In this document: positions 1-64,000 of the stretch, in pieces | Numbering within the stretch: the stretch's first letter is position 1 | How the letters are laid out: each line of letters starts with the position of its first letter | NCBI GenBank assembly: GCA_000990325.1 | Contig: LBPS01000005.1 | Coordinates: forward strand, 17,161-81,160 | DNA from: Candidatus Nomurabacteria bacterium GW2011_GWE2_34_25 | GTDB lineage: Bacteria > Patescibacteriota > Minisyncoccia > Phycocordibacterales > UBA9973 | Length of the DNA stretch: 64,000 nucleotides | Direction of reading: 5' to 3' | Notes under the pieces: generated by a model | Database searches by the model: none | Told to the model about the DNA's origin: nothing | Seen by the model: the letters and a program-made list of their open reading frames with translations, nothing else | Program-made: the position numbers and the translations under genes

Positions 1-17
1 CTTTTTTTGTTGGAGTT

Positions 18-1115
18 TTGTATTTATTGTCGACATTTTTTTTAATGGCAAAAGTAACTATTGTTGCTAAAAATAACAATTTCGAATTAAAACATCAGAA
101 ATTTAATGCTGGGAAGATGAAGCCAGGTGTTCCTTTTGAGCTTATGATTGTGTCCGACAGTGAATACAGAGACGTTGTCCTGACAAATGCCAAAGAAGTA
201 TCAGACAAGGCTAAGGGTGATATAACTTTATATAATGAATACAACACCAAAGCACAGAAGATAGTGGCTGGTACTTTCGTGGCTGATGAAAAGGGTAAAA
301 CTTATAAAACAAATACGACTGTTTCTATACCAGGCTATACTCTAGATAAATCAAAAAATATAATTCCAGGACAAATTTCTGTTGGTGTTACAGCATTTCT
401 CCATGGTGATGCTTACAATGGAAATCCAGAATCATTCTATATAAGTTCATTTAAGGGAACAGATAAATATAAAAAAATATATGGAAAAGCAAAAACCTCT
501 ATAAATGGAGGAATGACGGGGTTAGTATATCTTTTAGGTAATGAAGAAAAAGAAGATCTTTTACTAAAGACAGCTTCTTTCAAGGAGAAATTAATACGCA
601 AACTTTCTGCCCAAGTTCCAGCTGATTATATCTTATATCCTGATGCCGTTAGTTTCTCATATGAATTTGGAGAGAATTTATTATCTAAAACTCCAGATGC
701 CAAGATAGAAATGAAGGGTACTCTCAGTGCTTTTCTTTTGAAAGAAAATGGATTATCAGATTCTATTATTAGTAAATTATTACCAGGTATTTCCTCTTTT
801 GAAAAATCAGAAATAATAGGACCGAATCTTTCCAATTTATCTTTTAGATTTACAGATAAATCACAAATGGTAAATAAAGATATTGAAAATTTTGAATTTG
901 AATTAACTGGTAATTTACCCTTAAGCTGGAATCCGAATGTAGAGTTATTAAAGGGATTGTTGGTCAATAAACCCAAAAGTGAAGTATCAAAAATATTTAA
1001 ACAAGATCCTGGTATTGTATCAGCGACGGTGTCGATAATGCCATTTTGGTCTAAGATTTTACCAAAAGACATTAAAAATATAAATATAATAATAAAAAAA
1101 TTTGACGAAAAATAG
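18..1115 (+). CDS. hypothetical secreted/membrane-anchored protein; may start upstream of the window
   Basis: 365-aa ORF with a hydrophobic N-terminus (LLSTFFLMA). The frame is open back to position 1. I recognise no family. Confidence 0.4.
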   Translation: MYLLSTFFLMAKVTIVAKNNNFELKHQKFNAGKMKPGVPFELMIVSDSEYRDVVLTNAKEVSDKAKGDITLYNEYNTKAQKIVAGTFVADEKGKTYKTNTTVSIPGYTLDKSKNIIPGQISVGVTAFLHGDAYNGNPESFYISSFKGTDKYKKIYGKAKTSINGGMTGLVYLLGNEEKEDLLLKTASFKEKLIRKLSAQVPADYILYPDAVSFSYEFGENLLSKTPDAKIEMKGTLSAFLLKENGLSDSIISKLLPGISSFEKSEIIGPNLSNLSFRFTDKSQMVNKDIENFEFELTGNLPLSWNPNVELLKGLLVNKPKSEVSKIFKQDPGIVSATVSIMPFWSKILPKDIKNINIIIKKFDEK

Positions 1116-1143
1116 AATTTTTGTTATGATGTATTTACATTAA

Positions 1144-1359
1144 ATGAATCAAAGAGACGACAACAATACTGCCATAGGCATAGTTACAGAAGCCCTCCCA
1201 AATACACTCTTTCGAGTAGATATAGGTGGTGGTAAAATCATCATCAGCTATTTGTCTGGGAAGATGCGAATGCATAGGATTAAGGTTCTGTTGGGAGACA
1301 AAGTTGAAGTCCTTCTTGATCCGTATGGTGGTAAGGGAAGAATTATTAAGAGAGGGTAA
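1144..1359 (+). CDS. infA: translation initiation factor IF-1
   Basis: 71 aa; S1-like OB motif ...GKMR...RIKVLLGDKVEVLLDPYGGKGRII matches IF-1. Confidence 0.9.
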   Translation: MNQRDDNNTAIGIVTEALPNTLFRVDIGGGKIIISYLSGKMRMHRIKVLLGDKVEVLLDPYGGKGRIIKRG

Positions 1360-1466
1360 TGCCTCTTGCATTTTTATTTAAATAGTGTAATATAATTCGG
1401 TAATACGAAAGTTTCAATACAGGGTAGAACCCTTTATTTTTTCTTTCGCTTTATAGAGAGAAAAAT

Positions 1467-1577
1467 ATGAAAATTAAATCAGCTGTCAAAAAAATCTGTG
1501 CGAAATGTAAAATGGTAAAACGGGAAGGTCATCTCCGTGTTATTTGTACTAATCCTAAACATAAACAAAAACAATAA
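1467..1577 (+). CDS. rpmJ: 50S ribosomal protein L36
   Basis: Hand-translated 36-aa [39 protein letters not shown]. It has the zinc-ribbon CxxC...C...H signature of L36 and sits between infA and rpsM. It is below the 60-aa cutoff of the ORF track. Confidence 0.85.
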
Positions 1578-1583
1578 TTATAT

Positions 1584-1964
1584 ATGAGAATTCTTGGTAT
1601 AACAATCCCTAATAATAAACACCTAGACGTTGGGCTCACTGCTCTTTTTGGTATAGGTATTTCTAGAGCTCGTGCTATTTTAAAAGAAGTTGATATTGAT
1701 CCAAATATCAAGGCAGATACTCTAACAGTAGATCAAGAAAATGCTATACGTAAAGTTATAGAAACAATGTCTATAGAAGGGTCTCTAAAACGTGAAATTG
1801 CTTCCAATGTAAAAAGATTGAAAGATATCAAATCATACAGAGGAGTCAGACACATGAGAAGATTACCAGTCAACGGTCAGCGTACTAAAACAAACTCCAG
1901 AACTATTAGAGGTAATGTACGTAAAACAATGGCATCTGGTCGCCGAAAAGAAAGTAAGACATAG
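1584..1964 (+). CDS. rpsM: 30S ribosomal protein S13
   Basis: ILGITIPNNKHLDVGLTALFGIG...YRGVRHMRRLPVNGQRTKTN is a canonical S13. Confidence 0.95.
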   Translation: MRILGITIPNNKHLDVGLTALFGIGISRARAILKEVDIDPNIKADTLTVDQENAIRKVIETMSIEGSLKREIASNVKRLKDIKSYRGVRHMRRLPVNGQRTKTNSRTIRGNVRKTMASGRRKESKT

Positions 1965-2009
1965 GTCAAGTGACCAAGTAGAAAGTTATAAACTTTAAGA
2001 ATTAAAATT

Positions 2010-2462
2010 ATGGGAAAAGTAAAAATTATAAATAAAGAAGAGGAAGCTAAAACAGTAGTAGAAGAAGCTACTTTAGACACAGCGCCCAAAGCCGGGATTA
2101 AAGTACCTAAAAAGAAGGTTGTTGCAGGTACTTTACACGTAGAAGCCACTTTTAATAATACTAAGGTTGTACTTTCTGACAAAGAAGGCAATACATTATT
2201 CTGGACTTCAGCCGGATCTCTTGGTTTCAAAGGTGCAAAGAAGGGAACTCCTTTTGCGGCTTCAAAAGCTGGTTCAGTAGTAGGTGAAAAAGCAAAGGCT
2301 CTTGGTATAAAAGAAGTTGATGTAAAAGTAAAAGGGGTTGGTTCGGGACGAGAGCCTACGATTCGTGCATTTATGGCTTATGATATTGAAATTTCAGGAG
2401 TAAGAGATATGACGCCAGTTCCTCACAATGGTCCAAAACCTAAGAAACCACGCAGAGTATAA
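2010..2462 (+). CDS. rpsK: 30S ribosomal protein S11
   Basis: HVEATFNNTKVVLSD...GREPTIRA matches S11, with an N-terminal extension. Confidence 0.93.
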   Translation: MGKVKIINKEEEAKTVVEEATLDTAPKAGIKVPKKKVVAGTLHVEATFNNTKVVLSDKEGNTLFWTSAGSLGFKGAKKGTPFAASKAGSVVGEKAKALGIKEVDVKVKGVGSGREPTIRAFMAYDIEISGVRDMTPVPHNGPKPKKPRRV

Positions 2463-2517
2463 TATAATTACGAATTAAGAATCAGAATTAAGAATTTAGA
2501 AAGACAAAAAACAACAA

Positions 2518-3126
2518 ATGAAAACAGTAAAAAAATACAAAATAGGTAGAAGATTGGGTGCTGGAGTATTTGAAAAATGCCAGACAGCTAAATTCGTTGC
2601 TTCTGAAGCTCGTCATGCGAAGAATTCAAAAAATAAAAGACCCAAGATGCTTTCTGGATATGCCCTTCAGTTCGTAGAAAAACAAAAAGTTCGTTTTATG
2701 TATGGTATCAGTGAAAAGCAATTTTCTAACTATGTAAAAGAAGCTGTGTCAACTAAAGGAACTCTTGCAACTGAAACCCTTTTTGAATTACTTGAAACCA
2801 GACTTGATAATGTTGTTTACAGATTAGGACTTGCTCATACTCGTCGCCTTTCTCGTCAAATGACTTCCCACGGACACATCACGGTAAATGGAAAGAAAAC
2901 AACAGTACCTTCTCTTCGTGTTAAGGTTGGAGATGTTATCGTAGTACGTGCTGGCAGTCAAAAGAGTGTTATGTTTGCAGATATGGTAAAGAAAATGAAA
3001 GAATACACTTGTCCAAACTGGCTTACTATGAATGGAGAAACATTGACCGGAAAAGTTGTTGGCAAGCCTAAAAATATAGAAGGTTTCCTTGATCTCAACA
3101 CAGTCCTTGAATTTTATAGTCGTTAA
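2518..3126 (+). CDS. rpsD: 30S ribosomal protein S4
   Basis: LETRLDNVVYRLGLAHTRRLSRQ...VNGKK...PSLRVKVGD matches the S4 domain. Confidence 0.95.
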   Translation: MKTVKKYKIGRRLGAGVFEKCQTAKFVASEARHAKNSKNKRPKMLSGYALQFVEKQKVRFMYGISEKQFSNYVKEAVSTKGTLATETLFELLETRLDNVVYRLGLAHTRRLSRQMTSHGHITVNGKKTTVPSLRVKVGDVIVVRAGSQKSVMFADMVKKMKEYTCPNWLTMNGETLTGKVVGKPKNIEGFLDLNTVLEFYSR

Positions 3127-3241
3127 TATTAGTAACGTATGGTTAATTTTAATAAATAATCTATTGCGAGTTTACTCGTAAATAAAATATGTCAGATTTA
3201 AATATCATATTACCATCCAAATTATCCATCGTTTCCATACC

Positions 3242-4114
3242 TTGGGCAATTCTCTACGCCGTATAATCCTTTCGTCATTATCAGGTTCTGCTATTACTAC
3301 TCTCAAGATAGAGGGAGCAAATCATGAGTTCTCTGTCTTAGATGGAGTTAAGGAAGATGTTATTACAATCCTGCTTCATTTAAAGCAAGTTCGTTTTCGT
3401 CTTCTTACTGACGAACCTCAAACAGTCAAACTTGTAGTCAAAGGGCCAAAGCTAGTAACAGCTTCCGACATAGAAGTCGGTGGTCAAGTAGAGGTTTTAA
3501 ATAAAGATTTATATATTGCAGAAGTTACATCAAAAGCCAATCTTTCAATAGAAATGACCATAGAGAAAGGTCTTGGTTTCGTATCAAAAGAAGTTCATCA
3601 AAAAGAAAAGAATGATGTTGGCACTATATCTGTAGACGCTATTTTCACACCTATCAGACGTGTTGCATATGAAGTTGAAAACATGCGCGTTGGAGATAAG
3701 ACTAACCACAATCGCCTACGTATGACTATAGAGACAGACGGCACACTTACCCCTCGTGAAGCGCTAGAGAAGGCTATTGTTATAATGGTAGAGCAGTTAC
3801 AAGCTATTATAGGATTTACTGTTACCAATCGATCATTACCTAAAGAAGAAAATGAAGAAGTTTCAAAAATAAAAAAGGAATCAGATGAAGAAAAAGGAGA
3901 AGGCAATGAATTTACAGATATATTGAAAACTCGTATTGATACCCTAACTCTTTCTACTAGAACACTCAATGCATTGACAGACGCCAACATCCGCACCATC
4001 GGAGGTATAGCAAGAAAAAAGAAAGAAGACTTGCTTGAGATAGATGGTATCGGAGATAAAGGAATTCAAGAGATAAAGAAAGTTCTTGGAGAATATGGCA
4101 TAACACTAAAGTAA
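3242..4114 (+). CDS. rpoA: DNA-directed RNA polymerase alpha subunit (5' boundary uncertain)
   Basis: HTLGNSLRRIILSS and an alpha-CTD LTLSTRTLNAL...GDKGIQEIKKVLGEYGI. The track start is a TTG inside the conserved TLGN motif, so the N-terminus is unresolved (see findings). Confidence 0.9.
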   Translation: MGNSLRRIILSSLSGSAITTLKIEGANHEFSVLDGVKEDVITILLHLKQVRFRLLTDEPQTVKLVVKGPKLVTASDIEVGGQVEVLNKDLYIAEVTSKANLSIEMTIEKGLGFVSKEVHQKEKNDVGTISVDAIFTPIRRVAYEVENMRVGDKTNHNRLRMTIETDGTLTPREALEKAIVIMVEQLQAIIGFTVTNRSLPKEENEEVSKIKKESDEEKGEGNEFTDILKTRIDTLTLSTRTLNALTDANIRTIGGIARKKKEDLLEIDGIGDKGIQEIKKVLGEYGITLK

Positions 4115-4177
4115 TTAAGAATTAGGAATTAATAATTAAGAATTAACATATGAGACACGGAAATAATGTAAGAAAAT

Positions 4178-4450
4178 TTGGGAGAAATAAGAATCAGAAC
4201 AAGTGAAGCTAAGGCCAAGGAGCTTCGTCCTGCAATAGAGAAAATGATTACCAAAGCAAATCTTGGAACTCTAGCATCACGAAGACTTGTAATTTCACGT
4301 TTATATGGTTTGACAGCAGAAGCAAGTAAATTAATCGATACCATTGCTCCAAAGTACAAAGGTCGTACTGGAGGCTATACACGCATCACAAAGCTTGGAG
4401 CTCGTGCTAGTGGAGATGCAAGCAAGATGGCAGTAATTGAATTTATATAA
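4178..4450 (+). CDS. rplQ: 50S ribosomal protein L17 (5' boundary uncertain)
   Basis: ...AKAKELRP...[26 protein letters not shown] is the L17 C-terminal core. It uses a TTG start, and an L17-like N-terminus ([18 protein letters not shown]) lies in another frame at 4150-4206. Confidence 0.85.
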
Positions 4451-4805
4451 TATTATGACAACAGTACATACAATCGATGCAGAGGGGAAAGTATTGGGAC
4501 GCGTAGCAAGTGCTGCTGCGAAGGCTCTTATGGGTAAAACATCAGCAGAGTATACAGCAAACAAAGTTGCAGATGTTCGTGTATATATTAAGAATGTGTC
4601 CAAGACTAAGGTTACAGAAAAGAGATTGAAAGAGACTCTCCATGAGACTTATTCAGGTCAGCCAGGAGGATTCAAACAAAAGACGAACGAAAAGATAATC
4701 GAGAAGAAAGGTTGGACAAAATTATACGAACTCGCAGTATATGGAATGCTTCCATCTAACAAACTTCGACCTCTAATGATGAAACGTTTAACAATAACTG
4801 AATAA
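4437..4805 (+). CDS. rplM: 50S ribosomal protein L13
   Basis: [13 protein letters not shown]...AEYT...GGFKQ...AVYGMLP matches L13. Confidence 0.9.
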
Positions 4806-4810
4806 TAAAT

Positions 4811-5236
4811 ATGGCTGAGAAAAAAACAACAACTAAAGAGAAAGGCAAAGAATACTTCAGAGCTATCGGTCGCAGAAAGACTGCTGTAGCTGTGGTACGT
4901 TTGTATAAGGCAACAAAGACTACTTATAAAGTAAATGGTAAAGATTTTACAGAATATTTCGGAACTCCCGAATTGAAGAAGATAGTGACAGGTGCATTTG
5001 AAACAGCAACACCAGCGGAGAAGTTTGAAGTGGTAGTTACTACAAAGGGTGGAGGTTCACATGCTCAAGCTGAAGCTGTCCGTCACGGTATCTCTCGTGC
5101 GTTGGTTCTATATGATGCAGAACTACGTTCTAGTCTTAAGAAAGCTAAAATGCTTAAGCGTGATCCTCGTACAGTTGAACGTAAAAAATTCGGACTCAAG
5201 AAAGCAAGAAAGAGCCCACAATGGAGTAAACGTTAA
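4811..5236 (+). CDS. rpsI: 30S ribosomal protein S9
   Basis: GGGSHAQAEAVRHGISRAL...KKARKSPQWSKR is the canonical S9 C-terminus. Confidence 0.95.
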   Translation: MAEKKTTTKEKGKEYFRAIGRRKTAVAVVRLYKATKTTYKVNGKDFTEYFGTPELKKIVTGAFETATPAEKFEVVVTTKGGGSHAQAEAVRHGISRALVLYDAELRSSLKKAKMLKRDPRTVERKKFGLKKARKSPQWSKR

Positions 5237-5264
5237 TAAAAAGACCTCGAAAGAGGTCTTTTTA
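5237..5264 (+). terminator. rho-independent terminator after rpsI
   Basis: aagacctc-gaaa-gaggtctt hairpin followed by a T run. Confidence 0.8.
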
Positions 5265-5277
5265 AGTTTACTCCATT

Positions 5278-5480
5278 GTGGGGAGAAAGGGGTCGGGGAA
5301 ACTCCGGTTTCCTTACAGGAACTGTCCGCTCATTGGATTTTATGTGTGAGTACATACAAAAAACCTCAATGAGCCTTGCGGAGTTCCAAGTATTCACTCC
5401 TCACCCCGTGGAGGAAGGCAGGGTACTCCCGTTGGAAAACCGTGGGTTTCCAAAGAGCCGGAGGCGACCACATTGGTCAA
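5278..5480 (+). ncRNA. candidate structured ncRNA (GC-rich island)
   Basis: A ~200-nt GC-rich segment in an AT-rich genome with multiple nested complementary helices. Examples are GGAACTgtCCGC/GCGGAGTTCC, GCTCATTG/CAATGAGC, and 5' GGAAACTCCGG against 3' CCGGAGG. It is flanked by a duplicated rpsI 3' end, and its own terminator lies at 5494-5524. Confidence 0.4.
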
Positions 5481-5493
5481 AACGTTAATATAC

Positions 5494-5524
5494 AAAAAAC
5501 TTCCTGCATGGGAAGTTTTTTTTG
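5494..5524 (+). terminator. rho-independent terminator
   Basis: aacttcc-tgcatg-ggaagtt followed by T8. Confidence 0.8.
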
Positions 5525-5556
5525 TATAAATATATTGAAATGATATAATATTTTAT

Positions 5557-6420
5557 ATGCAAAATCTATCATGGTTTCCATTTTCAATTATTGCAGTTAT
5601 CTGTTTTGGTTTTTCTATGGCTTTCTATAAATTTCCAGCTGCTAAAAACCAGAGTAGGTACTCAGTATCTTTTTGGCAATTATTTATATCTTTCCTATTA
5701 TCTTTAGTTGTTTTCTATAAATATATTCCTGCTACAAATTTAACCACTATAATATATGGCTCTTTATGGGGTTTCTCTTTTTTGTGTTTATCTGTGCTTC
5801 AAATGAAAGCTCTAAAGGAAATAGATACAAATATGTTATACCCAGTTACAACATCCCTAAGTCTAGTTATTTCTGTAATGTTTGGAGTGTTATTTTTTAG
5901 GGATGCTATATCTTGGCTTCAGATTATTGGAATAATTCTAGTAATAATGGTTGTTTATTTATTTTCATATAAAGGTAAAAGTCTACAATATTCAAATAAG
6001 ATTTTAATTATAGGGTTAGGAGTAATTTCATTGTCTACATTCGGTAAAATAATTCAAAAATTTGCTACAGGAGTAAGTTCTGTAAATATAAATACACTTC
6101 AGGTTTACCAGTATCTTTCAGCTGCAATATTCTCATTACTGTTGTACTTATATATAAATAGAAATAAAGCAAACAAAAAACCACATATTGGCTCTATTAT
6201 TTCTGGAGCAATGATTGCTATACCAAGTTTTTTGGGTGGCTTTATGTGGTTAATTGCTTTAAAACGCGGACCGTTTTCTCTGGTGTCTTCTGTTCATTCT
6301 CTTTATATTTTAGTGGTGGCGGTGATTGCGTATTTTATGTTTAAGGAAAAACTAACGTTTAAAAAAATAATATTAATTTTAATTGCCATTTTAGCAATGA
6401 TTTTAATAAAAGTTGGATAA
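5557..6420 (+). CDS. DMT/EamA-like integral membrane transporter
   Basis: 287 aa with about 10 hydrophobic helices in two repeated halves. This is typical of drug/metabolite transporters; family assignment is by architecture only. Confidence 0.45.
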   Translation: MQNLSWFPFSIIAVICFGFSMAFYKFPAAKNQSRYSVSFWQLFISFLLSLVVFYKYIPATNLTTIIYGSLWGFSFLCLSVLQMKALKEIDTNMLYPVTTSLSLVISVMFGVLFFRDAISWLQIIGIILVIMVVYLFSYKGKSLQYSNKILIIGLGVISLSTFGKIIQKFATGVSSVNINTLQVYQYLSAAIFSLLLYLYINRNKANKKPHIGSIISGAMIAIPSFLGGFMWLIALKRGPFSLVSSVHSLYILVVAVIAYFMFKEKLTFKKIILILIAILAMILIKVG

Positions 6421-6440
6421 TAAACTCATCTCTAGTTGTT

Positions 6441-7153
6441 TCCAGCCTTGCTGGTAAAATTATGCATGATATAATACAAAAATGTCAATACGTAAGGTAA
6501 ATTTTGTTCACGGGGAATATTATCACATATATAATCGTGGAAATAGTAAACAAAAAATATTTCAAGATAAGGAAGATTATGAATATTTTCTTAAATTGCT
6601 TTTTATTGCAAATGGTGAAGAAAAATTTAAATTTCATTTTTTAGAAGGTAATGTTTATGAAGCTAAAAGAGGGAATCAACTTGTTGGTATTGGTGCTTAT
6701 GTTTTAATGCCAAATCATTTCCATATACTTATAACCGAAACCCAAGAAGGTGGTATAAGTAAATTTTTACATAAAGTTTCAAGTGGTTATTCTCACTATT
6801 ATAATAAAAAATACGAAAGAACAGGATCTTTATTTGAAGGAAAGTTCAAATCAGAATATATAGATAATAATCGTTATTTTAAATATCTGTTCTCATATAT
6901 TCATCTAAATCCTATTAAGTTGATTCAGAAAAATTGGAAAGAAGAGGGTATCAAGGAGAAAGAAAATATTTTGTATTTTCTTAATGATTATAAATATTCT
7001 AGTTATAAAGATTATTTAAATATATCTAGACAAGAAAATTTAATTCTTAATAGAAAAGATTTTCCCAACTATTTTTCATCAAAAAATACATTTTTAAAAG
7101 AAATATTTGACTGGATTAAGATAGAATTGTAAAATTTTACCAGCAAGGCTGGA
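6441..7153 (+). mobile_element. RAYT-type (IS200-like Y1 transposase) unit bounded by 21-bp perfect inverted REP-like hairpin repeats
   Basis: 6441-6461 TCCAGCCTTGCTGGTAAAATT is the exact reverse complement of 7133-7153. Each arm contains the hairpin CCAGC-CTT-GCTGG. Confidence 0.7.
6482..7132 (+). CDS. IS200/REP-associated tyrosine (Y1, HuH) transposase-like protein
   Basis: YHIYNRGN...KIF, HuH motif LMPNHFHILI, ...RTGSLFEGKFKS... and a catalytic-Tyr region YIHLNPIK. This matches the Y1_Tnp (IS200-like) / RAYT fold. Confidence 0.75.
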   Translation: MSIRKVNFVHGEYYHIYNRGNSKQKIFQDKEDYEYFLKLLFIANGEEKFKFHFLEGNVYEAKRGNQLVGIGAYVLMPNHFHILITETQEGGISKFLHKVSSGYSHYYNKKYERTGSLFEGKFKSEYIDNNRYFKYLFSYIHLNPIKLIQKNWKEEGIKEKENILYFLNDYKYSSYKDYLNISRQENLILNRKDFPNYFSSKNTFLKEIFDWIKIEL

Positions 7154-7214
7154 ATAATATGATTTTTAAAAACAAAGACTTGAAAAAGTCTCTATTTTTG
7201 TATAAGATAAGAAT

Positions 7215-7868
7215 ATGAAAGATGAAGAAATAATAGATAATGAGAAATCTACAGAGGAAAAAGAAAGTATTATAAAGAGAGAAGATCGTTTTAATCCCAT
7301 TGAACTGTCTTCTGGGGAACTTCACGTTGAACCAGACATGATATATGTTGATAGTGATGAAGATGGAGATGCATTGCCATCAAAAGATGTTGTAAAAAAA
7401 CTACGTGAAGAATTAAAAACTTTAAGAAAGGAGAAAGAAGAATATTTGACAGGCTGGCAGAGAGCGAAAGCAGACTATGTGAATTTACAGAAAGAGCTTG
7501 ATTTAGCCCGAATAAATATATCTATTTTAACTAAAGAAAAAATGGTAGAGAAGTTGCTTCCAAGTCTCGATAGTTTCGAGATGGCGTTTTCAAATAAAGA
7601 ACATTGGGAGAAAATAGACAAAGATTGGCAAAATGGCATAACTTCTATATATCAGCAACTTACCTCTGGGTTATCTGAAGCAGGAATTGAAAAAATAGAT
7701 CAGATTGGAATTCCATTTGATCCTAACGTTCATCAGTCTATAAGCATCGTAGCTACAGAAGACCAGACGAAAGATCACACGGTAGAAAAAGTTCTACAAG
7801 TAGGATATAAAATAGGAGAAAGAGTTATTCGCCCAGCCAAAGTCACTATTTTTGAATACAAGAAATAA
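7215..7868 (+). CDS. grpE: nucleotide exchange factor GrpE
   Basis: Coiled-coil N-terminus, then LTGWQRAKADYVN...VIRPAKVTIF, the GrpE signature. It lies upstream of dnaK. Confidence 0.9.
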   Translation: MKDEEIIDNEKSTEEKESIIKREDRFNPIELSSGELHVEPDMIYVDSDEDGDALPSKDVVKKLREELKTLRKEKEEYLTGWQRAKADYVNLQKELDLARINISILTKEKMVEKLLPSLDSFEMAFSNKEHWEKIDKDWQNGITSIYQQLTSGLSEAGIEKIDQIGIPFDPNVHQSISIVATEDQTKDHTVEKVLQVGYKIGERVIRPAKVTIFEYKK

Positions 7869-8367
7869 ATTCTTTTTCGGTTTCTTCATCTATTTTGTCT
7901 GTCACTATAATTATAAGTTCAGTGGAGAGATTTAAATCCTTTTTTATATTTGTAAAGAGATGTTCGAAAGGGTACATAGATATCCAGACAGAATTTTTCA
8001 AGCAGGCGAAGCCTGCTTTCTTAAGCAAGTAACGAAGTGCTTCACGTTCGCTCTTTCTATCCTCAGGCATATCAAGTAGAATTATTCTCCAAAATCCGTC
8101 CCAGGTATTGCTAATAAGAGCATTCTCACATTCAAGCTTCAAACTATTTGCTCGTTTTTTACCTTCTTTTGTGAGCTTTGTATATTGATTTTGCCCTGAA
8201 TATATACTTTCTATCAATCCTGCATCCTTTAGACCCTTTATAGAACGATTTAAGGCATATTGGCTATCCTTATCAAGGACTATCTTTTTTTCTAGTTCTC
8301 CAGCAGATATTGCTGGTTTTTCTGATAGGATTTTTATAATTTTCTTTGAAAAATCACGCTTTTTCAT
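7846..8367 (-). CDS. PaaX-like winged-helix transcriptional regulator
   Basis: C-terminal TWDGFWRIILLDMPEDRKSEREALRYLLKKAGFACLKNSVWISMYP matches the PaaX C-terminal domain pattern (WDGxW...PE...R..LR..L...GF..L.NSVW..P). It is divergent from dnaK. Confidence 0.55.
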   Translation of the reverse strand: MKKRDFSKKIIKILSEKPAISAGELEKKIVLDKDSQYALNRSIKGLKDAGLIESIYSGQNQYTKLTKEGKKRANSLKLECENALISNTWDGFWRIILLDMPEDRKSEREALRYLLKKAGFACLKNSVWISMYPFEHLFTNIKKDLNLSTELIIIVTDKIDEETEKEFISCIQK

Positions 8368-8405
8368 GGTATTGACAGTGTATCATATATGAATATAATA
8401 TTCAA

Positions 8406-8433
8406 CAAGTATTTAGCGGTCGCTAAATACTTG
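8406..8433. promoter_or_regulatory. 28-bp palindromic operator (13-nt arms) between the divergent regulator and dnaK
   Basis: CAAGTATTTAGCG-gt-CGCTAAATACTTG. It overlaps the -35 (TTGTCA 8431-8436) of a promoter with -10 TATAAT at 8453-8458 and a 16-nt spacer. Confidence 0.6.
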
Positions 8434-8485
8434 TCAAAAATTAAAGTTAGTATATAATGAGATAGTGTTTAAAAATAATTAACTT

Positions 8486-8555
8486 CGCAGAAATATTAAA
8501 ATTTTCACAGCTTTACCCTAAAGGGCTCCGACGCTGATAAAAATTTTAACATTTC
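8486..8555 (+). repeat. conserved upstream motif, copy 1 (upstream of dnaK)
   Basis: GCTTTACCC-loop-GGG...ACG...TTTnAACATTTnTnCTCCGTTA, enclosed by an inverted repeat gcagaaatattaaaattttcacag / ctgataaaaattttaacatttctgc. The second copy is at 38161-38233. Confidence 0.6.
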
Positions 8556-8594
8556 TGCTCCGTTAATAATATTATTAATTAATTATAAAAACAT

Positions 8595-10490
8595 ATGAGT
8601 AAAATTATAGGTATCGATTTGGGTACAACAAATAGTGCAGTGGCTATCATTGAAGGTGGTCAACCAAAAATTATTGAGAATATCGAGGGTGCTCGTACAA
8701 CTCCATCAGTGGTAGCAATTACCAAGAATGGTGATCGTATGGTGGGTCTTCTAGCGAAGCGTCAAGCAGTGACGAATCCTGAAAATACTGTTTACGGTAT
8801 TAAGAGATTCATTGGTCACATGTACGATGATCCAGAAATTCAGAAAGACGAGAAGACTATTCCTTACAAAATTCAGAAAGGAAGTACTGGTGGAGTAGAA
8901 ACAAAGATTGGAGATAGTTGGCTACGCCCAGAAGAGATTTCCGCTATGATTTTAAGTAAGATTAAGGCAGATGTAGAAGCAAAGCTCGGTGAGAAGATTA
9001 CTGAAGCAGTTATTACAGTTCCTGCATATTTCAACGATGCTCAGAGAAAGGCTACAAAAGACGCAGGGATCATCGCAGGACTTGATGTAAAACGTATTAT
9101 CAATGAACCTACTGCAGCTGCTCTTGCTTATGGATTTAATACAAAGAAAAATGAGAAGATTGTTGTCTACGACTTTGGAGGAGGTACGTTTGACGTGTCA
9201 GTTCTTGAAGTCGGCGATGATGTTATTGAAGTGAAGTCTACCGATGGCGATTCACACATGGGTGGTGAAGACATTGACCAGAAAATTGTGAAGTGGATTG
9301 CCGATGAATACAAGAAAGAATCAGGTATAGATGTTACTAAAGATATGCTCGCATTGCAACGTCTAAAGGAGGCTGCTGAGAAGACAAAGCATGAACTTTC
9401 AACAACAACAGATTCAGAAATAAATATTCCATTTATTACTTCAGATGCATCAGGACCAAAACATTTACTCTTGAAAATGTCTCGTGCGGTTCTAGAGTCT
9501 CTTGCAGAAGAGTATGTAACTCGTTCGATAGAAATTACAAAAAGAGCAGTTGAAGCTTCTCCATTTAAAATGGATGAAATTCATGAGATCATATTGGTTG
9601 GAGGTCAGACAAGAATGCCAAAGATTGTGGAAGAAGTAAAGAAATTGTTTGGTAAAGAACCAAATCGTTCAATCAATCCAGATGAAGTAGTAGCTCTCGG
9701 TGCTGCAGTACAAGCTGGAGTCCTACAGGGCGACGTACGCGACGTTCTTCTTCTAGACGTTATTCCACTATCTCTTGGAATAGAAACTCTTGGGAGGGTC
9801 GCCACAAAGCTCGTAGAACGCAACACAACCATACCTTCATCTAAGTCACAAATATTCTCAACTGCCGCAGACAATCAGACAAGCGTAGAAATACACATTA
9901 CTCAAGGTGAGCGTCCAATGGCAAGTGACAACAAGTCTCTCGGTAGATTTATCTTAGATGGTATTCCACCTTCACCACGAGGTATTCCTCAGGTGGAAGT
10001 TACCTTCGATGTAGATGCCAATGGAATCTTAAATGTGAAAGCCATGGACAAAGCTTCAGGCAAAGTTCAGTCAATTCGTATTGAAGCAAGTTCAGGACTT
10101 ACAGAAGCAGATATTAAAAAGATGCGAGATGAAGCAGAAGCTCATGCTGAAGAAGACGCTAAAAAGAAAGAATTAGCTGATCATAAGAATACAGCTGAAA
10201 TGATGATTTTCACAGCTGAGAAATCAGTCAAAGAATATGGCGACAAAGTTACTCCAGAAATAAAGACAGAAATAGAAAGTAAAATAACTGCGTTAAAAAC
10301 TGCAAAAGAAGGCAACGACATGGAAGCTATAAAGAAAGCAACAGAAGAACTTTCAAATGAAATGTCGAAAATTGGCGATAAGGCTCCAGAAGAGCAAGGC
10401 CCAGAAATAAGAGATGCGGAAACTACTGAAAGTAGTGCAGGTGCTGACAAAGGAAGTGCAGAAGTAAATGAAAATCCAGAACAGAAATAG
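8595..10490 (+). CDS. dnaK: molecular chaperone DnaK (Hsp70)
   Basis: [18 protein letters not shown], and 631 aa in length. Confidence 0.97.
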
Positions 10491-10514
10491 GAAATTGAAT
10501 AAATAAAAGACTTA

Positions 10515-10623
10515 CTGAAAACAGCTTCTCCTCTCGGGTCCGCATAATTTCTTGCTAGAAATTTGCTCATTGCTCGGCTCGTCAGCCTGCGCCGGCCCCT
10601 CGCTGAAAACTATTTTCATGCAG
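10515..10623 (+). ncRNA. conserved structured intergenic element, copy 1 (after dnaK)
   Basis: Core GGGTCCGCATAATTTCTTGCTAGAAATTTGCTCATTGCTC... ending CGCCGGCCCCT. The 40-nt core is identical to the copy at 49744-49783. Flanking terminal stems are complementary but differ in sequence between the two copies (covariation). Confidence 0.5.
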
Positions 10624-10651
10624 TCTTTGTATTTATGCTAATATATAAACT

Positions 10652-11740
10652 ATGCCCAAAGATTATTACAAAACATTAGGAGTAGATAAGAATGCTTCGA
10701 AGGAAGAGATTAAGAAAGCTTTCCATAAGCTGGCTCATGCTCATCATCCAGACAAGAATAAAGGTGATGATAAAAAGTTTAAGGAAATAAATGAAGCTTA
10801 TCAGGTTCTTTCGGATGACAAGAAGCGAGCTTCTTTCGATCAATTTGGTAATGCCGATGGACCTCAGGGCTTCGGTGGCGGAGGATTTGGGGGACAAGGA
10901 GGATTTGGAGGGTTTGATTTCACAGGGCAGAATGGTGGAGTGGAATTTGATATGGGTAACCTAGGAGATATCTTCGGAGACTTTTTCGGTGGGGGTATGG
11001 GACGTAGTCAAAAAGTTAAGAAAGGTAGAGACGTACAGACGGAAATAACCCTAACTTTCGAAGAAGCTATTTTTGGTGTAGATAAAAATATAAAAATAAA
11101 TAAGCAGTCAGTCTGTAGTATTTGTGGTGGTACAGGGGCGAAAGTTGGCACCAAAATGAATACTTGTAACACTTGCGATGGGCAAGGGCAAGTACGAGAG
11201 GTTCGTCGTTCTATACTTGGCAACTTTGCGACGACGAAAACTTGCGAGACTTGTTTTGGAAAAGGAAAAGTTCCTTCTGAAAAGTGTAGTAACTGTAAGG
11301 GTGCTGGTGTAGTAAGGAAAGATGAAGAAATAAGTCTAAATATTCCGTCAGGTATAAATAATGCTGAGACTCTTCGTGTACGTGGGAGGGGCGAAGCTAT
11401 ACAAGGAGGAGAGGCTGGGGATTTGTACGTGAAGCTCGATGTGAAGTCGCACCCTGTTTACACTCGTGAAGGGCAAAACTTAATGATGGATTTGAATATT
11501 AAACTCACAGATGCACTCCTCGGTATGACTTACAACTTGAAAACTCTTGATGGGAAGAACATGGAAGTGAAAATTCCTGAAGGTATAAACAATGGTGAGA
11601 TGCTTCGTGTAAAAGGTAAAGGTGTACCAACTACTCACGGCAAAGGCGATACCATCATCCGTATTCACGTAAACATGCCATCCAAACTTTCCCGCAAAGC
11701 AAAAGAGTCTATCGAAAAGCTAAAAGAAGAGGGAATCTAA
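10652..11740 (+). CDS. dnaJ: chaperone DnaJ (Hsp40)
   Basis: J-domain HPDKN, a G/F-rich linker, four CxxCxGxG zinc-finger repeats, and a C-terminal domain. Confidence 0.95.
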
Positions 11741-11776
11741 CCAGATAGGGGTTAAACCCCTATCTGGTTTTTCTTT
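11741..11776 (+). terminator. rho-independent terminator after dnaJ
   Basis: ccagatagggg-ttaaa-cccctatctgg followed by tttttcttt. Confidence 0.85.
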
Positions 11777-11877
11777 ACAAATTCGCTCATTTTGTTATGA
11801 TATATTCTATTATTATGTTTATTACAGGCCTAAGTACTACGAGATATTTTCTGGTGCAGATGGTTTGGTAAAATGAA

Positions 11878-13263
11878 ATGACAAAACGTTCAATTACTTC
11901 TAAGAAACTTTGGAAGCTAGGGGTCAATGATTTCAACACTCAATATTTTGATTTTAATAAGGAGGGGGATCTAATTATAAAGGAGGGGCACAATATATAT
12001 AATGTTAAATATTTGGCCGAAAAATTTGGGACATCATTAGAAATATTGATGCCTTTTGTCATTGAAGAAAGACTGGAAGACTTCCTAGATCTTACAGCTG
12101 CACTTTCAAAGAAAGTAGGATACAAGGGTAAATTCTTCTACCACTATCCGATGAAAGTAAACCAGAGTAAGGAGATAGTCATGTCTATCGTCGGTGAAGG
12201 TGCTCACCTTGAGACTTCGTCTTACAACGAACTTTGGCTTGTGAAGAAGATGCTTGAACAAGAAACCTTCAATCCAAACATTCGTATTCTTTGCTCCGGA
12301 CCAAAAACTGATAAATATATAAATCTTATAGACGATCTTCAACACAAAGGAGTGAAGATCTTTCCACTTATTGAAGGCCCCAATGAGCTTAAGTTTTTAC
12401 AGTATTCTAAATACGATGTTGGCATAAGACTTGATATGCCTATCAAGGCAAGCTCGTACTGGAACAAGCCGATAGACCGCTTTGGATTCTCCTCTAAAGA
12501 AATTCTAGAAATGGGCTCATTTAAGAATCTAAAAATTCTTCACTATCACATAGGTTCACAGATTGAGAAGCTCTCAGATGTCTTGGGTCCTATAAAGTAT
12601 GCTCTTGATGTATTCTTTAAGCTTAAAGAGAAGAATCCATCACTTGATACTCTAGATATCGGTGGAGGTATGCCTATCCCTTACATGAGGACAAAGGGTT
12701 ACCCTGTCGATAAATTAATGGAGAAAATTTTGAAACTTATAAAAACAGAATCAGAAAAGAGGGAACTTCCTCATCCAAATCTAGTTTGTGAATGGGGTCG
12801 CTATATAGTAGCACCAGCTCAAATTTCAGTATTTAAAGTTATTGATACGAAAAGGATTTCAAATAAAAAGAGTCCAGCTAAGAAGTGGTACGTTATCGAT
12901 GGAAGCTTCATGAACGACCTGCTTGATACTTGGTCTATTGGTCAGAAGTGGGCTATTTCTCCGGTAAATAATAAAAGAGACGGAGAACTTACAGATGTAT
13001 GGCTAGCAGGCTCTTCGTGTGACTCAGATGATGTATATACAGGTATTGATGGTTCAGTAACTCTTCCGGATTATAATTCAAATAATGGCGACGGAGAGCC
13101 TATGTACATAGTAGTCTACGATACTGGAGCTTACCAGACTTCGCTTGCTGCTCAGCATTGTATGCTTTCCTCCCCAATGAAAATAGTAGCTGAGAACGGG
13201 CATATTGTAGTTGCTCGTAAGCATGAATCCCCTGAAGATATTGGGAAAAACTTTGGGTGGTAG
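11878..13263 (+). CDS. PLP-dependent Orn/DAP/Arg decarboxylase family protein (arginine decarboxylase-like)
   Basis: Alanine-racemase-fold decarboxylase motifs HIGSQ and DIGGGMP. Its position ahead of aguB/aguA suggests an ADC role. Confidence 0.6.
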   Translation: MTKRSITSKKLWKLGVNDFNTQYFDFNKEGDLIIKEGHNIYNVKYLAEKFGTSLEILMPFVIEERLEDFLDLTAALSKKVGYKGKFFYHYPMKVNQSKEIVMSIVGEGAHLETSSYNELWLVKKMLEQETFNPNIRILCSGPKTDKYINLIDDLQHKGVKIFPLIEGPNELKFLQYSKYDVGIRLDMPIKASSYWNKPIDRFGFSSKEILEMGSFKNLKILHYHIGSQIEKLSDVLGPIKYALDVFFKLKEKNPSLDTLDIGGGMPIPYMRTKGYPVDKLMEKILKLIKTESEKRELPHPNLVCEWGRYIVAPAQISVFKVIDTKRISNKKSPAKKWYVIDGSFMNDLLDTWSIGQKWAISPVNNKRDGELTDVWLAGSSCDSDDVYTGIDGSVTLPDYNSNNGDGEPMYIVVYDTGAYQTSLAAQHCMLSSPMKIVAENGHIVVARKHESPEDIGKNFGW

Positions 13264-13305
13264 TATAATACAATAATTAATAATTACTAATTAATAATTA
13301 AATTT

Positions 13306-14325
13306 ATGCAAAATACAAATTTACCTACATTAGAATTTATTCTAAAGAATTATAAGAACTTCAATTCTCGTGCTACCAAGGATGCAACTATTGCTTACTG
13401 GCGACACATAGAGCGCGGTGGCAAGATGTTCTGGGCTGTCGGAGGGGCTATGTCTTCAGCACAGATGGGTATTACTCTTGCTCCAGCTATTCGCGAAGGA
13501 CTTATCTCTGGTATGTCTGTAACAGGTGCAAACTTGGAAGAATCTCTCTTTCGTCTTGTTGCTCATAATTCTTATAAAGATTTCCCAGATTACAGATATT
13601 TCACAAAAGAAGATGATACAAAGATTCTAGAAGATCGTATGCGTCGTGTGACAGATACAAGTATTCCTGAAGATGAAGCTTTCCGAGTGGTAGAGAAGCA
13701 GATAGTTCCTGTATGGAAAGAAAATACAGCCAATGGAGTTCGCAAATTCTGGCATGAGTACTTTTATGATCTTATAAAGAATATCGACAAAGAAAAGCAT
13801 GAAGGTAGGGCAGATGAGTGCTGGCTTCTTGCGGCCGCCGAGAACAATATTCCTATAGTTGTTCCAGGACATGAGGATTCAACTTTTGGAAATATTTTTG
13901 CTTCATATGTAAAGACTGGTGAGTGTAGTCCTAATATCGTAAAGTCAGGTATTGAGTATATGGCAGAGTTTTATGATCAATATCAAGAACTTTCCAAGGG
14001 TGAAGGAGTTGGATTCTTCCAAATTGGTGGTGGTATTTCAGGAGATTTTCCAATCTGCGTAGTTCCATCTATAAAATATGACTTACAAAAAGAAGTAAAG
14101 CCATGGGCTTATTTCTGTCAGATTTCAGATTCGACTACTTCATATGGTTCATACTCAGGAGCAACTCCAAACGAGAAGATAACTTGGGACAAGCTTACTA
14201 AGGATACTCCAATGTTCGTGATAGAATCCGATGCCACTATCGTATCACCACTTATGCTTACTGCTCTTCTAGAATGTAAAGCAAATCCTGAAAAAGCAAA
14301 TGAATTGATTAAAAAATTAGCATAA
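13306..14325 (+). CDS. deoxyhypusine synthase-like protein (DHS/homospermidine synthase family)
   Basis: 339 aa. ...AVGGAMSSAQMGITLAPAIREGLISGMSVTGANLEE... resembles the DHS NAD-binding core. It is embedded in the polyamine cluster. Confidence 0.5.
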   Translation: MQNTNLPTLEFILKNYKNFNSRATKDATIAYWRHIERGGKMFWAVGGAMSSAQMGITLAPAIREGLISGMSVTGANLEESLFRLVAHNSYKDFPDYRYFTKEDDTKILEDRMRRVTDTSIPEDEAFRVVEKQIVPVWKENTANGVRKFWHEYFYDLIKNIDKEKHEGRADECWLLAAAENNIPIVVPGHEDSTFGNIFASYVKTGECSPNIVKSGIEYMAEFYDQYQELSKGEGVGFFQIGGGISGDFPICVVPSIKYDLQKEVKPWAYFCQISDSTTSYGSYSGATPNEKITWDKLTKDTPMFVIESDATIVSPLMLTALLECKANPEKANELIKKLA

Positions 14326-14345
14326 AGCTTCGCTTTTAAAATCAG

Positions 14346-15218
14346 ATGTTAAAGAAAAAATTAGTAAAAGTAGGATTGATACAAAGTAAGGTATCAAATG
14401 ATTTAAAATCAAATTTAGAGAAAACTTTAAAGATGGTAGAATCTGTTGCTAAGAAGGGTGCAGAGATTATTTGCCTTCAGGAGCTTTACAAAACTCCGTA
14501 CTTTCCAAACAAAAAAGGAGTAGATGTAGGTATTTTCACCGAGACTATTCCCGGAGAGTCCACTGAAGCATTTAAGAATATTTCTAAGAAGTATGGATGT
14601 TCTATAATTCTACCAATTTACGAGAAATCTAAGTCAGGTAAATTATTTAATACAGTAGTTGTCTTAAATGATAAGGGTGAACTCCAGCCAAGCTATCGCA
14701 AGATTCATATTCCTCATGACCCATCTTTTTATGAAAAAGATTATTTTGAGGAAGGGGACAATGGCTATCAACTTTTTAAACATAAAGATATCACTTTTGC
14801 AGTACTGATATGTTTTGACCAATGGTTTCCAGAGGCTGCTCGTATGGCTAAGCTCTCTGGTGCAGAAATAGTTTTCTACCCTACAGCTATAGGTACGATC
14901 ATAGGTGAGAAGCAAGTGGAAGGCGATTGGCACAATGCTTGGGAGACTGTCATGCGTGGGCATGCTATAGCCAATAGCTTCCCTGTGGTGGCAGTGAATA
15001 GAACGGGGGTTGAAGGTAAGTCGAAGTTCTGGGGTCAGTCTTTTATAACGGACGCTTTTGGAAAAGTTCTTAAGAGAGCAAGTAAAGACAATGACGAAGC
15101 TATCGTAGGGACCTTGGATTTATCCATGAATGATTATATATCTGAAAGTTGGGGCTTTTTAAGGAATCGCAGACCAGATACATACAAATTAATAACTGAT
15201 AAAAATATTAAGAAATAG
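14346..15218 (+). CDS. aguB: N-carbamoylputrescine amidase (carbon-nitrogen hydrolase family)
   Basis: Nitrilase-superfamily motifs IICLQEL and catalytic Cys in ICFDQWFPE. It is adjacent to aguA. Confidence 0.75.
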   Translation: MLKKKLVKVGLIQSKVSNDLKSNLEKTLKMVESVAKKGAEIICLQELYKTPYFPNKKGVDVGIFTETIPGESTEAFKNISKKYGCSIILPIYEKSKSGKLFNTVVVLNDKGELQPSYRKIHIPHDPSFYEKDYFEEGDNGYQLFKHKDITFAVLICFDQWFPEAARMAKLSGAEIVFYPTAIGTIIGEKQVEGDWHNAWETVMRGHAIANSFPVVAVNRTGVEGKSKFWGQSFITDAFGKVLKRASKDNDEAIVGTLDLSMNDYISESWGFLRNRRPDTYKLITDKNIKK

Positions 15219-16271
15219 ATGACAGAAACCCCGAAAGAATTAGGTTATAGTATGCCAGCAGAATGGGAAAAGCATTCAGCTGTTTGGCTTGCATGGCCGT
15301 ATGATGTTACGACTTTTCCAAACATTGTTCCAGATGTAGAAATTAGTTATTGTGAGATTATAAAGGCATTAGAAGGAAGTGAGAAGGTGAATTTAATAAT
15401 CCGCACAAGTGGAAAAGAAAGAATAGAAAAGATGCTTATAGATTCTGGTGCGGATATGAATAATATTGTTTTCTTTGAGGAGAATTATGGAGATGTCTGG
15501 ACTCGCGACTATGCTCCTATAACACTATTTAATAAAGAAAAGAATAATAAAGTTTATGTAAAGTGGAACTACAATGTTTATGGAAAGGGACACGAAGCAT
15601 ATTTTGCTGACTTAGTGAAGGATGATAAAGTTTTCAACAACATTATAGATGAATCAAAATACAAAGTTTACAGGCCTGAGGTAGTCCTCGAAGGTGGAGC
15701 CATAGAGAGTAATGGCCGTGGTACTCTTATGACGACAGAGCAATGCCTTCTTAATTTCAATAGGAATGGAGATTTCAGTAAGGAGCAATATGAAAAATAT
15801 TTAAAGGATTACTTAGGGGTAGAAAATATTATCTGGTTGAAGAATGGTATTATCAATGATCATACCGATGGGCACATAGACGAAGTGGCTCGTTTTGTTG
15901 CCCCAGATACGATAGTCTGTGCATATGAAGATGATATAAATGACCCTAATTTCCATATTTTAGATGATAATTTCAGTATTCTGACAAATGCTGTTGATAA
16001 AGATGGCAATAAATTTAAGGTTATAAAGCTCCCTATGCCTCATATGGATTATGACGATGGAGTGAAGGCTCCTGTGTCATATGCCAATTTTTATATTGGA
16101 AACTCTGTTGTATTAATGTCAGTTTTTAATGACGAGAATGATGAGAAAGCGAAAGGTATTATTCAGTCTTTGTTCCCAAATCATAAAATAATAGGTATTG
16201 ATTGCACTAAAATCATTTACGGGGGTGGAGCTATCCATTGCATGACAATGCAGGAATATTCAGATAGATAA
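15219..16271 (+). CDS. aguA: agmatine deiminase
   Basis: N-terminal MPAEWEKHSAVWLAWPY signature and C-terminal GGGAIHCMTMQ catalytic Cys. Confidence 0.8.
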   Translation: MTETPKELGYSMPAEWEKHSAVWLAWPYDVTTFPNIVPDVEISYCEIIKALEGSEKVNLIIRTSGKERIEKMLIDSGADMNNIVFFEENYGDVWTRDYAPITLFNKEKNNKVYVKWNYNVYGKGHEAYFADLVKDDKVFNNIIDESKYKVYRPEVVLEGGAIESNGRGTLMTTEQCLLNFNRNGDFSKEQYEKYLKDYLGVENIIWLKNGIINDHTDGHIDEVARFVAPDTIVCAYEDDINDPNFHILDDNFSILTNAVDKDGNKFKVIKLPMPHMDYDDGVKAPVSYANFYIGNSVVLMSVFNDENDEKAKGIIQSLFPNHKIIGIDCTKIIYGGGAIHCMTMQEYSDR

Positions 16272-16341
16272 TTATAATTTAGTCCTACATTCAATAAGTA
16301 ATTATTTATAATTTGTGATATAATATACTCACAATTAATTT

Positions 16342-16962
16342 ATGGATATAGATATCAGATTTTTACTAGGTATTGTTGCGGGAGTTATAGCTTTTTCTGC
16401 GTACATTATTTATATCATTTCTATCATACGCGGTGGATCAAAACCCAATAGGGCAACTTGGTGGATTTGGTCTTTTATGGGATTAGTTTTAGCTGTTAGT
16501 TACTATTTTTCAGGAGCAGGGAATACAATTTGGGTTCCAATTGTTGAATTTATTGGACCATTTTCTATTGCGATTCTTTCTATTAAATATGGTGAGGGTG
16601 GGCTTGAAAATAAAACAGATTTATATTGTATTTTTGGTGCAGTATTAAGTATTATACTTTGGATTATTTTTGATAATGCTGTTATTGCTTTAGTGACAAA
16701 TCTTATAACTGATACATTTGCAATAATTCCAACCATTAGAAAATCTTATAATAGACCAGAGGGAGAAGATTTTTCTGCTTGGTTTGGTACAGGATTAGCT
16801 GATACCATGAATTTATTTGCGGTTGAAAGAGGAACATTTGGAATATTGGTTTATCCTATATATATGCTTGTTTCTGATTTGATTATTATTATTATTTTAT
16901 TAATTAAGAAACCCAAGAAAGGTCTCTTTAACTTTTTACGTAAAGAAAATGGAAATATATAA
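16342..16962 (+). CDS. hypothetical multi-pass membrane protein
   Basis: 206 aa with 5-6 predicted TM helices. I recognise no family. Confidence 0.35.
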   Translation: MDIDIRFLLGIVAGVIAFSAYIIYIISIIRGGSKPNRATWWIWSFMGLVLAVSYYFSGAGNTIWVPIVEFIGPFSIAILSIKYGEGGLENKTDLYCIFGAVLSIILWIIFDNAVIALVTNLITDTFAIIPTIRKSYNRPEGEDFSAWFGTGLADTMNLFAVERGTFGILVYPIYMLVSDLIIIIILLIKKPKKGLFNFLRKENGNI

Positions 16963-17488
16963 AGGTGAAAGTAAGTTGCACGGTGTTGGATTGTTTGCTT
17001 TAAAAAACATAAAGAAAGGAAAGATTGTTTTAGTTGTAAAGGGGGAAAGAATAAAATTTTTAATTGATAGTGATGATCAGGCAAAAACTGCTGAATTAAA
17101 TTGGTTTGGATTTTCAAAGAACACTTGGATTGGTGTTAGTAATAATCTTTGTGATTTTATTAATCATTCTTGTAATCCTAATGTAGGAGTTAAAGGTCAG
17201 GTTACTCTTGTTGCCATAAGAGATATCAAGAAAGACGAAGAAATTACATTAGACTACTCTTTAAATGAAGCTGATATATTTTGGAACATGAAATGTAATT
17301 GTGGAGAGAAAAATTGTCGTAAGATTATAAAATCAATACAATTTATATCTAAAGAAAAATATAAAAAATATAAAAAATATATTCCTCAGTATTTTAAGAA
17401 TGTATTTTTAAATTTTAATATATTAAACTTTAAAAACATAGAAGAACTCAAAATTAAATGGGTGGATTTCTTAAAAAGTAATTTTTAG
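16949..17488 (+). CDS. SET-domain protein (putative protein lysine methyltransferase)
   Basis: FINHSCNPN (the NHSCxPN SET signature), ITLDYS (the ELTFDY-like motif), and a post-SET CNCGEKNC cysteine cluster. Confidence 0.7.
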   Translation: MEIYKGESKLHGVGLFALKNIKKGKIVLVVKGERIKFLIDSDDQAKTAELNWFGFSKNTWIGVSNNLCDFINHSCNPNVGVKGQVTLVAIRDIKKDEEITLDYSLNEADIFWNMKCNCGEKNCRKIIKSIQFISKEKYKKYKKYIPQYFKNVFLNFNILNFKNIEELKIKWVDFLKSNF

Positions 17489-17658
17489 TATATAATATAT
17501 TTATGATTGATAAAAAGTCTAAAATTTTTCTAGGAGTACTTTCTTTTCTTGCCATGATTTCAATAGTTGCTGTTTATTATAAATATGTAATTATTAAAGA
17601 TTTTAATATAATTATAGATGAAGCTGAATTCAATCAATCCCTATCTGAAGAATAATTT

Positions 17659-19335
17659 ATGGAAACATCAATACAAAAATTTATAGAATTATGTCAGTGG
17701 GATCCTTCAAGATTTTTGATTTTATCAAATAATGTGTTTGGGTCATTAATTTATTATTCTCATTTTATAGCTTTATTATTAGCGCTTATTGTTGGTGTTT
17801 ATGTATTTATTGTTGACAAAAAATCATTAGTTAATCGATTGTTATTTTTTATAATGATAGCTTTTTCAATTTGGGTTCTTTTAGATTTAGTTCTTTGGGC
17901 AAATGAGAAAAATTATCTTATAATGTTTTTTTGGTCACTAATTCTATTGGTTGAACCACTCATATATGCATTAAGTGTTTATTTTATTGATGTATTTATT
18001 GAAGGTAAGGATATAAGTTTCAAAAAGAAAGTTGGAATTTTTTCATTATTATTACCAATTATAATTTTATTACCTACTAAATTATCTTTGGTTGGATTTA
18101 ATTTGATGAATTGTTATAGAGAACCAATAGAAGGATTTATTGCAACTTATTATGTGTATTTTATTGAGATTTTATATATTTTTTGGATTATGTTTTTTAT
18201 CTTTAAGAAATATAAACAAGCAAAATCTGACAATAAAAAACAAATCTTTTTTATTGCATTTGGTGTTATATTATTTTTATTAAGTTTTGCTTCTGGAAAT
18301 ATCATAGGTAGTATTACTGATAATTGGACACTTGCACAGATTGGATTATTTAGTATGCCTATATTTGCAGGTTTTATAGGTTATATGATTGTCAGATTTA
18401 AAACATTTAATGTTAAATTACTTGGAGCAGAAGCACTTGTTTTTGCCCTAGGATTTATGGTTACTGCGATGCTTTTTGTTCGAAGAATAGAGAATGTGAA
18501 GGGTGTAGTTATTGCTACTCTCGTGTTTGTTATTATCCTTGGTTATATTCTTATAAAATCTGTTAAAAAAGAGGTTATGCAACGGGAGCAATTACAAATA
18601 CTGACTGAGCAACTTTTTGATGCCAATGAAAAATTAAAAGGGTTGGATAAGCTTAAGACAGAGTTCGTGTCACTTGCTTCACATCAGCTCCGAAGTCCTC
18701 TTACTGCTATAAAAGGCTATACTTCAATGCTTATAGATGGAGACTATGGAGAAATAAATAAGGAAGCAAAGGGCACAATAGAGAGGATTTTGGAATCTAG
18801 TAACAATTTGACAAAGGTTGTTGAGGATCTATTGAATGTTTCAAAAATCGAATCAGGTGGTATGAAATACGAGATGGCACCATTTGACTTAAATGAAATT
18901 GCTTCATCAATGGCAAAAGATCTGTCTATTACTGCGGAGAAGAAGGGCCTCAAGCTCAACTTCCTATCAGAAGGAGCTGCCGATTGTATTATAAAAGGGG
19001 ATAAGGAGAAGCTTCGCCAGGTAGTTCTTAACTTTATAGATAATTCTATTAAATACACAAAGACAGGTGAGATAAATGTGAAAGTAGAGAAAGTTAATAA
19101 CAAAGTGATATTCTCAGTGAAAGATACCGGAATGGGGATGACTCCAGAAATAAAGGAAACATTATTCCAAAAGTTCGCTCGTGGTGATGGAGCTCGCATG
19201 AATACATCAGGTTCGGGACTTGGTCTATATCTTACAAAAGAAATAGCCGAGGCTCACGGTGGCCGTGTATACGTTGAATCAGAAGGTATGGGTAAGGGTT
19301 CTACATTCTTCATGGAATTGAATGCAGTAAAGTAG
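17659..19335 (+). CDS. sensor histidine kinase (multi-TM sensor, HisKA + HATPase_c)
   Basis: N-terminal ~8 TM helices. H-box LASHQLRSPLTAIKGY, N-box KYTKTG, G-boxes DTGMGM and GSGLGLYL. No response regulator is adjacent. Confidence 0.85.
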   Translation: METSIQKFIELCQWDPSRFLILSNNVFGSLIYYSHFIALLLALIVGVYVFIVDKKSLVNRLLFFIMIAFSIWVLLDLVLWANEKNYLIMFFWSLILLVEPLIYALSVYFIDVFIEGKDISFKKKVGIFSLLLPIIILLPTKLSLVGFNLMNCYREPIEGFIATYYVYFIEILYIFWIMFFIFKKYKQAKSDNKKQIFFIAFGVILFLLSFASGNIIGSITDNWTLAQIGLFSMPIFAGFIGYMIVRFKTFNVKLLGAEALVFALGFMVTAMLFVRRIENVKGVVIATLVFVIILGYILIKSVKKEVMQREQLQILTEQLFDANEKLKGLDKLKTEFVSLASHQLRSPLTAIKGYTSMLIDGDYGEINKEAKGTIERILESSNNLTKVVEDLLNVSKIESGGMKYEMAPFDLNEIASSMAKDLSITAEKKGLKLNFLSEGAADCIIKGDKEKLRQVVLNFIDNSIKYTKTGEINVKVEKVNNKVIFSVKDTGMGMTPEIKETLFQKFARGDGARMNTSGSGLGLYLTKEIAEAHGGRVYVESEGMGKGSTFFMELNAVK

Positions 19336-19357
19336 TAAGTAGTAAGAGTTATGCAAA

Positions 19358-19405
19358 CAAAAATTAAAATGCACTAGGTCTTGCCTAGTGCATTTTAATT
19401 TTTCA
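19358..19405. terminator. bidirectional terminator between the kinase gene (+) and cysS (-)
   Basis: aaaattaaaatgcactagg-tcttg-cctagtgcattttaatttt, a long perfect hairpin flanked by A/T runs. Confidence 0.8.
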
Positions 19406-19428
19406 TACTACATTCTGCTAGCTACTAT

Positions 19429-20853
19429 CTACATTTTACTTATTTCATACCCTCCATTTACATCTTTTACTTCATATCCAAGTTCTGTTATCTTATCTCT
19501 GAGTTCATCGCTTTTTTGCCAGTTTTTATTATTTCGAGCAAGGAGTCTATCTTCTGCTAATTTTTTAATATCTTCAGGAATTACTTCTTCTGTTGATAAA
19601 TTATCTATAATATTTAAATTAAGCCCTAGAACTTTATCAAAGTCGAGTATTGTGGCAAGTTTGTCGGCATTTGAAATTCCATATTTAAAAACCTCGTTTA
19701 GAGTTGCAAGTGCTTTCGGCATATTTAAATCATCATTGATACTATCTAGGAATCTCTCCCTTAGTTCCATATTTATAAAACCTACATCCTTACCTAAAGC
19801 TTTCACTTTATTTAAAAGATTGTTATAACTTGTCTCTGTAGAAGCAACTATCTCATTATTCCATTCCATTTGTTTTCTATAGTGCACTCCAAATGTAGCT
19901 AAGCGATAGACCAGAGGATTTATGTCTTTGTCTAGAAATTCACTTTTAAGAGTGAGGAAGTTGCCAGTACTTTTCGCCATCTTCTCGCCATCTTTCATGT
20001 TTAAAAATTCTCCATGCATCCAGTAGTTGACCCAAGGCTTTATTCCTGTAGCACTTTCAGTTTGGGCAAGCTCATTTGTATGATGCAGGTTGATAAAGTC
20101 TACTCCACCTGCATGTATATCAAAGTGTTCGCCTAGGTACTTTACACTCATAGCCGAGCATTCTATGTGCCAGCCAGGGAATCCGATACCCCAAGGACTA
20201 TCCCATTCCATCTGTCTTTTTGTTTCTTTAGAAGAGAATTTCCAAAGAGCGAAGTCTGTCGCATTCCTTTTCTCATCATTTACTTCTACTCGTGCACCTT
20301 CTTTTAAATCCTCTAATTTTTGACCAGATAGTTTTGTATAATCAGGCACTTTTCCGGTATCAAAGTATATACCATCACTTGTTTTGTATGTAAAACCTTT
20401 CTTTTCAAGAACTTCTATCATTTCTATTTGTTCGTCTATATTCTCTGTCGCCTTACAAAGGATATCAGGAAAAATAATATTTAAGTTTAGTAAATCTTCT
20501 TTAAATTTTTCTGTATAAAATTCTGCTATTTGCCAAGCAGATTTATTTTCTTTCTTTGATTCCTTTTCTATTTTATCTTCACCCATATCTCGATCACCAG
20601 TCAGGTGTCCAACGTCGGTAATGTTCATGACATGCTTTACTCTGTAATCGTTGTAAGTGAGCACTTTCTTCAGCACATCCTCAAATACGTAAGTACGCAT
20701 GTTACCTATATGGGCATAGTTGTAAACCGTTGGCCCGCAAGTATATAAGCCAACCTCAAGTTCGGATATTGGTTTGAATTCTTCTTTCTCTCTAGTTAAA
20801 GTGTTGTATAATTTTAAAGCCATATGAATATAATTAATAGTAGTATTAGACAA
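19429..20853 (-). CDS. cysS: cysteinyl-tRNA synthetase
   Basis: YTCGPTVYNYAHIGNMR (HIGH) and KMAKSTGN (KMSKS), with class I CysRS architecture. Confidence 0.95.
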   Translation of the reverse strand: MSNTTINYIHMALKLYNTLTREKEEFKPISELEVGLYTCGPTVYNYAHIGNMRTYVFEDVLKKVLTYNDYRVKHVMNITDVGHLTGDRDMGEDKIEKESKKENKSAWQIAEFYTEKFKEDLLNLNIIFPDILCKATENIDEQIEMIEVLEKKGFTYKTSDGIYFDTGKVPDYTKLSGQKLEDLKEGARVEVNDEKRNATDFALWKFSSKETKRQMEWDSPWGIGFPGWHIECSAMSVKYLGEHFDIHAGGVDFINLHHTNELAQTESATGIKPWVNYWMHGEFLNMKDGEKMAKSTGNFLTLKSEFLDKDINPLVYRLATFGVHYRKQMEWNNEIVASTETSYNNLLNKVKALGKDVGFINMELRERFLDSINDDLNMPKALATLNEVFKYGISNADKLATILDFDKVLGLNLNIIDNLSTEEVIPEDIKKLAEDRLLARNNKNWQKSDELRDKITELGYEVKDVNGGYEISKM

Positions 20854-21305
20854 ATGATAATAATGGACTTTATTTTAATCTTTCTTTTGTTTTTATTCAA
20901 CTCTTCTTTTAAATTCTGAATCTCGTTTACTCTCGATGTTAATTCTTTGTGATTGTTAAGGTGTATATTTTTTATAAGATGAGCTAATAATAATTTATGG
21001 CTGTTTATCTTTTCTCCTCCCACCACATCTAGCTCAACTTCATTTGAGAATTCACTGAATGCATCCATTCTTTCGTCATGAATAGATAAGAAGAAGTTGT
21101 CAGTTACAAAGAATACTAGCTTTCCCGGTACTGAGATATAGGTATAATCGTAATTTATATCGACACAATCCTCTCTGTTATCAATAATTATTCTTTCTTT
21201 TACAGAATTTGGTATAGGGTATAAATCAAGGGCGTGCTCGATCTCTTCTTTACTTGGTGACTCCAAATCAATCCAATTAAGCTCTTTATGGTTGTATTTT
21301 GAAAT
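20814..21305 (-). CDS. hypothetical protein with C-terminal TM anchor (weak CorA-N-terminal-like start)
   Basis: The likely start is MISKYNHKELNWIDLESPSKEEIEHALDL. It has a single C-terminal TM and no GMN motif. Confidence 0.3.
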   Translation of the reverse strand: MSKYNHKELNWIDLESPSKEEIEHALDLYPIPNSVKERIIIDNREDCVDINYDYTYISVPGKLVFFVTDNFFLSIHDERMDAFSEFSNEVELDVVGGEKINSHKLLLAHLIKNIHLNNHKELTSRVNEIQNLKEELNKNKRKIKIKSIIIICLILLLIIFIWL

Positions 21306-21413
21306 CATATAGATACAGTATACAGCGGGGGTTGCTTTTTTCAAAATATTTGTGTATTATGAGTCCTGTGGAAAACCTTAAATATCTAAGGTTTTCTATA
21401 ATATATAATATTT

Positions 21414-21776
21414 ATGGTTACAGCTAAAAAAACAACTAAAGTAGTAAAGGAGGAAAGCAAGGAATTTGCTGTAATTCTTACAGGCGGAAAGCAATACAAA
21501 GTCGCAGTTGGCGACATCTTGAAAGTTGAGAAACTAGAAGGGGATTTCGCTATTGGAGATAAGATAACTTTTGATAAAGTTTTACTAGTAGACAATGGCG
21601 TAGATACAACAATCGGTACCCCTTATATTAAAGGAGCTACTGTAGAATCACTATTTGTTAAGCTAGGCAAACACAAAACAGTCAAAGTAGTCAAATACCT
21701 ACAAAAAAGCCGATACTTGAAGAAGAACGGTCACCGCCAGCCTTTCATAGAAGTCAAAATCTCAGCAATCAAATAA
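21414..21776 (+). CDS. rplU: 50S ribosomal protein L21
   Basis: FAVILTGGKQYKVAVGDILKVEKL matches L21. Confidence 0.9.
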   Translation: MVTAKKTTKVVKEESKEFAVILTGGKQYKVAVGDILKVEKLEGDFAIGDKITFDKVLLVDNGVDTTIGTPYIKGATVESLFVKLGKHKTVKVVKYLQKSRYLKKNGHRQPFIEVKISAIK

Positions 21777-21799
21777 ACTCTTACAATAATACTCGTTAA

Positions 21800-21840
21800 A
21801 AACCCCAGCCCTAAGCCACGCTTAGGGCTGGTTTCCTATT
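21800..21840 (+). terminator. rho-independent terminator after rplU
   Basis: cagccctaag-ccacg-cttagggctg followed by gtttcctattt. Confidence 0.75.
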
Positions 21841-21945
21841 TGACAAGACCCAGTTTTAAGTGTAATCTGGGCTTAAAATTCGGAATAAATATTTTAATTT
21901 TCTTATCTATAAACCGAACCAAAAGGTTCATTAAATCAAATTATT

Positions 21946-22869
21946 ATGGATGTATTAGATTTTCGCTTTCGTTTTGCAAAAAAACAACTCGAGTTAATGA
22001 CACTCTTATGTGTGGGTCTTGACCCCGACATAGCTTTACTACCAGCGGTATATCAAGCAAAAATTGAAAAAGCCGGTTCTGATGAAGAAAAAGCATATAT
22101 TGTGTTAGATTGGGCAAAAGAAATTGTTGATGCTACGATTGAACATGTTTGTATGTATAAACCTCAAATTGCACACTGGGAAGCACTTGGAACAAGTGGA
22201 TTAAAAGTACTCACGTTACTTGTGTCATATATACACGCGAAAGATCCATGGGTAGTCGTTTTTTTAGACTGCAAAAGGGGAGACATCGACAACACTCAGG
22301 ACAAATATGGAGTAGCCTGCTTCGAAAAGTATGGAGTTGATGGAATGAACTTTAGCCCATATATGGGAAAAAGTTGCATGAAAGCTTTATATAATAAAAA
22401 CCATCCGGAAAGATCTTTGGTTGGGCTATGTTATACAAGTAATCCCGATGCTCGAGAAATGCAAGATGTCGTACTAGCAGACAGTGGTGATACTTATTGG
22501 CAGTATACTGCTAAGCGTACATTAGCATGGGCCGAAGAATTAGGCCTTGGTGTTTTGAATAATGCTGGATTAGTTATGGCTGCTGCATACCCTGACAAAA
22601 ATAACCCAGAAATTATTCATAGTGAACATCTTGTAATTTGTCGTAAAATTGTAGGTGACAAATTATGGTTTTTAATCCCAGGCATTGGAGCACAAGGTGG
22701 TCTAATGAAGGAAACAATTGTAAAATCATATACTGAACCAGGGTCAATTGTCGTCACTGAAAGCCGAAGTATTATTTTTGCAAGTAAAGGTGATGACTAT
22801 GCTCTATCAGCCAATTTGGCTGCTGAAAAATCTCATAATACAATGAAGCAAGTATTAGCTTCAATGTAG
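21946..22869 (+). CDS. pyrF: orotidine 5'-phosphate decarboxylase (type 2, long form)
   Basis: LCVGLDP and FLDCKRGDIDNT, the type-2 OMPdecase signature. Confidence 0.8.
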   Translation: MDVLDFRFRFAKKQLELMTLLCVGLDPDIALLPAVYQAKIEKAGSDEEKAYIVLDWAKEIVDATIEHVCMYKPQIAHWEALGTSGLKVLTLLVSYIHAKDPWVVVFLDCKRGDIDNTQDKYGVACFEKYGVDGMNFSPYMGKSCMKALYNKNHPERSLVGLCYTSNPDAREMQDVVLADSGDTYWQYTAKRTLAWAEELGLGVLNNAGLVMAAAYPDKNNPEIIHSEHLVICRKIVGDKLWFLIPGIGAQGGLMKETIVKSYTEPGSIVVTESRSIIFASKGDDYALSANLAAEKSHNTMKQVLASM

Positions 22870-22896
22870 TGCTGTCAGAATTTTAACAAAAAATAA

Positions 22897-22930
22897 GAGC
22901 GTATGAGAAAATTTTCTCATACGCTCTTTA
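22897..22930. terminator. bidirectional terminator between pyrF (+) and the PRTase gene (-)
   Basis: agagcgtatgagaaaa/ttttctcatacgctct perfect hairpin with flanking T/A runs. Confidence 0.8.
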
Positions 22931-22948
22931 TTTTTTACTACTTAAATT

Positions 22949-23986
22949 TTAACTCATTTCTTTTTCGGCAAGGAACGATTTATATCTCTTATCGAAACCA
23001 TTGATTTCATCAATCATAGCCTTGATAGTTTTATGAGGGTAAAAATGCAGTCTTTGTATTTCGCCATTCAAAACCCAAAAAGGAAGAAGGGAATCAATTT
23101 CGCACACCTCGGCTAATCGCACCTCTTTATTGCTGATATTAATTTCTCCGGAAAATTGTTTTTTGAGACAATCAAATCCGTATGAAAATATCGAAAAACA
23201 ATAATTGCAAATCATTCCCGCCTGGCGTGCCTTATAAACCTCAAATGCAGATGAACCTCCTGTCGAAAACAAATCTTCAATAACTACAGCTTTTAGCCCT
23301 ACTAATTGATAGGAATCCATTTTCCGATGCATGTATCCTGTAAAATAACTTCCGGAAAGTTGTAATCTGAATTCGTTTTTAAGAATAGAAATTGAATTTC
23401 TTGAATCCTCATTTTCCTCAGAAGAGTATAAGAAGATAAATTTCATTCCCGGTTTAACAATGCCTTCAATCAGCATCTTTTTACCATGATCTTTAGTTTC
23501 GTTTCTTACGTATGCAAATGGTTTCCTAAATTTATTCGCATATTGTATTCCATAGGGTATTGATGCTACATTTGTAATAACAACATCAAATTCCTGATCA
23601 TTAAGAATTGAGACTATTTCTTTGTCACATAGTTCAATTTCATAAGCATAATATTCATCTTTTTGATGAATCAAAAGTTCTTTTGATAGAGCCTTGGCGA
23701 CAGCAGTAGCAGGTGCAATACCGGAAGTTGAAGTTCCAATGATAAAATCTGGGTTGATTTTATTTTTCCAGATTAAATTTACAAAACCTTTTGTAATTCT
23801 CATACGGTGCTTGAAATTTCCTAGCATCATACGATTGTCGTTGTAAATTCTCATGAGCATTCCACATGCCCACTTGTAGGGATCCTCAGTCAGTTTTTTG
23901 AAGGTTGTTGCTTTAATAAAAAGCATAGTTCTTGCAATTTTCATTGCTAACCAAAACTCAAATACCAATGCTGGTTTCTTCTTCAT
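22949..23986 (-). CDS. orotate phosphoribosyltransferase-like protein with tandem PRT-type halves
   Basis: PRPP-binding motif VVIEDLFSTGGSS in the C-terminal half and a degenerate PRT-like N-terminal half (IIGTSTSGIAPATAVAKAL). At 345 aa it is about 1.7x a normal OPRT. Adjacent to pyrF. Confidence 0.5.
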   Translation of the reverse strand: MKKKPALVFEFWLAMKIARTMLFIKATTFKKLTEDPYKWACGMLMRIYNDNRMMLGNFKHRMRITKGFVNLIWKNKINPDFIIGTSTSGIAPATAVAKALSKELLIHQKDEYYAYEIELCDKEIVSILNDQEFDVVITNVASIPYGIQYANKFRKPFAYVRNETKDHGKKMLIEGIVKPGMKFIFLYSSEENEDSRNSISILKNEFRLQLSGSYFTGYMHRKMDSYQLVGLKAVVIEDLFSTGGSSAFEVYKARQAGMICNYCFSIFSYGFDCLKKQFSGEINISNKEVRLAEVCEIDSLLPFWVLNGEIQRLHFYPHKTIKAMIDEINGFDKRYKSFLAEKEMS

Positions 23987-24095
23987 TTTTTAGTTTTTTT
24001 ATGAGCTATTTCTAAGCTCGGGGTTTATATTACAAGATTCATTTTTTCTTCATATTACCTTTTAGTGACGATTTGTCAAACTGCTACTTGAATAT

Positions 24096-24140
24096 TATAA
24101 AAGGCAGATTCATAATAAATGAATTCTGCCTTTTAAATTT
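24096..24140 (-). terminator. terminator after recR
   Basis: ggcagattcat-aataa-atgaatctgcc perfect hairpin with a T run on the minus strand. Confidence 0.75.
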
Positions 24141-24141
24141 T

Positions 24142-24756
24142 TTATGCTCTATTTCTTAATGCATTTTTGATTGTTTCAGAGTCTGAGTATTCTAGTTCTG
24201 TGCCGGTGGAGAGGCCTCGGCCGAGAGAGACAATGTTGAAACTGTATTTATCTTTTAAGGGCGTTAGTATTTCACGTAAATACATATCAGTGTGCTCACC
24301 TTGAGGGTTTAATGACAGAGCAATGATAACTTCTTTTAACCCATTTTGCTTGACTTGATTTTCAATATTACGGAGAAGTTCTTTTGTTCGGACATAGTTG
24401 GGGGTATCTTTGGTAACTATTGGCACAAGACCACCTAATATAAAATACATGCCACTATAATTACGACTTCTTCTTATATTTTCATAGTCAGCATCTTTTT
24501 CAACAATTAGAAGGGAGGTCTTGTCGGTTTTAGGATTACTACACACATCACAAAGTTGGTCTTGAGTCGACTGGAAGAATAGGAAGCAAGAAGGGCACTG
24601 GTGAATAGTATTTTTCAAATCAAGAATTTTATCTCCGAGTTCTTTCACATAACTTGGATTTTTGTGTAGCAAAAAATACACAAAACGCTTGGCTTGCCTC
24701 TCGCCAATCCCTGGAAATTCTTTAAAATGTTCTGTAAGTTTATTAATCGGATCCAT
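24142..24756 (-). CDS. recR: recombination protein RecR
   Basis: N-terminal HhH (FKEFPGIGERQAKRFVYFLL), a C4 zinc finger CPSC...CDVC, and a Toprim domain. The start is set to MDPINK; the track's GTG extension runs into the palindrome. Confidence 0.9.
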   Translation of the reverse strand: MDPINKLTEHFKEFPGIGERQAKRFVYFLLHKNPSYVKELGDKILDLKNTIHQCPSCFLFFQSTQDQLCDVCSNPKTDKTSLLIVEKDADYENIRRSRNYSGMYFILGGLVPIVTKDTPNYVRTKELLRNIENQVKQNGLKEVIIALSLNPQGEHTDMYLREILTPLKDKYSFNIVSLGRGLSTGTELEYSDSETIKNALRNRA

Positions 24757-24765
24757 ATGTTTACC

Positions 24766-24807
24766 GAAGCCTTGCTTCGGTGAGCTCACCGAAGCAAGGC
24801 TTCGGTA
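24766..24807. repeat. 42-nt perfect palindrome (REP-like double hairpin) between dnaB and recR
   Basis: CCGAAGCCTTGCTTCGGTGA-GC-TCACCGAAGCAAGGCTTCGG. Each arm also self-folds as CCGAAGC-CTT-GCTTCGG, which has the same CTTGCT core as the RAYT-flanking hairpin. Confidence 0.7.
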
Positions 24808-24833
24808 ACGCTAATAAATGCTAATAAATTTAA

Positions 24834-26225
24834 TTAAAACTGATCCATGTCTCCGCCACTATTTCCTGTTGGAACGTATTGATGTCCACCTGTTTTATCT
24901 ATCGATACGAAAGTTGTAGTCTTCTCGTCGAAGTAAAGATCAACCTTACCAACTGGGCCATTTCTATGCTTTTCAATAAGTATTTCAGCGATGTTTGTCT
25001 TCTCACTTTCATCTTTACCTTTATCTTCTCTGTGTATGAACATAACGATGTCGGCATCCTGCTCGATAGATCCTGAGTCACGGAGGTCAGAAAGGCGAGG
25101 ACGTCCTCCACGAGATTCAACAGCACGAGAAAGCTGAGAGAGAGCAAGCACTGGCACGTCGAATTCTTTCGCAAGAGATTTGAGAGAACGTGAAATTTCT
25201 GTCACTTGGTTTACCATGTTGTCATAATTCTTTGAAGTAGACATAAGCTGTAAATAGTCAACAATAATGAGCCCTATACCATGCTCAGCCCTGATACGAC
25301 GACAAACAGAACGCATACGAACGATAGAGTTACCAGCTAAGTCGTCGACGAAAATAGGAGCCTTAGAAAGGCTATCGAGAGAGTCACGGATTTTAGCAAA
25401 TTCACTTTCAGCTGTTAAGTTTCCAGTACGAAGATTCCAAGCATTGACTCGTGATTGAGCGGCGAGCATTCTATCTACAAGCTGTTGAGTACTCATTTCA
25501 AGAGAAAAGATAACGGTAGGAGTTCCGTGATTCATTGCTGCTTGGCGAGCGATATCGAGTGCAAGAGTTGTCTTACCCATAGAAGGACGAGCTGCAAGAA
25601 TAATCAAGTCAGACTTCTGAAGACCAGAAAGGTATTGATCGAGATCGTGGAAGCCTGTTGGTACTCCACGAAGCTCACCCTTACTTTCATGAAGCTTCTC
25701 CAAGCGTTCCCATGCTTCAGGCAAGCTGTCTTTCAGAGAAGTGAAAGCATGCCCGGACATATTATTGTTGATACCCATCATTCTCTTTTCAGCTTGATCT
25801 AGAATTTCGAAGACATTCTCTACTTCTTCGGTAAAACCGAGCTCAGAAATATCACCTCCCGCGTCAATAATTTTTCTTAAGAGATGTTTCTGTGCTACTA
25901 AGTCCGCATAATATTTAATATTGGTAGATGCAGGCACAGAATTACTAAGCTCAGTTAGGTAACTATTACCACCGACAGAATCGAGCATTCCTTTTTCTTT
26001 AAGTTTATTTGAGACAGTAAGAAGGTCAATAGGGTCACCCTTACTTGAAAGCTCGAGCATTATCTTGTAAATATTTGAATGTTTGGCAACATAAAAAGAG
26101 TCAACATTGATGATATCATTGATTTCATGAATAGCTGAAGGGCGAAGCATTATAGAACCGAGAACTGCCTTTTCTCCATCAATGCTTTGTGGAGGAATAC
26201 GAATATTTGTTTTTTTGTCTGACAT
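24834..26225 (-). CDS. dnaB: replicative DNA helicase DnaB
   Basis: Walker A PSMGKT, GLIIVDYLQLM, and RecA-like core motifs across 463 aa. Confidence 0.95.
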   Translation of the reverse strand: MSDKKTNIRIPPQSIDGEKAVLGSIMLRPSAIHEINDIINVDSFYVAKHSNIYKIMLELSSKGDPIDLLTVSNKLKEKGMLDSVGGNSYLTELSNSVPASTNIKYYADLVAQKHLLRKIIDAGGDISELGFTEEVENVFEILDQAEKRMMGINNNMSGHAFTSLKDSLPEAWERLEKLHESKGELRGVPTGFHDLDQYLSGLQKSDLIILAARPSMGKTTLALDIARQAAMNHGTPTVIFSLEMSTQQLVDRMLAAQSRVNAWNLRTGNLTAESEFAKIRDSLDSLSKAPIFVDDLAGNSIVRMRSVCRRIRAEHGIGLIIVDYLQLMSTSKNYDNMVNQVTEISRSLKSLAKEFDVPVLALSQLSRAVESRGGRPRLSDLRDSGSIEQDADIVMFIHREDKGKDESEKTNIAEILIEKHRNGPVGKVDLYFDEKTTTFVSIDKTGGHQYVPTGNSGGDMDQF

Positions 26226-26328
26226 AGGCCTTATTGTATCACAGTAAAAATTATGTCCAATCTTGTTATTCGAATAAATGTGTGGGTAAAATGTGCAAAA
26301 CTATTGATATTTTGGTATTATATAGAGT

Positions 26329-27336
26329 ATGTCAAAAGATATTAAAATTGTTATGACGGGAGATCGTCCAACAGGTAGATTACACCTTGGGCATTTTGTT
26401 GGTTCTATCCAAAATAGAGTTAAATTACAAGATGAAGCTGAGCAATCGTTTTATATGATAGCTGATTTACAAGCTTTGACAGATAATGCAAATAATCCAG
26501 AAAAAGTAAGTTCCAATGTTTTAGAAGTAGCTCTCGACAATCTAGCTTGTGGAGTTGATCCTAAAAAGACGATAATGTTCGTTCAGTCTAAAATTCCAGA
26601 GATAGCAGAACTTACAGTTTTATTTTTAAATCTTGTAACACTCGCTCGCTTAAAGAGAAATCCAACCGTCAAAGATGAAATGAGGCAAAAAGGCTTTGGA
26701 GAAAATGTTCCTGCTGGCTTTTTAGCTTATCCAGTCTCTCAAGCTGCTGATATTTTATTCTGTAAAAGTAATTTGATCCCAGTAGGTGAGGATCAGCTAC
26801 CAGTTATAGAACAAGTTAACGAAATAGTAGATGATTTTAATCGTTTCTATGGAAAAACTTTTGATCGAGTTAAGCATTTAGTTGGAGATACTCCTCGGTT
26901 GCTTGGTATTGATGGAAATGTAAAGATGAGTAAATCTTTGAATAATGGAATTTATCTTTCTGACAGTTTTGAAGAAATATCCAAAAAAGTTATGAGTATG
27001 TACACTGATCCAAAGCATATTCATGTAAAAGACAAGGGAGAAGTTAAGGGTAATGTTGTGTTTTCTTATCTTGATATTTTTGATCCAAATAAAGAAGAAG
27101 TTGCAGAATTAAAAACTCAATATAAAAAAGGTGGATTAGGGGATGTTATTATCAAGAAAAGATTAATAGGGGTCCTTGAAAATATAATTGGTCCAATAAG
27201 AAAGAAAAGGGAAGAATTAGCTAAAAATCCTAAAGAAGTTATGAAAATTCTAGAAGAAGGAACTAATCAAGCTCAAAAAATTGCACAAGAAACAATGGTC
27301 GAAGTGCGGAAGGCATTAAAAATTAATTATTTTTAA
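26329..27336 (+). CDS. trpS: tryptophanyl-tRNA synthetase
   Basis: TGDRPTGRLHLGH (HIGH-type) and KMSKS; ~335 aa, a class Ic size. Confidence 0.9.
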   Translation: MSKDIKIVMTGDRPTGRLHLGHFVGSIQNRVKLQDEAEQSFYMIADLQALTDNANNPEKVSSNVLEVALDNLACGVDPKKTIMFVQSKIPEIAELTVLFLNLVTLARLKRNPTVKDEMRQKGFGENVPAGFLAYPVSQAADILFCKSNLIPVGEDQLPVIEQVNEIVDDFNRFYGKTFDRVKHLVGDTPRLLGIDGNVKMSKSLNNGIYLSDSFEEISKKVMSMYTDPKHIHVKDKGEVKGNVVFSYLDIFDPNKEEVAELKTQYKKGGLGDVIIKKRLIGVLENIIGPIRKKREELAKNPKEVMKILEEGTNQAQKIAQETMVEVRKALKINYF

Positions 27337-27339
27337 TTT

Positions 27340-27555
27340 ATGAAATTTGTACGCATCTTACTAACGATAGTATTTGGAGTTATCTATTGGCCTGTTAATT
27401 TACTCCATACAAAGGTTCAAAAATGGTATTTTGCAGAGAAGAAAAGGGACATCGTAGTTTGGTATTTATTTACTCCTATTTATTGGATAATTGTTGCAAT
27501 TACTTTTATTATTTCCGTTCCTTATGAATTTGTCATAGCCCGAGATTTACATTAA
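27340..27555 (+). CDS. small hypothetical membrane protein
   Basis: 71 aa with two predicted TM helices. Confidence 0.3.
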   Translation: MKFVRILLTIVFGVIYWPVNLLHTKVQKWYFAEKKRDIVVWYLFTPIYWIIVAITFIISVPYEFVIARDLH

Positions 27556-27591
27556 TCATTTTTATTATTAATATTATTATTCAATATACAT

Positions 27592-28938
27592 ATGCAGCGC
27601 ACATACATTAAAGATTTAAAAGATTTTATAGGAGAAACTATCAGTATTTCAGGCTGGGTAGATGTTCGTCGTGATCAGGGAAAGATGATATTTTTAGATT
27701 TTCGTGATATGACAGGGAAAGTACAAGGAGTTATCTTGCCAAATTACACAGATACTATAGAAGTAGGTAAAACTTTACGCAATGAATTCGCTGTGAAGAT
27801 TAATGGTAAGGTTAACAAAAGACCTGAAAGGAATATAAAAGAAGGAGTTTTGAATGGTGATATAGAGCTTGAAATACAAGAAATAGAAGTGCTAGCTTCA
27901 TCGGCACCTTTACCTTTTGATATATCTCTTAGTGGTTATAATTTGGAATTAACAACAGAACTTGATAACAGAGCTTTAGTTTTAAGACAACCAAAAGTTC
28001 AAGCTATATTTAAAATAGAAGAGACTGTCATAGACTCATTTCGTGATTTTATGAAGCAAAATAATTTCTTCGAATTTCAAGCGCCCTCGATGGTACCAGC
28101 TACTGCTGAAGGCGGAGCAGAAGTATTCCAAATAGATTACTTTGGTAAAAAGGCATACTTATCACAATCACCTCAACTTTACAAACAAATAGTAATGTCA
28201 GCTTTTGAAAGATGCTTCTCTGTGAACAAGGTGTTCCGTGCTGAGCCATCTTCAACAACAAGACATTTGACGGAGATAGTATCACTTGATGCTGAGATGG
28301 CATTTATTGATTCATGGCTTGACGTTCGTGATTTAGCTGAAAATACAGTTAAACATATCTTGAAACAAGTAGAAGTGAGAAATGCTGAACATTTAAAATT
28401 ATTAGAAGTAGAGCTTCCTGTCATGATAGAGAAAACACCAACTCTTTCGCTTAGAGAAGTTCAGCAAAAGATTTTTGATAAATTTGATCGTGATGTTCGT
28501 GGTGAAAAAGACACAAACGCACAAGACGAGAGAGAGATCTGTGAAATAATTAAAGAAGAAACAGGTTCAGACTTTGTATTCATATATGGATATCCAACTC
28601 GCAAAAAGCCTTTCTATATTTATCCAAACCCAGATGAACCAGAATATAACGAAGGAATGGACTTAATCTGTCGTGGAGTTGAATGGCTTTCTGGCGGTAG
28701 AAGAATCAATAATTATGATCAATTACAAAAACATGTAGAACTTTGGAATATGGATCCAAGTAAAGTCAAAATGTTCCTTGAAGCCTTTAAATATGGTGTT
28801 CCTCCAGAAGGAGGCTTCGCCTTTGGAGCAGAACGTATCACAATGCAATTATTGGGCCTTAAAAATATTCGTGAGGCCTGTATGTTCCCAAGAGATATGA
28901 ATCGAATTGATGAAAGATTAACAGATGAAGGATATTAA
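27592..28938 (+). CDS. aspartyl/asparaginyl-tRNA synthetase (class IIb, archaeal/eukaryotic-type AspRS/AsnRS)
   Basis: N-terminal OB anticodon-binding fold (GWV...RDQGKMIFLDFRD), motif 2 FRAEPSSTTRHLTE, motif 3 GGFAFGAERI. Confidence 0.85.
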   Translation: MQRTYIKDLKDFIGETISISGWVDVRRDQGKMIFLDFRDMTGKVQGVILPNYTDTIEVGKTLRNEFAVKINGKVNKRPERNIKEGVLNGDIELEIQEIEVLASSAPLPFDISLSGYNLELTTELDNRALVLRQPKVQAIFKIEETVIDSFRDFMKQNNFFEFQAPSMVPATAEGGAEVFQIDYFGKKAYLSQSPQLYKQIVMSAFERCFSVNKVFRAEPSSTTRHLTEIVSLDAEMAFIDSWLDVRDLAENTVKHILKQVEVRNAEHLKLLEVELPVMIEKTPTLSLREVQQKIFDKFDRDVRGEKDTNAQDEREICEIIKEETGSDFVFIYGYPTRKKPFYIYPNPDEPEYNEGMDLICRGVEWLSGGRRINNYDQLQKHVELWNMDPSKVKMFLEAFKYGVPPEGGFAFGAERITMQLLGLKNIREACMFPRDMNRIDERLTDEGY

Positions 28939-28943
28939 TTAAT

Positions 28944-29720
28944 ATGGAAGATACAGGTCTCACGTCTACCTATAAAGTTAAAGCGGGTACTTTTGAAGGG
29001 CCACTTGATATACTTCTTTCTTTAATTGAACAAAGAAAGCTTTTCGTGAATGAAATATCACTTGCAGAAGTTACCAACGATTACATTGCTTATGTAAAAT
29101 CTATTTCAGACACAAATAGGAGTATCAACGATGTCTCATACTTTGTACTTATCGCTGCTACACTTATCCTGATCAAATCCAAATCATTACTTCCAAATCT
29201 CACACTAACAGAAGATGAGACAGAAAAGATAGTTGACCTCGAAGCAAGACTTAGACTTTATCAGATTATCAAAAACGCAGGTGTTGATATAAAAGCAAAT
29301 TTTGGGACTAAAATTATATTTACTCCCACTGATCGTATTTGGAGTGAGCCCATCTTTTCACCTGACCCGCTTATAACTGTTCCGAATATTTTTTCATCTA
29401 TACAAAGTGTTTTAGCAGAGGTTCCTAAAAAAGAAACAAAACTTCCAGAAATTGAGATAAAAAAGATTATAAATATAGATCAAGTTATCAATAGTTTAAC
29501 CGATCGTATACAAAATGCCATGAATATTTCCTTCCGTGAATTTTCAAAAAGTCATGGAGCAGGGGATGCCGAAGAGGCTAAGGTGCACGTTATAGTTTCT
29601 TTCTTAGCCATGTTAGAATTAGTTAGAGAAGGATTGATAGATGTCATACAGAAAGCTTCTTTTGAGGATATAGAAATAAATAAACAGCAAGAACCTACCT
29701 TGGAAATTATTAATAATTAA
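28944..29720 (+). CDS. scpA: segregation and condensation protein A (kleisin)
   Basis: FEGPLDILLSLIEQRKLFVNEISLAEVTNDYIAYV, the ScpA N-terminal signature. Confidence 0.8.
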   Translation: MEDTGLTSTYKVKAGTFEGPLDILLSLIEQRKLFVNEISLAEVTNDYIAYVKSISDTNRSINDVSYFVLIAATLILIKSKSLLPNLTLTEDETEKIVDLEARLRLYQIIKNAGVDIKANFGTKIIFTPTDRIWSEPIFSPDPLITVPNIFSSIQSVLAEVPKKETKLPEIEIKKIINIDQVINSLTDRIQNAMNISFREFSKSHGAGDAEEAKVHVIVSFLAMLELVREGLIDVIQKASFEDIEINKQQEPTLEIINN

Positions 29721-29761
29721 TTAATACTAGAAGCTAGAACCTAGTTACTAGAACCTAACCT

Positions 29762-30301
29762 ATGGAATTAGAATCAAAAATTGAAGGATTACTTTTTTAT
29801 AAAGGGGAAGATGTCTCTATCAAGAAATTGGCAGAACTTTTAAATGTAAATGAAGAGGCCATAAAAGAATCTCTAAATAAACTTGAACAATCTCTAGTAG
29901 GAAGAGGTTTAGTACTCGTTCGCAAGGACGATAAAGTTGTACTCGGTATAACTGGTGAACTTTCGAGCTTGATAGAATCAATCCGAAAAGAAGAAATCAC
30001 AAAAGAACTTTCACGGGCAACACTCGAGACCCTCTCTATCGTTTTATATAAAAATGGCGTATCTCGAAGTGAGATAGACTATATAAGAGGAGTGAACTCA
30101 AGCTTTATACTTCGTAATTTACTAGTTCGTGGACTTGTTGAGAAAGTGGTAGACAGTAAAGACAGCAGAAGAATACTATATCGACCGACATTTGAAACAT
30201 TATCATATATGAACATAACTTCTATTGATCAATTACCAAACTATATAAACATAGTCTCTTCATTAACAGGTGTTATAAATCAAAACGAAAACAATGACTA
30301 A
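29762..30301 (+). CDS. scpB: segregation and condensation protein B
   Basis: Two winged-helix repeats (LLFYKGEDVSIKKLAELL...); size and position after scpA fit. Confidence 0.8.
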   Translation: MELESKIEGLLFYKGEDVSIKKLAELLNVNEEAIKESLNKLEQSLVGRGLVLVRKDDKVVLGITGELSSLIESIRKEEITKELSRATLETLSIVLYKNGVSRSEIDYIRGVNSSFILRNLLVRGLVEKVVDSKDSRRILYRPTFETLSYMNITSIDQLPNYINIVSSLTGVINQNENND

Positions 30302-31352
30302 TGCTATTAAAATTTTCTTACCAGCGGTTATTAGTTTTATTGTTGGGATTCTTTTAACCCCAATTGCTACACATTATTTCTATAAATATCGAATGTGGCG
30401 TCGAATTTCTCGTAACAACAATTTACCAGAAAAAGAAGTTCCGGGTTTTGCAAAGATTCATGATTGTAACGCTGAAATTTCAACTCCCCGGACTGGTGGA
30501 ATGATAATATGGATTTCTGTAATATTAACCTTAGCAATTATTAGCTTGATCGACTATCTTTTTGTCGCTGATACCACAAACAAAATGTATTTTATTAGTC
30601 GCAGTCAAACACTCCTACCATTTTTTACTTTGATTGTTGCCTCTTTGATAGGTCTGGGAGATGATTTTTTACAAATTTTTGGGCGTGGAAAGTGGACAAC
30701 TGATCCTATTGTTTTGCGTTATATTAAAATAGGAATTATCCTACTTCTAGGATTAATTATTAGTTTTTGGTTTTATTTTAAACTTGGTTATACAGAATTA
30801 TATATTCCTTGGTATGGATTTATCAATCTCGGTTATTTTTTTATTCCATTTTTTCTTTTAATTATGGTGTCACTATGGTCATCAAGTGTTATTGATGGAG
30901 TTGATGGTCTTTCAGGGGGAGTTCTAGCTTCTATTTTCACTGCTTATACTCTTATTGCTTTCTTTAATGGTCAAACAGACTTGGCCACATTTTGTGCTGT
31001 AATTACAGGTAGCACACTAGCTTTTCTTTGGTTTAATATTCCACCAGCTAGGTTTTATATGGGAGAGACAGGTATGATCGGACTCACTGTTACCCTAGCT
31101 GTTATTGCTTTTTTGACTGATACAGTTCTCCTTCTTCCTATCATCGCATTTCCTTTATTTATTACATCTCTTTCAGATGTTATTCAAATAGGTTCAAGGA
31201 AACTTCGAAATGGCAAAAAAGTTTTTCTTTTTGCACCACTCCATCATCATTTTGAGGCACTTGGTTGGCCCAAATATAAAGTAACAATGCGTTATTGGAT
31301 TGTTGGAATCATAACAGCTATTTTAGGAGTTATTATTTCGCTTATAAGTTAA
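30294..31352 (+). CDS. mraY: phospho-N-acetylmuramoyl-pentapeptide transferase
   Basis: 10-TM GT4-family protein with GLGDDF, DGVDGLSGG and the HHHFE motif. Confidence 0.85.
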   Translation: MTNAIKIFLPAVISFIVGILLTPIATHYFYKYRMWRRISRNNNLPEKEVPGFAKIHDCNAEISTPRTGGMIIWISVILTLAIISLIDYLFVADTTNKMYFISRSQTLLPFFTLIVASLIGLGDDFLQIFGRGKWTTDPIVLRYIKIGIILLLGLIISFWFYFKLGYTELYIPWYGFINLGYFFIPFFLLIMVSLWSSSVIDGVDGLSGGVLASIFTAYTLIAFFNGQTDLATFCAVITGSTLAFLWFNIPPARFYMGETGMIGLTVTLAVIAFLTDTVLLLPIIAFPLFITSLSDVIQIGSRKLRNGKKVFLFAPLHHHFEALGWPKYKVTMRYWIVGIITAILGVIISLIS

Positions 31353-31367
31353 ATTAAAAATTAAATA

Positions 31368-32492
31368 ATGGCATCTAATGATAAAAATAAAATAGACAAG
31401 ATATTTTTCGGAATAGTACTTTCTCTTGTTATCATTGGTTTGATAATGTTTATTTCTGCTTCGCTTGGAATTTTAAATAAAAATGAATCAAAATTTTATG
31501 GGGTTATGTTCAATCAAGTCATCTATGGATTATTTGGAGGACTTGTAGCTTTATATTTTGGACTAAAAATCCCGTATAAATTTTGGCGACAATATTCTTT
31601 ACCTTTATTTATAATATCTATAATTGCGACGACTCTTGTATTTGTTCCAGGCTTAGGTATGGAGCACGGAGGATCACGCAGGTGGATTGAAGTTTTTGGT
31701 ATTTCCCTGCAACCAGTTGAATTTTTAAAAATAGGATTTGTTATTTACTTTGCCGCTTGGCTTTCTTGGGTCAAAGGTAGAGTACAAGATTTCCGTTTTA
31801 GCTTATTGCCACTTATCGTACTTCTTGGGATTATCACCGCAGTTCTCATAAATCAACCTGATACAAAAAGTTTAATTTTAATTACCACAACAGCTATGAT
31901 CATGCTTTTTGTTTCCGGTACTCCATGGAAGTATATTCTTGGACTATTTGCTGTTAGTATCTTGGCTTTTGCTATTCTAGCTTTTACTACTCCTTATCTT
32001 CAGAGTCGGATAAAAACTTTTATAAATCCCAATGAAAACGGCAGTACTTCCTCTTATCAAATACAACAATCTTTAATAGCAGTAGGAACAGGTGGTATAG
32101 CTGGCAGGGGCCTCGGGCAGAGTATCCAAAAGTTTAATTATCTTCCTGAACCACAAGGAGACTCCATATTTGCTGTGATAGGAGAGGAGGTAGGATTTAT
32201 CGGTGGAGCTATAATTATTTGCTTGTATGTCGCATTTGCACTTCGTGGCTACCGTATAGCTCACTATGCACCTGACTCATTTTCTAAACTTTTTGTTATT
32301 GGAACTATCACCATCATCACTGCTCAGTCATTTATGAATATTGCGTCTATCATTGGCGTCTTTCCATTAACTGGTGTTCCACTTGTCTTCATGTCTCACG
32401 GTGGTACCGCTTTACTCCTCGATATTGGTCTAATGGGTATAGTCCTCAACATTTCAAAATTTCAAAAATCTCCAACACTAGAGAAAAAATAA
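31368..32492 (+). CDS. ftsW: SEDS-family peptidoglycan polymerase FtsW/RodA
   Basis: 10-TM protein with ...GGSRRWIEVFGISLQPVEFLKIGFVIYFAAW...; it lies between mraY and murG. Confidence 0.85.
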   Translation: MASNDKNKIDKIFFGIVLSLVIIGLIMFISASLGILNKNESKFYGVMFNQVIYGLFGGLVALYFGLKIPYKFWRQYSLPLFIISIIATTLVFVPGLGMEHGGSRRWIEVFGISLQPVEFLKIGFVIYFAAWLSWVKGRVQDFRFSLLPLIVLLGIITAVLINQPDTKSLILITTTAMIMLFVSGTPWKYILGLFAVSILAFAILAFTTPYLQSRIKTFINPNENGSTSSYQIQQSLIAVGTGGIAGRGLGQSIQKFNYLPEPQGDSIFAVIGEEVGFIGGAIIICLYVAFALRGYRIAHYAPDSFSKLFVIGTITIITAQSFMNIASIIGVFPLTGVPLVFMSHGGTALLLDIGLMGIVLNISKFQKSPTLEKK

Positions 32493-32514
32493 AAAATAGG
32501 TTAAAATATAAAAT

Positions 32515-33645
32515 ATGAAAATATTACTTACAGGAGGGGGAACTGGCGGACACTTTTATCCGCTTATTGCTATAGCCGAGAAATTGATTGAGATATCTGA
32601 CAAGGAAAAGATCATTGATTTGAAGCTATACTATATGGCAGACAAACCGTACGATAAACGAATGCTTTTTGAGAATACTATTACTTTTATACAAGTTCCA
32701 GCCGGTAAAATGCGTCTTTATTTTTCGCTGAAAAATATTTCAGATCTATTTAAAACAATGTCGGGTTTATTTTTAGGATTCTTTTCAATGTTTTTTATTT
32801 ATCCCGATGTTGTTATCTCTAAAGGAGGTTATGCAGCCTTTCCAGCAGTTTTTGCATCAAAGTTGCTTCGTATTCCTGTAATAGTTCATGAATCAGATTC
32901 TTATCCTGGTAGATTAAATGTTTGGACTGCTAAATTTGCCCAAAAGGTAGCAATCTCTTGGCCAGAAGCTATTGAATATCTTCCAAAAGAAAAAACAGCA
33001 CACACAGGTCAACCTATTAGGAAAAATATTTTACACGGTGATAGTGCTGGGGCTTTTGAATTTTTTAAGCTAGATTCTTCCTTACCTGTAATTTTAGTAA
33101 TAGGTGGTTCGTCTGGAGCAGAAATAATAAATAATATTATTATAGAAGTTTTACCTGAATTACTGTCAAAATATCAAATAATTCACCAAACTGGTATCAA
33201 TAATATTGATGACGTGTCAGCTAGATCGAAGCTTGTAATGGAAAATAATGAGAATATTTCTCGATATGTAGCTGTCCCATATTTAAACAACTTAGCGACT
33301 AGAATGGCAGCTGGAATCGCCACTATAGTTATATCTAGAGCTGGTTCAGCGATTTTTGAAATTGCATCATGGGGGATACCTTCAATTATTATTCCAATAA
33401 CTAATTCAAATGGAAATCATCAGAGGAAAAATGCTTATAATTATGCCCGAACAAAGGCGTGTGAAGTCATAGAGGAAGCAAATCTTACACCACATGTTTT
33501 AATTTCAGAGATAGATAAGATTATAAATAATAAAGAAAAGCTTGCTTTAATGAAAGAGGGCGCGTTAAATTTTGCAAATCCTGATGCAGCTCATAAAATA
33601 GCATTAGAGGCAATCCAAATAGCTCAATCTCACGAAGAAATATAA
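32515..33645 (+). CDS. murG: UDP-GlcNAc:undecaprenyl-PP-MurNAc-pentapeptide GlcNAc transferase
   Basis: MKILLTGGGTGGHFYPLIAIAEKL N-terminal G-loop and a GT28 fold. Confidence 0.9.
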   Translation: MKILLTGGGTGGHFYPLIAIAEKLIEISDKEKIIDLKLYYMADKPYDKRMLFENTITFIQVPAGKMRLYFSLKNISDLFKTMSGLFLGFFSMFFIYPDVVISKGGYAAFPAVFASKLLRIPVIVHESDSYPGRLNVWTAKFAQKVAISWPEAIEYLPKEKTAHTGQPIRKNILHGDSAGAFEFFKLDSSLPVILVIGGSSGAEIINNIIIEVLPELLSKYQIIHQTGINNIDDVSARSKLVMENNENISRYVAVPYLNNLATRMAAGIATIVISRAGSAIFEIASWGIPSIIIPITNSNGNHQRKNAYNYARTKACEVIEEANLTPHVLISEIDKIINNKEKLALMKEGALNFANPDAAHKIALEAIQIAQSHEEI

Positions 33646-33646
33646 T

Positions 33647-35086
33647 ATGGAAAATCAAACACAAAAAGTAGTTACACGTTTTGCTCCGTCCCCAACAGGA
33701 TTTGTTCATATTGGTAATATTCGCACAGCTTTATATGCTTGGGCTTTTGCTCGCAAAAATAATGGTACTTTCATATTAAGAGTAGAAGATACTGACAAGG
33801 CACGTGAAGTAGATGGTTCCATAGAACACGTTATTGCTTCTCTTAAGTGGCTAGGAATAGATTGGGATGAAGGTCCCGATATAGGAGGCTCAAATGCTCC
33901 ATATAAACAATCCGAAAGATTAGAATCTTATATTAAATATGCAAAAATCCTTATAGAAAAAGGTTTAGCTTATAGCGACCCTTATACAGAAGAAGAAGTT
34001 GAGGCTTTCCGTAAAAAAGCCGACGAAGAGAAAAGGCCATTCTTGTATCGTGATCACAGACCAGAGAATACACCAGTCTGGGACGGTACTAAGCCACTTC
34101 GTTTTAAAGTTACAGATATTAAAAGTTATGAATGGATTGACGTAGTTCGTGGCCATTTGAAAGCTGGACCTGAAGCACTTGATGATTTTATTTTAATAAA
34201 AAGTGACGGATATCCAACTTATAACTTTGCTCATATTATAGATGACCTAGAAATGGGAGTGACTCATGTTATGCGTGGAGATGAATTTATATCTTCAACA
34301 CCTAAATTCTTATCGATCTTTGATGCCTTAGAAATACAAAGACCAGAATTCGTAACACTTCCTCCAATAATGGGAGTTGATGGAAAGAAGAAGCTAGGTA
34401 AACGAGATGGCGCAAAAGACTTTCTTGAATACAAAGAAGAGGGATATTTACCATCAGCAATGATGAACTTCCTAGCCTTCATCGGGTGGAGTCCAGAGGG
34501 AGAGCAAGAAATACTTACACCCGAAGAATTCATAAATCTTTTTGATATTAAAAAGATTCACATAAGCGGAGGTAAGTATAACGAAGAAAAGCTTGATTGG
34601 ATAAACAAGGAACATATCAAAAAGTTATCACCAGAAGAATTAGAGAAAAATATTTTCTATTGGTTACCGACAGAACTTCAAATTAGGAAAATTGTTCCAC
34701 TTATTATGGAGAGGATTTCTAAATTTGGTGATATTAAAAATATGGTAGATAGTGGTGAACTGGACTTCTTTTACAAAGAACCAGAGTACGAAACATCTAA
34801 GTTGATATATAAAGATGTCCCTTTGTCAAAAATTAAAAGTAATTTAGAAGAAGCATTAGGCACTCTACAAAATACAGAAGAGGCTGACTTCACTTTTGAG
34901 AAAATTAAAGCCTTGCTTATGGAAATAGCAAATCATATGGATTCTAGGGGTGAAGTGCTTCACCCACTTCGCTTTGCACTCTCTGGACTCGATAAATCTC
35001 CAGATCCATTCATTTTAGCTGATATTTTAGGTAAAAAAGAAACAATTTCTCGTATTAATAAAGCTATTTCTCTTTTAAATTCATAA
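33647..35086 (+). CDS. gltX: glutamyl-tRNA synthetase
   Basis: RFAPSPTGFVHIGNIRTALYAWAFAR (HIGH) and KLGKRDG (KMSKS variant). Confidence 0.95.
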   Translation: MENQTQKVVTRFAPSPTGFVHIGNIRTALYAWAFARKNNGTFILRVEDTDKAREVDGSIEHVIASLKWLGIDWDEGPDIGGSNAPYKQSERLESYIKYAKILIEKGLAYSDPYTEEEVEAFRKKADEEKRPFLYRDHRPENTPVWDGTKPLRFKVTDIKSYEWIDVVRGHLKAGPEALDDFILIKSDGYPTYNFAHIIDDLEMGVTHVMRGDEFISSTPKFLSIFDALEIQRPEFVTLPPIMGVDGKKKLGKRDGAKDFLEYKEEGYLPSAMMNFLAFIGWSPEGEQEILTPEEFINLFDIKKIHISGGKYNEEKLDWINKEHIKKLSPEELEKNIFYWLPTELQIRKIVPLIMERISKFGDIKNMVDSGELDFFYKEPEYETSKLIYKDVPLSKIKSNLEEALGTLQNTEEADFTFEKIKALLMEIANHMDSRGEVLHPLRFALSGLDKSPDPFILADILGKKETISRINKAISLLNS

Positions 35087-35119
35087 AGTAGTAAAATATG
35101 TAGTATAATAAAGATAGTA

Positions 35120-36394
35120 ATGAAAAAGATTATTTTCAGTACAATTTTTATCGGTATTATTATTTTAGGCTTTTATTCATATTCGTCTGCTCAAACAGTT
35201 GAGGAACTTCAGGCACAAATAAGTAATACAAATAGCCAGATAGAGAAGCTCAATAAGGAGATAGCCGCTCTATCGGGGCAAATAGCAGAAACAGGCCAAC
35301 AGAAGAATACTCTAGCTAATGCCATTAAAGATCTAACCCTTAAGAGAAATAAACTTATTAAAGAAAGAGAGCAGACAGAGAAAAAGATAACAGCGACTGG
35401 ATTAGTAATTAAAACTCTAGATAGTGAAATAGACACTAAAATTACCATTTTAAATAAATCAAAAGAATCTTTGGCCAACTTAATTAAAAATCTTAACCAA
35501 CAAGACGACCAAACCATTCTTCAAAAATTACTATCTCAAGAAAATTTAAGTGATTTAAGTCGTGAATATAATAATATAATTAATTTAAATACTCAATTAA
35601 AAAATTATATAAATAATATTTCTTTACAAAAAGAAAATTTAACTGTATCGAAAGATAAAAAAGAGGAAGAAAAAAATGTTTTAACTACACTCAAAAAGAC
35701 TTTGACAGTCAAAGAAATGGAAATATCTGCTAATAAAAAAGAAAAGGATACTCTACTTAAGGAAACTCAAAACAAAGAATCAGAATATAAGAAACTTTTA
35801 GCTGAAACAGAGAAGAGAAAAGATGCCTTTGAGAAGGCTATTGAAGATTATGAAGCTCAGATTAAATTTATTTTAAATCCTAAATCAATTCCAAAAGAAG
35901 GTTCAGGTGTATTGTCTTTTCCACTTAGTTCTATATTAGTCACATCTCCTTTTGGAGCCAGATGGGGAAGATTTCATTATGGGATAGATTTCCGAGCAAA
36001 AGTTGGAACTCCTGTCATGGCTATGGCAACGGGTACAGTTCTAGGGACTGGCGATACAGATACTGCTTGTAAGGGAGCTTCATTTGGTAAATGGGTTTTT
36101 ATAAAATACAACAATGGGCTTTCAAGTACCTACGGCCACTTATCTTCTATTTCAGCTAATGTTGGAGATAAAGTAAGTTCAGGCGACGTCGTCGCTCTCT
36201 CTGGTAATACTGGATCATCAACTGGTCCGCATCTACACGTAGCTGTATATGCCTCTGACGGAGTAAAGGTGGATACTGTGCCTAGTAAAAGTTGTGGTGG
36301 CAAAATCTTCACTCAGCCAATTTCAGCCTTAAGTGCATACCTAAATCCAGGGTTATATTTACCTAAAATACTAGCAAGTATGATAAAGAAATAA
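35120..36394 (+). CDS. M23 peptidase (LytM domain) with N-terminal signal/TM and long coiled coil (EnvC-like)
   Basis: HYGIDFRAKVGTPVMAMATGTV...GHLSSI...STGPHLH, the M23 zinc-ligand motifs. Confidence 0.8.
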   Translation: MKKIIFSTIFIGIIILGFYSYSSAQTVEELQAQISNTNSQIEKLNKEIAALSGQIAETGQQKNTLANAIKDLTLKRNKLIKEREQTEKKITATGLVIKTLDSEIDTKITILNKSKESLANLIKNLNQQDDQTILQKLLSQENLSDLSREYNNIINLNTQLKNYINNISLQKENLTVSKDKKEEEKNVLTTLKKTLTVKEMEISANKKEKDTLLKETQNKESEYKKLLAETEKRKDAFEKAIEDYEAQIKFILNPKSIPKEGSGVLSFPLSSILVTSPFGARWGRFHYGIDFRAKVGTPVMAMATGTVLGTGDTDTACKGASFGKWVFIKYNNGLSSTYGHLSSISANVGDKVSSGDVVALSGNTGSSTGPHLHVAVYASDGVKVDTVPSKSCGGKIFTQPISALSAYLNPGLYLPKILASMIKK

Positions 36395-36448
36395 AGTTGT
36401 AAAAAAATAAAAAATATGTAATTATATTAAAGTATTTGTTATATATAT

Positions 36449-36530
36449 GCCCGAGTGGCGGAACTGGTATACGCGCACGACTTAAAATCGTGTCTCGTAA
36501 GGGATGTGGGTTCGATTCCCACCTCGGGCA
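36449..36530 (+). tRNA. tRNA-Leu (anticodon UAA)
   Basis: Hand-folded: acceptor GCCCGAG/CTCGGGC, anticodon stem CACGA/TCGTG with loop CTTAAAA, a 13-nt variable arm (class II), T-arm GTGGG-TTCGATT-CCCAC. No encoded CCA. Confidence 0.85.
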
Positions 36531-36601
36531 CAAAATAAAAAAGACGACGAAAGTCGGTCTTTTTTATTTTGTGCCCGAAACGAGTGAACTACTTCACTCG
36601 T

Positions 36602-36687
36602 GAGGTGGAAATCGAAAGACTTTTTGTTCTCTGGTATTAACCAGAGCAAAAAGTACCAGCGACCATAGGGCGAGATACTCCCACCTC
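36602..36687 (+). ncRNA. candidate structured RNA element between tRNA-Leu and gatB
   Basis: Closed by GAGGTGG...CCACCTC. The interior has GACTTTTTG/CAAAAAGT and CTCTGGT-atta-ACCAGAG helices. Long hairpins at 36521-36600 precede it. Confidence 0.3.
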
Positions 36688-36726
36688 TATTTTCCCAATT
36701 ATTAAAATTTTGCTATACTCATACAT

Positions 36727-38142
36727 ATGTCAAAAGAATACTATACTACCATCGGCCTTGAGATACATGCGGAACTAAATACCAATTCTAAAATGTTTTG
36801 TGGTTGCAAGAACGACCCAGACGAAGTAAAACCAAATGTAAATATCTGCCCAGTTTGTATGGCTCATCCTGGTACTCTGCCTGTTATAAACAAGAAGGCA
36901 GTAGAGAGCGTTATAAAGGTAGGGCTTGCGCTCGGGGCCAATATTGCAGACTTTACAGAATTTGATAGAAAAAATTACTTTTATCCAGATATTCCAAAAG
37001 CTTACCAGATCTCACAATATAAATACCCAATCGTTTCTGGTGGCTCTCTTAAGGGAGTAGACATTACTCGTGTGCACCTAGAAGAAGATACCGCTACAAG
37101 TAAACATGACAGAGGGGATTATTCTCTTGTAGATTTTAATCGATGTGGGGTGCCTTTGATGGAGCTTGTGACCGAACCAGTAATTCATTCTTCTAAACAA
37201 GCTGGGGACTTCGGGAGAGAATTACAAACAGTCCTTCGGTACTTAGGAGTATCTGAAGCTAATATGGAAAAAGGTCAGATGAGAGTAGAACTCAACATTT
37301 CAATATCAGAAGACCCTAAGGTTTTTGGTACAAAGGTAGAAGTTAAAAATATTAATTCTTTCAAGGCGATGGAGCGTGCGGCAGAATATGAGATAAAAAG
37401 AATGTCCGCACTACTTGATACAGGAGAAGGAGATAAAATAGTTCAGGAAACTCGTGGTTGGGATGAAAGTAAACAGTCTACCTTCTCTCAGCGAAAGAAA
37501 GAAAATGCCAACGACTATAGATACTTCCCAGATCCAGATTTACCAAAACTATTTTTAAGTAAAGTTTTTGATATAGAAAAGATGAGAAGTGAACTTCCAG
37601 AACTTCCAGAAGCAAGAAGAAATAGATATAGGAATGATTGTGGAATTAAAGATGAAGATATAGAGAGTTATATTGTGGACAAAGAACTTGGCGACTGGTT
37701 CGAGAAAGTAGCAGGGGAGCTAAAAGATAAAAATAAAATTAAAATAGCCTCAAATTATATTACTTCTGATTATTTAGGCCTTAAAAAAGTAAATATGGAA
37801 GTCGGACTTCCATATGTTAAAAATTTTGCTGAGCTTATAGAGATGGTAGTAGAGAATAAAATTTCTTCTCGTGGAGCCAAAGATATCCTTGCTATGATAG
37901 TTATTAAAGATGAATCTCCACTTAAAGTAGCGACTGAAAAAGGGTTACTACAGAATCACGACGAAGGCGCACTCAAAGAAATAATAAAGAAAATTATAGA
38001 TGCCAACCCTACTGTTGTAGAAACCTACAAAGGAGGCAAAGAGAATGCTATAATGTCTCTAGTTGGTCAAGTTATGAAGGAAAGTAAAGGTAGTGCAAAT
38101 CCACAAATGGTTCAAAAATTATTAAAAGAATTATTAAGTTAA
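36727..38142 (+). CDS. gatB: Asp-tRNA(Asn)/Glu-tRNA(Gln) amidotransferase subunit B
   Basis: YYTTIGLEIHAELNTNSKMFCGCKN, the canonical GatB N-terminus, plus a C-terminal YqeY-like tail. Confidence 0.95.
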   Translation: MSKEYYTTIGLEIHAELNTNSKMFCGCKNDPDEVKPNVNICPVCMAHPGTLPVINKKAVESVIKVGLALGANIADFTEFDRKNYFYPDIPKAYQISQYKYPIVSGGSLKGVDITRVHLEEDTATSKHDRGDYSLVDFNRCGVPLMELVTEPVIHSSKQAGDFGRELQTVLRYLGVSEANMEKGQMRVELNISISEDPKVFGTKVEVKNINSFKAMERAAEYEIKRMSALLDTGEGDKIVQETRGWDESKQSTFSQRKKENANDYRYFPDPDLPKLFLSKVFDIEKMRSELPELPEARRNRYRNDCGIKDEDIESYIVDKELGDWFEKVAGELKDKNKIKIASNYITSDYLGLKKVNMEVGLPYVKNFAELIEMVVENKISSRGAKDILAMIVIKDESPLKVATEKGLLQNHDEGALKEIIKKIIDANPTVVETYKGGKENAIMSLVGQVMKESKGSANPQMVQKLLKELLS

Positions 38143-38160
38143 AATAACTACATAAAAATA

Positions 38161-38233
38161 TTCAAATTCTTCGCGCTTTACCCAGATTACTGGGACCTAC
38201 GCGACTCAGAATTTCAACATTTTTACTCCGTTA
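38161..38233 (+). repeat. conserved upstream motif, copy 2 (upstream of gap)
   Basis: Same GCTTTACCC-loop-GGG...ACG...TTTnAACATTTnTnCTCCGTTA pattern as 8486-8555. The outer stem co-varies (ttcaaattcttcgcg / cgcga..gaatttcaa). Confidence 0.6.
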
Positions 38234-38253
38234 TTTTGTGATATAATTATTAT

Positions 38254-39294
38254 ATGAAAAAGATAAAAGTTGCGATAAATGGTTTTGGGAGAATTGGAAG
38301 AGCATTTTTGAAGATTGCTTGGGAGAGGGAGGACATAGAGATAGTAGCAGTGAATGACTTGGGTTCTATTGAGAGTCTTTCTTATCTTCTTCGTCATGAT
38401 ACTGTTTATCGTAATTGGGGACATCCCGTGCGAATTGAAGCCAATTCTAATGGGACAAGCAACCTGCTTATTGACGACAAGAAAGTATTGTTCATTTCAG
38501 AAAAAGATACAACAAAACTTCCTTGGAAAGATTTGGATATTGATGTAGTTGTAGAATCCACAGGCCTCTTTACTTCATTTGATAAAGCAAAATTCCACCT
38601 TGATTGTGGAGCTAAAAAGGTAGTTATCAGTGCGCCCTCAAAAGGAGCTGAGAGTACAACTAAAGGTGAGACTATTATCCTTGGTGTTAACGAAGATAAA
38701 TTTGGAACATGTGACATCACTTCCAACGCATCTTGTACTAGTAACGCTGCTTCTCCGCTTATCGCGATCATGGATGAATCTATTGGTATTGAAAAGGCAG
38801 TTTTAAACACTGTCCACGGCTATACTGCTGCTCAGGTCCTCGTAGACGGCCCAAGTAAGAAAGACCTTCGTGAAGGTCGTGCAGCAGCTCAGAATATCGT
38901 TCCAAGCTCTACAGGAGCAGCTATCGCTTTGACTGAAGCCTTCCCAAGTCTTAAGGGATTATTCGACGGTCTAGCTATTCGTGTACCAGTTGTCGACGGG
39001 TCAATTGTAGATGTTACATTTATTGCGAAGAGAAATACCACAAAAGAAGAGGTTAATGAGATAATGAAAAAAGCAGCAAAAGATCCTCGATGGGAAAAAT
39101 TGTTTACTGTTACAGAAGACAATCTTGTTTCCTCAGATATTCTTGGAGAAAGTCATGCTTGTATAGCTGATATTGATCTGACTCGTGTCGTCGGAGGCAA
39201 CCTTGTGAAAGTCCTCGGCTGGTATGATAACGAAATGGGGTATACATACACTCTTGTTGATCATGTAGTTAAAACAGGTAATACTATAAAATAA
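38254..39294 (+). CDS. gap: glyceraldehyde-3-phosphate dehydrogenase
   Basis: INGFGRIGR and the ASCTSNA active-site motif. An extended -10 (TGTGATATAAT, 38237-38247) sits 6 nt before the ATG, suggesting a leaderless mRNA. Confidence 0.95.
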   Translation: MKKIKVAINGFGRIGRAFLKIAWEREDIEIVAVNDLGSIESLSYLLRHDTVYRNWGHPVRIEANSNGTSNLLIDDKKVLFISEKDTTKLPWKDLDIDVVVESTGLFTSFDKAKFHLDCGAKKVVISAPSKGAESTTKGETIILGVNEDKFGTCDITSNASCTSNAASPLIAIMDESIGIEKAVLNTVHGYTAAQVLVDGPSKKDLREGRAAAQNIVPSSTGAAIALTEAFPSLKGLFDGLAIRVPVVDGSIVDVTFIAKRNTTKEEVNEIMKKAAKDPRWEKLFTVTEDNLVSSDILGESHACIADIDLTRVVGGNLVKVLGWYDNEMGYTYTLVDHVVKTGNTIK

Positions 39295-39296
39295 CT

Positions 39297-39632
39297 ATGA
39301 AAAAATTTATCTATATTGGGCTTATTTCTGGAATAATAGTTGGTTCAATTTTATTATTTAAATCAGATATAAGATTTATTCCCAAAATAATATATCTAGA
39401 AATAATAGCTGTTTCTTTATCTGTAGCCTTGAGTATAATTGTTTATTTTATTTTGGAAAAGATTGGAATATTAAAAAAACCAAGTTTTAATCTAAATAAT
39501 CAAAATGTAATCAACAAAAATAACTATTTTTTAAAAATTTTTAAATTTATTATTTTAGGATTTCTTATTATATATTTAGTAATCTATATATTAGGTTTTC
39601 TTATTGGTTTATTTTATAACGGTGGAATTTAA
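39297..39632 (+). CDS. small hypothetical membrane protein
   Basis: 111 aa with three hydrophobic helices. Confidence 0.3.
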   Translation: MKKFIYIGLISGIIVGSILLFKSDIRFIPKIIYLEIIAVSLSVALSIIVYFILEKIGILKKPSFNLNNQNVINKNNYFLKIFKFIILGFLIIYLVIYILGFLIGLFYNGGI

Positions 39633-40469
39633 ATTTAATTGCGATATCTCTCCCTTAAATACAAAAGTTGCTGGGCCGCGTAGTAATACGTGGCCTTGTT
39701 CGTTTTCAGATAAATATAGCTTTCCACCAGGGAATTCGAGAGTTATTTCTTCCCCTAGGCACGGCTTAGGGGAAAGTTTATTTAATATCGAATAGACTGC
39801 ACAGGCGCCAGTACCACAAGCAAGAGTTGCTCCGCAACCTCGCTCCCAGACTTTTACTTTGTAATAGTCTTCGCTGATTTTTTCTACAAACTCTACATTT
39901 ATTTTATTAGGAAAGTTTTCATCAATTTCTACCTTTGGGCCAATAGTTTTCAAATCTAATTTATTTAAGTCTTCTACTATTGTAACTGCATGCGGATTAC
40001 CCATAGATACACAATTAAAATCAAAACCCTCTATGTTTATCTTTTTGTCACAGGTCAGACCTGTGACAGTAGGAAAATCAGGGCTTTCAAATATAGGAGC
40101 ACCCATATTTACAGAATAAGTATCATCTTCGTTTACTTTTATATTTTTTATACCAGCTCTCGTTTCTATATTTAATTCAATCTTGCGTGAGGCAAGGCCT
40201 AACGCAGAAGTTTGTTCTAGGAAGAATTTGGCTGTACAACGAGCACCATTACCACACATTTCAGCTAGAGTTCCATCAGAATTATAGTAATTCATAAAAC
40301 AATCAGCTTTATCGCTTGGCTCTAAAAGAATGACTCCATCAGCACCGATGCCAAAATTTCTATCACAAAATTGCTTGATTTGTTCAGGTACTAAGGTAAC
40401 ACTTTTATCCAGATTATTAATCATTATAAAGTCGTTCCCCGCACCGTGGTATTTATGGAATATTGTCAT
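39609..40469 (-). CDS. dapF: diaminopimelate epimerase
   Basis: FHKYHGAGNDF and EMCGNGARC catalytic Cys motifs. The start is set at MTIFHKYHG. Confidence 0.85.
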   Translation of the reverse strand: MTIFHKYHGAGNDFIMINNLDKSVTLVPEQIKQFCDRNFGIGADGVILLEPSDKADCFMNYYNSDGTLAEMCGNGARCTAKFFLEQTSALGLASRKIELNIETRAGIKNIKVNEDDTYSVNMGAPIFESPDFPTVTGLTCDKKINIEGFDFNCVSMGNPHAVTIVEDLNKLDLKTIGPKVEIDENFPNKINVEFVEKISEDYYKVKVWERGCGATLACGTGACAVYSILNKLSPKPCLGEEITLEFPGGKLYLSENEQGHVLLRGPATFVFKGEISQLNLNSTVIK

Positions 40470-40490
40470 AAAATGTATTATAATATAAAT

Positions 40491-41126
40491 ATGAAAATTT
40501 ATATAGGCAGTGATCATGCTGGATTTGCACTAAAAGAAAAACTTAAAATATTTATAAAAGAACTTGGGTACGAAGTAGAAGACAAGGGAGCTTTTTCTTT
40601 AGAACCAACGGATGATTATCCTGATTTTATAATTCCTGTCGCTAAAGAGGTGGCTCTCCACCCAGATTCTCTTGGAATAATACTAGGGGGTAGCGGTGAA
40701 GGAGAGCAAATTTCAGCCAATAAAATAGATGGAGTCAGAGCTATTGAATATTATGGTGGTAATTTGGAAATTGTAAAACTGGGCCGTGAACACAATGATG
40801 CCAACGTTCTTTCTCTCGGTGTTCGTTTTATAGAAGAGGAAGAAGGAAAAGAAGCTATAAAAATATTTATAAATACTCCATTTTCAAATGAAGAAAGGCA
40901 CGTACGAAGATTAAAGGAAATTGGTAAAATAAATAAAAATTTTAAGATACTTTATTACATAGGCACCCTTATTTTGTTCATAATTGGTCTTATTTTTTAT
41001 GTTTTAAAAACATCTTCTATTGAAGAATTTCCTAAAAAAATTAATTACTTAGAATTATGGCCTATTTTTATTCTAATAATTTTCATTTCATTATTTATAA
41101 TAAAAGCTAATCGTAAGATTAAATAA
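40491..41126 (+). CDS. rpiB: ribose-5-phosphate isomerase B with unusual C-terminal two-TM extension
   Basis: MKIYIGSDHAGFALKEK...ANKIDGVRA forms an RpiB/LacAB core (~150 aa). It is followed by about 70 aa containing two hydrophobic helices. Confidence 0.7.
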   Translation: MKIYIGSDHAGFALKEKLKIFIKELGYEVEDKGAFSLEPTDDYPDFIIPVAKEVALHPDSLGIILGGSGEGEQISANKIDGVRAIEYYGGNLEIVKLGREHNDANVLSLGVRFIEEEEGKEAIKIFINTPFSNEERHVRRLKEIGKINKNFKILYYIGTLILFIIGLIFYVLKTSSIEEFPKKINYLELWPIFILIIFISLFIIKANRKIK

Positions 41127-41128
41127 TT

Positions 41129-41821
41129 ATGATTGAAGTTATACCAGCAGTATTAGCTAAAGATATAAATGACCTAAGGCAAAAGATTGCCAATGTTGTA
41201 AATGTGACACATATAGTACAAATAGATATCTGTGATGGCAAGTTTGTAGAATCTATAAGCTGGCCTATGAGTCCTTATGATGCCCAAAGTGTCGCCCCTA
41301 TATTAGAAGAGGAAGAAGGCTTACCGTACTGGGAAAACTTAGACTTTGAATTTGATCTAATGGTTAAAGATGCTATCAAACAATTCGACTTTTTTGTTCG
41401 GCTCGGAGCGAAAAGAATAATATTCCACCTAGAAGCTGAGGACCAAAATGAACTTAAGGATTTTATTAATGCTATCGACCCATATACTAGAGAGAATTTA
41501 GAAATAGGAATAGCTATAAATACAACAACGAAGATAGAGGAATTATTCCCTTACATAAATTCGATAGATTTTGTACAATGTATGGGTATCGAGCACATAG
41601 GATTCCAAGGTGAACCTTTCGATGAAAAAGTTTTGGCTCAGATAAAAAGTTTAAAAGAAAAATATCCAGATTTGATTGTAAGTGTGGATGGTAGTGTCAA
41701 TGAAGATACTGCTCCGCGATTAGTAGAAGCAGGCGCAGACAGGCTCGTCACAGGGAGTCTACTTATGAGAAGTTTTGATGTCAAAGAAACGATAAAAGAA
41801 TTAAGTGAACTAGGTTCTTAG
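41129..41821 (+). CDS. rpe: ribulose-phosphate 3-epimerase-like TIM-barrel protein
   Basis: IPAVLAKDINDL...VQIDICDGKFVESISW...GADRLVTGS fits the Rpe family pattern. It lies between rpiB and tkt. Confidence 0.6.
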   Translation: MIEVIPAVLAKDINDLRQKIANVVNVTHIVQIDICDGKFVESISWPMSPYDAQSVAPILEEEEGLPYWENLDFEFDLMVKDAIKQFDFFVRLGAKRIIFHLEAEDQNELKDFINAIDPYTRENLEIGIAINTTTKIEELFPYINSIDFVQCMGIEHIGFQGEPFDEKVLAQIKSLKEKYPDLIVSVDGSVNEDTAPRLVEAGADRLVTGSLLMRSFDVKETIKELSELGS

Positions 41822-41919
41822 AAAGCTACACAAATTATATTTTAAAAAAAGTCCTCGGATGAGGGAGGACGAGGAGCCAGACTAGTTTTTTATAAAATAA
41901 TTTGTTTCGCTTAAATACA

Positions 41920-42768
41920 ATGGAAACATTAAACGACAATAGAATAAAAGAATTACAAATAATAGCGAATAATATTCGTAAGAGTATTATCAATATGCTT
42001 TATGAGGCAAAATCTGGACACACAGCCGGCGCCCTTGGTATGGCAGATATATTTACTTATTTATATTTTGAAGCTTTAAAACATCAGCCAGAAAATCCTT
42101 TTTGGCCAGATAGAGACAGATTAGTATTGTCCAATGGTCATATTTGTCCAGTACTTTATGCCACAATGGCTCATGCAGGATACTTCCCAGTAGAAGAACT
42201 TAATACGCTCCGCAAATTTAGTAGTAGACTCCAAGGACATCCTCACAGAGAATTCTTGCCTATACTAGAGACCTCTTCAGGACCACTTGGCGAAGGGCTT
42301 TCCCAAGCAGTAGGTATGGCTATTGCATCTCGCATGGAGAGGGGAATTGATAAGAAAATATATTGTCTCCTAGGTGACGGGGAACTAAACGAAGGTCAGA
42401 ACTGGGAAGCGATCATGCTCGCCTCAAAAGAGAAGTTAAACAATTTAATTGTAATAGTAGATAGAAACTTTATTCAAATAGATGGTAGTACTGAGATAGT
42501 TATGCCAATGGGAGACATGCTTTCTAAATTTAAAGAATTTGGATGGAATGGTGAACAAATAAATGGACATGATTTAATTCAAATCAATCACGCAATTTAT
42601 AATGCTAAAAATAACAAAGAGAGACCTTATGTGATAATTGCAAAAACAATTCCAAGTAAAGGAGTAAAAGAATGGGAAGGGAATTATAAATGGCATGGAA
42701 TAGCTCCAAGTAAAGAGGAGAAAGACATGGCAATTAAAGAATTAGAAAAATTAGTTTCTAGTTTCTAG
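41920..42768 (+). CDS. transketolase, N-terminal (TPP-binding) subunit
   Basis: GHTAGALGMADIF, GDGELNEGQNWEA. A split tkt. Confidence 0.9.
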   Translation: METLNDNRIKELQIIANNIRKSIINMLYEAKSGHTAGALGMADIFTYLYFEALKHQPENPFWPDRDRLVLSNGHICPVLYATMAHAGYFPVEELNTLRKFSSRLQGHPHREFLPILETSSGPLGEGLSQAVGMAIASRMERGIDKKIYCLLGDGELNEGQNWEAIMLASKEKLNNLIVIVDRNFIQIDGSTEIVMPMGDMLSKFKEFGWNGEQINGHDLIQINHAIYNAKNNKERPYVIIAKTIPSKGVKEWEGNYKWHGIAPSKEEKDMAIKELEKLVSSF

Positions 42769-42798
42769 TGGCTAGGTTCTAGTAATTATAAAAACAAA

Positions 42799-43788
42799 AT
42801 GCTTAATCAAAAATTAAAACTAAATACAAAAATATTTAATTCTGATGTAGAGAAGAAATCTACTCGTCTCGGCTTTGGTGAAGGGTTACTCATTGCTGGA
42901 ACACAAAATGAAAACATCGTAGGACTTTGTGCTGACTTAGTAGAATCTACTAAGATGAACTTATTTGCTGACAAATTCCCTGATAGATTTATAGAATTAG
43001 GAATTGCTGAACAAAACTTAGCGTCTGTGGCAAGTGGCATGGCTTCTATGGGCAAAATTCCTTTTATTGCTTCTTATGCAATTTATAGTCCTGGACGTAA
43101 TTGGGAACAAATACGCACAACTATTTGTTTTAATGGAGAACCTGTTAAGATTATCGGCACACATGCAGGTCTTTCTGTGGGTCCTGATGGAGGAAGCCAC
43201 CAATGCCTAGAAGACATTGCTCTTACTCGCGTACTTCCTAACATGGTAGTTATTTCTCCTTGTGACGCTATCGAAGCTAAGAAGGCAACTATTGTAATGT
43301 CAAAAACAAAAAGCCCGACATACCTACGGTGTGCCAGGAATGATACTCCAATAATAACAACAGAGGAAACTCCATTTGAAATAGGTAAAGCACAAATAGT
43401 TTTCCAGCCTGAAAATGGACTCGCCCAATTGGGAATAATCGCTACAGGACCATCAGTATACAATGCGCTAATAGTAGCTAAAAATTTAGAAAGTGAAGGA
43501 ATAAAGGTGAAGGTTATGAATCTATCCACTATAAAACCTTTAGACAGTGATGCTATTATGGCCTTAGCAAAAGAAACCAAAAAAATAGTAACAGTGGAAG
43601 ACCATCAAATTGCTGGCGGTATGGGAGGAGCTGTTGCTGAATGCCTAGCTCAAAACTATCCTACTAGAATAGAGTTTGTGGGAGTAAAAGACAAATTTGG
43701 ACAGTCAGGTATACCTGAAGAACTCGCAAAATATTACGAAATAGACCAAGAGGCGATACTTAGGGCTGTAAGAAAAATATTGAAATAA
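42799..43788 (+). CDS. transketolase, C-terminal (Pyr/C-terminal domain) subunit
   Basis: GIAEQNLASVASGMAS and FVGVKDKFGQSG. Confidence 0.9.
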   Translation: MLNQKLKLNTKIFNSDVEKKSTRLGFGEGLLIAGTQNENIVGLCADLVESTKMNLFADKFPDRFIELGIAEQNLASVASGMASMGKIPFIASYAIYSPGRNWEQIRTTICFNGEPVKIIGTHAGLSVGPDGGSHQCLEDIALTRVLPNMVVISPCDAIEAKKATIVMSKTKSPTYLRCARNDTPIITTEETPFEIGKAQIVFQPENGLAQLGIIATGPSVYNALIVAKNLESEGIKVKVMNLSTIKPLDSDAIMALAKETKKIVTVEDHQIAGGMGGAVAECLAQNYPTRIEFVGVKDKFGQSGIPEELAKYYEIDQEAILRAVRKILK

Positions 43789-43802
43789 AAATAATAAAAA
43801 AT

Positions 43803-43830
43803 AAGGAAGTCGGACTTCCTTATTTTTTAT
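43803..43830. terminator. bidirectional terminator between tkt (+) and the kinase gene (-)
   Basis: aaggaagtccggacttcctt perfect palindrome followed by a T run. Confidence 0.8.
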
Positions 43831-43835
43831 TACTT

Positions 43836-44834
43836 TTATTTAATTTGAGTTAGTTTATAATTTTCAGGAGCATTCGTTAAATATTCTTCTAATTTTTCTC
43901 TTGAGAGAAGTCCTTTTTGAGGTCCAACTTGTAAGACAACAGACATGGCATTGATAGGTCCCCACGTTAAGGCCTCTTTTAAATCTTTTTCTAATATTAA
44001 GGCCGAGACAACAGCCGAAGCAAAAGCATCACCAGCTCCCGTTGATTCAAAAGAGGATGTGCTGTATACAGGAATAAACCAGATATTGATTCCATCATCT
44101 AAATAAGCCCCCCTAAGCCCATCTGTCATTATTATATTCTTTGGACCAATAGACCTCAACATGGTCATCAATTTAACAGCATCATTTTCTTCGGTTTCTA
44201 AGATTTTTTGAGCTTCAACTAAATTACAGAAGAGTATTTCTGTTTTTTGATATATATCCCTTAAAGCTTCAATTCCAAGTTTAATTTGAAATGTTCCAGG
44301 TTGAAAAGCTAATTTTACCTCAGGAAATTTATTTAAATAATCATTTATTTCTTTGTGATAATCGATTGAATTTGAAGCTAACGACGAAAGATAAACCCAT
44401 TTAGCTTGAGGAACATCTTCACCTAAAGAATAAGGGAATTCTGTATGCTTCACAAGAATTGTTCGCTCAGTTTCGTACCAAAGAACAAAATGATAATTGG
44501 ACTCCATACCAGGAACTATTTTCATATGATCTACATTGACACCATCTTTCATTAAAGATTCTAAGTCTTGTTTGCCTACAGTATCATCCCCAATATAAGA
44601 AACGAGGGACGACTTGAGACCAAGCTTACTTACACCAACTGCTACATTGGGACTGTTGCCTACAGCATGGCATACTTCTGCAGATTCATAGGGTACCTTT
44701 TCTCCGAAACGAAAACATATCTTGCAATGTTCCCCCTGTAAATCACAATTGGCTTCTGCATCAATAATCTTTATAAATGGCTCAGTTGCTATATCTCCTA
44801 TAGCTAGAAAATCTATTTGTTTATCTTTATCCAT
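43836..44834 (-). CDS. PfkB-family carbohydrate kinase
   Basis: Ribokinase-like fold with a C-terminal TGAGDAF motif. Confidence 0.75.
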   Translation of the reverse strand: MDKDKQIDFLAIGDIATEPFIKIIDAEANCDLQGEHCKICFRFGEKVPYESAEVCHAVGNSPNVAVGVSKLGLKSSLVSYIGDDTVGKQDLESLMKDGVNVDHMKIVPGMESNYHFVLWYETERTILVKHTEFPYSLGEDVPQAKWVYLSSLASNSIDYHKEINDYLNKFPEVKLAFQPGTFQIKLGIEALRDIYQKTEILFCNLVEAQKILETEENDAVKLMTMLRSIGPKNIIMTDGLRGAYLDDGINIWFIPVYSTSSFESTGAGDAFASAVVSALILEKDLKEALTWGPINAMSVVLQVGPQKGLLSREKLEEYLTNAPENYKLTQIK

Positions 44835-44870
44835 TTAAATATTATACCACAATGTGATATAATTATTAAT

Positions 44871-45761
44871 ATGATTAAAACTTTAAGAGAATATATAAAA
44901 GAAGCAGAGGGAAAAGGAATAGCCATCGGGCATTTTAATATTTCAAACATGGAAGGCTTGCATGGTATATATAATGCTTCTAAAAAACTATCGGAAGAAA
45001 CAGGTTCCCCAGTGCCTATTATCATTGGTGTCTCAGAAGGAGAGGAAGAATTTATTGGTAGAGATGAAGTTGCAGTGTTGGTCAAAATGATAAGAGAAAG
45101 AGATAACTATCCAATATTCTTAAATGCAGACCATCATTATACTTTTGAGTCTGTTAAAAAAGCTTTAGAGGCAGGATATGACGCGGCAATTCTAGATGCT
45201 GTAAAACTTCCTCTTGAGGAAAATATAATCCTTACAAAAAAGTGTGTAGAATATGCTAAAGAATTAGGTGATAAAGAAGGTAGGGACATACTAATAGAAG
45301 CCGAGCTAGGATTCATTGGACAGTCATCCAAACTACTTGATGCAATCCCAGAAGGAGTGAGTGAGGCAACAATGACAAAACCAGAGGATGCAAAATATTT
45401 TGTCGAACAAACTGATATAAACCTACTTGCGCCGTCAGTAGGTAATATTCATGGAATGATAAAAGGTGGTAACCCAAGATTAGATATAGAGAGAATTAAA
45501 GCTATCAGAGAAGCTTGTGGGGTTCCGTTGGTACTCCATGGAGGTTCAGGAATAGCAGATGAAGACTTCACAAGTGCAATAAAAGCTGGAATCTCAATAA
45601 TCCACATTAATACTGAGATACGCGTGGCTTATAAAAATGCATTAGAGAAATCATTAAAAGAAAATCCCAACGAAGTTGCTCCTTATAAATTCCTAAAAGG
45701 GGGAGTGGAGGCTGTAGAAGATGTGGTCTATAATCGTTTGAAATTATTCAACAATTTATAG
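44871..45761 (+). CDS. class II fructose/tagatose-bisphosphate aldolase
   Basis: LNADHH..., LVLHGGSG and a zinc aldolase core. The start is set at MIKTLREY. Confidence 0.8.
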   Translation: MIKTLREYIKEAEGKGIAIGHFNISNMEGLHGIYNASKKLSEETGSPVPIIIGVSEGEEEFIGRDEVAVLVKMIRERDNYPIFLNADHHYTFESVKKALEAGYDAAILDAVKLPLEENIILTKKCVEYAKELGDKEGRDILIEAELGFIGQSSKLLDAIPEGVSEATMTKPEDAKYFVEQTDINLLAPSVGNIHGMIKGGNPRLDIERIKAIREACGVPLVLHGGSGIADEDFTSAIKAGISIIHINTEIRVAYKNALEKSLKENPNEVAPYKFLKGGVEAVEDVVYNRLKLFNNL

Positions 45762-45979
45762 TATATGGTTATAGACATAGAACTTACATTGAATAGATGG
45801 GGATTTGGTAAAATTAATGAAAACAAATTTCAGTTTTTTTGTTTTAGATTCTCTAAGTGGAAAATCCCCAATAAGTATTCTATCTCTTTTGAAATAAATT
45901 GGAGGGGTAAAGATGAATCCAAATAATCAATTTTTGCTAAATTTGATATTATGAATAATGTATGTTATAATGACATTTC

Positions 45980-46498
45980 ATGAAATGGATTATATTTACA
46001 GGTACATGGCAATTAACTAATAAAGAGGTTGAAAATGATGTCAGACAAGCAGTTAGACGTGTTTTCGAGCGTGGTGATGGCCTAGCTACTGGTGGAGCAA
46101 CTGGAGTTGATTATTTTGCTATGGATGAGTTTGTAAAATTAAATCCAAGTTGTACTCGTATTAGAATTTTTATCCCTGCACGTCTTGATCATTTTATAGA
46201 CGATTATAGAAAAAGTTGGAAGCACAGTCCTATTAATGATACAGACATAGACAACTTGGAATATCTTTTAAAATTAATTAAGGAGAGAAATCCAAGTGCT
46301 GTATTTGAAGTAAGAAAAGAAAGTGGAGATATAAGTCAGGAAGAATATGATATTCGTCACAATGAGGAAGTGACCTTTTCTGATGAAATATATGCCTTTC
46401 AAGTCAATGATAGTAGTGGCACTAGCGACACTATAGAAAAAGCTAAAAAAGCAGGCTTACCTATAAGTCTGCACAAAACTTATACGATTGCTGAATAA
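45980..46498 (+). CDS. SLOG/DprA-like Rossmann-fold protein (hypothetical)
   Basis: GDGLATGGATGVDYFAMDEF resembles the GGxxGxD nucleotide-binding loop of the DprA/LOG/YpsA (SLOG) superfamily. It is a 172-aa standalone protein. Confidence 0.35.
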   Translation: MKWIIFTGTWQLTNKEVENDVRQAVRRVFERGDGLATGGATGVDYFAMDEFVKLNPSCTRIRIFIPARLDHFIDDYRKSWKHSPINDTDIDNLEYLLKLIKERNPSAVFEVRKESGDISQEEYDIRHNEEVTFSDEIYAFQVNDSSGTSDTIEKAKKAGLPISLHKTYTIAE

Positions 46499-46543
46499 TA
46501 TAAAATAAATATACCCCGCTTTTTGAGCAGGGCATGGCTTATT

Positions 46544-46939
46544 TTAGTTTACCTTATTTAATATTAACCTAACTAAAAATTTAGGGTATTTGCCCATAAA
46601 CTTATTGTAGTCAAGAATTTCTTCCTCGTAGTCTTCCTGATTGTGAATCATTTTCATCCTGGTGAGGTCTTTTGGATATTCCGAAGAAGAATTCAATTCC
46701 TCCAGGTAAAGATATTTTTGACGGAATTTTTCTGAAGCTAGTTTAATTTTTTTAACTTCATTATAAATATCAGATTGAACTTTTCGTATTTTTTTATAAG
46801 CAGAAAAGATGACAATCAAAGAAATTTCCCCAAAAATAATTTCTTCAAAAAACAATGAGTCCTTCGAAATTATTAAAAAATATACAAATACACATACAAG
46901 GCCTAAGCAAATAAATACATTTAAAATCTTTTTTTTCAT
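46544..46939 (-). CDS. hypothetical membrane-anchored protein
   Basis: 131 aa with an N-terminal TM helix; I recognise no domain. Confidence 0.35.
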   Translation of the reverse strand: MKKKILNVFICLGLVCVFVYFLIISKDSLFFEEIIFGEISLIVIFSAYKKIRKVQSDIYNEVKKIKLASEKFRQKYLYLEELNSSSEYPKDLTRMKMIHNQEDYEEEILDYNKFMGKYPKFLVRLILNKVN

Positions 46940-47341
46940 GAGATAGTATTTTTTAAATTAATTACTGTAGCATGCTGTACTCGTTTTTCCAATGAATAGC
47001 CTCTTTTTCATAATTGCAAAGAGTAAACATTAATTCTTTATTCTTTTTTCTGGTTGAATCAAGTCTTTTTTTGTGTTTTCGAAGCACGCGATAAAATTTT
47101 ATTTGCTCCATAAAAAATTCATTATTCTGCTTTTTTAATACAGCAATTTCCTTTTTACTCTTTTTCTAATTATCCTTTCCCTAATTAGTAGAGCAGATAA
47201 TACCACAAGAAAAATACCTAGACATAGAATAACAAAAAATGTTCCCATAGTTTTTTGATTTTTAAATTTTTCCTTATAATATAATCAATAAGTGATTTTG
47301 TCAATTGTTATCACTTGCAGAAAGAGGATTATAGTGTTAAT

Positions 47342-48016
47342 ATGGCGTCTATGAATACATTAACCGCAACAAAGCGAAGTAAGACGGAGAAGCTAAGTGT
47401 CATACGAAATAACGGTATGATCCCAGCTGTCGTCTATGGCGCTCAAGTGGAAAACCAGCTCGTTTCCGTTTTGAGTACTGACTTCGTTAAAACATTAAGA
47501 ATCGCAGGTGAGACAAGTACAATAGTACTTGATATCGCTGGCACAACAGAAAAGGAAAAGGCCGTCAAAGTTGATGTTCTTATCCACGAAGTGCAGGTAG
47601 ATCCAGTTAAAGGATTTCCTATACACGTAGATTTCCTTGCTGTTGATATGAACAAACCTGTCGAAGTGGCTATTCCACTTATTTTCATCGGCATTGCCAA
47701 AGCTGAAAAAGATGGTCTAGGTACTCTCGTCAAGGTCTTACACGAAATTGAGATTGAAGCTCTTCCTAAAGACCTTCCTCATAATATTGAGATAGATGTA
47801 ACTATCATTGCTACACTTGAAGACTTGATTCATGTCAAAGACATAAAACTTCCAAAGGGTGTAACTCTAGTAACTGATGGTGAAGAAGTTGTAGCTCTCG
47901 TAGCTGCTGCTAAAGAAGAAAAAGAAGAGGAAGTAGTAGTAGATCTTTCGGCTATTGAAGTAGAAAAGAAGGGTAAGAAAGAAGAGGAAGCTCCAGAGTC
48001 AACAGAAGCAAAATAA
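47342..48016 (+). CDS. rplY: 50S ribosomal protein L25 / general stress protein Ctc form
   Basis: LTATKRSKTEKLSVIRNNGMIPAVVYG is the L25 N-terminus; it has a long acidic C-terminal extension (Ctc type). Confidence 0.85.
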   Translation: MASMNTLTATKRSKTEKLSVIRNNGMIPAVVYGAQVENQLVSVLSTDFVKTLRIAGETSTIVLDIAGTTEKEKAVKVDVLIHEVQVDPVKGFPIHVDFLAVDMNKPVEVAIPLIFIGIAKAEKDGLGTLVKVLHEIEIEALPKDLPHNIEIDVTIIATLEDLIHVKDIKLPKGVTLVTDGEEVVALVAAAKEEKEEEVVVDLSAIEVEKKGKKEEEAPESTEAK

Positions 48017-48081
48017 CATTATTGAATGAACATAAATCACTCTCAACTTTGGTTGAGGGTGATTTATGCTATAATAGAGGA

Positions 48082-49458
48082 ATGAATCGATACATTTTAT
48101 ACCTTTTCTCTTTTTTCTTTATATTTACATCAATTTTTGGAAATTTCATTTATCAAATACCAAAAGTTCATGCTGGCCAGGAGCTTGAAAATGCCCAAGC
48201 CGATAGAGCCAGGCTAGAAAGTGAGCTATCAAACCTGGAAAAGGAAATAGCCGCAAAACAAAAGGAGCTTTCTACACAGAAGGGCCAATCCACCTCTCTT
48301 TCTCGTGATATAGCGATCCTAACAACTCAAATTAAAAAATCCAAATTAGACATTCAAGCCAAGAATCTAATAATCAAAAAACTGGGAGGTGAAATAATTG
48401 AGAAAAGTCAGAAAATTAATACTTTAAATGACAGATTAGACAGCATTAAAGAATCTTTGGCTCAATTAATCCGTAAAAACAGAGAAATAGATGATAAATC
48501 AATACTCGCGTTAATACTTTCAAAAAATAATATCTCCGATGCTTATGGAGACATTGATGCCTTTTCTTCTATAAAAAGAAGCATTGGTAAATCTGTAGAT
48601 GAAATCAGAGGAGTAAAGTCTCTCACTGAAGAAGAAAAAAATCTCCTCGAGCAAAAGAAAAACAAAGAAGTAGATACCAAAGTACAACTAGAAACAGCCA
48701 AAAGAGAAGTTGAGATGAATGAAAAAGATAAACAACAATTATTATCAATTAGTAAAGACAAAGAAAAAGCTTATCAAAAACTTTTAGATGATAAAGCAAG
48801 AAGACGCGCGGAAATACTTTCAATGTTATTTAATCTTCGTGACGTTTCTGCTATTCCTTTTGAAAAAGCTTTGGAATATGCAAAATTAGCTGAAGAAAAA
48901 CTAGGAATTAGGCCTGCATTTCTACTTGCAATACTTACCCAAGAAAGTAATTTGGGTACTGACCAAGGATCTTGTTATGTTACCAACATCGAAACTGGAT
49001 CCGGTATAAGTTCTAAAAGCGGTAAGGCATTTGCAAACGTTATGAAGCCAACCAGAGATGTAAAACCTTTCTTTGATATTACTACGTCTGTCGGAAGAGA
49101 TCCATATAAAACTCTAGTCTCTTGCCCTATAGGAGGTTCTGGGTATGGAGGAGCTATGGGTCCAGCACAATTTATCCCTTCAACATGGCAATTGCTTAAA
49201 TCTCGAATCGCAAATATTCTTGGAATAAAAACCCCTGATCCATGGTATGCAAAGGATGCTTTCATGGCCTCAGCTATTTATCTTACAGATCTAGGCGCCA
49301 AAGGAAGTAGCTATACAAGCGAAAGAAATGCTGCTTGTAGATATTATTCAGGTCGTAAATGTGACAATAAAAAGCCAAATAATAGCTTTTATGGGGACAG
49401 TGTTATGAAGAAAGCAACTAATATTCAAACGAAATACATTGACCCATTGCAAAACTAA
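48082..49458 (+). CDS. secreted coiled-coil protein with C-terminal lytic transglycosylase-like domain
   Basis: Signal peptide MNRYILYLFSFFFIF...; a long coiled coil; C-terminal ILTQESNLG...GAMGPAQFIPSTW, which resembles the SLT/MltB catalytic region. Confidence 0.55.
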   Translation: MNRYILYLFSFFFIFTSIFGNFIYQIPKVHAGQELENAQADRARLESELSNLEKEIAAKQKELSTQKGQSTSLSRDIAILTTQIKKSKLDIQAKNLIIKKLGGEIIEKSQKINTLNDRLDSIKESLAQLIRKNREIDDKSILALILSKNNISDAYGDIDAFSSIKRSIGKSVDEIRGVKSLTEEEKNLLEQKKNKEVDTKVQLETAKREVEMNEKDKQQLLSISKDKEKAYQKLLDDKARRRAEILSMLFNLRDVSAIPFEKALEYAKLAEEKLGIRPAFLLAILTQESNLGTDQGSCYVTNIETGSGISSKSGKAFANVMKPTRDVKPFFDITTSVGRDPYKTLVSCPIGGSGYGGAMGPAQFIPSTWQLLKSRIANILGIKTPDPWYAKDAFMASAIYLTDLGAKGSSYTSERNAACRYYSGRKCDNKKPNNSFYGDSVMKKATNIQTKYIDPLQN

Positions 49459-49484
49459 TAAAAGCGTGATAATATAACAAAATT

Positions 49485-49712
49485 ATGAAGAAAAACATTC
49501 ACCCAAAATATAACAATAAATCAGTAGTCACATGTGCATGTGGAGCTACTTTCCCCGTAGGATCTACCATGGATAGCATTACAGTTGAAATATGCAGTCA
49601 GTGCCACCCTTTCTATACCGGTAATGAAAAGGTTCTCGACACAGCAGGACGTGTAGACCGCTTCAAGAAGCGTGCAGCCGCAGGTGCAAAGGCAACAAAA
49701 ACAAAAAAGTAA
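49485..49712 (+). CDS. rpmE: 50S ribosomal protein L31
   Basis: MKKNIHPKY...CxC...[10 protein letters not shown] matches zinc-ribbon L31. Confidence 0.9.
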
Positions 49713-49721
49713 CTTAAAAAA

Positions 49722-49827
49722 ATCATAAATAGCTCTTCTCAGAGGGTCCGCATAATTTCTTGCTAGAAATTTGCTCATTGCTCAGTCCGTCGACCTCCGC
49801 CGGCCCCTCTGATAAGACTATTTATGA
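49722..49827 (+). ncRNA. conserved structured intergenic element, copy 2 (after rpmE)
   Basis: The same 40-nt core as 10536-10575, plus a conserved CGCCGGCCCCT. Terminal inverted repeats atcataaatag...cagaggg / ccctctg...ctatttatgat are perfect here. Confidence 0.5.
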
Positions 49828-49864
49828 TTTTTTTAATACTCTTTTATTTGATATAATAAAAAAT

Positions 49865-50839
49865 ATGAATTTAGATTTAGAACAACTCAAGAAAGATCAC
49901 AAGACTAGCTATTTCGCTCTAGAATACGAGCGCCTTTTAATTGAAGAAGAAAAAGTAAATGATATGGTAGCTCTTGATGAAAGTCTACGTGACCTTGCAG
50001 AAGAGGAAATCCAAAATATTAAATTTCAAAAGGAAGCAATTGAAAGACAATTAGAAGAAATAATGAAAAGGGATATAGAGGAAGAAGAGTTCCCCAATGA
50101 AATTATCCTTGAAGTTCGCGCTGGAGCTGGAGGGGATGAAGCTTCACTTTTCGCATGGGAGCTTGCTCATATGTACGAAAGATTCTCTGAAGAGAAAAAT
50201 TGGAATTGGAAAATTCTCAATGAATCCTTAAGTAGTGCTGGTGGGTACAAAGAAGCATCGATAGAAGTAAAAGGTAAAGATGTATACAAGCTTCTACGCT
50301 ACGAGACCGGAGTTCATAGAGTACAACGTATTCCTGCCACAGAGAAAAATGGAAGAATACATACTTCGACAGCGTCAGTTGCTGTTCTTCCTTTGAAAAA
50401 GAAAACAACAATAGTCATAAATCCTGCAGATATAGAGATAGAGTACTCACGCTCAGGTGGAGCAGGAGGGCAGAATGTAAACAAAGTAGAGACAGCTGTT
50501 CGTCTTATACATAAGCCGACAGGAGAAGATGTTCGTTGTACTACGGAGAGAACCCAACTTGGCAACAGAGAAAAGGCTATGATGATGCTTACCTCTAAGC
50601 TTCAAATGATTAAAGATGAGGAAGATGCTAAAAAATATTCAGGGGACAGAAAAGCTCAAATAGGTACAAATGATAGAAGTGAGAAGATCCGCACCTACAA
50701 CTTCCCGCAAGATAGAGTCACCGACCACCGCATCAAGCAATCTTGGTCCAATATTCCTGGAATAATGGAGGGGAATATAAGTAGAATCATAGAAGCCCTT
50801 TCAAGTGGACAAGTAGGGGATGCAGAGGAAGAGGAGTAA
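49865..50839 (+). CDS. prfA: peptide chain release factor 1
   Basis: PAT tripeptide motif (PATE) and GGQ ([19 protein letters not shown]). The start is set at the first ATG downstream of the repeat element, so the N-terminal domain is short. Confidence 0.88.
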
Positions 50840-50993
50840 TTCCTTGCTATATTTTCCTATCTCTGGTATAATTCCACCCAGTAGTTAGCTTATGTTTTGG
50901 TATTAGTTTCATTCTTCGTTGTGCTAAATTCTTTTGGACATTGAGGTATGTAAATGAAATCAGCTTCGCGATTACGAGAATACATTGTCATAT

Positions 50994-51278
50994 ATGGCAA
51001 AAAAGTTGTATGTAGGTGGTCTTCCTTATAAGACTACCAACGATGAGCTAAGTGCTCATTTCAGTGCTGCAGGAGCTGTCGCTTCAGCAACTATTATTAT
51101 GGATAAGATGACAGGTCGCTCAAAAGGCTTTGGTTTCGTTGAAATGGAAAACGATTCAGATGCAGCTACAGCTATCTCAATGTTTGATGGAAAGGACTTC
51201 GAAGGAAGAAACCTTACAGTAAACGAAGCTCGTCCTATGGAAGAGCGTCCACAAAATGGTGGAGGTTTCCGCAGATAA
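50994..51278 (+). CDS. RRM-type RNA-binding protein
   Basis: RNP2 LYVGGL and RNP1 KGFGFVEM, with a Gly-rich tail. Confidence 0.8.
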   Translation: MAKKLYVGGLPYKTTNDELSAHFSAAGAVASATIIMDKMTGRSKGFGFVEMENDSDAATAISMFDGKDFEGRNLTVNEARPMEERPQNGGGFRR

Positions 51279-51295
51279 TTAACATTATCCTGAAT

Positions 51296-51330
51296 AAAAA
51301 TCCCTTACTCGAAAGAGCGAGGGATTTTAG
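51296..51330 (+). terminator. rho-independent terminator
   Basis: aaaaatccc...gggatttt hairpin followed by Ts. Confidence 0.7.
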
Positions 51331-51396
51331 TTTGACATATATCAATAGATGTTGTAAGATAGAAGAAAAATTTCATTCACATAAATATTAAAAGTT

Positions 51397-51915
51397 ATGA
51401 AAAAACAGAAGAAACTTTTGTATGAGTTACCTGAGGTACTTTTTTATCAGTTTTTAAATTATTTGGGAATAAAAGATGTAAAGGCTTTTGTTCTTAAGTA
51501 CAAAAATGGTAGAGAATCAAAAATTGCTTGTCTGTATGCAACTTTACCTCGACATGGAAAATATGAAAATCCGACTCTCGTATTGTTAGATTTGAGAAGT
51601 AGAGTTAATGAAACTCAACTGATCATACTAACTGAACCTCCTGTAATTATAGATGGCGAGGTAAAAAATTTATGTAACTATGCAAACATTTCAGCAAAAC
51701 AAAATGGTAGTAAAGATGAGGTCTTTGATATTACATTAACTGCCAATATGTCATATCTTGGTTCTGCCACAATTGGAGATCCCTTCAACAGATTCTCTTT
51801 TCTTTATATGTTAGAACTATCACAAAAAGCTGATGAACTGTTCCATTCGAAACAATTTGAATGGGTAAGTCAATACAAGAAAGAATTATCAGAAAATTAT
51901 GTATTCTTGTATTAA
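51397..51915 (+). CDS. hypothetical protein
   Basis: 172-aa ORF; I recognise no motif. Confidence 0.3.
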   Translation: MKKQKKLLYELPEVLFYQFLNYLGIKDVKAFVLKYKNGRESKIACLYATLPRHGKYENPTLVLLDLRSRVNETQLIILTEPPVIIDGEVKNLCNYANISAKQNGSKDEVFDITLTANMSYLGSATIGDPFNRFSFLYMLELSQKADELFHSKQFEWVSQYKKELSENYVFLY

Positions 51916-51974
51916 TCCAATAGCAATTAGTTTTAAACCCACAAAAAAGGACCAGATGATTCTGGTTCTTTATT

Positions 51975-51991
51975 TTTGTGCGTGTGCTTGG
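51975..51991. repeat. direct repeat of the tRNA-Ile 3' end (att-like)
   Basis: TTGTGCGTGTGCTTGGA is identical to 52157-52173 and covers the tRNA's 3' acceptor/T-arm. The second copy is 168 bp downstream of the tRNA. Confidence 0.6.
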
Positions 51992-52159
51992 ATCGCGAGT
52001 ACGCTTATCTCGCCCTACGGTAGCGGGTACTTTTCAATCTTCGATAATGAAAAGTCTTCCGATTCTCCTCACGGTTCGATTTACTAATCGCAAGATGCAA
52101 ACAAAGCAGTTTGTTTGCTCACGCGCACTTAAAAATCCCACAAGGGGATTTTTAAATTG

Positions 52160-52231
52160 TGCGTGTGCTTGGAATCGGACCAAGGACCTCTGTCTTATCA
52201 GGACAGCGTTCTACCACTGAACTACACACGC
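52160..52231 (-). tRNA. tRNA-Ile (anticodon GAU)
   Basis: Hand-folded from the reverse complement: acceptor GCGTGTG/CACACGC, D-arm GTTC-AGTGGTA-GAAC, anticodon stem CTGTC/GACAG with loop CTGATAA, T-arm CTTGG-TCCGATT-CCAAG. Confidence 0.85.
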
Positions 52232-52296
52232 AAAATACACAATTCAACTCAATTAAAACTCTTTATATATAAAGACTATACCAATATAGCAAAAAC

Positions 52297-52602
52297 TTGA
52301 AAATATCGCAATTATTTGATATAGTAGGGTCGGCCATAAGCCATTTTCTTTTTATGAATAATGATGACAAAAAGCAGAAAAAGGAATCATTGTTGAATAG
52401 TGAATATTTACAAGTATTTGCAAGGGTTTCGGCTTGGATTATTACGCCAGTTATCTTCAGTTTAATTATTGGCAAATACTTGGATAATAAATTCGATACA
52501 ACACCATGGATTTTATGTGTATCATTGGCCACCACGTTTACACTCTCAATGTTTATGATTATAAAAATTGCCAAGAAATACATGGATAAAGATTTAAAAT
52601 AA
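52297..52602 (+). CDS. AtpI/AtpZ-like small membrane protein preceding atpB
   Basis: 101 aa with two TM helices, located immediately upstream of the F0 a subunit gene. Confidence 0.4.
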   Translation: MKISQLFDIVGSAISHFLFMNNDDKKQKKESLLNSEYLQVFARVSAWIITPVIFSLIIGKYLDNKFDTTPWILCVSLATTFTLSMFMIIKIAKKYMDKDLK

Positions 52603-53531
52603 TGAGCCAAATTAATATAGAAAATCAAATAGGAGAGGCAGAAGCAGTAAACACAGTAGGAACTGGAGCTAGTGAGGAAATATCTCATGAATCCACTTTA
52701 TACGCTGAACCGATAGGACATATCGGTAACTTTACAATCACCAACTCAGTATTTACTACTTGGATAGTTGTTCTAATTGTCCTAGTTGTAACTCTTGCTA
52801 TTAAAATTAAAGCTAAGAAAATTCCAAAGGGAATCCAGAATGGATTTGAAATTATTATAGAGGGAGCAATGAATCTAGCTGATCAGGTCACAGGCAGTAA
52901 GAAGATAACTGCTAAAGTTTTCCCTCTAGCCTTTTCTATTTTCATCTTTGTCCTTATTAGCAACTGGTTAGGAATTTTACCTCTTGGTGGATTTGGGCTA
53001 ATAGAGACTACCGAACACGGAAAAGCATTTATACCATTTATCCGCAGTGGAACAGCTGATATCAATACAACCCTAGCTCTTGGAATCATGTCTGTCATCG
53101 GGGCAAATATCTTTGGTATATTATCTATCGGTGTATGGAAAATGTTCAATAAATATGTTAATGTAAATGCGTTTGGAGAAATGATAAGGAAAGTGAGGAA
53201 GGAGCCAGCGATCCTTATTTCAGCTCCAATCATGTTCTTCGTAGGAGTATTGGAACTTATAGGTGAATTTGCAAAAATAGCTTCACTTTCATTCCGTCTT
53301 TTCGGTAACGTTTTTGCGGGTGAGGTCTTGCTCATGTCTATGAGTGCCATTCTTGCGTATGGATTACCATTACCATTTATGGGGCTTGAGTTATTCGTGG
53401 GATTTATACAGGCATTCATCTTCTCTATATTAACTCTCGTATATTTCACAATTGCCGCTCAAGATCATGATGAACACGAAGAGCACAACGAAAAAGACAA
53501 GTCTACTCATAAAGAGCAAGCCTTGGTGTAG
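52602..53531 (+). CDS. atpB: ATP synthase F0 subunit a
   Basis: SLSFRLFGNVFAGEVLL contains the conserved Arg motif. Confidence 0.9.
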   Translation: MSQINIENQIGEAEAVNTVGTGASEEISHESTLYAEPIGHIGNFTITNSVFTTWIVVLIVLVVTLAIKIKAKKIPKGIQNGFEIIIEGAMNLADQVTGSKKITAKVFPLAFSIFIFVLISNWLGILPLGGFGLIETTEHGKAFIPFIRSGTADINTTLALGIMSVIGANIFGILSIGVWKMFNKYVNVNAFGEMIRKVRKEPAILISAPIMFFVGVLELIGEFAKIASLSFRLFGNVFAGEVLLMSMSAILAYGLPLPFMGLELFVGFIQAFIFSILTLVYFTIAAQDHDEHEEHNEKDKSTHKEQALV

Positions 53532-53575
53532 TAAAGTAAAGGTCAAACATTATTAGTTAATTGTATCTGAGTTAA

Positions 53576-53815
<240 letters not shown>

Positions 53816-53939
53816 TTTACTGTTTACATCTGGTCGTTTGTATCCTTGTCCGTCTGAAGTTCTATCATTCTTTCGGATTAGGATATCTCAAATGACTAGG
53901 AGTAAGAAGTAAAAATTATTAATCATTAATTATAAAATC

Positions 53940-54431
53940 ATGGATTCATTTATATCAACATTTCACATAGATTGGAAAATTCTTATAGCTCAAGCAATAA
54001 ACTTCGGTTTAGTTTTTCTTTTAATTTATTTCTTTGCCTTAAAACCAATAAAGAAAATAATGAAAGAAAGAACTGATAGTATAGAAGGAGGTCTGACGGA
54101 TGCAGTTAAAAATGCAGAATTATTAAAGAAAACGAAAAATGAATATGAGGAGGTCTTGGCAAATGCACGCATAGAAGCCAACACTATCTTCCAAGAAGGG
54201 AAAAAGGAGGCCGAAGACAAGAAAAGGGTAATGATTGAGGATGCAAATAAAGAAATAGGAGAAATGATAGAAAAAGGGAAAAAGTCACTTGAGTCTGAAA
54301 AAACCAAAATGATAGAAGAAGCCAAGAATGAAATAGTATCTCTCGTAGTTAAAGCAACAGAAAAGCTTCTAGAATCCCACAAAGATGCATCCTTCGATGA
54401 GAAAACATTAGAACAAATCAAGAAAATGTAA
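53940..54431 (+). CDS. atpF: ATP synthase F0 subunit b
   Basis: A single N-terminal TM followed by a long charged helix. Confidence 0.85.
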   Translation: MDSFISTFHIDWKILIAQAINFGLVFLLIYFFALKPIKKIMKERTDSIEGGLTDAVKNAELLKKTKNEYEEVLANARIEANTIFQEGKKEAEDKKRVMIEDANKEIGEMIEKGKKSLESEKTKMIEEAKNEIVSLVVKATEKLLESHKDASFDEKTLEQIKKM

Positions 54432-54438
54432 CAATTTT

Positions 54439-54846
54439 ATGGCAAGTATTTCAATTAAAAATCTAGCAAGTGCAATATATGAATCCTCACAAGATAAAGA
54501 AGGAGCGGATCTTGAGTCTGCTATTTTAAAGTGTGCTACATATCTTAAAAACAAGAACTTACTTGGGAAAAAAGAAGAGATATTGAAAGCATTACAAAAA
54601 ATCGTAAATAAGGACAATGGAATAATAAATGCAAAAGTAAGTACTGAAATAGAAATCAAAGTTGGAGCAAAAAAAGAAATAGAAGAATTTATAAAGAAAA
54701 GATATAAAGCAAAAGAAGTAATACTAGAAGAGAAGATTGATCCAAAATTACTAGGCGGAATAAAGATAGAAATAGGGGACGAAATCATAGACGCAACACT
54801 AGCCAACAAAATACACCAATTACAAGATTATTTAATAAAAAACTAA
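54439..54846 (+). CDS. atpH: ATP synthase F1 delta subunit (short)
   Basis: Position between atpF and atpA; OSCP-like C-terminal region. It is 135 aa, shorter than typical. Confidence 0.7.
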
Positions 54847-54847
54847 C

Positions 54848-56350
54848 ATGAGCAAAAATCACATTGTAGAAAATTTAAGAAAGCAGATAGAGAAATTCCA
54901 AGCCGACACTAAGGTTGAAAAGGTAGGGCACGTAGTTGAAATATTTGACGGTATTGCTCGTGTTTCTGGTCTTTCAGACTTGAAAGCATCAGAAATGGTT
55001 AGCTTCGCTAGTGGATCACTCGGTGTTGCTCTTAACCTAGAAGAAGACACTGTGGGTATAATAGTTCTTGGTGACTTCTCAAAAATTCACGAAGGGGAGG
55101 AAGTTAAAGCCACAGGGAATATCCTTTCTGTACCAGTATCTGATCTACAAATCGGCAGAGTATTGAATGCACTAGGAGAACCAATTGATGGTAAAGGAGT
55201 TATAAAGACAGATAAAAGAAATCCTATTGAAAAAGTAGCCCCAGGGGTTATTACACGTCTTTCGGTTGACCAACCAGTTCAGACAGGTATTAAAGCTATT
55301 GATGCACTTATCCCTATCGGCCGTGGTCAACGTGAGCTTATCATTGGTGACCGTCAGACAGGCAAGACCGCTATCGCTATCGACACAATCTTAAACCAAA
55401 AGGGCCAGAACATGATTTGTGTTTATGTCTCTATCGGGCAGAAAGATTCAAAACTTCGTAAACTACAAACAAGACTAGAAGAAGGAGGTGCCATGAACTA
55501 CACAATCATGGTATCAGCAGGAGCATCAGAGCCAGCAGCACTTGCATATATTGCACCTTACACAGGAGTATCTATCGCTGAATACTTTATGGATCAAGGA
55601 AAAGATGTATTAATTATTTATGATGACTTGTCTAAACACGCTGTGGCTTACCGTGAAATTTCACTTCTACTTCGTCGTCCACCAGGCCGTGAAGCTTACC
55701 CAGGGGACGTCTTCTATTTGCACTCACGTCTTCTAGAACGTGCTTGTAGAAGAAACAAAGAATATGGAGGTGGATCTATTACAGCATTACCAATTATCGA
55801 AACTCAGGCTGGAGACGTATCTGCATATATTCCTACAAACGTTATTTCAATAACTGATGGACAGATCTTCCTTGAAACAGATTTGTTCTACAAGGGCATA
55901 AGACCAGCTGTGAACGTTGGACTTTCAGTATCACGTGTAGGAGGAAATGCTCAAATCAAAGCTATGAAAAAAGTAGCTGGTAAAATCAAGCTTGAGCTTG
56001 CTCAGTATCGTGAACTTGAAGCTTTCGCACAATTCGGCTCTGATCTTGATGAAGGAACAAAGCGTCAACTAGAACGTGGTAAAAGAGCAGTGGAAGTACT
56101 AAAGCAACCTCAATACGCACCAGTAGGAACTGTAGACCAAATTGTAACTCTCTATGCTCTTATCAATGGATTCATTGATGAAGTAAAAGTTGAGAAAGTA
56201 AAAGAATTTGAAGCAGGTCTTGCAGAATACGCAAGTAGAAACGCAAAAACTTTCTATAAAGAAGTAAATGAAACAAAAATGTGGACAGATGCCGGTGAAG
56301 CTGAACTTAAAAAAGTAATCGAAGAATTCGTAGTAAGTTTTAATAAATAA
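54848..56350 (+). CDS. atpA: ATP synthase F1 alpha subunit
   Basis: Walker A GDRQTGKT. Confidence 0.97.
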
Positions 56351-56352
56351 AT

Positions 56353-57303
56353 ATGGCGGGAACAAAAGAAATAAAACAAAGAATAAAGAGTGTGAAGAAC
56401 ACAAAGAAGATTACAAAAGCGATGGAACTCGTAGCAGCTTCGAAGATGAAGCGTGCTATATTTAAAGCTCTATCTTCTCGTTTATATGCAAATTATTCTT
56501 GGGATTTACTTACGTCTTTATCTGAAAGATTAGATGAGGTGAACAGTCCTTTCTTTGTTGAACAAAAGGTAAATGAAGATTCAAAAACTCTTTTTGTTCT
56601 TATTACCTCTAACGGTGGACTGTGTGGAGCTTATAATTCTCAAATAATAAAGAAAACTGTCTTAGCTCTTAAGGATTCTGCCCAGGTCGGACCTGTGCAA
56701 ATCGATATAATAACAGTTGGAAAGAAGGGGGACAATGCCATGAGAAGAATTGGCCAGAACGTTACCGCTTCATTCTTAGAAATACCAGACAATAGCGCGC
56801 TTTCTGACTTAATACCGATGTCAAAAATGATTATTGACGAATACAAATCGGGTAAATATAATAAAGTTTACATAGCATATACAGACTTTGTTTCAGCTCT
56901 TACGCAAAAACCTCATGTCAAACAAATTCTACCTATTGTAAAAGAAGACTTGAAAGAATTGATAGATGAGTTAGGAGATTCCCCAAAGGCCGGGCCTTTG
57001 GGTACTCCCAAAAGTCCGGTCTTTGGGGAAAATTCGATAAATAAAGTTCCATACATTTTTGAGGGAGATATGAATACAATAGTAGAATCCCTTGCAGAGA
57101 AATTAGTCCGAATGCAGATATACCATATGATACTTGAGTCCAGTGCTAGTGAACAATCCTCTCGTATGATGGCCATGAAGAATGCCTCAGAAGCTGCCGG
57201 AGAAATGATAGACGACCTGACATTAGTATTTAACAAAGCACGTCAGGCAGGTATTACAAGAGAGATATCAGAGATTAGTGCAGGAATGGCGTCAATTAAT
57301 TAA
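56353..57303 (+). CDS. atpG: ATP synthase F1 gamma subunit
   Basis: MAGTKEIKQRIKSVKNTKKITKAMELVAASKMKRA is the canonical gamma N-terminus. Confidence 0.9.
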   Translation: MAGTKEIKQRIKSVKNTKKITKAMELVAASKMKRAIFKALSSRLYANYSWDLLTSLSERLDEVNSPFFVEQKVNEDSKTLFVLITSNGGLCGAYNSQIIKKTVLALKDSAQVGPVQIDIITVGKKGDNAMRRIGQNVTASFLEIPDNSALSDLIPMSKMIIDEYKSGKYNKVYIAYTDFVSALTQKPHVKQILPIVKEDLKELIDELGDSPKAGPLGTPKSPVFGENSINKVPYIFEGDMNTIVESLAEKLVRMQIYHMILESSASEQSSRMMAMKNASEAAGEMIDDLTLVFNKARQAGITREISEISAGMASIN

Positions 57304-57355
57304 GAATTAAAAATCAGGAATTAAGAATTTATTATCAATATTATTAGAAAGCTAG

Positions 57356-58723
<1,368 letters not shown>

Positions 58724-58750
58724 TTAATAATTACTAATTACCAATTACTA

Positions 58751-59197
58751 ATGAGTAAACTACTACAACTTAAAATAGTTACACCAGAAAAACTTATCCT
58801 CGAAGAGGAGGTAGAGTCTGTAACTATACCTACCAAAGAAGGAGAGATAACCATTTTGCCAGATCATGTGCCCCTTATCGCTCCTTTAGCTTCTGGAGAT
58901 ATCGTTTCTTTTGTAAATGGAGAGCATGTGCCAGTCGCTGTCGTAGGTGGATTTGTAGAAGTGAAAACTGGAGATAAAGGTACTACAGAAGTCGCTATCT
59001 TAGCTGACTTTGCTGAACATGTAGGAGACATCACAGAGGAAGCAATTGATAAAGCAAAAACTAAATCGGAAGAACTGCGTAAGCTTGCAGAGAACAAAGA
59101 AGTGGTAGACTTTGAACACTTTGAATCCGAACTCGAACGCTCACTCACAAGAGTTAAAATAGCTGATAAGTGGAAGAATAAAAAATATAGGAGATAA
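58751..59197 (+). CDS. atpC: ATP synthase F1 epsilon subunit
   Basis: LKIVTPEK...PDHVPLIAPL. Confidence 0.9.
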   Translation: MSKLLQLKIVTPEKLILEEEVESVTIPTKEGEITILPDHVPLIAPLASGDIVSFVNGEHVPVAVVGGFVEVKTGDKGTTEVAILADFAEHVGDITEEAIDKAKTKSEELRKLAENKEVVDFEHFESELERSLTRVKIADKWKNKKYRR

Positions 59198-59203
59198 AAG
59201 AAT

Positions 59204-59241
59204 AGGCCTGCCAGATAAAATCTGGCAGGCCTATTTTATTT
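59204..59241 (+). terminator. rho-independent terminator of the atp operon
   Basis: aggcctgccagat-aaaa-tctggcaggcct followed by attttattt. Confidence 0.85.
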
Positions 59242-59597
59242 ATTAGTAAAAAACACTAAAAAAAAGAAATCCAAAAGATCCTCAAACCTCTTAGGAAATA
59301 AATACGCAAGAAAAGCTGTTGCTGGAAATAAAACCAACAACAAAATTACAATAATCTGATAATTTTCCATAACAAATATTTTTTAATTTTTTTGACGAAA
59401 AATTATTTTTTTTATCAAAGAGAACAAGATGTTGCCAATTAAGGCTATAGTGGCACACACACCAGCAATAATCATAAAAGAAATTATATCTTTTTCCATT
59501 GGGTCAATTTTTTTAATGTTAGTTTCTTTAACTATATTACTCTATGAAGCGCTAGTCAAGTGATAAAAATTTTAAATAATGATGATATAATCTACCT

Positions 59598-60746
59598 ATG
59601 GAACCCCTAGCTTCAAAAATCAGACCCAGAAGTTTGAAAGAGTTTGTCGGGCAAGAACATCTCGTAGGAGAGAGTAAGCCACTTTCTATTGCTATCAAAG
59701 AGAGGCACATATTCTCATTCATTCTCTGGGGCCCACCAGGTGTCGGGAAAACAACACTAGCTAGAATATATGCAAAAGCTTTAAATGCTGACTATCACGA
59801 ACTCTCGGCTGTCTCTGCTGGTAAAGATGACATCCGACAAATAGTTGAAGGTAAAACAAGCGGCTCACTCCTAGGTCCACGAATTCTTTTCCTCGATGAA
59901 ATTCACCGTTTTAATAAAGCCCAACAAGATTTCCTGCTCCCTTATGTAGAGAGTGGGAGACTTGTACTCATAGGTGCAACTACTGAAAATCCTAGCTTTG
60001 AGGTTATCCCCGCACTTCTTTCTCGTTGTCGTGTCTTTGTAATGGAAGAACTTACCAACGAGGACATGAGAAAAATAATAAAAAGTACAGGACACAAAAT
60101 GAAGAAAGATGCATCAGAATGGCTTGTGTCTATGGCAAAGGGGGACGCTCGCCAAGCTCTCGCCATGATAGAAAACACTATCTCTTTGTATAAAGATATA
60201 ACCATAGAGAATTTCAAAAATACTCTCCAATCTAAGTATCTTCGTTATGATAAAAAAGGGGATGAACACTACAATACTATAAGTGCATTTATAAAGAGTA
60301 TGCGAGCCTCACAACCTGATGCAGCGCTTTACTATATGAACAGAATGTTAGAAGCAGGAGAGGATCCCAAGTTCATAGCTCGTCGGATGGTTATATTTGC
60401 AAGTGAAGATATAGGGCTCGCCTTGCCTACGGCCCTTGTAGTCGCAAATGCTGTGTTCCAAGCTGTTACAACTATCGGTATGCCTGAATGCGGAGAAAAC
60501 TTGGCTCACGGAGTCGTCTATCTTTCAGAAGCTCCTAAAGACAGGAGGGCATACGATGCTTATTTAAAGTCAAAAGATGATGTCATAAAATATGGGAATT
60601 TACCTATACCACTTGAAATAAGGAACCCTGCCACGAAATTAAATAAAAACTTAGGTTATGGTAAAAATTATGAGAAATATACTAGTAAAGATCTCATGCC
60701 GGAGAAACTAAAAAATAGAAAATATTTAGAGATTAAGAAAAAATAA
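59598..60746 (+). CDS. rarA: replication-associated recombination protein A (AAA+ ATPase)
   Basis: LASKIRPRSLKEFVGQEHL, Walker A GPPGVGKTT, Walker B LFLDEIHRFNK. Confidence 0.85.
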   Translation: MEPLASKIRPRSLKEFVGQEHLVGESKPLSIAIKERHIFSFILWGPPGVGKTTLARIYAKALNADYHELSAVSAGKDDIRQIVEGKTSGSLLGPRILFLDEIHRFNKAQQDFLLPYVESGRLVLIGATTENPSFEVIPALLSRCRVFVMEELTNEDMRKIIKSTGHKMKKDASEWLVSMAKGDARQALAMIENTISLYKDITIENFKNTLQSKYLRYDKKGDEHYNTISAFIKSMRASQPDAALYYMNRMLEAGEDPKFIARRMVIFASEDIGLALPTALVVANAVFQAVTTIGMPECGENLAHGVVYLSEAPKDRRAYDAYLKSKDDVIKYGNLPIPLEIRNPATKLNKNLGYGKNYEKYTSKDLMPEKLKNRKYLEIKKK

Positions 60747-60837
60747 AAGAATTTTTTAATTTTTTTCTTAACCACTTATTAAATAATTAGTAAAATCCGG
60801 AAGAGTAGTTTTCTTATATAAATGATATAATTAGATT

Positions 60838-61608
60838 ATGGAAAACTTATACAAAGTTAAACAAATTGGCATTATTATACTTATTATTATCATAATTGGG
60901 GCAATTGTCTTAAGTATTAAAACTAATATGGAGAATGAGGTAATCATTCAAAATGAAAACCCTGTTAATAATACAGTAGAAGAAATAACCCCTGTATCTA
61001 TTTGTTACTATCGAGCAGATAAAACAGATAGGGGCTTTTACGATAAAGCTTGGCTTAAGTTAAATATTTTAGGTAATAAGGTTACAGGTGAATTCCAGCA
61101 TCTACCAGCCGAATCAGATTCAAAAGTTGGAACCTTTGAGGGCATTATTAGTCCCTTAAACCAAAAATCGATGTCTCGCTCATCTCTTGTTTGGTGGAAT
61201 TCACGAGCTGAAGGCATGGAAGTCAAAGAAGAATTGGATATCAAGTGGGGAGATGGTAGCGCTACTGTCGGATTTGGAGAAATGATTGATCGTGGTGATG
61301 GTGTATACGTTTATAAGAATAAAGACAACCTGTCATACATAAAATCTATGAGCCAAATAGACTGTGAGTATTTAGATGAGCAATTATTTGTTGAAAATTA
61401 TATTCGCGATAATATCGCAACCATTGTGACGAACAAGCCAGTCTTGGGAGGCACTTGGTACACAATAGCGATAAGTATTAACCCTTCAACAAAAACAGGT
61501 GAGGTGACATACGAGGATGGGCATATACAAAGTAAGGCAAGCTTTATCTACTCATACAACAAGTCTAATGGGGAAATTCTTTTTCCAAAATTTGAAATAA
61601 AAAAATAA
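60838..61608 (+). CDS. hypothetical membrane-anchored/secreted protein
   Basis: N-terminal TM IGIIILIIIIIGAIVL; the remainder has no recognised domain. Confidence 0.3.
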   Translation: MENLYKVKQIGIIILIIIIIGAIVLSIKTNMENEVIIQNENPVNNTVEEITPVSICYYRADKTDRGFYDKAWLKLNILGNKVTGEFQHLPAESDSKVGTFEGIISPLNQKSMSRSSLVWWNSRAEGMEVKEELDIKWGDGSATVGFGEMIDRGDGVYVYKNKDNLSYIKSMSQIDCEYLDEQLFVENYIRDNIATIVTNKPVLGGTWYTIAISINPSTKTGEVTYEDGHIQSKASFIYSYNKSNGEILFPKFEIKK

Positions 61609-61717
61609 TTAATCTATAATATAAATATTACAAATAATAATTTAATAAATCATATGGCAAAAGGTGACGGACATAGAAAAGAAGTTAAGAAACCAAAGAA
61701 AGTTAAGGCTAAATAAT

Positions 61718-61754
61718 ATCAAAAAATACTCATAGATTATGAGTATTTTTTGAT
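61718..61754 (+). terminator. rho-independent terminator
   Basis: atcaaaaaatactcata-gat-tatgagtattttttgat is a perfect 17-bp hairpin. Confidence 0.8.
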
Positions 61755-61780
61755 TAGGAGACTTATCCACAGGTATTTTC

Positions 61781-61809
61781 TTGACTGTGAACGTTCGTTC
61801 ACATATACT
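61781..61809 (+). promoter_or_regulatory. sigma70-like promoter with LexA (Cheo-type) box in the spacer
   Basis: -35 TTGACT (61781-86), a 17-nt spacer containing GAACgttcGTTC (61789-61800; GAAC-N4-GTTC), and -10 TATACT (61804-09). Confidence 0.75.
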
Positions 61810-61892
61810 ATATATGTAAGTGATTAATAGTAATTAAGGGGTCCGTCGCGTTTCAATGGACGTTAACGCGACACGATTTCGTAAAATCGTAT

Positions 61893-62105
61893 ATGACAAG
61901 AGAACAATATTTAAAAATAATAGAACGTGAGATTCACAACATCAATAAAAGGATTGATGTCAAAATCCTTCAAGGGGAAGACTATTCAAAAGAGGCCCGC
62001 GAACACAAACAACTTCTTCATAAAATCCGCCAACACAAAAGGAGAGGGTTCTTGGGAAATTTTCTTAATTTACTAAATAGACTTCCACAATTTTCTAATA
62101 TCTAA
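61893..62105 (+). CDS. small SOS-operon protein (70 aa, helical, basic)
   Basis: First ORF downstream of the LexA-box promoter, immediately upstream of lexA. I recognise no family. Confidence 0.4.
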   Translation: MTREQYLKIIEREIHNINKRIDVKILQGEDYSKEAREHKQLLHKIRQHKRRGFLGNFLNLLNRLPQFSNI

Positions 62106-62120
62106 TATACTAAAAGTTAT

Positions 62121-62690
62121 ATGTACAATAATTACAAAGAGAAATTAGTCCGTTTTTATAACAGAGACAAACGCATGCCTACATATACAGAGATGCTAGA
62201 TCTATTCGGATTCAAATCCAAGAACGCAGTAGCTAGACTCGTGGATAAATTCATTGAGGAAGGAATAGTTACGAAAGACCACTTGGGTCGCCTCCTTGCT
62301 GATGCATCATTTAATTCTATTCCAATGTTAGGGTCCGTTAAAGCAGGCTTTCCAGAAGATGTAGCAGAAGAAATGAAAGAGACTATCAACATCGAAGACT
62401 ATCTAATTGCCAAAAAAGAAAATTCCTACATGCTTACAGTTGATGGCGACTCTATGATTGACGCTCACATCGCCGATGGTGATATGGTCTTAGTCGAGAA
62501 AACGAACACAGCCAAAGACGGACAGATAGTTATAGCAAATGTTGATGGAGAATTTACTATGAAATATTTTAGAAAAGACAAGAACAATAGAGTCTGGCTA
62601 GAACCTGCCAACAAAGACTTCAAACCCATCTATCCTAAAATATATTTAAACATTACTGCAGTAGTAAAAGCTGTCATTAGAAAATACTAA
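62121..62690 (+). CDS. lexA: LexA repressor (S24 peptidase)
   Basis: N-terminal wHTH; an Ala-Gly-type cleavage region SVKAGFPE; Ser-Lys dyad context GDSM...K. Confidence 0.9.
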   Translation: MYNNYKEKLVRFYNRDKRMPTYTEMLDLFGFKSKNAVARLVDKFIEEGIVTKDHLGRLLADASFNSIPMLGSVKAGFPEDVAEEMKETINIEDYLIAKKENSYMLTVDGDSMIDAHIADGDMVLVEKTNTAKDGQIVIANVDGEFTMKYFRKDKNNRVWLEPANKDFKPIYPKIYLNITAVVKAVIRKY

Positions 62691-62709
62691 TAAATGGTAT
62701 AATCGTCTC

Positions 62710-64000
62710 TATGACTCAAGAACAAGCTTTTAAAATACTGAAAACTGGAGTAAATATTTATCTTACAGGGAGTGCTGGTTCTGGTAAAACTTATCTCTTA
62801 AATCAATACATATCATACTTACAAGACCACGACATTGCCGTGGCTGTTACTGCTTCGACAGGTATTGCTGCTACACATATGAATGGTATGACTATTCACG
62901 GATGGTCTGGTATAGGGGTTAAAAGCTTTATGGGAGAGCATGAGCTAGAACAACTTGAAGAAAAGAAATATTTATGGAAAAGATTCGAGAAGGCTAGAGT
63001 ATTAATAATTGACGAAGTTTCTATGCTTCATGGATTTCAGCTGGACATGATAGAAAAAGTTTGTAAGAGATTCAAGAGGAATAGTAAACCTTTCGGTGGA
63101 CTCCAAGTTATTCTCTCTGGAGATTTCTTTCAACTTCCCCCAGTAGAGAAAAGAAAAGTGACACACGAAACGCCAGAAGTCGGACTTATGTCTGAATCTC
63201 TGGACATAAGTCCGACTTCTGGCTCAAATACAAAAAGTAGCATGGTTTATGAAAGTGAGGCTTGGAAAATACTTAACCCTGCTATTTGCTACTTAACTGA
63301 ACAACACCGCCAAGAGGACAATATCTTAACTGAAATATTGAACAATGTCCGAGGAAATAATTTAGAAGAGAAACATTATGAATATTTAGACAAATGTATA
63401 GACAGAGAGCTTTCTGGTATTAAGGCGACCAAGCTCTATACCCACAATGTAAATGTAGACAACGAAAACAATCTAGAGCTTGCAAAAATTTCTGGCACAG
63501 AGAAAGTCTACAATATGACCTCGAAAGGTCATGAAATAATCGTAGACATTCTAAAGAAAAGTTGTCTTGCTCATGAAGAACTCAAACTTAAAGTTGGAGC
63601 GGAAGTAATGTGTATTAAGAATAATTTTGATAAAGGCTACGTAAATGGTTCAAGGGGTAAGGTTATAGGATTTGAGGATGATACAAGCTACCCTATAGTG
63701 AAGCTATACAACGGATTGACTGTAACTATAGCCCCCGAGCTCTGGGCAATAGAAGAAGACGGGCGAGTAAAGGCCTCCATCACTCAATTCCCACTGAGAC
63801 TTGCATGGGCTATAACTATCCATAAAAGCCAAGGAATGTCCCTAGATAACGCAGAAATAGACCTTAGAAGCACTTTTACATATGGTATGGGATATGTTGC
63901 TCTTTCGAGAGTCCGAACCCTCTCTGGCATATGTTTAATAGGATTTACAAAGGAGTCACTTTTAGTAGATCCTAGAATTTTGGAGTTAGACCAAGAGCTC
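62710..64000 (+). CDS. Pif1/RecD-family 5'-3' DNA helicase (partial; continues beyond the window)
   Basis: Walker A GSAGSGKT, LIIDEVSM, LSGDFFQLPPV, AITIHKSQG, YVALSRV. There is no stop before the window end. Confidence 0.8.

Follow-up and report, generated by a model that had tools for sequence, protein, structure and literature searches.

The window analyzed here is the whole 64,000-nucleotide stretch of the Candidatus Nomurabacteria bacterium GW2011_GWE2_34_25 contig, and the locus of interest lies at the 3' end of rpsI (window coordinates throughout; L numbers denote fetched loci). The GC-rich stretch that follows this gene is an interrupted copy of an uncatalogued two-hairpin element of ~95 bases that occurs at the ends of many conserved CPR (Patescibacteria) genes. 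The parts of the locus are as follows.

4811-5236, + strand: rpsI (ribosomal protein S9, 141 aa), the intact target gene (ORF list; PF00380 on the identical gene in public assemblies)
5215-5240, + strand: X, the last rpsI codons (..PQWSKR*) and stop context, the functional ("regenerated") repeat copy (direct repeat D1, inverted repeat I2, codon comparison with the displaced copy)
5237-5264, + strand: T1, a terminator-like hairpin, TAAAAAGACCTC-GAAA-GAGGTCTTTTTA (12-bp perfect inverted repeat I4)
5261-5282, + strand: X', an inverted, target-complementary copy of the rpsI end (I2, 22 nt, 91%)
5283-5312, + strand: core 5' piece, comprising the conserved GAGAAAGGGGUC, then hairpin A 5' strand (5294-5302), loop (5303-5306) and upper 3' strand (5307-5312) (cmsearch, alignment, covariation)
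5313-5405, + strand: nested insertion of 93 nt that contains a hairpin of its own (-26 kcal/mol) and splits the hairpin A 3' strand (missing from L043, L044 and L095)
5406-5467, + strand: core 3' piece, comprising the rest of hairpin A (CCG), the conserved GUGGAGGAAGGCAG, helix B (5421-5430), hairpin C (5432-5453) and the tail AAAGAGCCGGAGGCGA (cmsearch, I12 arms, covariation)
5468-5490, + strand: X'', the displaced rpsI-end copy (CCACATTGG TCA AAA CGT TAA TA) and 3' strand of P1 (D1; synonymous-only differences from the Trp codon on)
5491-5528, + strand: T2, a second terminator-like hairpin, AAAAAACTTCC-TGCATG-GGAAGTTTTTTTT (inverted repeats I1 and I5; sequence reading)

The direct repeat (5216-5238 vs. 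5468-5490) is identical at 19 of 23 positions, which bears out the claim of a preliminary description of this DNA that the rpsI 3' end is duplicated around the segment; the inverted target copy at 5261-5282 and the separate nested insertion at 5313-5405 had escaped it. The inverted repeat (5215-5236 vs. 5261-5282) encloses T1 in a single long hairpin (5215-5282), and duplex energies indicate that X' can pair either with X in this hairpin or, less well, with X'' to form the closing helix P1; the same arrangement of X, X', and X'' is found in relatives. Terminator-like structures (A-tract, hairpin, T-tract) do follow both gene-end copies, as had been proposed, although a simple terminator scanner flagged neither of these obvious hairpins. 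The T1 hairpin is also found 3' of rpsI in L043, L044, L031, and L045, and in variant form in L019, and is not found 3' of rpsI in the closest relatives (L007–L017). The TCA serine codon of X'' is the codon used in the real rpsI ends of L007, L011, L017, and L050. Because window 7150-7232 is homologous to the sequence directly 3' of rpsI in L007/L008, the whole of 5237 to about 7160 is inserted.

In 5265-5490 the GC content reaches 0.50, compared with a mean of 0.352 over the window (sd 0.056, 226-nt windows), and only 0.06% of such windows attain that level; rpsI itself already stands at 0.41, and the earlier phrase "far more GC-rich" fits mainly the two core pieces (0.60–0.61). The segment is highly structured, as had been stated: the minimum free energy of 5262-5492 is -83.1 kcal/mol (z = -3.1, none of 200 shuffles as good), and the minus strand folds about equally well (z = -3.25). 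The ORF at 5276-5488 (70 aa) ends in ..RRPHWSKR as described, has no homologue among 5.8 billion proteins and no Pfam match, and its frame shifts between copies of the element; a small conserved peptide in the core was rejected for the same difference in reading frames. The observation of a GC-rich, structured, noncoding insert between two rpsI ends is confirmed as a whole, and the interpretation first placed on it is partly supported. A promoter and terminator consensus scan of 4700-5700 detected no promoter-like site before the core.

To delineate the family, a 25-nt pattern from the 5' core was used, which retrieved 12 metagenome loci; the protein collection contains 27 spurious "proteins" that are antisense translations of further element copies, and ten fetched contigs were confirmed with a covariance model. 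This model scores 52–109 bits on 19 distinct loci and only 10–22 bits on the opposite strand, and it matches the interrupted window copy at 5283-5357 (32 bits) and 5379-5468 (48 bits). A looser pattern applied to viral contigs gave 26 loci, all chance matches. The family is not in Rfam release 15, and we found no description of it in the literature on CPR ncRNA motifs, miniature integrative elements, or rpsI-linked insertions. The conserved unit spans 80–106 nt and consists of GAARGGGGUC, hairpin A, GUGGAGGAAGGCAG, an optional helix, and hairpin C (I12 arms 5432-5441/5444-5453 in the window). Its joining strands are purine-rich and nearly invariant and include an SD-like GGAGG, the loop of hairpin A is variable, and hairpin C, which resembles hairpin A, carries a bulged A.

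The preliminary description had suggested looking for covariation in related loci, and it is present: the 18 stem pairs are 99.2% paired across 21 distinct sequences, with compensatory double changes in 7 of the 18 pairs, including 5 of the 9 pairs of hairpin C, and with covariation in hairpin A as well. None of 500 shuffles equalled the alignment in percentage paired, in covariation score, or in how many pairs or cells showed double changes, whereas the count of further pair types was no higher than in shuffles (378/500); slid-alignment controls were 28–71% paired. The family stems contain about nine G-U pairs and no A-C pairs. With the flanks held at a fixed length, the closing helix of X' and X'' outperforms shuffles in only 10 of 22 copies. 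Two tertiary contacts, pairing of the hairpin A loop with the 3' tail in a pseudoknot ("P4") and a kissing interaction between the loops of hairpins A and C, were rejected, their complementarity not being kept across the family; the apparent complementarity of A 3' to C 5' arises because the two hairpins resemble each other.

These results bear directly on the proposal of a minimal RNase P-like RNA, and on other universal RNAs (SRP, 6S, or tmRNA) as well. As a GC-rich and structured candidate within an AT-rich CPR genome, the insert recalls a bacterial RNase P RNA; short motifs resemble CR-I, CR-V, and GGCAGGGUG, and the window shows CUCCGG/CCGGAG complementarity. It fails every family test applied, however. 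No Rfam family reaches its gathering score in the 64-kb window, nor in nine loci whose copies are uninterrupted. RNase P, SRP, 6S, and tmRNA give no match at E<=10 either on 5150-5600 or in L098 and L093, the two uninterrupted copies searched at that threshold. Rfam searches returned terminator look-alikes only, even though diverged CPR RNase P RNAs are reported to be recoverable with Rfam models at lowered thresholds (PMC8172020). The "P4-like" CUCCGG/CCGGAG pairing does exist in the window, but it extends to 6 nt only there and in L043, L044, and L095 (3–5 nt elsewhere), and on the 5' side it uses the variable loop of hairpin A, a hairpin supported by covariation. The element is moreover a short two-hairpin unit, multicopy, patchy, found in either orientation, and missing from the rpsI locus of the closest relatives. 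Within the reach of the sequence and structure tests, the RNase P reading is refuted, and we give it a negligible probability.

The 93-nt insertion that interrupts the window copy is a member of a second small element family: L031 shares its start, a homologue lies elsewhere in L130/L131, and the cores of L043, L044, and L095 are uninterrupted.

The distribution of the main family, as seen in fetched contigs and loci (many of them short) rather than in whole genomes, is patchy, multicopy, and spread over many targets. Copies lie at the 3' side of rpsI, rplK, genes for tRNA-Gly, two tRNA-Arg, tRNA-Ala, and tRNA-Met, and the tmRNA gene, and at the 5' ends of murD, a GT4 glycosyltransferase gene, the RNase HI gene, and a class II aaRS gene. 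In L132 a genuine tmRNA (ARAGORN) adjoins the copy and is its target, not the element itself. At rpsI the element is present in L043/L044, cut off in L031, decayed in L019, and absent in L007–L017 (88–92% S9 identity); empty rpsI sites are seen in related species only. The 14.5-kb contig L088 holds two full copies within 1.1 kb, and L125 holds one full copy and a truncated tandem copy. The element runs antisense to its target at murD and the glycosyltransferase, RNase HI, and dehydratase genes, and in the sense direction at rpsI, rplK, the tRNAs, and the aaRS gene, so that its architecture follows the DNA and not the target transcript. Three copies have no usable gene-end duplicate (L087, L092, and L128): L128 is a precise insertion between two codons that splits a pterin dehydratase gene with no clear target duplication, and in L087 a sigma-70-like TTGTCA-17-TAACAT directly precedes the copy, with rpmF on its downstream side. 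Coreless relatives also occur, with X-T1-X' or T1 alone retained in L056 and L045, and long perfect hairpins overlap the stop codon in L075 and L084.

Most gene-linked copies have an intact target end on one side and a displaced, diverged duplicate (9–45 nt) on the other, with the replacement end on either side of the core (the 3' side in L130), and at rpsI the junction falls at the Trp codon. From this codon to the stop, ten rpsI pairs (including L075, which holds a different cargo family, and L073, which holds a 1.7-kb insertion) differ by 18 synonymous codon changes (28 nt) vs. 2 nonsynonymous ones (3 nt), where only 16–20% of random single-base changes would be synonymous; in the three codons to the left of the Trp codon, the counts are 5 synonymous vs. 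16 nonsynonymous. Displaced 5' fragments of murD and of the glycosyltransferase, RNase HI, and aaRS genes similarly encode near-identical N-termini with different codons. The X'' of L097 contains an in-frame stop immediately ahead of the Trp codon, and that of L095 contains a Ser-to-Gly change. The identity of X and X'' around the junction is as short as 3 nt in the window. A comparison of the rpsI 3' end with the L043 clade and with L007/L008 in 30-nt bins gave no clear signal of mosaicism.

We think it probable, if by no great measure, that window 5237-5476 is a miniature, nonautonomous insertion element, integrated in rpsI in the manner of a tiny genomic island. Integration would have taken place directly after the Trp codon, four codons before the stop; the incoming DNA would have brought its own last codons (AGT AAA CGT TAA) together with T1, leaving S9 intact because both were supplied, and the original end (TCA AAA CGT TAA) would have been displaced to the far side as X''. 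Between both ends would lie the inverted target copy X' and the sole conserved cargo, the ~95-nt module, which most likely folds as plus-strand RNA or single-stranded DNA and would be closed by the X':X'' helix in about half of the copies. The empty site would read CCACAATGG joined directly to TCAAAACGTTAATAT, and the circle junction ..GGCGACCACATTGG joined to AGTAAACGTTAA. Since the element encodes no enzyme, we infer mobility through site-specific or short-homology recombination catalyzed in trans, in which the conserved module and X' would have a role. It counts against this reading that no recombinase, transposase, or reverse transcriptase was found in or beside any copy examined, and that neither an excised form nor paired empty and filled sites in a single population were seen; a Pfam search of the ORFs flanking the elements yielded no recombinase domain and one GIY-YIG gene (L088). 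T1, too, differs between near-identical cores (L095 vs. L043), so that part of the replacement may have been homogenized after insertion and not carried in.

A close parallel is with genomic islands at tRNA, tmRNA, and conserved protein genes, in which the target is likewise split and regenerated from the element side with a displaced fragment at the other end (PMC4383910; PMC7192596); indeed, a tDNA island is defined by its "regenerated target and displaced fragment" (PMC4383910). By the Islander criteria, both features are found here at rpsI, rplK, the tRNAs, the tmRNA, murD, and the glycosyltransferase, RNase HI, and aaRS genes, but no tyrosine or serine integrase is found: element ORFs have no homologue or Pfam domain, and neighbours have no recombinase domain. 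The element shares with islands the parts of the target that are used (the T-loop-to-3'-end of tRNA and tmRNA, and conserved protein gene ends) and tandem accumulation at one site (L075 and L125). Islands, however, range from several kb to >100 kb, whereas this element measures 150–250 bp and has no integrase or gene; classical integrase islands have no known counterpart of X'; and here one cargo family, a conserved structured module, goes with many targets. Replacement ends for >12 genes occur in one core family, which is hard to square with a fixed attP. The inverted copy of an att-like sequence folding as a hairpin (X:X') also recalls integron attC and CTXphi attP(+), and by analogy this hairpin would present a duplex target copy with a mismatch near the junction; the likeness is a resemblance only, as the element lacks both the R''/L''/L'/R' core-site consensus and a dif-like target and has no shown link to IntI or Xer.

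Two other accounts of a structured insert deserve consideration, both of which we judge unlikely. One is that the element is the remnant of an IS200/IS605-type (PATE- or REPIN-like) single-stranded DNA transposon, with hairpins A and C as left and right ends bound by a Y1 HUH transposase in trans, X' as an extended guide pairing with the left flank X and its own 3' end X'', and the gene-end piece from X to X' as host DNA captured on a guide shift. Like IS200/IS605 elements, PATEs, and REP/REPIN sequences with RAYT, it is a small, hairpin-bearing, strand-specific, noncoding element behind genes; two similar hairpins, one with a bulged A, lie near the two ends, at variable distance from the true element ends, G-T/U pairs are tolerated, the L128 insertion is precise, and X' shows junction-spanning complementarity to the flank. 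Pairing of a guide with the cleavage site is well established for IS608. A PF01797 Y1_Tnp gene (6482-7132) lies 1 kb away between perfect 18-bp inverted repeats, but these repeats are unrelated to the core, and in tblastn against all fetched loci (short windows) the gene matches identical assemblies only. The pairing, moreover, runs to 8–22 nt instead of 4, no target of 4–5 nt is conserved among left flanks that differ (..AATGG, ..CTCCGCC, the T-loop, and others), and most copies carry long diverged target duplicates, which IS200/IS605 elements are not known to make. The other account, to which we assign a similarly low probability, holds that this is an immobile resident ncRNA gene or cis-acting 3'/5' UTR RNA (an sRNA, protein sponge, riboswitch-like RNA, or ribozyme), with X, X', and X'' as alternative partners in a switch linking the RNA with the gene beside it. 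Covariation together with nearly invariant unpaired segments has an aptamer- or ribozyme-like appearance, the X':X and X':X'' helices are mutually exclusive, and the SD-like GGAGG and the arrangement of L087 upstream of rpmF would suit such a role; however, the element occurs in both orientations (antisense at four targets), close relatives do without it, it has decayed in L019, no promoter-like site lies between T1 and the core in the window, and pairing needs do not explain the synonymous-only divergence of the displaced copies. A riboswitch or cis-leader is further opposed by the lack of a constant position, orientation, or coherent gene set, as copies lie 3' of rpsI, rplK, and tRNAs and in sense or antisense in unrelated 5' ends.

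Coding selection on X'' would also follow if the element were intron-like, with the stretch between a point within X and its counterpart in X'' removed from read-through transcripts (spliced junction CCACAATGG to TCAAAACG), because the codons of X'' would then end the spliced mRNA. The sharp boundary between coding and noncoding sequence at the Trp codon in X'' accords with this, and X' could serve as an internal guide to the upstream exon end; yet splicing would be unnecessary because X already has a stop and terminator, X'' carries the in-frame stop in L097 and the Ser-to-Gly change in L095, both orientations occur, no group I or II intron model matches in the Rfam searches of the window and the nine loci, and ~95 nt is far below known self-splicing introns. 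We therefore consider an intron very improbable. A neutral origin, through local partial duplication of the rpsI end and extension of a terminator hairpin (quasipalindrome correction) with junk between, is consistent with the coreless L056 and L045 and with the long stop-codon hairpins of L075 and L084, but we give it hardly any weight: the "junk" is conserved at 52–109 bits across unrelated loci with compensatory changes, and multibase synonymous switches (AGT/TCA, AGA/CGC) would not arise through local duplication and drift. Translational bypassing, a DGR, a retron, integron attC, a BHB intron, and tmRNA-like tagging were dropped on account of a missing RT, the lack of a core-site consensus, both orientations, or the intact stop in X.

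A bolder and rather doubtful reading is that this is a new class of programmable miniature mobile element, in which the ~95-nt module, as an RNA or a folded single strand, brings in a recombinase from a gene elsewhere and X' acts as a guide by base-pairing across the target junction; such a guide would account for one core serving >12 targets. The analogy is with the guide RNAs of IS110/IS1111 (bridge RNA, seekRNA), which are likewise structured ncRNAs of ~100–180 nt with target-matching sequence. It is a resemblance only: here there is no adjacent DEDD recombinase and no Rfam match, and the putative guide is one contiguous stem strand, not split loop segments. If true, retargeting would need only a change of X'/X'' and a captured replacement end.

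CPR bacteria (Patescibacteria) have tiny genomes, and their mobile DNA and ncRNAs are poorly known. The family described here is widespread and has no gene of its own. Its insertion sites are the ends of essential genes (those for ribosomal proteins, tRNAs, and tmRNA, and murD), which the insertion does not destroy; it would be the smallest "island" architecture known. In CPR genome annotation, the elements are a source of spurious ORFs, some of them fusion "proteins" that begin with real N-termini, and of additional gene-end fragments, and they mark horizontal exchange between lineages. The target-complementary segment beside a conserved fold makes RNA- or hairpin-guided recombination in these organisms directly testable.

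The GC-rich segment behind rpsI is a member of a widespread element family of CPR bacteria that bears the footprint of a site-specific insertion element; the family is absent from Rfam release 15, and no description of it was found in the literature searched. The window derives from a CPR bacterium (Candidatus Nomurabacteria/Paceibacteria) whose best relatives by S9 are Paceibacteria MAGs, and the identical locus occurs in GCA_000990275.1, GCA_000990965.1, GCA_000990495.1 and several metagenome contigs. The preliminary description had correctly read this as structured non-coding sequence inserted between two copies of a gene end: the 23 nt at 5216–5238 recur at 5468–5490 (19/23 identical), each copy is followed by a terminator-like A-tract/hairpin/T-tract structure, and the 226 nt between the copies are 50% GC against 35.2% for the window, with only 0.06% of equal-sized windows as rich. 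The folding energy of the segment is −83 kcal/mol (z = −3.1), with the opposite strand doing about as well, and the described ORF ending RRPHWSKR is present, with no homologue among 5.8 billion proteins and no Pfam domain. Two points had been overlooked: an inverted copy of the rpsI end lies at 5261–5282 (22 nt, 91%), so that 5215–5282 forms a single long hairpin tipped by the first terminator, and a separate insertion (5313–5405) occupies the middle of the segment.

Parts of the window copy (window coordinates)
5215–5240: X, functional rpsI end
5237–5264: T1, terminator-like hairpin GACCTC-GAAA-GAGGTC
5261–5282: X', inverted copy
5283–5312 and 5406–5467: core, the conserved module of about 95 nt
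5468–5490: X'', displaced copy
5491–5528: T2, terminator-like hairpin

The family emerged from 80 rpsI loci of GTDB species representatives, compared by BLAST and by reading of their downstream regions (loci and contigs are denoted by L numbers). The same element lies behind rpsI in L043 and L044, in copies about 90 nt shorter than that of the window; L031 has a cut-off copy, L019 one that has decayed to AT-rich sequence, and the closest relatives, L007–L017, have none downstream of rpsI. The serine codon of X'' is TCA, as in the real rpsI of L007, L011, L017 and L050, and that of the functional window copy is AGT; the T1 hairpin following the functional copy is shared with L043/L044/L031/L045, a more distant clade. 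A search pattern of 25 nt, taken from the conserved 5' part, matched at 12 metagenome loci, and a looser pattern run on viral contigs gave only chance matches. The common unit comprises, in order, GA(A/G)A(A/G)GGGGUC; hairpin A (CGGGRAAAC, loop, GUUUYCCCG); GUGGAGGAAGGCAG; helix B, which is optional and variable; hairpin C (UUGGAAAACC-GUG-GGUUUCCAA, containing a bulged A); and a short tail rich in purines. A 93-position covariance model finds one window copy in two pieces, 5283–5357 (32 bits) and 5379–5468 (48 bits), and scores other loci at 52–109 bits and their opposite strands at 10–22 bits.

Across 21 distinct copies, standard pairs occupy 99.2% of stem cells and both sides have changed at 7 of 18 pairs (5 of 9 in hairpin C); none of 500 shuffles reached the observed pairing, the covariation score, or the numbers of doubly changed pairs and cells, and slid partners, as a control, were 28–71% paired. 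The count of further pair types was not above shuffles (378/500). The alignment behind this test, of which a 12-sequence version was also made, was fitted to the model and is hence biased in favour; compensatory U-A/G-C/C-G and G-C/A-U exchanges are evident in the raw sequences. Since G-U pairs are tolerated (about nine occurrences) and A-C pairs never occur, the substitution pattern suggests that it is the plus strand that folds, as RNA or single-stranded DNA.

That the segment might be a minimal RNase P-like RNA, as had been suggested, is wrong, and it matches no Rfam family at gathering score. Rfam release 15 at gathering score detects two tRNAs and nothing else in the whole window, and at E≤10 the region 5150–5600 yields terminator look-alikes and no RNase P, SRP, 6S or tmRNA. 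Nine loci with uninterrupted relatives likewise gave no match for the element at gathering score, and two of these (L098 and L093) gave none of the same four RNAs at E≤10. This absence is meaningful because diverged CPR RNase P RNAs are reported to be still detectable by Rfam models at lowered thresholds (Lui et al., PMC8172020). The "P4-like" complementarity CUCCGG/CCGGAG, on which the RNase P reading had drawn, does exist in the window but is limited to it, L043, L044 and L095; its 5' half is a hairpin loop whose sequence varies freely across the family.

Copies of the element occupy many targets.

Target sites of the element
Behind rpsI: window, L043, L044, L031, L019, L089/L091, L093, L095, L097
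Behind rplK: L129
Behind tRNA-Gly(GCC) and tRNA-Arg(GCG): L088, both on one 14.5-kb contig
Behind tRNA-Arg(CCU): L125
Behind tRNA-Ala: L133
Behind tRNA-Met: L135/L137
Behind tmRNA: L132
Within the first 13–20 codons of murD: L098, and fusion ORFs P0009 and P0022
Within the first 13–20 codons of a GT4 glycosyltransferase gene: L126
Within the first 13–20 codons of the RNase HI gene: L127
Within the first 13–20 codons of a class II aaRS gene: L130/L131
Middle of a pterin dehydratase gene: L128
Intergenic, two places: L087/L090 and L092

L094 is probably also rpsI-linked, its contig stopping short of the gene. In L088, a small GIY-YIG nuclease gene (7725–7985, minus strand) lies directly upstream of the element-carrying tRNA-Arg. 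In L125, a truncated second core (3993–4077, minus strand; 28 bits) follows the full element in tandem; X and X'' are identical over 23 nt there and X' is a perfect 17-nt complement. In L128 (2218–2760), the antisense element splits the pterin-4a-carbinolamine dehydratase gene exactly between ..GHHPD and LNFGWGY.., no usable replacement gene end is present, and the annotated "protein" P0008 comprises the N-terminal 73 residues fused to antisense element sequence.

Besides RNase P, the reading as an insertion element competes with a resident regulatory RNA, an intron-like element and a local duplication. The element lies sense to its target at the aaRS gene and wherever it sits at a 3' end, and antisense at murD, glycosyltransferase, RNase HI and dehydratase, indicating that its architecture follows the DNA and not the target's transcript. 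In most gene-linked copies an intact target gene end and a displaced duplicate of it lie on opposite sides, with X', an inverted target copy spanning the junction, adjoining the 5' edge of the core (L087, L092 and L128 have no usable gene-end duplicate). We compared ten pairs of functional and displaced rpsI ends, including those around a different small cargo (L075) and a 1.7-kb insertion (L073). Over the stretch that starts at the Trp codon and runs to the stop, 18 of the codon changes between them are synonymous (28 nt) and 2 nonsynonymous (3 nt), for example AGT/TCA, TCA AAA AGA TAA/AGC AAA CGC TAG and TAA/TAG, against an expected synonymous share of 16–20% for random single-base changes in this segment; the three codons left of the Trp codon show 5 synonymous versus 16 nonsynonymous changes. 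This switch places the junction at the Trp codon, and the synonymous bias to its right argues that both copies evolved as working S9 ends, as expected if one came in with the element. Displaced 5' fragments of murD (MDYKDYFKGKKITLMGLG versus MNYKSFFKNKRITIMGLG), the glycosyltransferase (VLFVITKSNFGGA versus ILFVITKSNFGGA, nine synonymous codons) and RNase HI (YTDGGARG(K/N)PG) show the same pattern.

A conserved structured module thus recurs in patchy, multi-copy fashion at many targets, with regenerated and displaced ends and a fixed junction. We infer that it moves by recombination catalysed in trans, and we lean slightly towards a miniature integrative element. In its free form, the left part of X'' would be joined to the right part of X, giving an att-like site beside T1 and X'. 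Across the junction, X' is a closer match to the functional copy than to the displaced one, and it can close the module by pairing with X'' (better than shuffles in 10/22 copies, with fixed flanks); the mechanism is possibly guided. Classical islands have no counterpart of X'. It is reminiscent of how guide and cleavage site pair in IS200/IS605, of the folded att hairpins known from integron cassettes and CTXphi, and of the guide RNAs of IS110-type elements, resemblances that do not establish membership. No copy examined has an enzyme gene in or beside the element, and a nearby Y1_Tnp gene is a candidate for the trans enzyme only by proximity.

That gene belongs to the order rpoA-rplQ-rplM-rpsI (4811–5236), element, EamA transporter (5557–6420), Y1_Tnp-like gene (6482–7132; PF01797, IS200-like Y1 transposase) and grpE (7215 onward). 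Positions 7150–7232 (hairpin AAAGACTTGAAAAAGTCTCT, TTTTTGTATA and the grpE start) are homologous to sequence directly 3' of rpsI in L007/L008, and therefore 5237 to about 7160 (element, EamA and Y1_Tnp) was inserted between rpsI and grpE; in L043 the homologue comes after X''. The EamA and Y1_Tnp genes (5557–7132) may represent a second insertion, in tandem with the first, at this site. Perfect 18-bp inverted repeats (TTCCAGCCTTGCTGGTAA; 6440–6457 and 7137–7154, the sole two copies in the window), each holding a CCAGC-ctt-GCTGG mini-hairpin, bracket the Y1_Tnp gene in a layout like RAYT/REP or a small IS.

The nested insertion, 93 nt long and with a hairpin of its own (−26 kcal/mol), splits hairpin A within its 3' strand, and L031 (3491–3525) has its same start. 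A homologue, identical in its first 13 nt and 85% identical in its last 47, occupies an unrelated intergenic place in Ca. Lloydbacteria (L130/L131, 3252–3332, minus strand), and both sites read TTTCC|..|YCCG; the insertion thus seems to represent a second family of small mobile or structured elements. On either side of it, the core sequence is still identical to intact copies, and L031 differs from the window by a compensatory G-C/A-U pair in hairpin A, so the interrupted copy does not look decayed.

Other insertions share the rpsI site. L075 (3384–3640) has three successive S-K-R-stop ends after rpsI, with different GC-rich cargo, and L073 (3384–5140) carries a small GC-rich hairpin, rod-like in shape, and a 486-aa ORF lacking any Pfam match, flanked by direct repeats of about 45 nt, with a displaced SPTWSKR* copy further on; these arrangements mark this site as a repeated landing place. 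L056 (1239–1300) carries the rpsI end, a terminator and an inverted rpsI-end copy and no core, and L045 (3384–3430) keeps the T1 hairpin alone; either may be a precursor of the element or a footprint left by it. Among Paceibacteria, the 3' end of rpsI is a hot spot for insertions.

Antisense translation of the core yields the peptide motif LGNPRFS..FLHG[EK]TxV[SF]PTPF, and a profile of such translations retrieved 27 spurious "proteins" from the protein collection (P0001–P0027); all ten contigs fetched for them contain the element. In several of these ORFs the antisense part is joined to a genuine N-terminus (murD, RNase HI, glycosyltransferase or dehydratase). The spurious antisense ORFs in public gene calls, at least 27 in number, are a class of annotation artefact in CPR genomes.

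What the first reader, a model, noticed from the sequence alone, without database searches (positions are those of the whole stretch)
6441..7153. RAYT-type Y1 (HuH) transposase bounded by perfect 21-bp inverted REP-like hairpins
The gene has IS200-like HuH (HFH) and catalytic-Tyr motifs. It is bounded by TCCAGCCTTGCTGGTAAAATT (6441-6461) and its exact reverse complement (7133-7153). Each arm folds into a short GC hairpin, CCAGC-CTT-GCTGG. This is the architecture of REP-associated tyrosine transposases and their REPIN doublets, not classical IS200 ends. The unit sits immediately upstream of grpE, where hrcA would normally be.
Basis: seen in the sequence. Interest (0 to 1): 0.6.

Follow-up and report, generated by a model that had tools for sequence, protein, structure and literature searches.

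The report
Domesticated Y1 transposase with cognate hairpins
A single-copy, vertically inherited relative of REP-associated tyrosine transposases in a tiny candidate-phyla-radiation (Nomurabacteria) genome is bracketed by two copies of a small DNA hairpin, and this gene-plus-hairpin unit recurs across Patescibacteria, extending a known kind of domesticated transposase system to a new lineage with an unusual hairpin.

Summary
A perfect 22-nt inverted repeat (6440-6461 / 7133-7154) brackets a 216-aa ORF (6482-7132) with an HuH motif (H79-F-H81) and Tyr139.

The reading as a RAYT-like unit is largely right, but it is not a canonical RAYT/REP. The protein scores below NCBI's RAYT cut-off. Its nearest relatives found outside Patescibacteria are TIR-flanked tyrosine transposases (TIRYT, TnpA-Y1 subclass 2.1), and it lacks their C-terminal HTH.

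In 81 Patescibacteria loci, homologues carry the same arrangement: a hairpin with a freely covarying stem and a conserved apex, AGG(C/T)CTTGCCT. There is no GTAG foot.
- The upstream copy ends 30-32 nt before the ATG. Its TTGCC doubles as the -35 of a leaderless promoter.
- The downstream copy abuts or includes the stop codon.

The gene is syntenic in relatives at 80-86% identity and is under purifying selection (dN/dS 0.10-0.20).

Hairpins of this class also occur at low copy away from the gene. The window has an orphan at 19359-19403 and a doublet at 24761-24808. The orphan matches the hairpins flanking a second Y1 paralog that is apparently in the same genome, which is how REP/RAYT systems behave.

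Verdict: a new variant of a known kind, of moderate interest.

The parts
6440..6461 (+). Left arm of the inverted repeat. It contains the hairpin 6442-6454 (CCA-GCCTTGC-TGG), with the apex motif GCCTTGC in 'forward' orientation.
   Evidence: The same element sits at the same distance from the ATG in L089/L090 and in 59 single copies plus 8 doublets among 81 homologous loci.
6448..6475 (+). Inferred promoter of the Y1 gene: -35-like TTGCTG (6448-6453, inside the hairpin), a 16-nt spacer, and an extended -10 TGATATAAT (6467-6475). The -10 ends 6 nt before the ATG, so the mRNA would be leaderless.
   Evidence: Read. Across loci the apex ends 30-32 nt before the ATG, the TTGCNN-to-TAnnnT spacer is most often 17 nt, and the -10 ends 6 nt before the ATG in 39 loci. 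The generic promoter scan did not call it, because the -35 matches only 3 of 6 positions. This is inference, not shown.
6482..7132 (+). Y1 (HuH) tyrosine nuclease/transposase-like gene, 216 aa: NHFH 78-81, catalytic Y139 in SYIHLNP, conserved SS 173-174.
   Evidence: AlphaFold model pLDDT 86. Foldseek top hit 4er8_A, E 2e-6. dN/dS 0.10-0.20.
7133..7154 (-). Right arm of the inverted repeat, starting directly after the TAA stop codon. It contains the hairpin 7140-7152, with the apex forward on the minus strand.
   Evidence: A downstream same-stem hairpin is present in 52 of the 54 loci whose upstream stem is at least 5 bp, and 56 of 57 of these hairpins carry the same apex.
19359..19403 (+). 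Orphan hairpin of the same apex class (19-20 bp stem; core AAATGCACTAGGTCTTGCCTAGTGCATTT), between the convergent histidine-kinase and cysS genes. It matches the hairpins that flank a second Y1 paralog (P0272).
   Evidence: -19.6 kcal/mol, z -8.3. Paralog flanks in L114-L116. The same core occurs in at least 13 other gene-3'-end contexts in metagenomes.
24761..24808 (.). Orphan REPIN-like doublet: two hairpins ACCGAA-GCCTTGC-TTCGGT in inverted orientation, lying across the dnaB-recR junction; the recR ORF as listed from its first start codon (24142-24789) overlaps the left half.
   Evidence: -28 kcal/mol, z -10.6. Comparable doublets flank the Y1 gene in L016, L021, L032, L038, L043 and L059.

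Best explanation
This is a domesticated, chromosomally fixed Y1 (HuH) tyrosine nuclease gene of the RAYT/TIRYT kind, together with its cognate hairpin repeats. That is the REPtron/TIRtron architecture.

Shown:
- The protein has the Y1 fold and an intact HuH, Tyr and Asn-Pro catalytic signature. It evolves under purifying selection and is inherited vertically at the rpsI/grpE boundary.
- Homologues across Patescibacteria are bracketed by a hairpin whose stem covaries freely and whose apex, AGG(C/T)CTTGCCT, is conserved on both sides of the gene and at orphan sites.
- Paralogs each have their own stem type.
- Copies of a paralog's hairpin occur at other gene ends.

Inferred:
- The enzyme recognises the folded 'forward' strand of the hairpin in single-stranded DNA, mainly through the apex. 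It nicks and rejoins DNA nearby with Tyr139 and the HuH-bound metal, as TnpA-REP and IS608 TnpA do.
- Because the apex TTGCC also serves as the -35 box of the gene's leaderless promoter, binding or hairpin extrusion at the upstream copy would autoregulate expression.
- Rare copying of hairpins to the 3' ends of other genes yields the low-copy orphans and doublets. These are then kept, in part as bidirectional terminators.
For: - Protein: Y1_Tnp above cut-off. HuH and Tyr align with 4er8. Invariant H79, H81, Y139, N143 and P144 in 22 homologues. Model pLDDT 86, with 4er8_A as the top PDB match, followed among Y1 enzymes by IS608 and ISDra2 TnpA.
- Fixed gene: the same site in all strains and in relatives at 86% and 80% identity, with the same hairpins. 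dN/dS 0.10-0.20 at dS 0.7-1.4. Paralogs within one genome are only 59-69% identical. No close relative in 2.9 million viral contigs and no PHROG match.
- Hairpins: 161 apex hairpins lie within 160 nt of the gene ends, against 31 elsewhere in 1.2 Mb. Covariation: 82% of cells paired, against 60% in shuffles (0 of 500 reach it) and 31-43% when slid; 498 double-change cells against 188. T.G pairs are tolerated only on the forward strand. A search by stem alone recovers the same 7-nt apex in 56 of 57 downstream hairpins and 20 of 21 distant ones. Only 2 of about 25 strong hairpin sites in the window have this apex, and the window has 5 apex hairpins against 0.1 expected.
- Dispersal: the orphan core occurs in 18 metagenome stretches; five of them (four separate Y1 genes) lie next to a Y1 gene, and about 13 are 2-40 nt after unrelated stop codons. 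P0272, whose longest contig has the same length as that of the window's protein (249,066 nt), is flanked by the hairpin found as an orphan at 19359.
- Closest relative examined outside Patescibacteria: the Sporomusa TIRYT has the same layout, with the left arm about 50 nt upstream and the right arm over the stop codon.
Against: - No biochemistry. Binding, cleavage and the cleavage site are all unknown.
- No guide-like conserved tetranucleotide at the hairpin foot, so the IS608/TnpA-REP recognition logic may not carry over.
- The gene's own CCA-type hairpin has no further copy in the 64 kb, and copy numbers are low everywhere. Mobilisation, if it happens, is rare.
- Orphans could be scars left by lost Y1 genes rather than transposed hairpins. 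Direct-repeat flanks occur in 13 of 81 loci and would allow such deletion.
- The orphan beside cysS is conserved in position in relatives whose cysS is 81% identical, so it is old rather than recently moved.
- Conservation of the upstream apex is partly explained by -35 function.
Confidence: 0.62

Rival explanations
1. The hairpins are ordinary transcription signals: a promoter -35 embedded in a palindrome upstream, and a terminator downstream and at other gene ends. On this view they have nothing to do with the DNA activity of the Y1 protein, and the co-occurrence reflects only how small genes are punctuated in these genomes.
For: - TTGCC(T) sits 16-17 nt from a TAnnnT box that ends about 6 nt before the ATG.
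- Orphans lie 2-40 nt after stop codons, often between convergent genes, with A and T runs around the stem.
- The orphan beside cysS is positionally conserved.
Against: - The same 7-nt apex is kept downstream of the gene and at distant sites, where it cannot be this gene's -35, and mostly in the opposite orientation.
- Other strong terminator-like hairpins in the window use unrelated loops.
- In L089 and L090 a separate canonical terminator precedes the upstream hairpin.
- The hairpins flanking the window's gene have no T tail, and no terminator is called there.
- Apex hairpins are concentrated at Y1 gene ends, 161 against 31, and each paralog has its own stem.
Confidence: 0.17
2. The Y1 protein is a host factor that acts on or binds these hairpins wherever they are, for example as a hairpin-specific regulator or as a processor of single-stranded DNA at replication forks. 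It does not copy or move them. Orphan hairpins arise by loss of former Y1 genes or by duplication through other routes.
For: - Strong purifying selection and vertical inheritance, and a very large conserved family.
- Low copy number of hairpins.
- Direct-repeat flanks that would leave a solo hairpin after deletion.
- Quentin et al. 2018 (PMC6006769) suggest diverse single-strand DNA editing roles for non-IS TnpA-Y1 subclasses.
Against: - An identical 31-nt hairpin in more than ten unrelated contexts needs some spreading mechanism.
- All catalytic residues are invariant, which argues for strand cleavage rather than mere binding.
- The apex flips orientation between close relatives while the stem stays intact, which suggests enzymatic turnover.
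Confidence: 0.15
3. It is an autonomous IS200/IS605-type insertion sequence whose subterminal hairpins are its transposon ends.
For: A Y1_Tnp domain, hairpins at both ends, and flanking hairpins in direct orientation in 13 of 81 loci, as at IS608 ends.
Against: - One copy in the window, and always the same genomic context for the exact protein.
- Syntenic in relatives at dS about 0.8.
- Paralogs are 59-69% identical, never near-identical.
- The tyrosine motif is Y---NP, not the Y---Q of IS200 transposases.
- No tnpB neighbour and no conserved partner gene.
- Here the ends are inverted, not direct.
Confidence: 0.04

Closest known systems
TIRtrons / TIRYT (TIR-associated tyrosine transposases; Di Nocera et al. 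2013, PMC3733652), which correspond to TnpA-Y1 subclass 2.1 (Quentin et al. 2018, PMC6006769) and RAYT Group 1 (Bertels et al. 2017, PMC5581495)
   Same: - Motif signature: NH[YF]H, Y[IV]HLNP and a conserved SS in the tail.
- 27-33% identity to plasmid-borne members, including a Sporomusa protein with Y1_Tnp plus Bac_DnaA_C and GGGGTCAG terminal inverted repeats.
- Low copy number, with divergent paralogs.
- The gene is bracketed by inverted repeats, the left arm tens of nt upstream and the right arm at or over the stop codon.
- The flanking repeats are sometimes members of small repeat families.
   Different: - No C-terminal HTH (DnaA_C-like) domain; the protein is 216 aa against a median of 238.
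- An extra segment of about 19 aa before the HuH strand.
- The repeats are short hairpins with a conserved apex and covarying stems, not GGGGWSAS-type TIRs.
- Quentin et al. found no REP-like structures for subclass 2.1, whereas here they are the rule.
REPtrons: RAYT / TnpA-REP with REP and REPIN sequences (Nunvar 2010; Bertels & Rainey 2011, PMC3116915; structure 4er8)
   Same: - A single-copy, vertically inherited Y1 enzyme with the Y---NP motif, and the best structural match.
- The gene is flanked by inverted hairpins.
- Each paralog has its own hairpin type.
- Inverted doublets occur.
- Extragenic copies lie at gene 3' ends.
   Different: - No 5' GT[AG]G foot; the conserved part is the apex.
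- Copy number is a few per genome rather than tens to hundreds.
- The protein is below the NCBIfam RAYT cut-off and only 14% identical to 4er8 in the structural alignment.
- The host is Patescibacteria rather than Proteobacteria.
IS200/IS605 TnpA (IS608, ISDra2)
   Same: The Y1 HuH fold, and recognition of subterminal DNA hairpins on one strand. In 13 of 81 loci the two hairpins are in direct orientation, as at IS608 ends.
   Different: Not an insertion sequence: no multiple identical copies, no Y---Q motif, no tnpB, a fixed syntenic position, and inverted ends in the window.

Membership tests
Y1 HuH (Y1_Tnp) superfamily | HuH metal-binding motif and a single catalytic Tyr on the Y1 fold | tested here: met
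   Pfam PF01797 at 33 bits against a cut-off of 23. H79-F-H81 and Y139 align with 4er8 and are invariant in 22 homologues. AlphaFold model pLDDT 86, with Foldseek hits to 4er8, IS608 and ISDra2 TnpA.
Canonical RAYT / REPtron (TnpA-Y1 subclasses 2.2, 2.4, 2.5, 2.7, 2.8) | Class-2 tyrosine motif Y---NP, low copy number and vertical inheritance | tested here: met
   YIHLNP. One copy in the window; syntenic in relatives at 80-86% identity. Paralogs 59-69% identical.
Canonical RAYT / REPtron | Protein reaches the curated RAYT model (NCBIfam NF047646 equivalog) | tested here: not met
   46.3 bits against a cut-off of 80. phmmer E-value to 4er8 is only 0.04.
Canonical RAYT / REPtron | Gene flanked by cognate palindromes in inverted orientation | tested here: met
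   Window: 22-nt perfect inverted repeat. Among 81 loci, 44 are inverted, 13 direct and 6 have doublets on both sides.
Canonical RAYT / REPtron | REP has a conserved 5' GT[AG]G tetranucleotide at the foot of the hairpin | tested here: not met
   No conserved position in the 10 nt on either side of the foot in 146 hairpins. Conservation lies at the apex, AGGYCTTGCCT.
Canonical RAYT / REPtron | The flanking palindrome belongs to an abundant extragenic repeat family in the same genome | tested here: inconclusive
   The gene's own hairpin is absent from the rest of the 64 kb. Apex-class hairpins are present at low copy: 5 in the window against 0.1 expected. One orphan matches the flanks of a second paralog. 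A whole-genome count was not possible.
TIRYT / TnpA-Y1 subclass 2.1 / RAYT Group 1 | Motifs NH[YF]H or NHVH, Y[IV]HLNP or YIELNP, and SS in the proximal tail | tested here: met
   NHFH, YIHLNP, and S173-S174 invariant, compared with Table 1 of PMC6006769. 31% identity to a Sporomusa TIRYT.
TIRYT / TnpA-Y1 subclass 2.1 | C-terminal HTH-like domain (Bac_DnaA_C, HTH_23 or HTH_28) | tested here: not met
   No Pfam hit in residues 147-216 even at E = 10. The Sporomusa relative does show Bac_DnaA_C.
TIRYT / TIRtron | Flanking terminal inverted repeats, most with the GGGGWSAS motif | tested here: not met
   Inverted repeats are present, but the motif is AGGYCTTGCCT inside a hairpin. GGGGTCAG is seen only at the Sporomusa locus.
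IS200/IS605 insertion sequences (subclass 1.1) | Y---Q motif, several near-identical copies, often tnpB, hairpins in direct orientation | tested here: not met
   Y---NP motif. No second copy in the window. Paralogs are at most 69% identical. No conserved neighbour gene.

The most novel reading that the evidence does not exclude
Across Paceibacteria, which have some of the smallest genomes and few known mobile elements, several paralogous Y1 nucleases each maintain a private family of hairpins. The conserved apex of these hairpins is at once the enzyme's recognition site and a portable -35 box, and the stem is a bidirectional terminator. On this reading a domesticated transposase seeds and polices promoter and terminator punctuation of transcription units. 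It would link the REP-less TIRYT proteins to REP-associated RAYTs in evolution, and it would use apex recognition, reminiscent of Rep-type origins, rather than the foot-guide recognition known for IS608 and TnpA-REP.
Probability: 0.15. Interest if true: 0.7.

Novelty: new variant of a known kind. Interest (0 to 1): 0.48.

Why it matters
RAYT/REPIN systems are the textbook case of a transposase and its non-autonomous elements persisting vertically inside a lineage. They are known almost entirely from Proteobacteria and a few other phyla.

Here the same logic appears in streamlined candidate-phyla-radiation genomes: a gene flanked by its own hairpins, paralog-specific hairpin types, doublets and orphans at gene ends. 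The protein branch involved (subclass 2.1 / TIRYT) was reported to have no REP-like partners. The hairpin is recognisable by its apex rather than by a GTAG foot.

This gives three things:
- a simple sequence rule, stem-AGGYCTTGCCT-stem, for annotating these elements in thousands of Patescibacteria MAGs;
- a small, well-defined protein-DNA pair for biochemistry;
- a possible link between a domesticated transposase and promoter and terminator architecture in leaderless transcription units.

Tried and rejected
- Further copies of the gene's own hairpin: searched the window with up to 2 mismatches and found none.
- A conserved guide or cleavage-type motif at the hairpin foot: none.
- A conserved partner gene or a passenger gene inside the hairpin-bounded unit: neighbours are unrelated housekeeping genes, with only partial recurrence of dnaK, grpE and cysS.
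- Known RNA families at the hairpins: none in Rfam.
- Phage origin: no PHROG match and no close relative in viral contigs.
- A C-terminal HTH domain: not detected.
- The generic promoter/terminator scan did not call the proposed promoter, nor any terminator at the flanks. The promoter is therefore argued from cross-locus spacing only.
- Literature searches for this family in the candidate phyla radiation or Patescibacteria found no description.
- The idea that the apex is simply a favoured terminator loop in this genome was rejected after a census of hairpins.
- The idea that apex conservation is only -35 conservation was rejected by the stem-only search.
The window's own genome is not a species representative there, so a whole-genome hairpin count could not be made.
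Full report
**1. Observation**

The window reads TTCCAGCCTTGCTGGTAAAATT at 6440-6461 and the exact reverse complement at 7133-7154. The repeat finder reports the pair as 27 nt at 93% complementarity. It is the longest perfect inverted repeat in the 64 kb for arms 100-1000 nt apart; 100 shuffles gave a mean of 13.6 and a maximum of 18.

Each arm holds CCAGC-CTT-GCTGG. This folds as single-stranded DNA at only about -4.3 kcal/mol (z -1.6 to -2.1). The individual hairpins are therefore unremarkable, and their significance comes from comparison with other loci. Between the arms lies one ORF, 6482-7132 (+), 216 aa.

**2. The protein**

- It matches Pfam Y1_Tnp at 33 bits against a cut-off of 23.
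- It matches NCBIfam 'REP-associated tyrosine transposase' at only 46 bits against a cut-off of 80.
- Its only meaningful PDB sequence hit is E. coli TnpA-REP (4er8, E = 0.04). There PNHFHIL aligns with PEHMHCI and SYIHLNPIK with DYIYINPVK.
- In 22 homologues H79, H81, Y139, N143, P144 and S173-S174 are invariant.
- An AlphaFold model built on that alignment has pLDDT 86 and pTM 0.87. Its best PDB match is 4er8_A (E 2e-6, TM-score 0.68 normalised to the target). IS608, ISDra2 and IS200 transposases come next among Y1 enzymes, interleaved with weaker-fitting Thg1 guanylyltransferase hits.

**3. Source and evolutionary behaviour**

The exact protein is annotated from Candidatus Nomurabacteria bacterium GW2011_GWF2_35_66 (Patescibacteria). 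It is found on 22 contigs, always in the context rpsI - EamA - Y1 - grpE - PaaX-like - dnaK.

More than 7,800 database proteins match at E <= 1e-3. In a library clustered at 50% identity, 271 representatives match at E <= 1e-30 and 18,871 at E <= 1e-3.

Relatives at 86% (P0002) and 80% (P0006) identity sit at the same rpsI/grpE boundary, while the neighbouring EamA and HD-domain genes differ. Among these syntenic orthologues dN/dS is 0.10-0.20 at dS 0.7-1.4.

Seven genomes in the species-representative set carry two copies, and these are only 59-69% identical. There is no conserved neighbour gene and no tnpB. There is no viral association. This is a fixed, selected gene, not an active insertion sequence.

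**4. Comparative anatomy of the flanks**

I fetched 80 loci encoding homologues at 53-74% identity from species-representative genomes and analysed their flanks.

Most carry a hairpin on each side with the apex G(C/T)CTTGC:
- Upstream, 59 of 81 loci have a single 'forward' copy and 8 have an inverted doublet. The apex ends 30-32 nt before the ATG in about 50 loci.
- Downstream, 52 loci have the inverted orientation, 16 the direct orientation, 7 a doublet and 6 none. The hairpin usually starts 0-25 nt after the stop codon, and often the TAG is part of the stem.
- In L089 and L090 the window's own arms are conserved on both sides, although synonymous sites differ at about 48%.

**5. Structure versus sequence**

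The conserved core is AGGYCTTGCCT. The window's lineage has CAGCCTTGCTG, a doubly compensated variant.

I aligned 150 distinct hairpins, selected only by their apex, and tested a 12-pair helix:

| Measure | Observed | Shuffled | Partners slid |
|---|---|---|---|
| Cells paired | 82% | 60% (0 of 500 shuffles reach the observed value) | 31-43% |
| Cells with changes on both sides | 498 | 188 | 98-185 |
| Covariation score | 0.59 | 0.21 | about 0.1 |

The second apex pair is T.G in 84 hairpins and C-G in 59. This is tolerated only on the forward strand and points to that strand as the one that folds.

No position within 10 nt of the hairpin foot is conserved, so the GT[AG]G guide of canonical REPs is absent.

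A search that used only the stem arms and allowed any apex recovered the same 7-nt apex in 56 of 57 downstream hairpins and in 20 of 21 distant hairpins. Apex conservation is therefore not explained by promoter function alone.

**6. Promoter overlap (inferred)**

In the window TTGCTG (6448-6453) lies 16 nt from TGATATAAT (6467-6475), and that box ends 6 nt before the ATG. Across loci the spacer is most often 17 nt and the -10 ends 6 nt before the ATG in 39 loci. This implies a leaderless mRNA whose -35 lies inside the hairpin.

The generic scan does not call this promoter, because the -35 matches only 3 of 6 positions. It does show a similar leaderless geometry for grpE (TTGAAA-17-TAAGAT ending at 7208, ATG at 7215).

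In L089 and L090 a separate canonical terminator precedes the upstream hairpin, so that hairpin is not the upstream gene's terminator.

**7. Dispersed copies**

- The window has five apex hairpins against 0.1 expected: the two flanks, a hairpin with a 19-20 bp stem at 19359-19403 between convergent histidine-kinase and cysS genes, and an inverted doublet at 24761-24808 across the dnaB-recR junction, overlapping the 5' end of the listed recR ORF.
- Only these two extra sites, out of about 25 strong hairpin sites in the window, use this apex.
- In 1.2 Mb of flanking DNA from other genomes, 161 apex hairpins lie at gene ends and 31 elsewhere. Most of the 31 are within about 1.2 kb and have the same stem.
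- A metagenome scan with the orphan's 21-nt core found 18 stretches. Five of them, representing four separate Y1 genes, flank a Y1 gene. About 13 lie 2-40 nt after unrelated stop codons and share a roughly 31-nt element, AAAATGCACTAGGTCTTGCCTAGTGCATTTT.
- Two of these are the orthologous cysS site in relatives whose cysS is 81% identical while the hairpin is unchanged.
- A second Y1 paralog, P0272, is 58% identical to the window's protein. Its longest contig has the same length, 249,066 nt, as the longest contig carrying the window's protein, so I infer it belongs to the same genome. It is flanked by exactly this ATGCACTAG-type hairpin, forward upstream at the usual distance and inverted over its stop codon, with a third copy after the next gene.

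So the orphan in the window is a copy of another resident paralog's cognate hairpin. That is how REP/RAYT pairs behave.

**8. Comparison with what is known**

Quentin et al. 2018 (PMC6006769) give motif signatures for the TnpA-Y1 subclasses. NHFH, YIHLNP and a tail SS fit subclass 2.1, which corresponds to Bertels Group 1 and to most TIRYTs of Di Nocera et al. 2013. For that subclass no REP-like structures were found, and the flanks are GGGGWSAS-type inverted repeats.

The best plasmid-borne relatives are 27-33% identical. One of them, from Sporomusa termitida, has Y1_Tnp plus Bac_DnaA_C and inverted repeats containing GGGGTCAG. Its left arm lies about 50 nt upstream and its right arm lies over the stop codon.

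The Patescibacteria family shares that layout. It lacks the HTH tail, has an extra segment before the HuH strand, and uses apex-conserved hairpins instead.

It is therefore filed as a new variant of the TIRtron/REPtron kind, not as a member of the canonical RAYT family. Three defining features of that family were tested and not met: the curated model score, the GTAG foot, and (inconclusively) high copy number.

I found no paper describing this family in the candidate phyla radiation or Patescibacteria.

**9. Mechanism**

Shown: an intact Y1 catalytic signature under selection; structure-constrained hairpins with a sequence-constrained apex at both gene ends and at orphan sites; paralog-specific stems; low-copy dispersal.

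Inferred:
- apex-directed recognition of the folded forward strand in single-stranded DNA;
- Tyr139-mediated nicking and rejoining;
- autoregulation through the -35 embedded in the hairpin;
- occasional copying of hairpins to gene ends, where they are retained as terminators.

**10. Rivals**

- Pure transcription signals (0.17).
- A hairpin-binding host factor without mobilisation, with orphans as scars of lost genes (0.15). This is plausible because 13 of 81 loci have direct-repeat flanks.
- An active IS200/IS605 element (0.04).

**11. Unexplained**

- The apex flips orientation between close relatives while the stem stays intact.
- The cysS orphan is perfectly conserved against 81% identity in the adjacent gene.
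- The window holds three stem types but only one Y1 gene. A fourth stem type lies inside the RNase HII gene next to the paralog.

Noticed in passing
window 10519-10615 and 49727-49823: Two copies (80% identical) of a GC-rich element of about 100 nt, one just after dnaK and one between rpmE and prfA. It folds strongly, best on the minus strand (z -4.1 and -6.7; the second copy also z -6.7 on the plus strand), and the two copies differ in the outer stem. There is no Rfam match. Its 35-nt core recurs only in same-species loci among those fetched. It may be a small structured RNA or a miniature repeat element.
   Followed up: partly
window 7846-8367 (-) and 8472-8573: A 173-aa protein with a winged-helix N-terminus and a PaaX_M (Cas2-like) domain sits between grpE and dnaK on the opposite strand, overlapping the last 23 nt of grpE. 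A 34-nt inverted repeat (8472-8505 / 8540-8573) lies just upstream of dnaK. No hrcA is present here. This may be an alternative chaperone-operon regulator and its operator.
   Followed up: no
window 7180-7215: grpE also appears to be leaderless: TTGAAA-17-TAAGAT ends at 7208 and the ATG is at 7215. This suggests that leaderless transcripts are common in this organism.
   Followed up: partly
window 37791-37818, 43783-43841, 51559-51586: A second small palindrome family with the core GGAAGT-CGG-ACTTCC, which includes a hairpin with a 19-bp stem at 43792-43832.
   Followed up: no
window 36649-36677 and 52006-52034: A 29-nt inverted repeat (90% complementary) lying about 120 nt downstream of each of the two tRNA genes (36449-36530 on the plus strand, 52160-52231 on the minus strand).
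   Followed up: no
L115 9386-9420 (same in L114 and L116): An apex-class hairpin with a fourth stem type (GCAGTTTGCCATAG-GCCTTGC-...) lies inside the called RNase HII gene (9267-9953), next to the second Y1 paralog. It may be an intragenic insertion of the kind reported for REPs.
   Followed up: no
L001-L005 compared with window 8595-10490: The dnaK gene is called at different lengths in different assemblies of the same organism: 644 aa, or split into 597+46 or 595+44 aa, against 631 aa in the window. This points to frameshift or assembly variation at its 3' end, next to the 100-nt repeat.
   Followed up: no
L080 9960-10700: A more distant homologue (53% identity, Yanofskybacteria) is flanked by hairpins with a different apex (CCACAGG-GTTAC-CCTGTGG). 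This suggests that protein and apex co-evolve at greater distances. The same locus holds a second, 46%-identical copy 9 kb upstream.
   Followed up: partly
L110 1387-1420 / 2339-2372: The Sporomusa termitida plasmid pSPTER carries a classical TIRYT unit: a 295-aa protein with Y1_Tnp plus Bac_DnaA_C, flanked by 34-nt inverted repeats that contain GGGGTCAG.
   Followed up: yes

Follow-up and report, generated by a model that had tools for sequence, protein, structure and literature searches.

The dnaK locus of Candidatus Nomurabacteria bacterium GW2011_GWE2_34_25 raises the question of what controls the main chaperone operon in such genomes. Transcriptional regulation in the Candidate Phyla Radiation (CPR) is almost uncharted, since only very few members of the group can be cultured. 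Elsewhere in bacteria, HrcA, which is encoded next to grpE, represses grpE-dnaK-dnaJ and groESL through CIRCE, a long palindrome of about 27 bp that serves as the operator at the promoter. The MerR-family protein HspR represses the dnaK operon of Streptomyces, Helicobacter and Deinococcus by way of HAIR (CTTGAGT-N7-ACTCAAG), and the class III repressor of Firmicutes, CtsR, is a winged-helix stress-gene repressor and intrinsic thermosensor that targets clp genes. An earlier note on this DNA reported neither hrcA nor CIRCE at the locus, and both absences hold. CIRCE (TTAGCACTC-N9-GAGTGCTAA) has 0 matches with up to 3 mismatches in the window (the whole 64-kb stretch analysed), and tblastn with an approximate B. 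subtilis HrcA query detected no HrcA in the window and no hrcA near dnaK in about 200 related loci. HAIR is likewise absent at 7000-9000, and the CtsR box is absent at the locus.

A short PaaX-like gene stands back to back with dnaK

In Paceibacteria, tiny uncultivated bacteria of the CPR, the dnaK operon is paired, back to back, with a short PaaX-like gene. The ORF map of the window (Table 1) bears out what had been described for this gene, namely that it is divergent from dnaK and overlaps the 3' end of grpE; the overlap is 23 bp. Synteny of the PaaX-like gene with dnaK, on which the earlier note had partly staked its proposal, turned out to be near-invariant: of 80 related GTDB species-level genomes, 75 have the regulator divergent from dnaK, at protein identities of 57-93%, and the same arrangement is seen in about 60 metagenome contigs. 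More distant orthologues (profile E 1e-23 to 1e-30) face grpE-dnaK-dnaJ with diverged versions of the palindrome described below, and there, L105 included, grpE is the first gene of the operon under the predicted operator. Where grpE is transcribed separately, operator half-sites showed no enrichment upstream of it relative to shuffles.

Table 1. Features of the dnaK locus, in window coordinates.
Feature	Position	Strand	Evidence and remarks
grpE	7215..7868	+	Pfam GrpE E 1e-36; convergent with the regulator; own promoter, no operator
mini-PaaX regulator ORF	7846..8367	-	173 aa; ORF list and Pfam PF20803
P1, candidate promoter	8372..8399	+	TTGACA-16-TATAAT; perfect 12/12; just upstream of the palindrome; predicted function
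Predicted regulator promoter	8377..8405	-	TTGAAT (8405-8400), 17-nt spacer, TACACT (8382-8377); weak, 8/12
Predicted operator ACAAGTATTTAGCG-gt-CGCTAAATACTTGT	8405..8434	.	Perfect 14+2+14 palindrome; conserved as a 34-nt motif
P2, dnaK operon promoter	8431..8458	+	TTGTCA-16-TATAAT; 11/12; -35 inside the right arm of the palindrome
Long hairpin element, dnaK leader	8472..8573	+	RNA fold -28.6 kcal/mol, z = -4.3
dnaK	8595..10490	+	ORF; homologues beside the regulator in related loci 70-97% identical; HSP70 in distant loci
dnaJ	10652..11740	+	ORF; same operon, 3' of dnaK, conserved there

The regulator is a truncated relative of PaaX

Pfam places PaaX_M (PF20803) at residues 87-166 of the regulator (E 7.5e-20; 71 bits against a cutoff of 24), with weak HTH_20 and MarR matches over residues 8-72. 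The AlphaFold model (pLDDT 81) runs H-H-H-strand-strand at residues 7-65, and its top Foldseek matches are PaaX 8A39 (E 2.5e-6), 3L09 and 3KFW, with about 170 aligned columns covering roughly half of the 305-residue 8A39 chain (TM normalised to the target, 0.25). In these alignments the regulator superposes on the N-termini of PaaX and also on winged-helix (wHTH) proteins of the MarR/ArsR type. Model, weak Pfam matches and Foldseek alignments all point to the winged helix of the PaaX family. PaaX_C gave no Pfam match in the protein, which stops at residue 173, and the NCBIfam equivalog TIGR02277 scored 38.3 bits against a cutoff of 264.55, with model positions 39-159 of 279 matched. A PDB sequence search with the family profile returned nothing under E 0.1, so that the PaaX link there comes from fold comparison only. 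The earlier note had seen a clear PaaX-type C-terminal domain; a PaaX-type domain is present, but it is the central, Cas2-like domain of PaaX, C-terminal merely by its place in a short protein. The regulator is therefore a truncated PaaX relative, here called mini-PaaX, that consists of a winged helix and the central Cas2-like domain without the C-terminal domain.

Characterised PaaX represses by competition with RNA polymerase and autoregulates; it responds to phenylacetyl-CoA, its C-terminal domain is said to bind the inducer, and its operator is TGATTC-N27-GAATCA (PMC9493321). In structure as in sequence, mini-PaaX has its closest relative in PaaX (E. coli W, 8A39; Jannaschia, 3L09), and common to both is an N-terminal winged helix followed by Cas2-like PaaX_M. 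By contrast, PaaX has about 305-316 aa with a C-terminal helical domain, whereas mini-PaaX has about 173 aa and lacks it; the PaaX operator is split, whereas the palindrome here is contiguous over 28-34 bp; and PaaX is linked to paa genes, whereas the neighbours of mini-PaaX encode chaperones. The PaaX box was absent at 7000-9000 with 2 mismatches allowed.

Homologues of the regulator number more than 2100. Paralogues at 31-36% identity have their own, different palindromes of 30-36 bp, located 21-51 nt upstream of the ATG, and one of them (L154) has two copies of a related palindrome, one on either side. Similar short paralogues form about 1000 clusters (50% identity) beside other, non-chaperone genes, which makes the mini-PaaX scaffold a generic local regulator. 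These relationships bear on whether mini-PaaX might repress dnaK through the palindrome and yet sense no heat or proteotoxic stress, acting instead as a homeostatic or small-molecule-responsive repressor. PaaX-family members are ligand-responsive metabolic repressors, and the scaffold is generic. Nevertheless, we judge a repressor of this kind unlikely: the chaperone operon is the target in all lineages examined, the domain to which binding of the CoA ligand is ascribed in PaaX is absent, and no paa genes lie near the regulator, whose neighbours are grpE, dnaK and dnaJ.

A conserved palindrome lies at the head of the dnaK operon

Between the divergent genes, the earlier note had described a perfect 28-bp palindrome, 39 bp from the start of the regulator. 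The inverted repeat is indeed perfect, but its arms are 14 nt, one longer than given there, and they extend imperfectly to 23 nt; 37-38 nt separate the palindrome from the start codon of the regulator. In first-order Markov resamples of the window, perfect arms never exceeded 11 nt. The remaining long palindromes of the window are terminator-like GC stems with A/T runs alongside, placed at gene ends, and the palindrome at 8405-8434 is unlike them.

Across relatives the site (8403-8436 in the window) has the 34-nt consensus TGACAAGTATTTCGyGryCrCGAAATACTTGTCA (about 44 bits; family core TTTCGYG..CRCGAAA). Of 81 sources, 75 have this motif, with exactly one copy at each locus, where it heads the dnaK-side operon. 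Its information-content footprint is sharp against the surrounding intergenic DNA, with arm positions 91-98% identical and the core G.G..C.C invariant, and its distance from the regulator ATG is mostly 31-35 nt (about 33 nt). In step with this invariant operator, the recognition-helix motif YA(I/L)xRS(I/L)K is near-invariant, and because both partners vary so little no protein-operator covariation is demonstrable. The Cas2-like domain is also unusually conserved. Where inserted genes lie between regulator and dnaK, the site still heads the operon that runs in the dnaK direction; at three loci (L031, L033 and L069) the inserted genes part the regulator from the site, which remains with dnaK, and autoregulation is thus not universal.

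A wider heat-shock regulon, for which the earlier note suggested searching other chaperone promoters, did not emerge. Scanning the window and 80 related loci (760,863 nt) with a position weight matrix at a threshold of at least 18 bits yielded no second site, and all canonical-core copies in the metagenome scan (56/56) lie beside the regulator or dnaK. A further 62 metagenome matches lie at a distance from dnaK; their cores are non-canonical and mostly not palindromic, they often fall inside ORFs, and on these grounds we regard them as chance, with the exceptions of L154, L142/L147 and L106. No groESL or clpB promoter occurs within the flanks covered, and groEL or clpB turned up on unrelated contigs only. 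Mini-PaaX appears to be a local regulator with one operator.

Could the palindrome instead serve a different, unlinked regulator, or be a general promoter element, with mini-PaaX acting elsewhere? Binding by mini-PaaX is a prediction, the region of the right arm and -35 (ACTTGTCAAAA) looks much like a common -35 accompanied by an A-tract, and it is dnaK, not the regulator, that the site accompanies at L031, L033 and L069. Such a division of roles is nonetheless quite improbable, given that site and regulator gene are found together in more than 120 distinct genomes at a fixed spacing of about 33 nt, that other mini-PaaX paralogues have long gene-proximal palindromes (L154 being flanked by two copies), and that no other candidate regulator is conserved at the locus, the PaaX_M protein being the only one there in the window.

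The palindrome overlaps predicted promoter elements

A promoter scan confirmed the previously claimed promoter aimed at dnaK, with the palindrome over its -35 (P2). Among 120 distinct loci, 76 have TTGTCA as the P2 -35; for the -10, 72 have TATAAT and 20 have TATACT, at constant distance from the palindrome. In about 90 of the loci both elements keep the same register relative to the right arm. The earlier note missed P1, whose expected start site coincides with the first bases of the palindrome. P1-type elements (TTGACA with TATAAT, TATATT or TATACT) occur in 75 of the 120 loci, and their -10 ends 3-10 nt ahead of the palindrome. On the opposite strand, the -10 of the predicted regulator promoter is followed by 9 nt to the ATG, as for a leaderless-type transcript, and its -35 directly adjoins the left arm. 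Relatives have 9-11 nt between the end of the regulator-side -10 and the ATG. The palindrome is thus conserved between the regulator and its presumed target and overlaps core promoter elements. Leaderless-style gene starts are the rule within the 64-kb window, and Shine-Dalgarno sites are missing in these genomes.

Downstream of P2, the dnaK leader of the window contains a long hairpin element with a second copy at 38142-38233. As a conserved thermometer this element was rejected, being a repeated element confined to close relatives; it is a lineage-specific insertion outside the conserved module. Weak promoter-like sites near the dnaK ATG (8546-8575) would escape repression, a point against the model set out below.

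The position of P1 also bears on the idea that the palindrome works as a nucleic-acid hairpin, whether as a stem-loop at the 5' end of the P1 transcript, as a terminator, or as an RNA element that acts as thermometer or stabiliser. Transcription from P1 would put the palindrome at the 5' end of dnaK mRNA, a terminator scan flags the palindrome on the minus strand, and some arm changes are compensatory, as in L005 (CAACTATTT/AAATAGTTG). We give this idea very little credence, however, since conservation extends beyond pairing to the sequence itself (the arm identities and invariant core given above), and on the dnaK strand the core seen most often, CGCGACCACG, lacks self-complementarity. True hairpins nearby, such as the stem upstream of grpE and the leader element, instead drift with compensatory changes. 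Moreover, the palindrome sits between divergent starts, at a distance from the dnaK ATG that ranges between 27 and more than 1000 nt, which makes masking of a ribosome-binding site impossible. An Rfam search of 7800-8700 at E up to 10 returned chance-level matches only.

A model for repression of the dnaK operon

Domain architecture, synteny, and the conservation and position of the operator are observed directly, and from these sequence features we infer binding, repression, autoregulation and the stress signal. The earlier suggestion of an autoregulated repressor is supported by the near-invariant synteny and by the footprint of the palindrome over the dnaK -35. Mini-PaaX is probably an autoregulated, single-target repressor of the dnaK operon, with proteotoxic stress as the likeliest release signal. 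As a dimer or dimer of dimers, with the Cas2-like domain providing dimerisation, it would bind the 28-34-bp palindrome that lies between dnaK and the regulator gene, where it would cover the P2 -35, occupy the P1 start site and border on the -35 of its own leaderless promoter. Repression would then fall on the regulator gene as well as on the dnaK-dnaJ operon; elsewhere, depending on lineage, the repressed operon would be grpE-dnaK-dnaJ or one with extra inserted genes. A 13-nt half-site is long for a single winged helix, which is a point against the model, as is the absence of the C-terminal domain through which PaaX is said to take up its inducer. Release under proteotoxic stress is the likeliest signal by analogy with HspR/DnaK and HrcA/GroEL. 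It may come about because a chaperone partner is titrated or because the Cas2-like domain is intrinsically labile. A heat response of mini-PaaX is proposed by analogy only.

Mini-PaaX is best read as an analogue of HspR or HrcA on a different scaffold. With HspR it would share a repressor encoded at the dnaK locus, an inverted repeat over the dnaK promoter, autoregulation and, possibly, feedback through DnaK. HspR differs in having a MerR fold rather than a wHTH followed by a Cas2-like domain, in gene order, hspR being the last gene of the dnaK operon and transcribed with it while the mini-PaaX gene is divergent, and in also controlling clpB and lon, as against one site per locus here. Like hrcA, the mini-PaaX gene occupies a slot beside grpE and dnaK, and the two systems would have in common a long palindromic operator at the promoter; the CIRCE-like letters TTAGC..GCTAA are seen in the window's own clade only, and the family core reads differently (TTTCGYG..CRCGAAA). 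CtsR may offer a model for ligand-free heat sensing by a small wHTH protein, although its box is a direct heptad repeat (RGTCAAA-NAN-RGTCAAA) and it has no sequence relationship to mini-PaaX.

Implications

In the searchable literature we found no paper linking PaaX-like proteins to dnaK, nor HrcA to CPR, and a dnaK-operon repressor of the mini-PaaX type looks previously undescribed. A broader reading, which we advance tentatively and as a whole rate less likely than not, has several parts. Mini-PaaX would be a fourth independent class of chaperone-operon repressor after HrcA, HspR and CtsR, specific to Patescibacteria. Its near-invariant Cas2-like domain would be the stress sensor, either thermolabile or a client or partner of DnaK, closing a DnaK feedback loop. 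The roughly 1000 clusters of 170-200-aa proteins that combine a wHTH with a Cas2-like domain would together be a major family of local regulators in these reduced genomes, each member having one operator and being readable directly from the 30-bp palindrome beside its gene.

More than 130 genomes conserve all four elements, namely the regulator, the exact operator predicted for it, the target and the geometry of the promoters, and the prediction can be checked with a synthetic gene and a 34-bp oligonucleotide, without culture. Short PaaX-like proteins are now annotated as 'hypothetical' or, wrongly, as phenylacetate regulators. If the prediction is true, it would add a new protein scaffold to the few bacterial heat-shock repressors, show how the main chaperone is controlled in reduced genomes, and give a functional handle on this large family of short PaaX-like proteins.

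A short PaaX-type regulator faces dnaK

The product of the regulator gene divergent from dnaK is 100% identical to a protein annotated as hypothetical in Candidatus Nomurabacteria bacterium GW2011_GWF2_35_6x, which places the window in a Paceibacteria (Patescibacteria/CPR) genome; databases name the protein either 'hypothetical' or 'DNA-binding transcriptional regulator PaaX'. An earlier note had ascribed to it a PaaX-type C-terminal domain. The relationship to PaaX stands but the domain label does not: residues 87-166 match the Pfam family PaaX_M (PF20803, 'PaaX central Cas2-like domain'; E 7.5e-20), residues 8-72 give weak winged-helix matches (HTH_20, MarR), and the 173-aa protein has no Pfam match to PaaX_C. 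Against the NCBIfam PaaX equivalog it scores 38 bits versus a cutoff of 264.55, with the match confined to the first half of the model. An AlphaFold model from 31 homologues (pLDDT 81) predicts a winged helix, a low-confidence linker (residues 77-84) and then a beta-alpha-beta-beta-alpha-beta-alpha domain. Its top structural matches are E. coli W PaaX (8A39, E 2.5e-6), the Jannaschia PaaX-like protein 3L09 and Rv0674 (3KFW), followed by MarR-type winged-helix repressors. On this domain architecture and these structural matches, the regulator is the N-terminal two-thirds of a PaaX-type repressor, hence the name mini-PaaX. Unlike PaaX, it is without the C-terminal helical domain, which, according to a review, binds the inducer (PMC9493321). 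Four defining features of PaaX were tested and none was found, so mini-PaaX is not a PaaX equivalog. In an alignment of the 31 homologues (62-90% identity), the Cas2-like half accounts for 36 of 49 invariant positions, indicating stronger constraint there than on the DNA-binding half; this pattern hints that the Cas2-like half may have a role besides dimerisation.

The gene pair singled out in the earlier note is conserved. A degenerate pattern run against a single genome per GTDB species yielded 418 relatives. The best 80 of these 418 loci all come from Paceibacteria/Patescibacteria MAGs; in 75 of them the gene directly upstream is dnaK, on the other strand, and the remaining five are cut by contig ends. 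About 60 metagenome contigs have the same arrangement. The usual layout in relatives places grpE convergent on the regulator's other side and dnaJ downstream of dnaK. In the window, dnaJ is followed by genes resembling Orn/Arg decarboxylase and deoxyhypusine synthase, the former of which (the only one used as a query) also lies downstream of dnaJ in many relatives. A profile search over 1.84 billion representatives resolved a tight orthologous group of 21 clusters (E <= 1e-30) set within a large family of two-domain proteins, 170-200 aa in length, that counts 1025 clusters at E <= 1e-10. Because distant orthologues also face complete operons, namely grpE-(PBP)-dnaK-dnaJ for the homologue P0142 (E 1.5e-30), grpE-dnaK-dnaJ for P0156 (E 2.9e-23) and a grpE-dnaK-dnaJ-type operon for the metagenome locus L105 (44% identity), the association with the DnaK system extends across the entire orthologous group. 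Ancestrally, the regulator was probably divergent from grpE-dnaK-dnaJ.

Features of the window and of related loci
Source	Feature	Position	Strand	Remarks
Window	Y1 ORF	6482-7132	+	216 aa; IS200-like Y1 transposase domain (PF01797, E 7e-8); directly upstream of grpE
Window	grpE-upstream hairpin	~7166-7208		AAAGACTTGAAAAAGTCTCT
Window	grpE	7215-7868		Pfam GrpE, E 1e-36
Window	Regulator ORF (mini-PaaX)	7846-8367	-	173 aa; left of palindrome
Window	Promoter P1	8372-8399	dnaK strand	TTGACA-16-TATAAT, perfect match; promoter scan
Window	Palindrome	8405-8434		ACAAGTATTTAGCG-gt-CGCTAAATACTTGT; perfect 14-nt arms
Window	Promoter P2	8431-8458	dnaK strand	TTGTCA-16-TATAAT; promoter scan; -35 = end of palindrome right arm
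Window	Leader hairpin	8472-8573		-28.6 kcal/mol, z = -4.3
Window	dnaK	8595-10490		right of palindrome
Window	dnaJ	10652-11740		right of palindrome
Window	Orn/Arg-decarboxylase-like gene	11878-13263
Window	Deoxyhypusine-synthase-like gene	13306-14325
Window	SET-domain protein gene	16949-17488
Window	Perfect palindrome, 48 bp	24761-24808		TTACCGAAGCCTTGCTTCGGTGAGC|GCTCACCGAAGCAAGGCTTCGGTAA
Window	dnaB	24834-26225	-
Window	Second copy of leader hairpin	38142-38233
L079	Trypsin-like protease gene	4024-4899		PF13365
L002	Paralogue palindrome	gene ~5597-6076		AGGACAAACTCTGCA-cc-TGCAGAGTTTGTCCT; 28 nt from ATG
L192	Paralogue palindrome			ACGGAAACAATTTCTGCA-gg-TGCAGAAATTGTTTCCGT; 25 nt from ATG
L040	Paralogue palindrome			TTCTAAATGTGCGCCA--TGGCGCACATTTAGAA; 21 nt from ATG
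L154	PaaX_M paralogue	1155-1748		197 aa; a copy of CAAGTATTTCACGATCGTGAAATACTTG on each side
L106	Perfect palindrome	733-760		CAAGTATTTAGCACATGCTAAATACTTG

A conserved palindrome at the dnaK promoters

The earlier note had described a perfect palindrome between the regulator and dnaK that overlaps the -35 of a promoter aimed at dnaK, a regulator gene running into the 3' end of grpE, and the absence of CIRCE. Each of these observations was recovered: the palindrome and P2 are as tabulated, the overlap with grpE is 23 bp, and the locus has no CIRCE, HAIR, CtsR box or PaaX box. The 14-nt perfect arms are longer than chance would lead one to expect, since 30 first-order Markov resamples of the window reach only 8-11 nt. 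The remaining long palindromes are GC stems of terminator type at gene ends, with A and T runs on either side; the window's longest inverted repeat, a 48-bp perfect palindrome in which each arm is a hairpin by itself, lies just downstream of dnaB.

The palindrome is kept in the regulator-dnaK intergenic regions of relatives. A symmetrised 34-nt matrix from 42 sites has the consensus TGACAAGTATTTCGTGATCACGAAATACTTGTCA (43.6 bits), with arms 91-98% conserved and an invariant G.G..C.C in the core. Scanned over 760,863 nt (the window plus the related loci L001-L080), it matched at >=18 bits exactly once in each of 75 of the 81 sources and nowhere else. In 122 distinct protein/site pairs, the usual distance from site to regulator ATG is 31-35 nt. 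An information-content profile anchored on the palindrome shows a sharp footprint, beyond which conservation is limited to a -10 box ~31-39 nt rightward and a TTGACA ~50 nt leftward. L079, L033, L028, L050, L060 and L039 carry one to three variable genes between the operator and dnaK, among them small membrane proteins and, in L079, a trypsin-like protease; these would be co-transcribed with dnaK. Extra genes between regulator and dnaK are co-oriented with dnaK, and the site stands at the head of that operon. Where insertions part the regulator from the site (L031, L033, L069), the site remains on the dnaK side.

Across 120 loci the P2 -35 is TTGTCA in 76, with TTGCAA or TTGCTA in others, and its -10, in fixed register, is TATAAT in 72 and TATACT in 20. 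P1 is present in 75 of the 120 (TTGACA with TATAAT, TATATT or TATACT), its -10 ending 3-10 nt before the palindrome; in the window its expected start site is the first bases of the palindrome. On the regulator strand, the -10 ends 9-11 nt ahead of the ATG. Shine-Dalgarno-like sequences are almost absent from the window (just 4 of 52 ORFs), and in many of its genes a TATAAT or (TG)ATATAAT box is set off from the ATG by 6-8 nt (for example, those starting at 5557, 6482, 38254, 43836-44834(-), 59598 and 60838), which suggests that leaderless mRNAs are the norm in this genome and that the regulator, too, is probably translated from one. In relatives with only 38-40 nt from the palindrome to the dnaK ATG, dnaK is nearly leaderless from P2.

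That the repeat acts as a hairpin rather than as a protein site is unlikely: the palindrome sequence itself is conserved, beyond mere pairing, its commonest core on the dnaK strand is not self-complementary, and its distance to the dnaK ATG ranges from 27 to >1000 nt. Genuine neighbouring hairpins, unlike the palindrome, drift with compensatory changes.

The 130-nt dnaK leader of the window is mostly one long hairpin. It is an inserted repeat element: it occurs only in the closest relatives, has a second copy in the window, and does not belong to the conserved control module. This element of ~100 nt (core GCTTTACCC..GGG..CCGACGC, long AT-rich stems) has no match in Rfam; each copy sits a short way upstream of a gene start, and the two show compensatory differences. 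Candidate identities are a REP/MITE-like element and a small structured RNA, and the Y1 ORF upstream of grpE could be a REP-associated tyrosine transposase tied to this repeat. A further hairpin, of A-run/stem/T-run form, immediately precedes the grpE -10 box and carries a -35-like TTGAAA in its loop. It occupies the same place in L005, L006, L007, L034, L038 and L074, where the stem sequence differs and pairing is kept, and it could be either a structural element with a control function or the terminator of the preceding gene fused with the promoter of grpE.

Specificity of the site

A scan of metagenome contigs for the exact arms, CAAGTATTT-N10-AAATACTTG, found at least 120 loci. Among the matches listed, none of the 56 sites with the canonical operator core is farther than 2.5 kb from the regulator or dnaK, and three further sites near either gene have variant cores. 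The 62 listed matches elsewhere look like chance rather than operators, their cores being non-canonical and mostly non-palindromic, and many lying inside ORFs. An equally conserved site at a second promoter class, such as groESL, should have shown up, a statement that holds for strong sites, as weaker ones may exist. No half-site enrichment was found upstream of separately transcribed grpE. Neither groEL nor clpB occurs in the analysed flanking DNA of the relatives' loci. In one clearly unrelated organism (L106; contig GC 0.66), an AT-rich perfect palindrome between divergent small ORFs shares its outer arms with the operator.

Paralogues that are 31-36% identical each carry a long palindrome of their own shortly before the start codon, and distant orthologues retain a recognisable diverged one (for example, GACAAGTACCTTACG-ac-CGTACAACTATTGTC in L204). 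These palindromes point to gene-proximal sites that belong with the mini-PaaX family rather than with dnaK as such. Together with the fixed spacing to the mini-PaaX gene, the paralogues' own sites disfavour an unlinked regulator as the owner of the palindrome. Several short PaaX_M paralogues (127-200 aa) occur per genome in Paceibacteria (L002, L192, L040, L108, L154, L147), each preceded, 6-51 nt from its start codon, by a 30-36-bp palindrome of its own. That of L154 has outer arms in common with the operator and a different core; a thioredoxin-reductase-like gene and a membrane protein are its neighbours. Both the recognition-helix motif YA(I/L)xRS(I/L)K and the operator are nearly invariant, so protein-operator covariation is uninformative.

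Proposed mechanism and signal

Repression would most likely proceed by occlusion of the promoters at the palindrome. A dimer bound there would cover the P2 -35 and the P1 start site and would lie directly against the -35 of the promoter that drives the regulator; the 13-nt half-sites make two dimers possible. Repression of the dnaK operon would thereby be coupled to negative autoregulation. Characterised PaaX likewise acts by competition with RNA polymerase and has its own promoter among its repression targets (PMC9493321), as predicted here for mini-PaaX.

By analogy, we favour proteotoxic stress as the putative signal, given the DnaK-system target in all lineages, the missing PaaX ligand-binding domain and the unusually invariant Cas2-like domain; a non-stress or ligand signal is a serious alternative. 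Under proteotoxic stress, release could come about through chaperone titration, in the style of HspR/DnaK or HrcA/GroEL, or through intrinsic thermolability, in the style of CtsR. In the literature found, no paper connects PaaX-like proteins to dnaK or deals with CPR heat-shock regulation. HspR and HrcA would resemble mini-PaaX in function, yet they are unrelated proteins. Locus-encoded repressors of chaperone operons are thus known; in mini-PaaX, whose repressor role is predicted, it is the scaffold that would be new.

What the first reader, a model, noticed from the sequence alone, without database searches (positions are those of the whole stretch)
8486..8555. Conserved ~70-nt motif upstream of dnaK (copy 1 of 2), shared with gap
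GCTTTACCC-(loop)-GGG..ACG..TTTnAACATTTnTnCTCCGTTA is shared almost exactly with 38175-38233 upstream of gap. Both copies are on the coding strand and end 20-40 nt before the start codon. Both are enclosed by an outer inverted repeat. Here it is gcagaaatattaaaattttcacag / ctgataaaaattttaacatttctgc. The sequence of this outer repeat differs in the other copy but stays complementary. That pattern suggests an RNA leader structure, or a protein-binding site with a conserved core and a structural flank. It lies downstream of the 8431-8458 promoter, so it may be the 5' UTR of dnaK.
Basis: seen in the sequence. Interest (0 to 1): 0.55.

Follow-up and report, generated by a model that had tools for sequence, protein, structure and literature searches.

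The report
Small palindromic insert before dnaK, gap
The shared motif is real: it is a roughly 90-base hairpin-forming insert found at two sites in one groundwater Nomurabacteria species and at one of them in a single relative, so it is a lineage-specific element and not a general control region for dnaK or gap.

Summary
Two copies (8478-8567 and 38143-38237) share a core, GCTTTACCC-loop-GGG..CC.ACG, and a 3' block, AATTTnAACATTTnTnnTCCGTTA. Each folds into a long imperfect hairpin, with 5 compensatory pairs between the copies. No Rfam family matches.

The element is not a conserved dnaK or gap leader. It is missing upstream of gap in every relative examined. It is missing upstream of dnaK in 4 of 5 close relatives, where the alignment shows a clean ~90-nt gap.

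One relative (L120) has it at exactly the same dnaK position. That copy is 82/88 identical, while four-fold sites of dnaK are only 54% identical, so the dnaK copy is under purifying selection.

At dnaK the element lies 13 nt downstream of a conserved promoter-operator region. At gap it lies between the gatB stop codon and a leaderless-type gap promoter, so there it is not a 5' UTR.

Folding energies and wobble substitutions favour the minus strand.

Best reading: a low-copy palindromic insertion element resembling MITE, Correia or ERIC repeats. It was retained at dnaK and probably acts as a hairpin on transcripts that cross it. Mechanism and strand remain unproven. Interest is modest.

The parts
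8478..8567 (.). Element, dnaK copy (about 90 nt). Outermost stem ATTAAC/GTTAAT, a 3x3 internal loop (TTC/TCC), a long AT-rich stem at 8487-8510 / 8534-8558, and the asymmetric core at 8511-8533.
   Evidence: Its boundaries come from the filled-versus-empty alignment of six species.
8511..8533 (.). Conserved asymmetric core CTTTACCC-TAAA-GGG-CTCCGACG. On the minus strand it reads CGUCGGAGCCCUUUAGGGUAAAG, with purine-rich internal loops.
8542..8565 (.). Conserved 3' block AATTTTAACATTTCTGCTCCGTTA. It is identical in pattern in all three known copies. It carries the invariant A.C (plus strand) / G.U (minus strand) position.
38143..38237 (.). Element, gap copy (about 95 nt). It fills the spacer between the gatB stop codon (38140-38142) and the gap promoter.
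   Evidence: Relatives have a 10-30 nt spacer here.
8372..8399 (+). P1: TTGACA-16-TATAAT (12/12 match), conserved in six species.
8403..8434 (.). Perfect 14-bp palindrome ACAAGTATTTAGCG-GT-CGCTAAATACTTGT. It is conserved in six species and overlaps the -35 of P2. It is the likely operator of the divergent PaaX_M-type regulator (7846-8367, minus strand).
8431..8458 (+). P2: TTGTCA-16-TATAAT (11/12 match). The inferred start near 8465 puts the element at about +13 to +102 of the dnaK leader.
38237..38247 (+). gap promoter TGTGATATAAT (extended -10). It ends 6 nt before ATG 38254, the leaderless layout.

Best explanation
It is a low-copy, lineage-restricted palindromic insertion element of about 90 nt. 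Its build is long, partly covarying inverted-repeat arms around a conserved asymmetric core, like the small bacterial repeats of the MITE, Correia, ERIC and REP kind. One copy entered the transcribed dnaK leader, just downstream of the conserved promoter-operator region. A second, older or more diverged copy sits between gatB and the leaderless gap promoter. The insertions are shown. Retention of the dnaK copy under purifying selection is shown. The following is inferred. The element acts as a long nucleic-acid hairpin on transcripts that cross it, as a processing, stability or termination (insulating) structure at the boundary between an upstream transcription unit and the promoter/ATG of the next gene. 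It is probably not a ligand- or temperature-sensing leader. Which strand is the active one is unresolved, and the minus strand is favoured.
For: There are two specific copies in about 81 kb of this species, and none expected by chance. At dnaK it is a discrete indel: the PaaX-dnaK spacer is 227 and 233 nt in the window and L120 but 130-161 nt in L118, L119, L124 and L125, with a clean ~90-nt gap in the alignment. At gap, relatives have a 10-30 nt spacer (L003, L123) or something else in it: a terminator (L004), a DUF1653 gene (L121), a RAYT-like gene (L122) or a D1-type repeat (L006). So this is an insertion-prone site. No copy was found in 1.3-1.4 Mb from 77 related Patescibacteria loci. The same genomes carry another small hairpin repeat, D1, that is plainly multi-copy: 3 copies in 22 kb of L120 and 2 in the window. 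The dnaK copy is 82/88 identical between the window and L120, against 54% identity at 263 four-fold sites of dnaK (P about 6e-16). Flanking genes show no raised identity. One of the 6 differences is a G-C to A-U compensatory pair. [quoted passage not shown] Reviews of small bacterial repeats: PMC2229807 and PMC10969869.
Against: No target-site duplication is visible and no cognate transposase was identified. Only three copies are known, and the whole genome could not be searched. Orthologous copies (93% identical) are more alike than the two copies within one genome (76%), which is the opposite of a recently active repeat. The element is present in the window and L120 but absent in L125, which groups with the window in 182 of 200 bootstraps. 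That needs at least two events. Conservation extends to the sequence of both arms, which is more than a plain RNA hairpin needs. There is no transcript evidence for either strand.
Confidence: 0.45

Rival explanations
1. A small RNA or transcript-ending hairpin made from the minus strand, antisense to the dnaK leader and the gatB 3' end. One version is a terminator or insulator for divergent transcription that starts at the symmetric -10 boxes of the dnaK and gap promoters.
For: RNA folding energies for the minus strand are -39.3, -39.4 and -31.2 kcal/mol, against -26.6, -25.5 and -23.2 for the plus strand. The alignment consensus energy is -33.6 against -22.1. One G.U pair is invariant on the minus strand and is an A.C mismatch on the plus strand. 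Several one-sided changes stay paired only on the minus strand. The basal loop reads GGA/GAA, which allows tandem G.A pairs. Both window copies have a TATAAT on the minus strand 15-16 nt upstream of the element and a U-rich tail after the hairpin, as seen. These intergenic regions are among the most minus-biased in the window.
Against: Only about 7 wobble events favour the minus strand against 2 for the plus strand, which is not significant. The L120 copy has no U-rich tail. The terminator scan reports nothing for the element on either strand. TATAAT is frequent in AT-rich promoter DNA. No minus-strand gene lies downstream of the gap copy. With DNA parameters the strand difference is only about 3 kcal/mol.
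Confidence: 0.2
2. One reading: a dedicated plus-strand cis-regulatory leader RNA that controls dnaK and gap together, for example an RNA thermometer, a riboswitch-like element, or a stabilising or processing hairpin.
For: The dnaK copy lies in the leader transcribed from P1/P2. Both copies have the orientation of the downstream gene. The dnaK copy is strongly conserved in L120. From my own knowledge, the Bacillus subtilis dnaK and gapA operons are both controlled by mRNA processing and stabilising stem-loops. That is an analogy, not a test.
Against: The gap copy lies upstream of the gap promoter, and gap appears leaderless. The element is absent from all gap orthologues and from 4 of 5 dnaK orthologues. 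The hairpin ends 27 nt before the AUG and covers neither a Shine-Dalgarno sequence nor the AUG. There is no Rfam match. The plus strand folds worse than the minus strand.
Confidence: 0.15
3. A double-stranded DNA site for a protein (activator, repressor or nucleoid protein) placed just upstream of the promoter of the next gene.
For: Sequence, and not only pairing, is conserved in both arms (82/88). The two copies end 27 and 16 nt before the ATG, a difference of about one helical turn. The dnaK copy sits in a densely regulated region.
Against: A 90-bp palindrome with a 40-bp arm is far larger than known operators. Five compensatory pairs between paralogues fit a hairpin better than half-site recognition. 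The obvious operator is the separate 14-bp palindrome at 8403-8434. There is no candidate binding protein.
Confidence: 0.08

Closest known systems
Correia repeat enclosed elements (CREE/NEMIS) of Neisseria
   Same: About 100 nt, non-coding and intergenic, with inverted-repeat arms around a conserved core. Present or absent at orthologous sites. Often just upstream of genes and co-transcribed. In Neisseria the RNA hairpin is a known RNase III substrate, and element ends can contribute promoter hexamers (PMC2649163). Here TTAACA in the 3' arm lies 18 nt from TATTAT (a 10/12 match).
   Different: No TA target duplication is visible. Only 2-3 copies are known, against hundreds. There is no sequence similarity. 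The IHF site and RNase III cleavage were not tested.
ERIC / other MITE-like enterobacterial repeats
   Same: Imperfect palindromes in transcribed intergenic regions. From my own knowledge of the ERIC literature, their sequence is conserved between species well above neutral expectation.
   Different: Here the conserved copies are at the same orthologous site. Copy number is very low. The phylum differs (Patescibacteria/CPR).
REP/REPIN elements mobilised by RAYT transposases
   Same: Hairpin-forming extragenic repeats with no target duplication. A RAYT-like gene lies 1.3 kb away (6482-7132; NCBIfam REP_Tyr_transpos 46 bits, below the cut-off of 80). A RAYT-like gene occupies the gatB-gap spacer in L122.
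   Different: The hairpins flanking the RAYT-like gene (CCAGCCTTGCTGG) occur only twice. Their similarity to the element core scores 14-15, below random hits of 20-22.
5'-leader RNA elements of heat-shock genes (ROSE, fourU thermometers) and the CIRCE operator
   Same: Located upstream of dnaK, within its leader.
   Different: The hairpin does not cover a ribosome-binding site or the AUG. The window has no CIRCE, even allowing 3 mismatches. The second copy is at a glycolytic gene. The element is absent from most relatives.

Membership tests
Any Rfam 15 family | Covariance-model score at or near the gathering threshold | tested here: not met
   The whole window at gathering thresholds gives only 2 tRNAs. 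Both loci searched at E up to 10 give only weak, unrelated miRNA and snoRNA matches far below threshold.
Conserved cis-regulatory leader (riboswitch-type) | Present upstream of orthologous genes across related genomes | tested here: not met
   Absent upstream of gap in the 80 genome loci and in the 3 closest metagenome relatives. Absent upstream of dnaK in 4 of 5 close relatives.
RNA thermometer (ROSE/fourU) | The structure sequesters the Shine-Dalgarno sequence and/or the start codon | tested here: not met
   The hairpin ends at 8567 and the ATG is at 8595. Only 1 of 52 genes in the window has an SD-like sequence.
CIRCE/HrcA operator | TTAGCACTC-N9-GAGTGCTAA | tested here: not met
   0 matches in the window with up to 3 mismatches.
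MITE | Short, non-coding, with terminal inverted repeats | tested here: met
   90-95 nt. Terminal (A/T)TAAC / GTTA(T/A) plus long subterminal inverted repeats. The only ORF, a 15-codon minus-strand ORF, is cut to 4 codons in the gap copy (sequences).
MITE | Target-site duplication flanking the element | tested here: not met
   No direct repeat flanks either copy, and comparison with the empty sites shows none.
MITE | Filled and empty orthologous sites | tested here: met
   dnaK leader: filled in the window and L120, empty in L118, L119, L124 and L125. gatB-gap spacer: empty in L003 and L123.
MITE | Many dispersed copies per genome | tested here: inconclusive
   2 copies in about 81 kb of this species and 1 in 22 kb of L120. 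The rest of these genomes could not be fetched.
REP/REPIN | The same hairpin sequence flanks the RAYT gene | tested here: not met
   The RAYT-like gene is flanked by CCAGCCTTGCTGG hairpins. Their similarity to the element is not above background.
Intrinsic terminator | G+C-rich stem directly followed by a U tract | tested here: not met
   The terminator scan reports nothing for the element on either strand. The base of the stem is AT-rich. U-rich tails occur only on the minus strand of the two window copies.
Correia-type element | RNase III cleavage of the transcribed hairpin, and an IHF site | not testable with these tools
   On the minus strand the helix has 21 uninterrupted pairs, long enough in principle. 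No cleavage data exist.

The most novel reading that the evidence does not exclude
The element is a new class of structured RNA, probably read from the strand antisense to dnaK. It would be kept under very strong purifying selection, gained and lost as a cassette, and would tune expression of a chaperone gene and a glycolytic gene in a CPR bacterium that translates mostly leaderless mRNAs and uses no Shine-Dalgarno sequences.
Probability: 0.15. Interest if true: 0.6.

Novelty: new member of a known kind. Interest (0 to 1): 0.32.

Why it matters
Almost nothing is known about non-coding elements or gene regulation in Patescibacteria (CPR). This is a clean case there of a small palindromic insert that landed in the regulatory region of an essential chaperone gene. 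It has since been conserved as strongly as the neighbouring promoter and operator, yet close relatives do without it. If it has an RNA function, it would be an entry point to post-transcriptional control in organisms with leaderless translation. If it does not, it documents that MITE-like repeats shape CPR intergenic regions. It also warns against reading shared upstream motifs as regulons.

Tried and rejected
1. Known RNA family: Rfam found nothing at gathering or permissive thresholds.
2. More copies in the window or nearby: blastn, nhmmer and a covariance model found none in the window, and the covariance model found none in the roughly 17 kb of extra sequence from this species.
3. JGI metagenome scan with CTTTACCC-N-GGG-N-CATTTNNNCTCCG gave 28 hits, all chance. 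The pattern was too strict and would have missed the L120 copy.
4. IMG/VR scan with the 3' block gave one chance hit with no hairpin. Phage and plasmid BLAST gave only short AT-rich matches with E of 0.07 or worse.
5. Link to the nearby RAYT-like gene: its flanking hairpins are not significantly similar to the core.
6. Minus-strand mini-ORF preceded by GGAG-N5-AUG: it has 15 codons in the dnaK copies but 4 in the gap copy. Both amino-acid differences between the window and L120 are non-synonymous. This genome does not use SD sequences. Rejected as coding.
7. A promoter created by the element (TTAACA-18-TATTAT): there is no equivalent at gap, where the spacing is 22 nt.
8. Recent recombination as the reason for the 93% identity: flanking genes are only 70-88% identical, and the 5' flank is unalignable.
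9. A ribosomal protein L36 look-up meant to reach more species returned the same species and one contig that ends just before the dnaK region.
10. Hammerhead reading of the CUGACGAG string in the D1 repeat: stem II and G12 are missing, and Rfam gives no hit.

Full report
**What is there**

The window comes from a Candidatus Nomurabacteria/Paceibacteria bacterium (Patescibacteria, CPR). Identical sequence is found in NCBI GCA_000990275.1 and GCA_003446925.1 and in several groundwater metagenomes.

- GCTTTACCC-N-GGG-N-CG occurs only at 8510-8533 and 38175-38203, with 0.00 expected by chance.
- AACATTTNTNCTCCGTTA occurs exactly only at 8548-8565 and 38216-38233.
- The full similarity spans about 90-95 nt: 8478-8567 and 38143-38237.
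- Each copy folds into one long imperfect hairpin (z = -5.3 and -6.0; none of 200 shuffles folds as well).
- Between the two copies, 5 of 27 predicted pairs are kept through changes on both sides.

No Rfam family matches, even at permissive thresholds. BLAST, nhmmer and a covariance model built from the two copies found no further copy in the window. The covariance model also found none in about 17 kb of flanking sequence from the same species.

**Genomic context**

This genome has almost no Shine-Dalgarno sequences (1 of 52 genes). In 19 of 52 genes a -10-like hexamer ends 5-9 nt before the ATG, which is the layout of leaderless mRNAs.

At gap:
- The promoter TGTGATATAAT ends 6 nt before the ATG at 38254.
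- The element fills the space between the gatB stop codon (38140-38142) and this promoter.
- So it is not in a gap 5' UTR. It lies in the 3' region of gatB.

At dnaK, the upstream region holds, in order:
- P1 (TTGACA-16-TATAAT, 8372-8399);
- a perfect 14-bp palindrome (8403-8434);
- P2 (TTGTCA-16-TATAAT, 8431-8458);
- the element, starting about 13 nt after the inferred P2 start;
- a 27-nt AT-rich stretch, then the ATG.

The gene transcribed divergently from dnaK encodes a PaaX_M-type regulator. There is no CIRCE element in the window.

**Comparison with relatives**

Upstream of gap:
- In 80 loci from other genomes (Gap up to 85% identical), a regular expression, visual inspection of the 20 closest, and the covariance model over 1.3 Mb found no copy.
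- The same holds for the three closest Gap relatives from metagenomes, 88-89% identical.
- In those relatives the gatB-gap spacer is 10-30 nt (L003, L123), or it holds a plain terminator (L004), a DUF1653 gene (L121), a RAYT-like gene (L122) or a different hairpin repeat (L006).
- This spacer is therefore a site that accepts insertions.

Upstream of dnaK:
- Five relatives share the grpE-regulator-dnaK-dnaJ arrangement (DnaK 90-93% identical by BLASTP; 95-96% over the global alignment).
- All five share P1, the palindrome, the P2 hexamers and the last ~30 nt before the ATG.
- Four of them (L118, L119, L124, L125) have a clean gap where the element lies in the window.
- Only L120 has the element, at exactly the same junction.

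**Selection**

The window and L120 copies differ at 6 of 88 positions. dnaK four-fold degenerate sites in the same two genomes are only 54% identical (263 sites). That gives P of about 6e-16 for such conservation under neutrality.

Flanking genes show no raised identity (70-88%). The sequence just 5' of the element cannot be aligned. A recently exchanged patch is therefore unlikely.

The six differences break down as follows:
- one G-C to A-U compensatory pair (two positions);
- one change that repairs a mismatch;
- one change that keeps pairing only on the minus strand;
- two adjacent changes in the apical stem.

A neighbour-joining tree from 1589 amino-acid columns groups the window with L125, which lacks the element (182 of 200 bootstraps). 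It places L120 nearer the L118 cluster. The distribution therefore needs at least two events, most simply one old insertion followed by losses. Palindromes are easily deleted by replication slippage (general knowledge).

The two copies within the window are only 76% alike. The family is therefore old in this genome and not recently active.

**Strand**

As RNA, the minus strand folds much better in all three copies:

| Copy | Minus strand (kcal/mol) | Plus strand (kcal/mol) |
|---|---|---|
| window dnaK | -39.3 | -26.6 |
| window gap | -39.4 | -25.5 |
| L120 dnaK | -31.2 | -23.2 |

The alignment consensus is -33.6 against -22.1.

Three features account for this:
- One G.U pair is invariant on the minus strand and is an A.C mismatch on the plus strand.
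- Several one-sided substitutions remain wobble pairs only on the minus strand.
- The internal loops are purine-rich on the minus strand (GGA/GAA) and pyrimidine-rich on the plus strand.

The regions holding the element are among the most minus-biased intergenic regions in the window. With DNA parameters the difference shrinks to about 3 kcal/mol. The number of independent events is small, about 7 against 2. The strand is therefore suggested, not established.

**Other repeats in these genomes**

A second, unrelated hairpin repeat, called D1 here, has the core GCTC..CTCGGCYCGTCRGCCTSCG.
- It lies between dnaK and dnaJ in the window and in L120 but not in L118 or L119.
- It has a second copy at 49727-49823.
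- It occurs three times within 22 kb of L120, and also in L125, L006 and L019.

So these genomes do carry mobile-looking small hairpin repeats that insert into short intergenic spacers.

A RAYT-like gene (6482-7132) is flanked by its own inverted hairpins. Those hairpins occur only twice in the window and are not significantly similar to the element.

**Interpretation**

The evidence fits a small palindromic insertion element, closest in design to Correia, ERIC and MITE repeats: inverted-repeat arms around a conserved core, intergenic, co-transcribed, and with filled and empty orthologous sites (PMC2649163, PMC2229807, PMC10969869).

Two things depart from a typical selfish repeat: the very low copy number, and the strong purifying selection on the dnaK copy. 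I therefore think the element was retained because it does something at that site.

What it does is inferred. Both copies sit at the boundary between an upstream transcription unit and the promoter/ATG of the next gene. Both form a helix of about 40 base pairs. The most economical role is a hairpin that processes, stabilises or ends transcripts crossing it.

The rival readings, set out in the rival explanations, are:
- a minus-strand small RNA or terminator for divergent transcription;
- a protein-binding DNA site.

**Limits**
- Only three copies are known.
- The remaining parts of the relevant genomes could not be fetched.
- There are no transcript data.

Noticed in passing
window 10519-10615 and 49727-49823; L120 11967, 14670, 15890; L125 18279; L006 3120 and 9857-9983; L019 4570: A second hairpin repeat family (D1). 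Its GC-rich core is GCTC..CTCGGCYCGTCRGCCTSCG, and its outer stems are unrelated between copies but complementary within each copy. It has several near-identical copies per genome and inserts between dnaK and dnaJ in the window and L120 only. It has no Rfam match and folds better on the minus strand.
   Followed up: partly
window 8372-8458, with the regulator gene at 7846-8367 (minus strand): Two tandem consensus promoters and a perfect 14-bp palindrome (ACAAGTATTTAGCG-GT-CGCTAAATACTTGT) lie between a divergent PaaX_M-type regulator gene and dnaK. All of this is conserved in six species, and no CIRCE is present. This is a candidate heat-shock repressor-operator system of Paceibacteria.
   Followed up: partly
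window 6440-7156: A RAYT-like Y1 transposase gene (6482-7132; NCBIfam REP_Tyr_transpos 46 bits, below the cut-off). It is flanked by a perfect 21-bp inverted repeat, each arm holding a CCAGCNNNGCTGG hairpin, and these are the only two copies in the window. In L122 a related gene, with different flanking hairpins, sits in the gatB-gap spacer.
   Followed up: partly
whole window: Shine-Dalgarno-like sequences precede only 1 of 52 genes. In 19 of 52 genes a -10-like hexamer ends 5-9 nt before the ATG. Leaderless mRNAs appear to be the norm. GC skew is positive throughout the window.
   Followed up: partly
window 5266-5480: A structured, G+C-richer stretch of about 215 nt lies between two terminator hairpins (5237-5264 and about 5487-5530), downstream of rpsI. 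The 320-nt intergenic region folds at -116 kcal/mol (z = -6.7). There is no Rfam match at E up to 0.1. It is a candidate non-coding RNA gene of unknown family.
   Followed up: partly
window 50840-51396, 53532-53939, 36532-36726: Other long intergenic regions with strong predicted structure (-156, -107 and -60 kcal/mol). For the first two, an Rfam search of window 50800-54000 at E up to 0.1 matched only the tRNA at 52160-52231. The third had no match in the whole-window scan at gathering thresholds and was not searched at a permissive threshold.
   Followed up: partly
L005, L009, L015, L122, just upstream of gap: A conserved AACCCCGAA(C/T)GAATTTT motif lies just upstream of gap in several related species. 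In L122 it is preceded by a promoter and lies in a short leaderless ORF (MENNPERIFKITKGVK). It is absent from the window.
   Followed up: no
window 10300-10490 compared with L115, L116, L126: The called DnaK length differs between assemblies of the same species (631, 644 and 603 aa). The variation lies at the C-terminal end, next to the D1 repeat.
   Followed up: no
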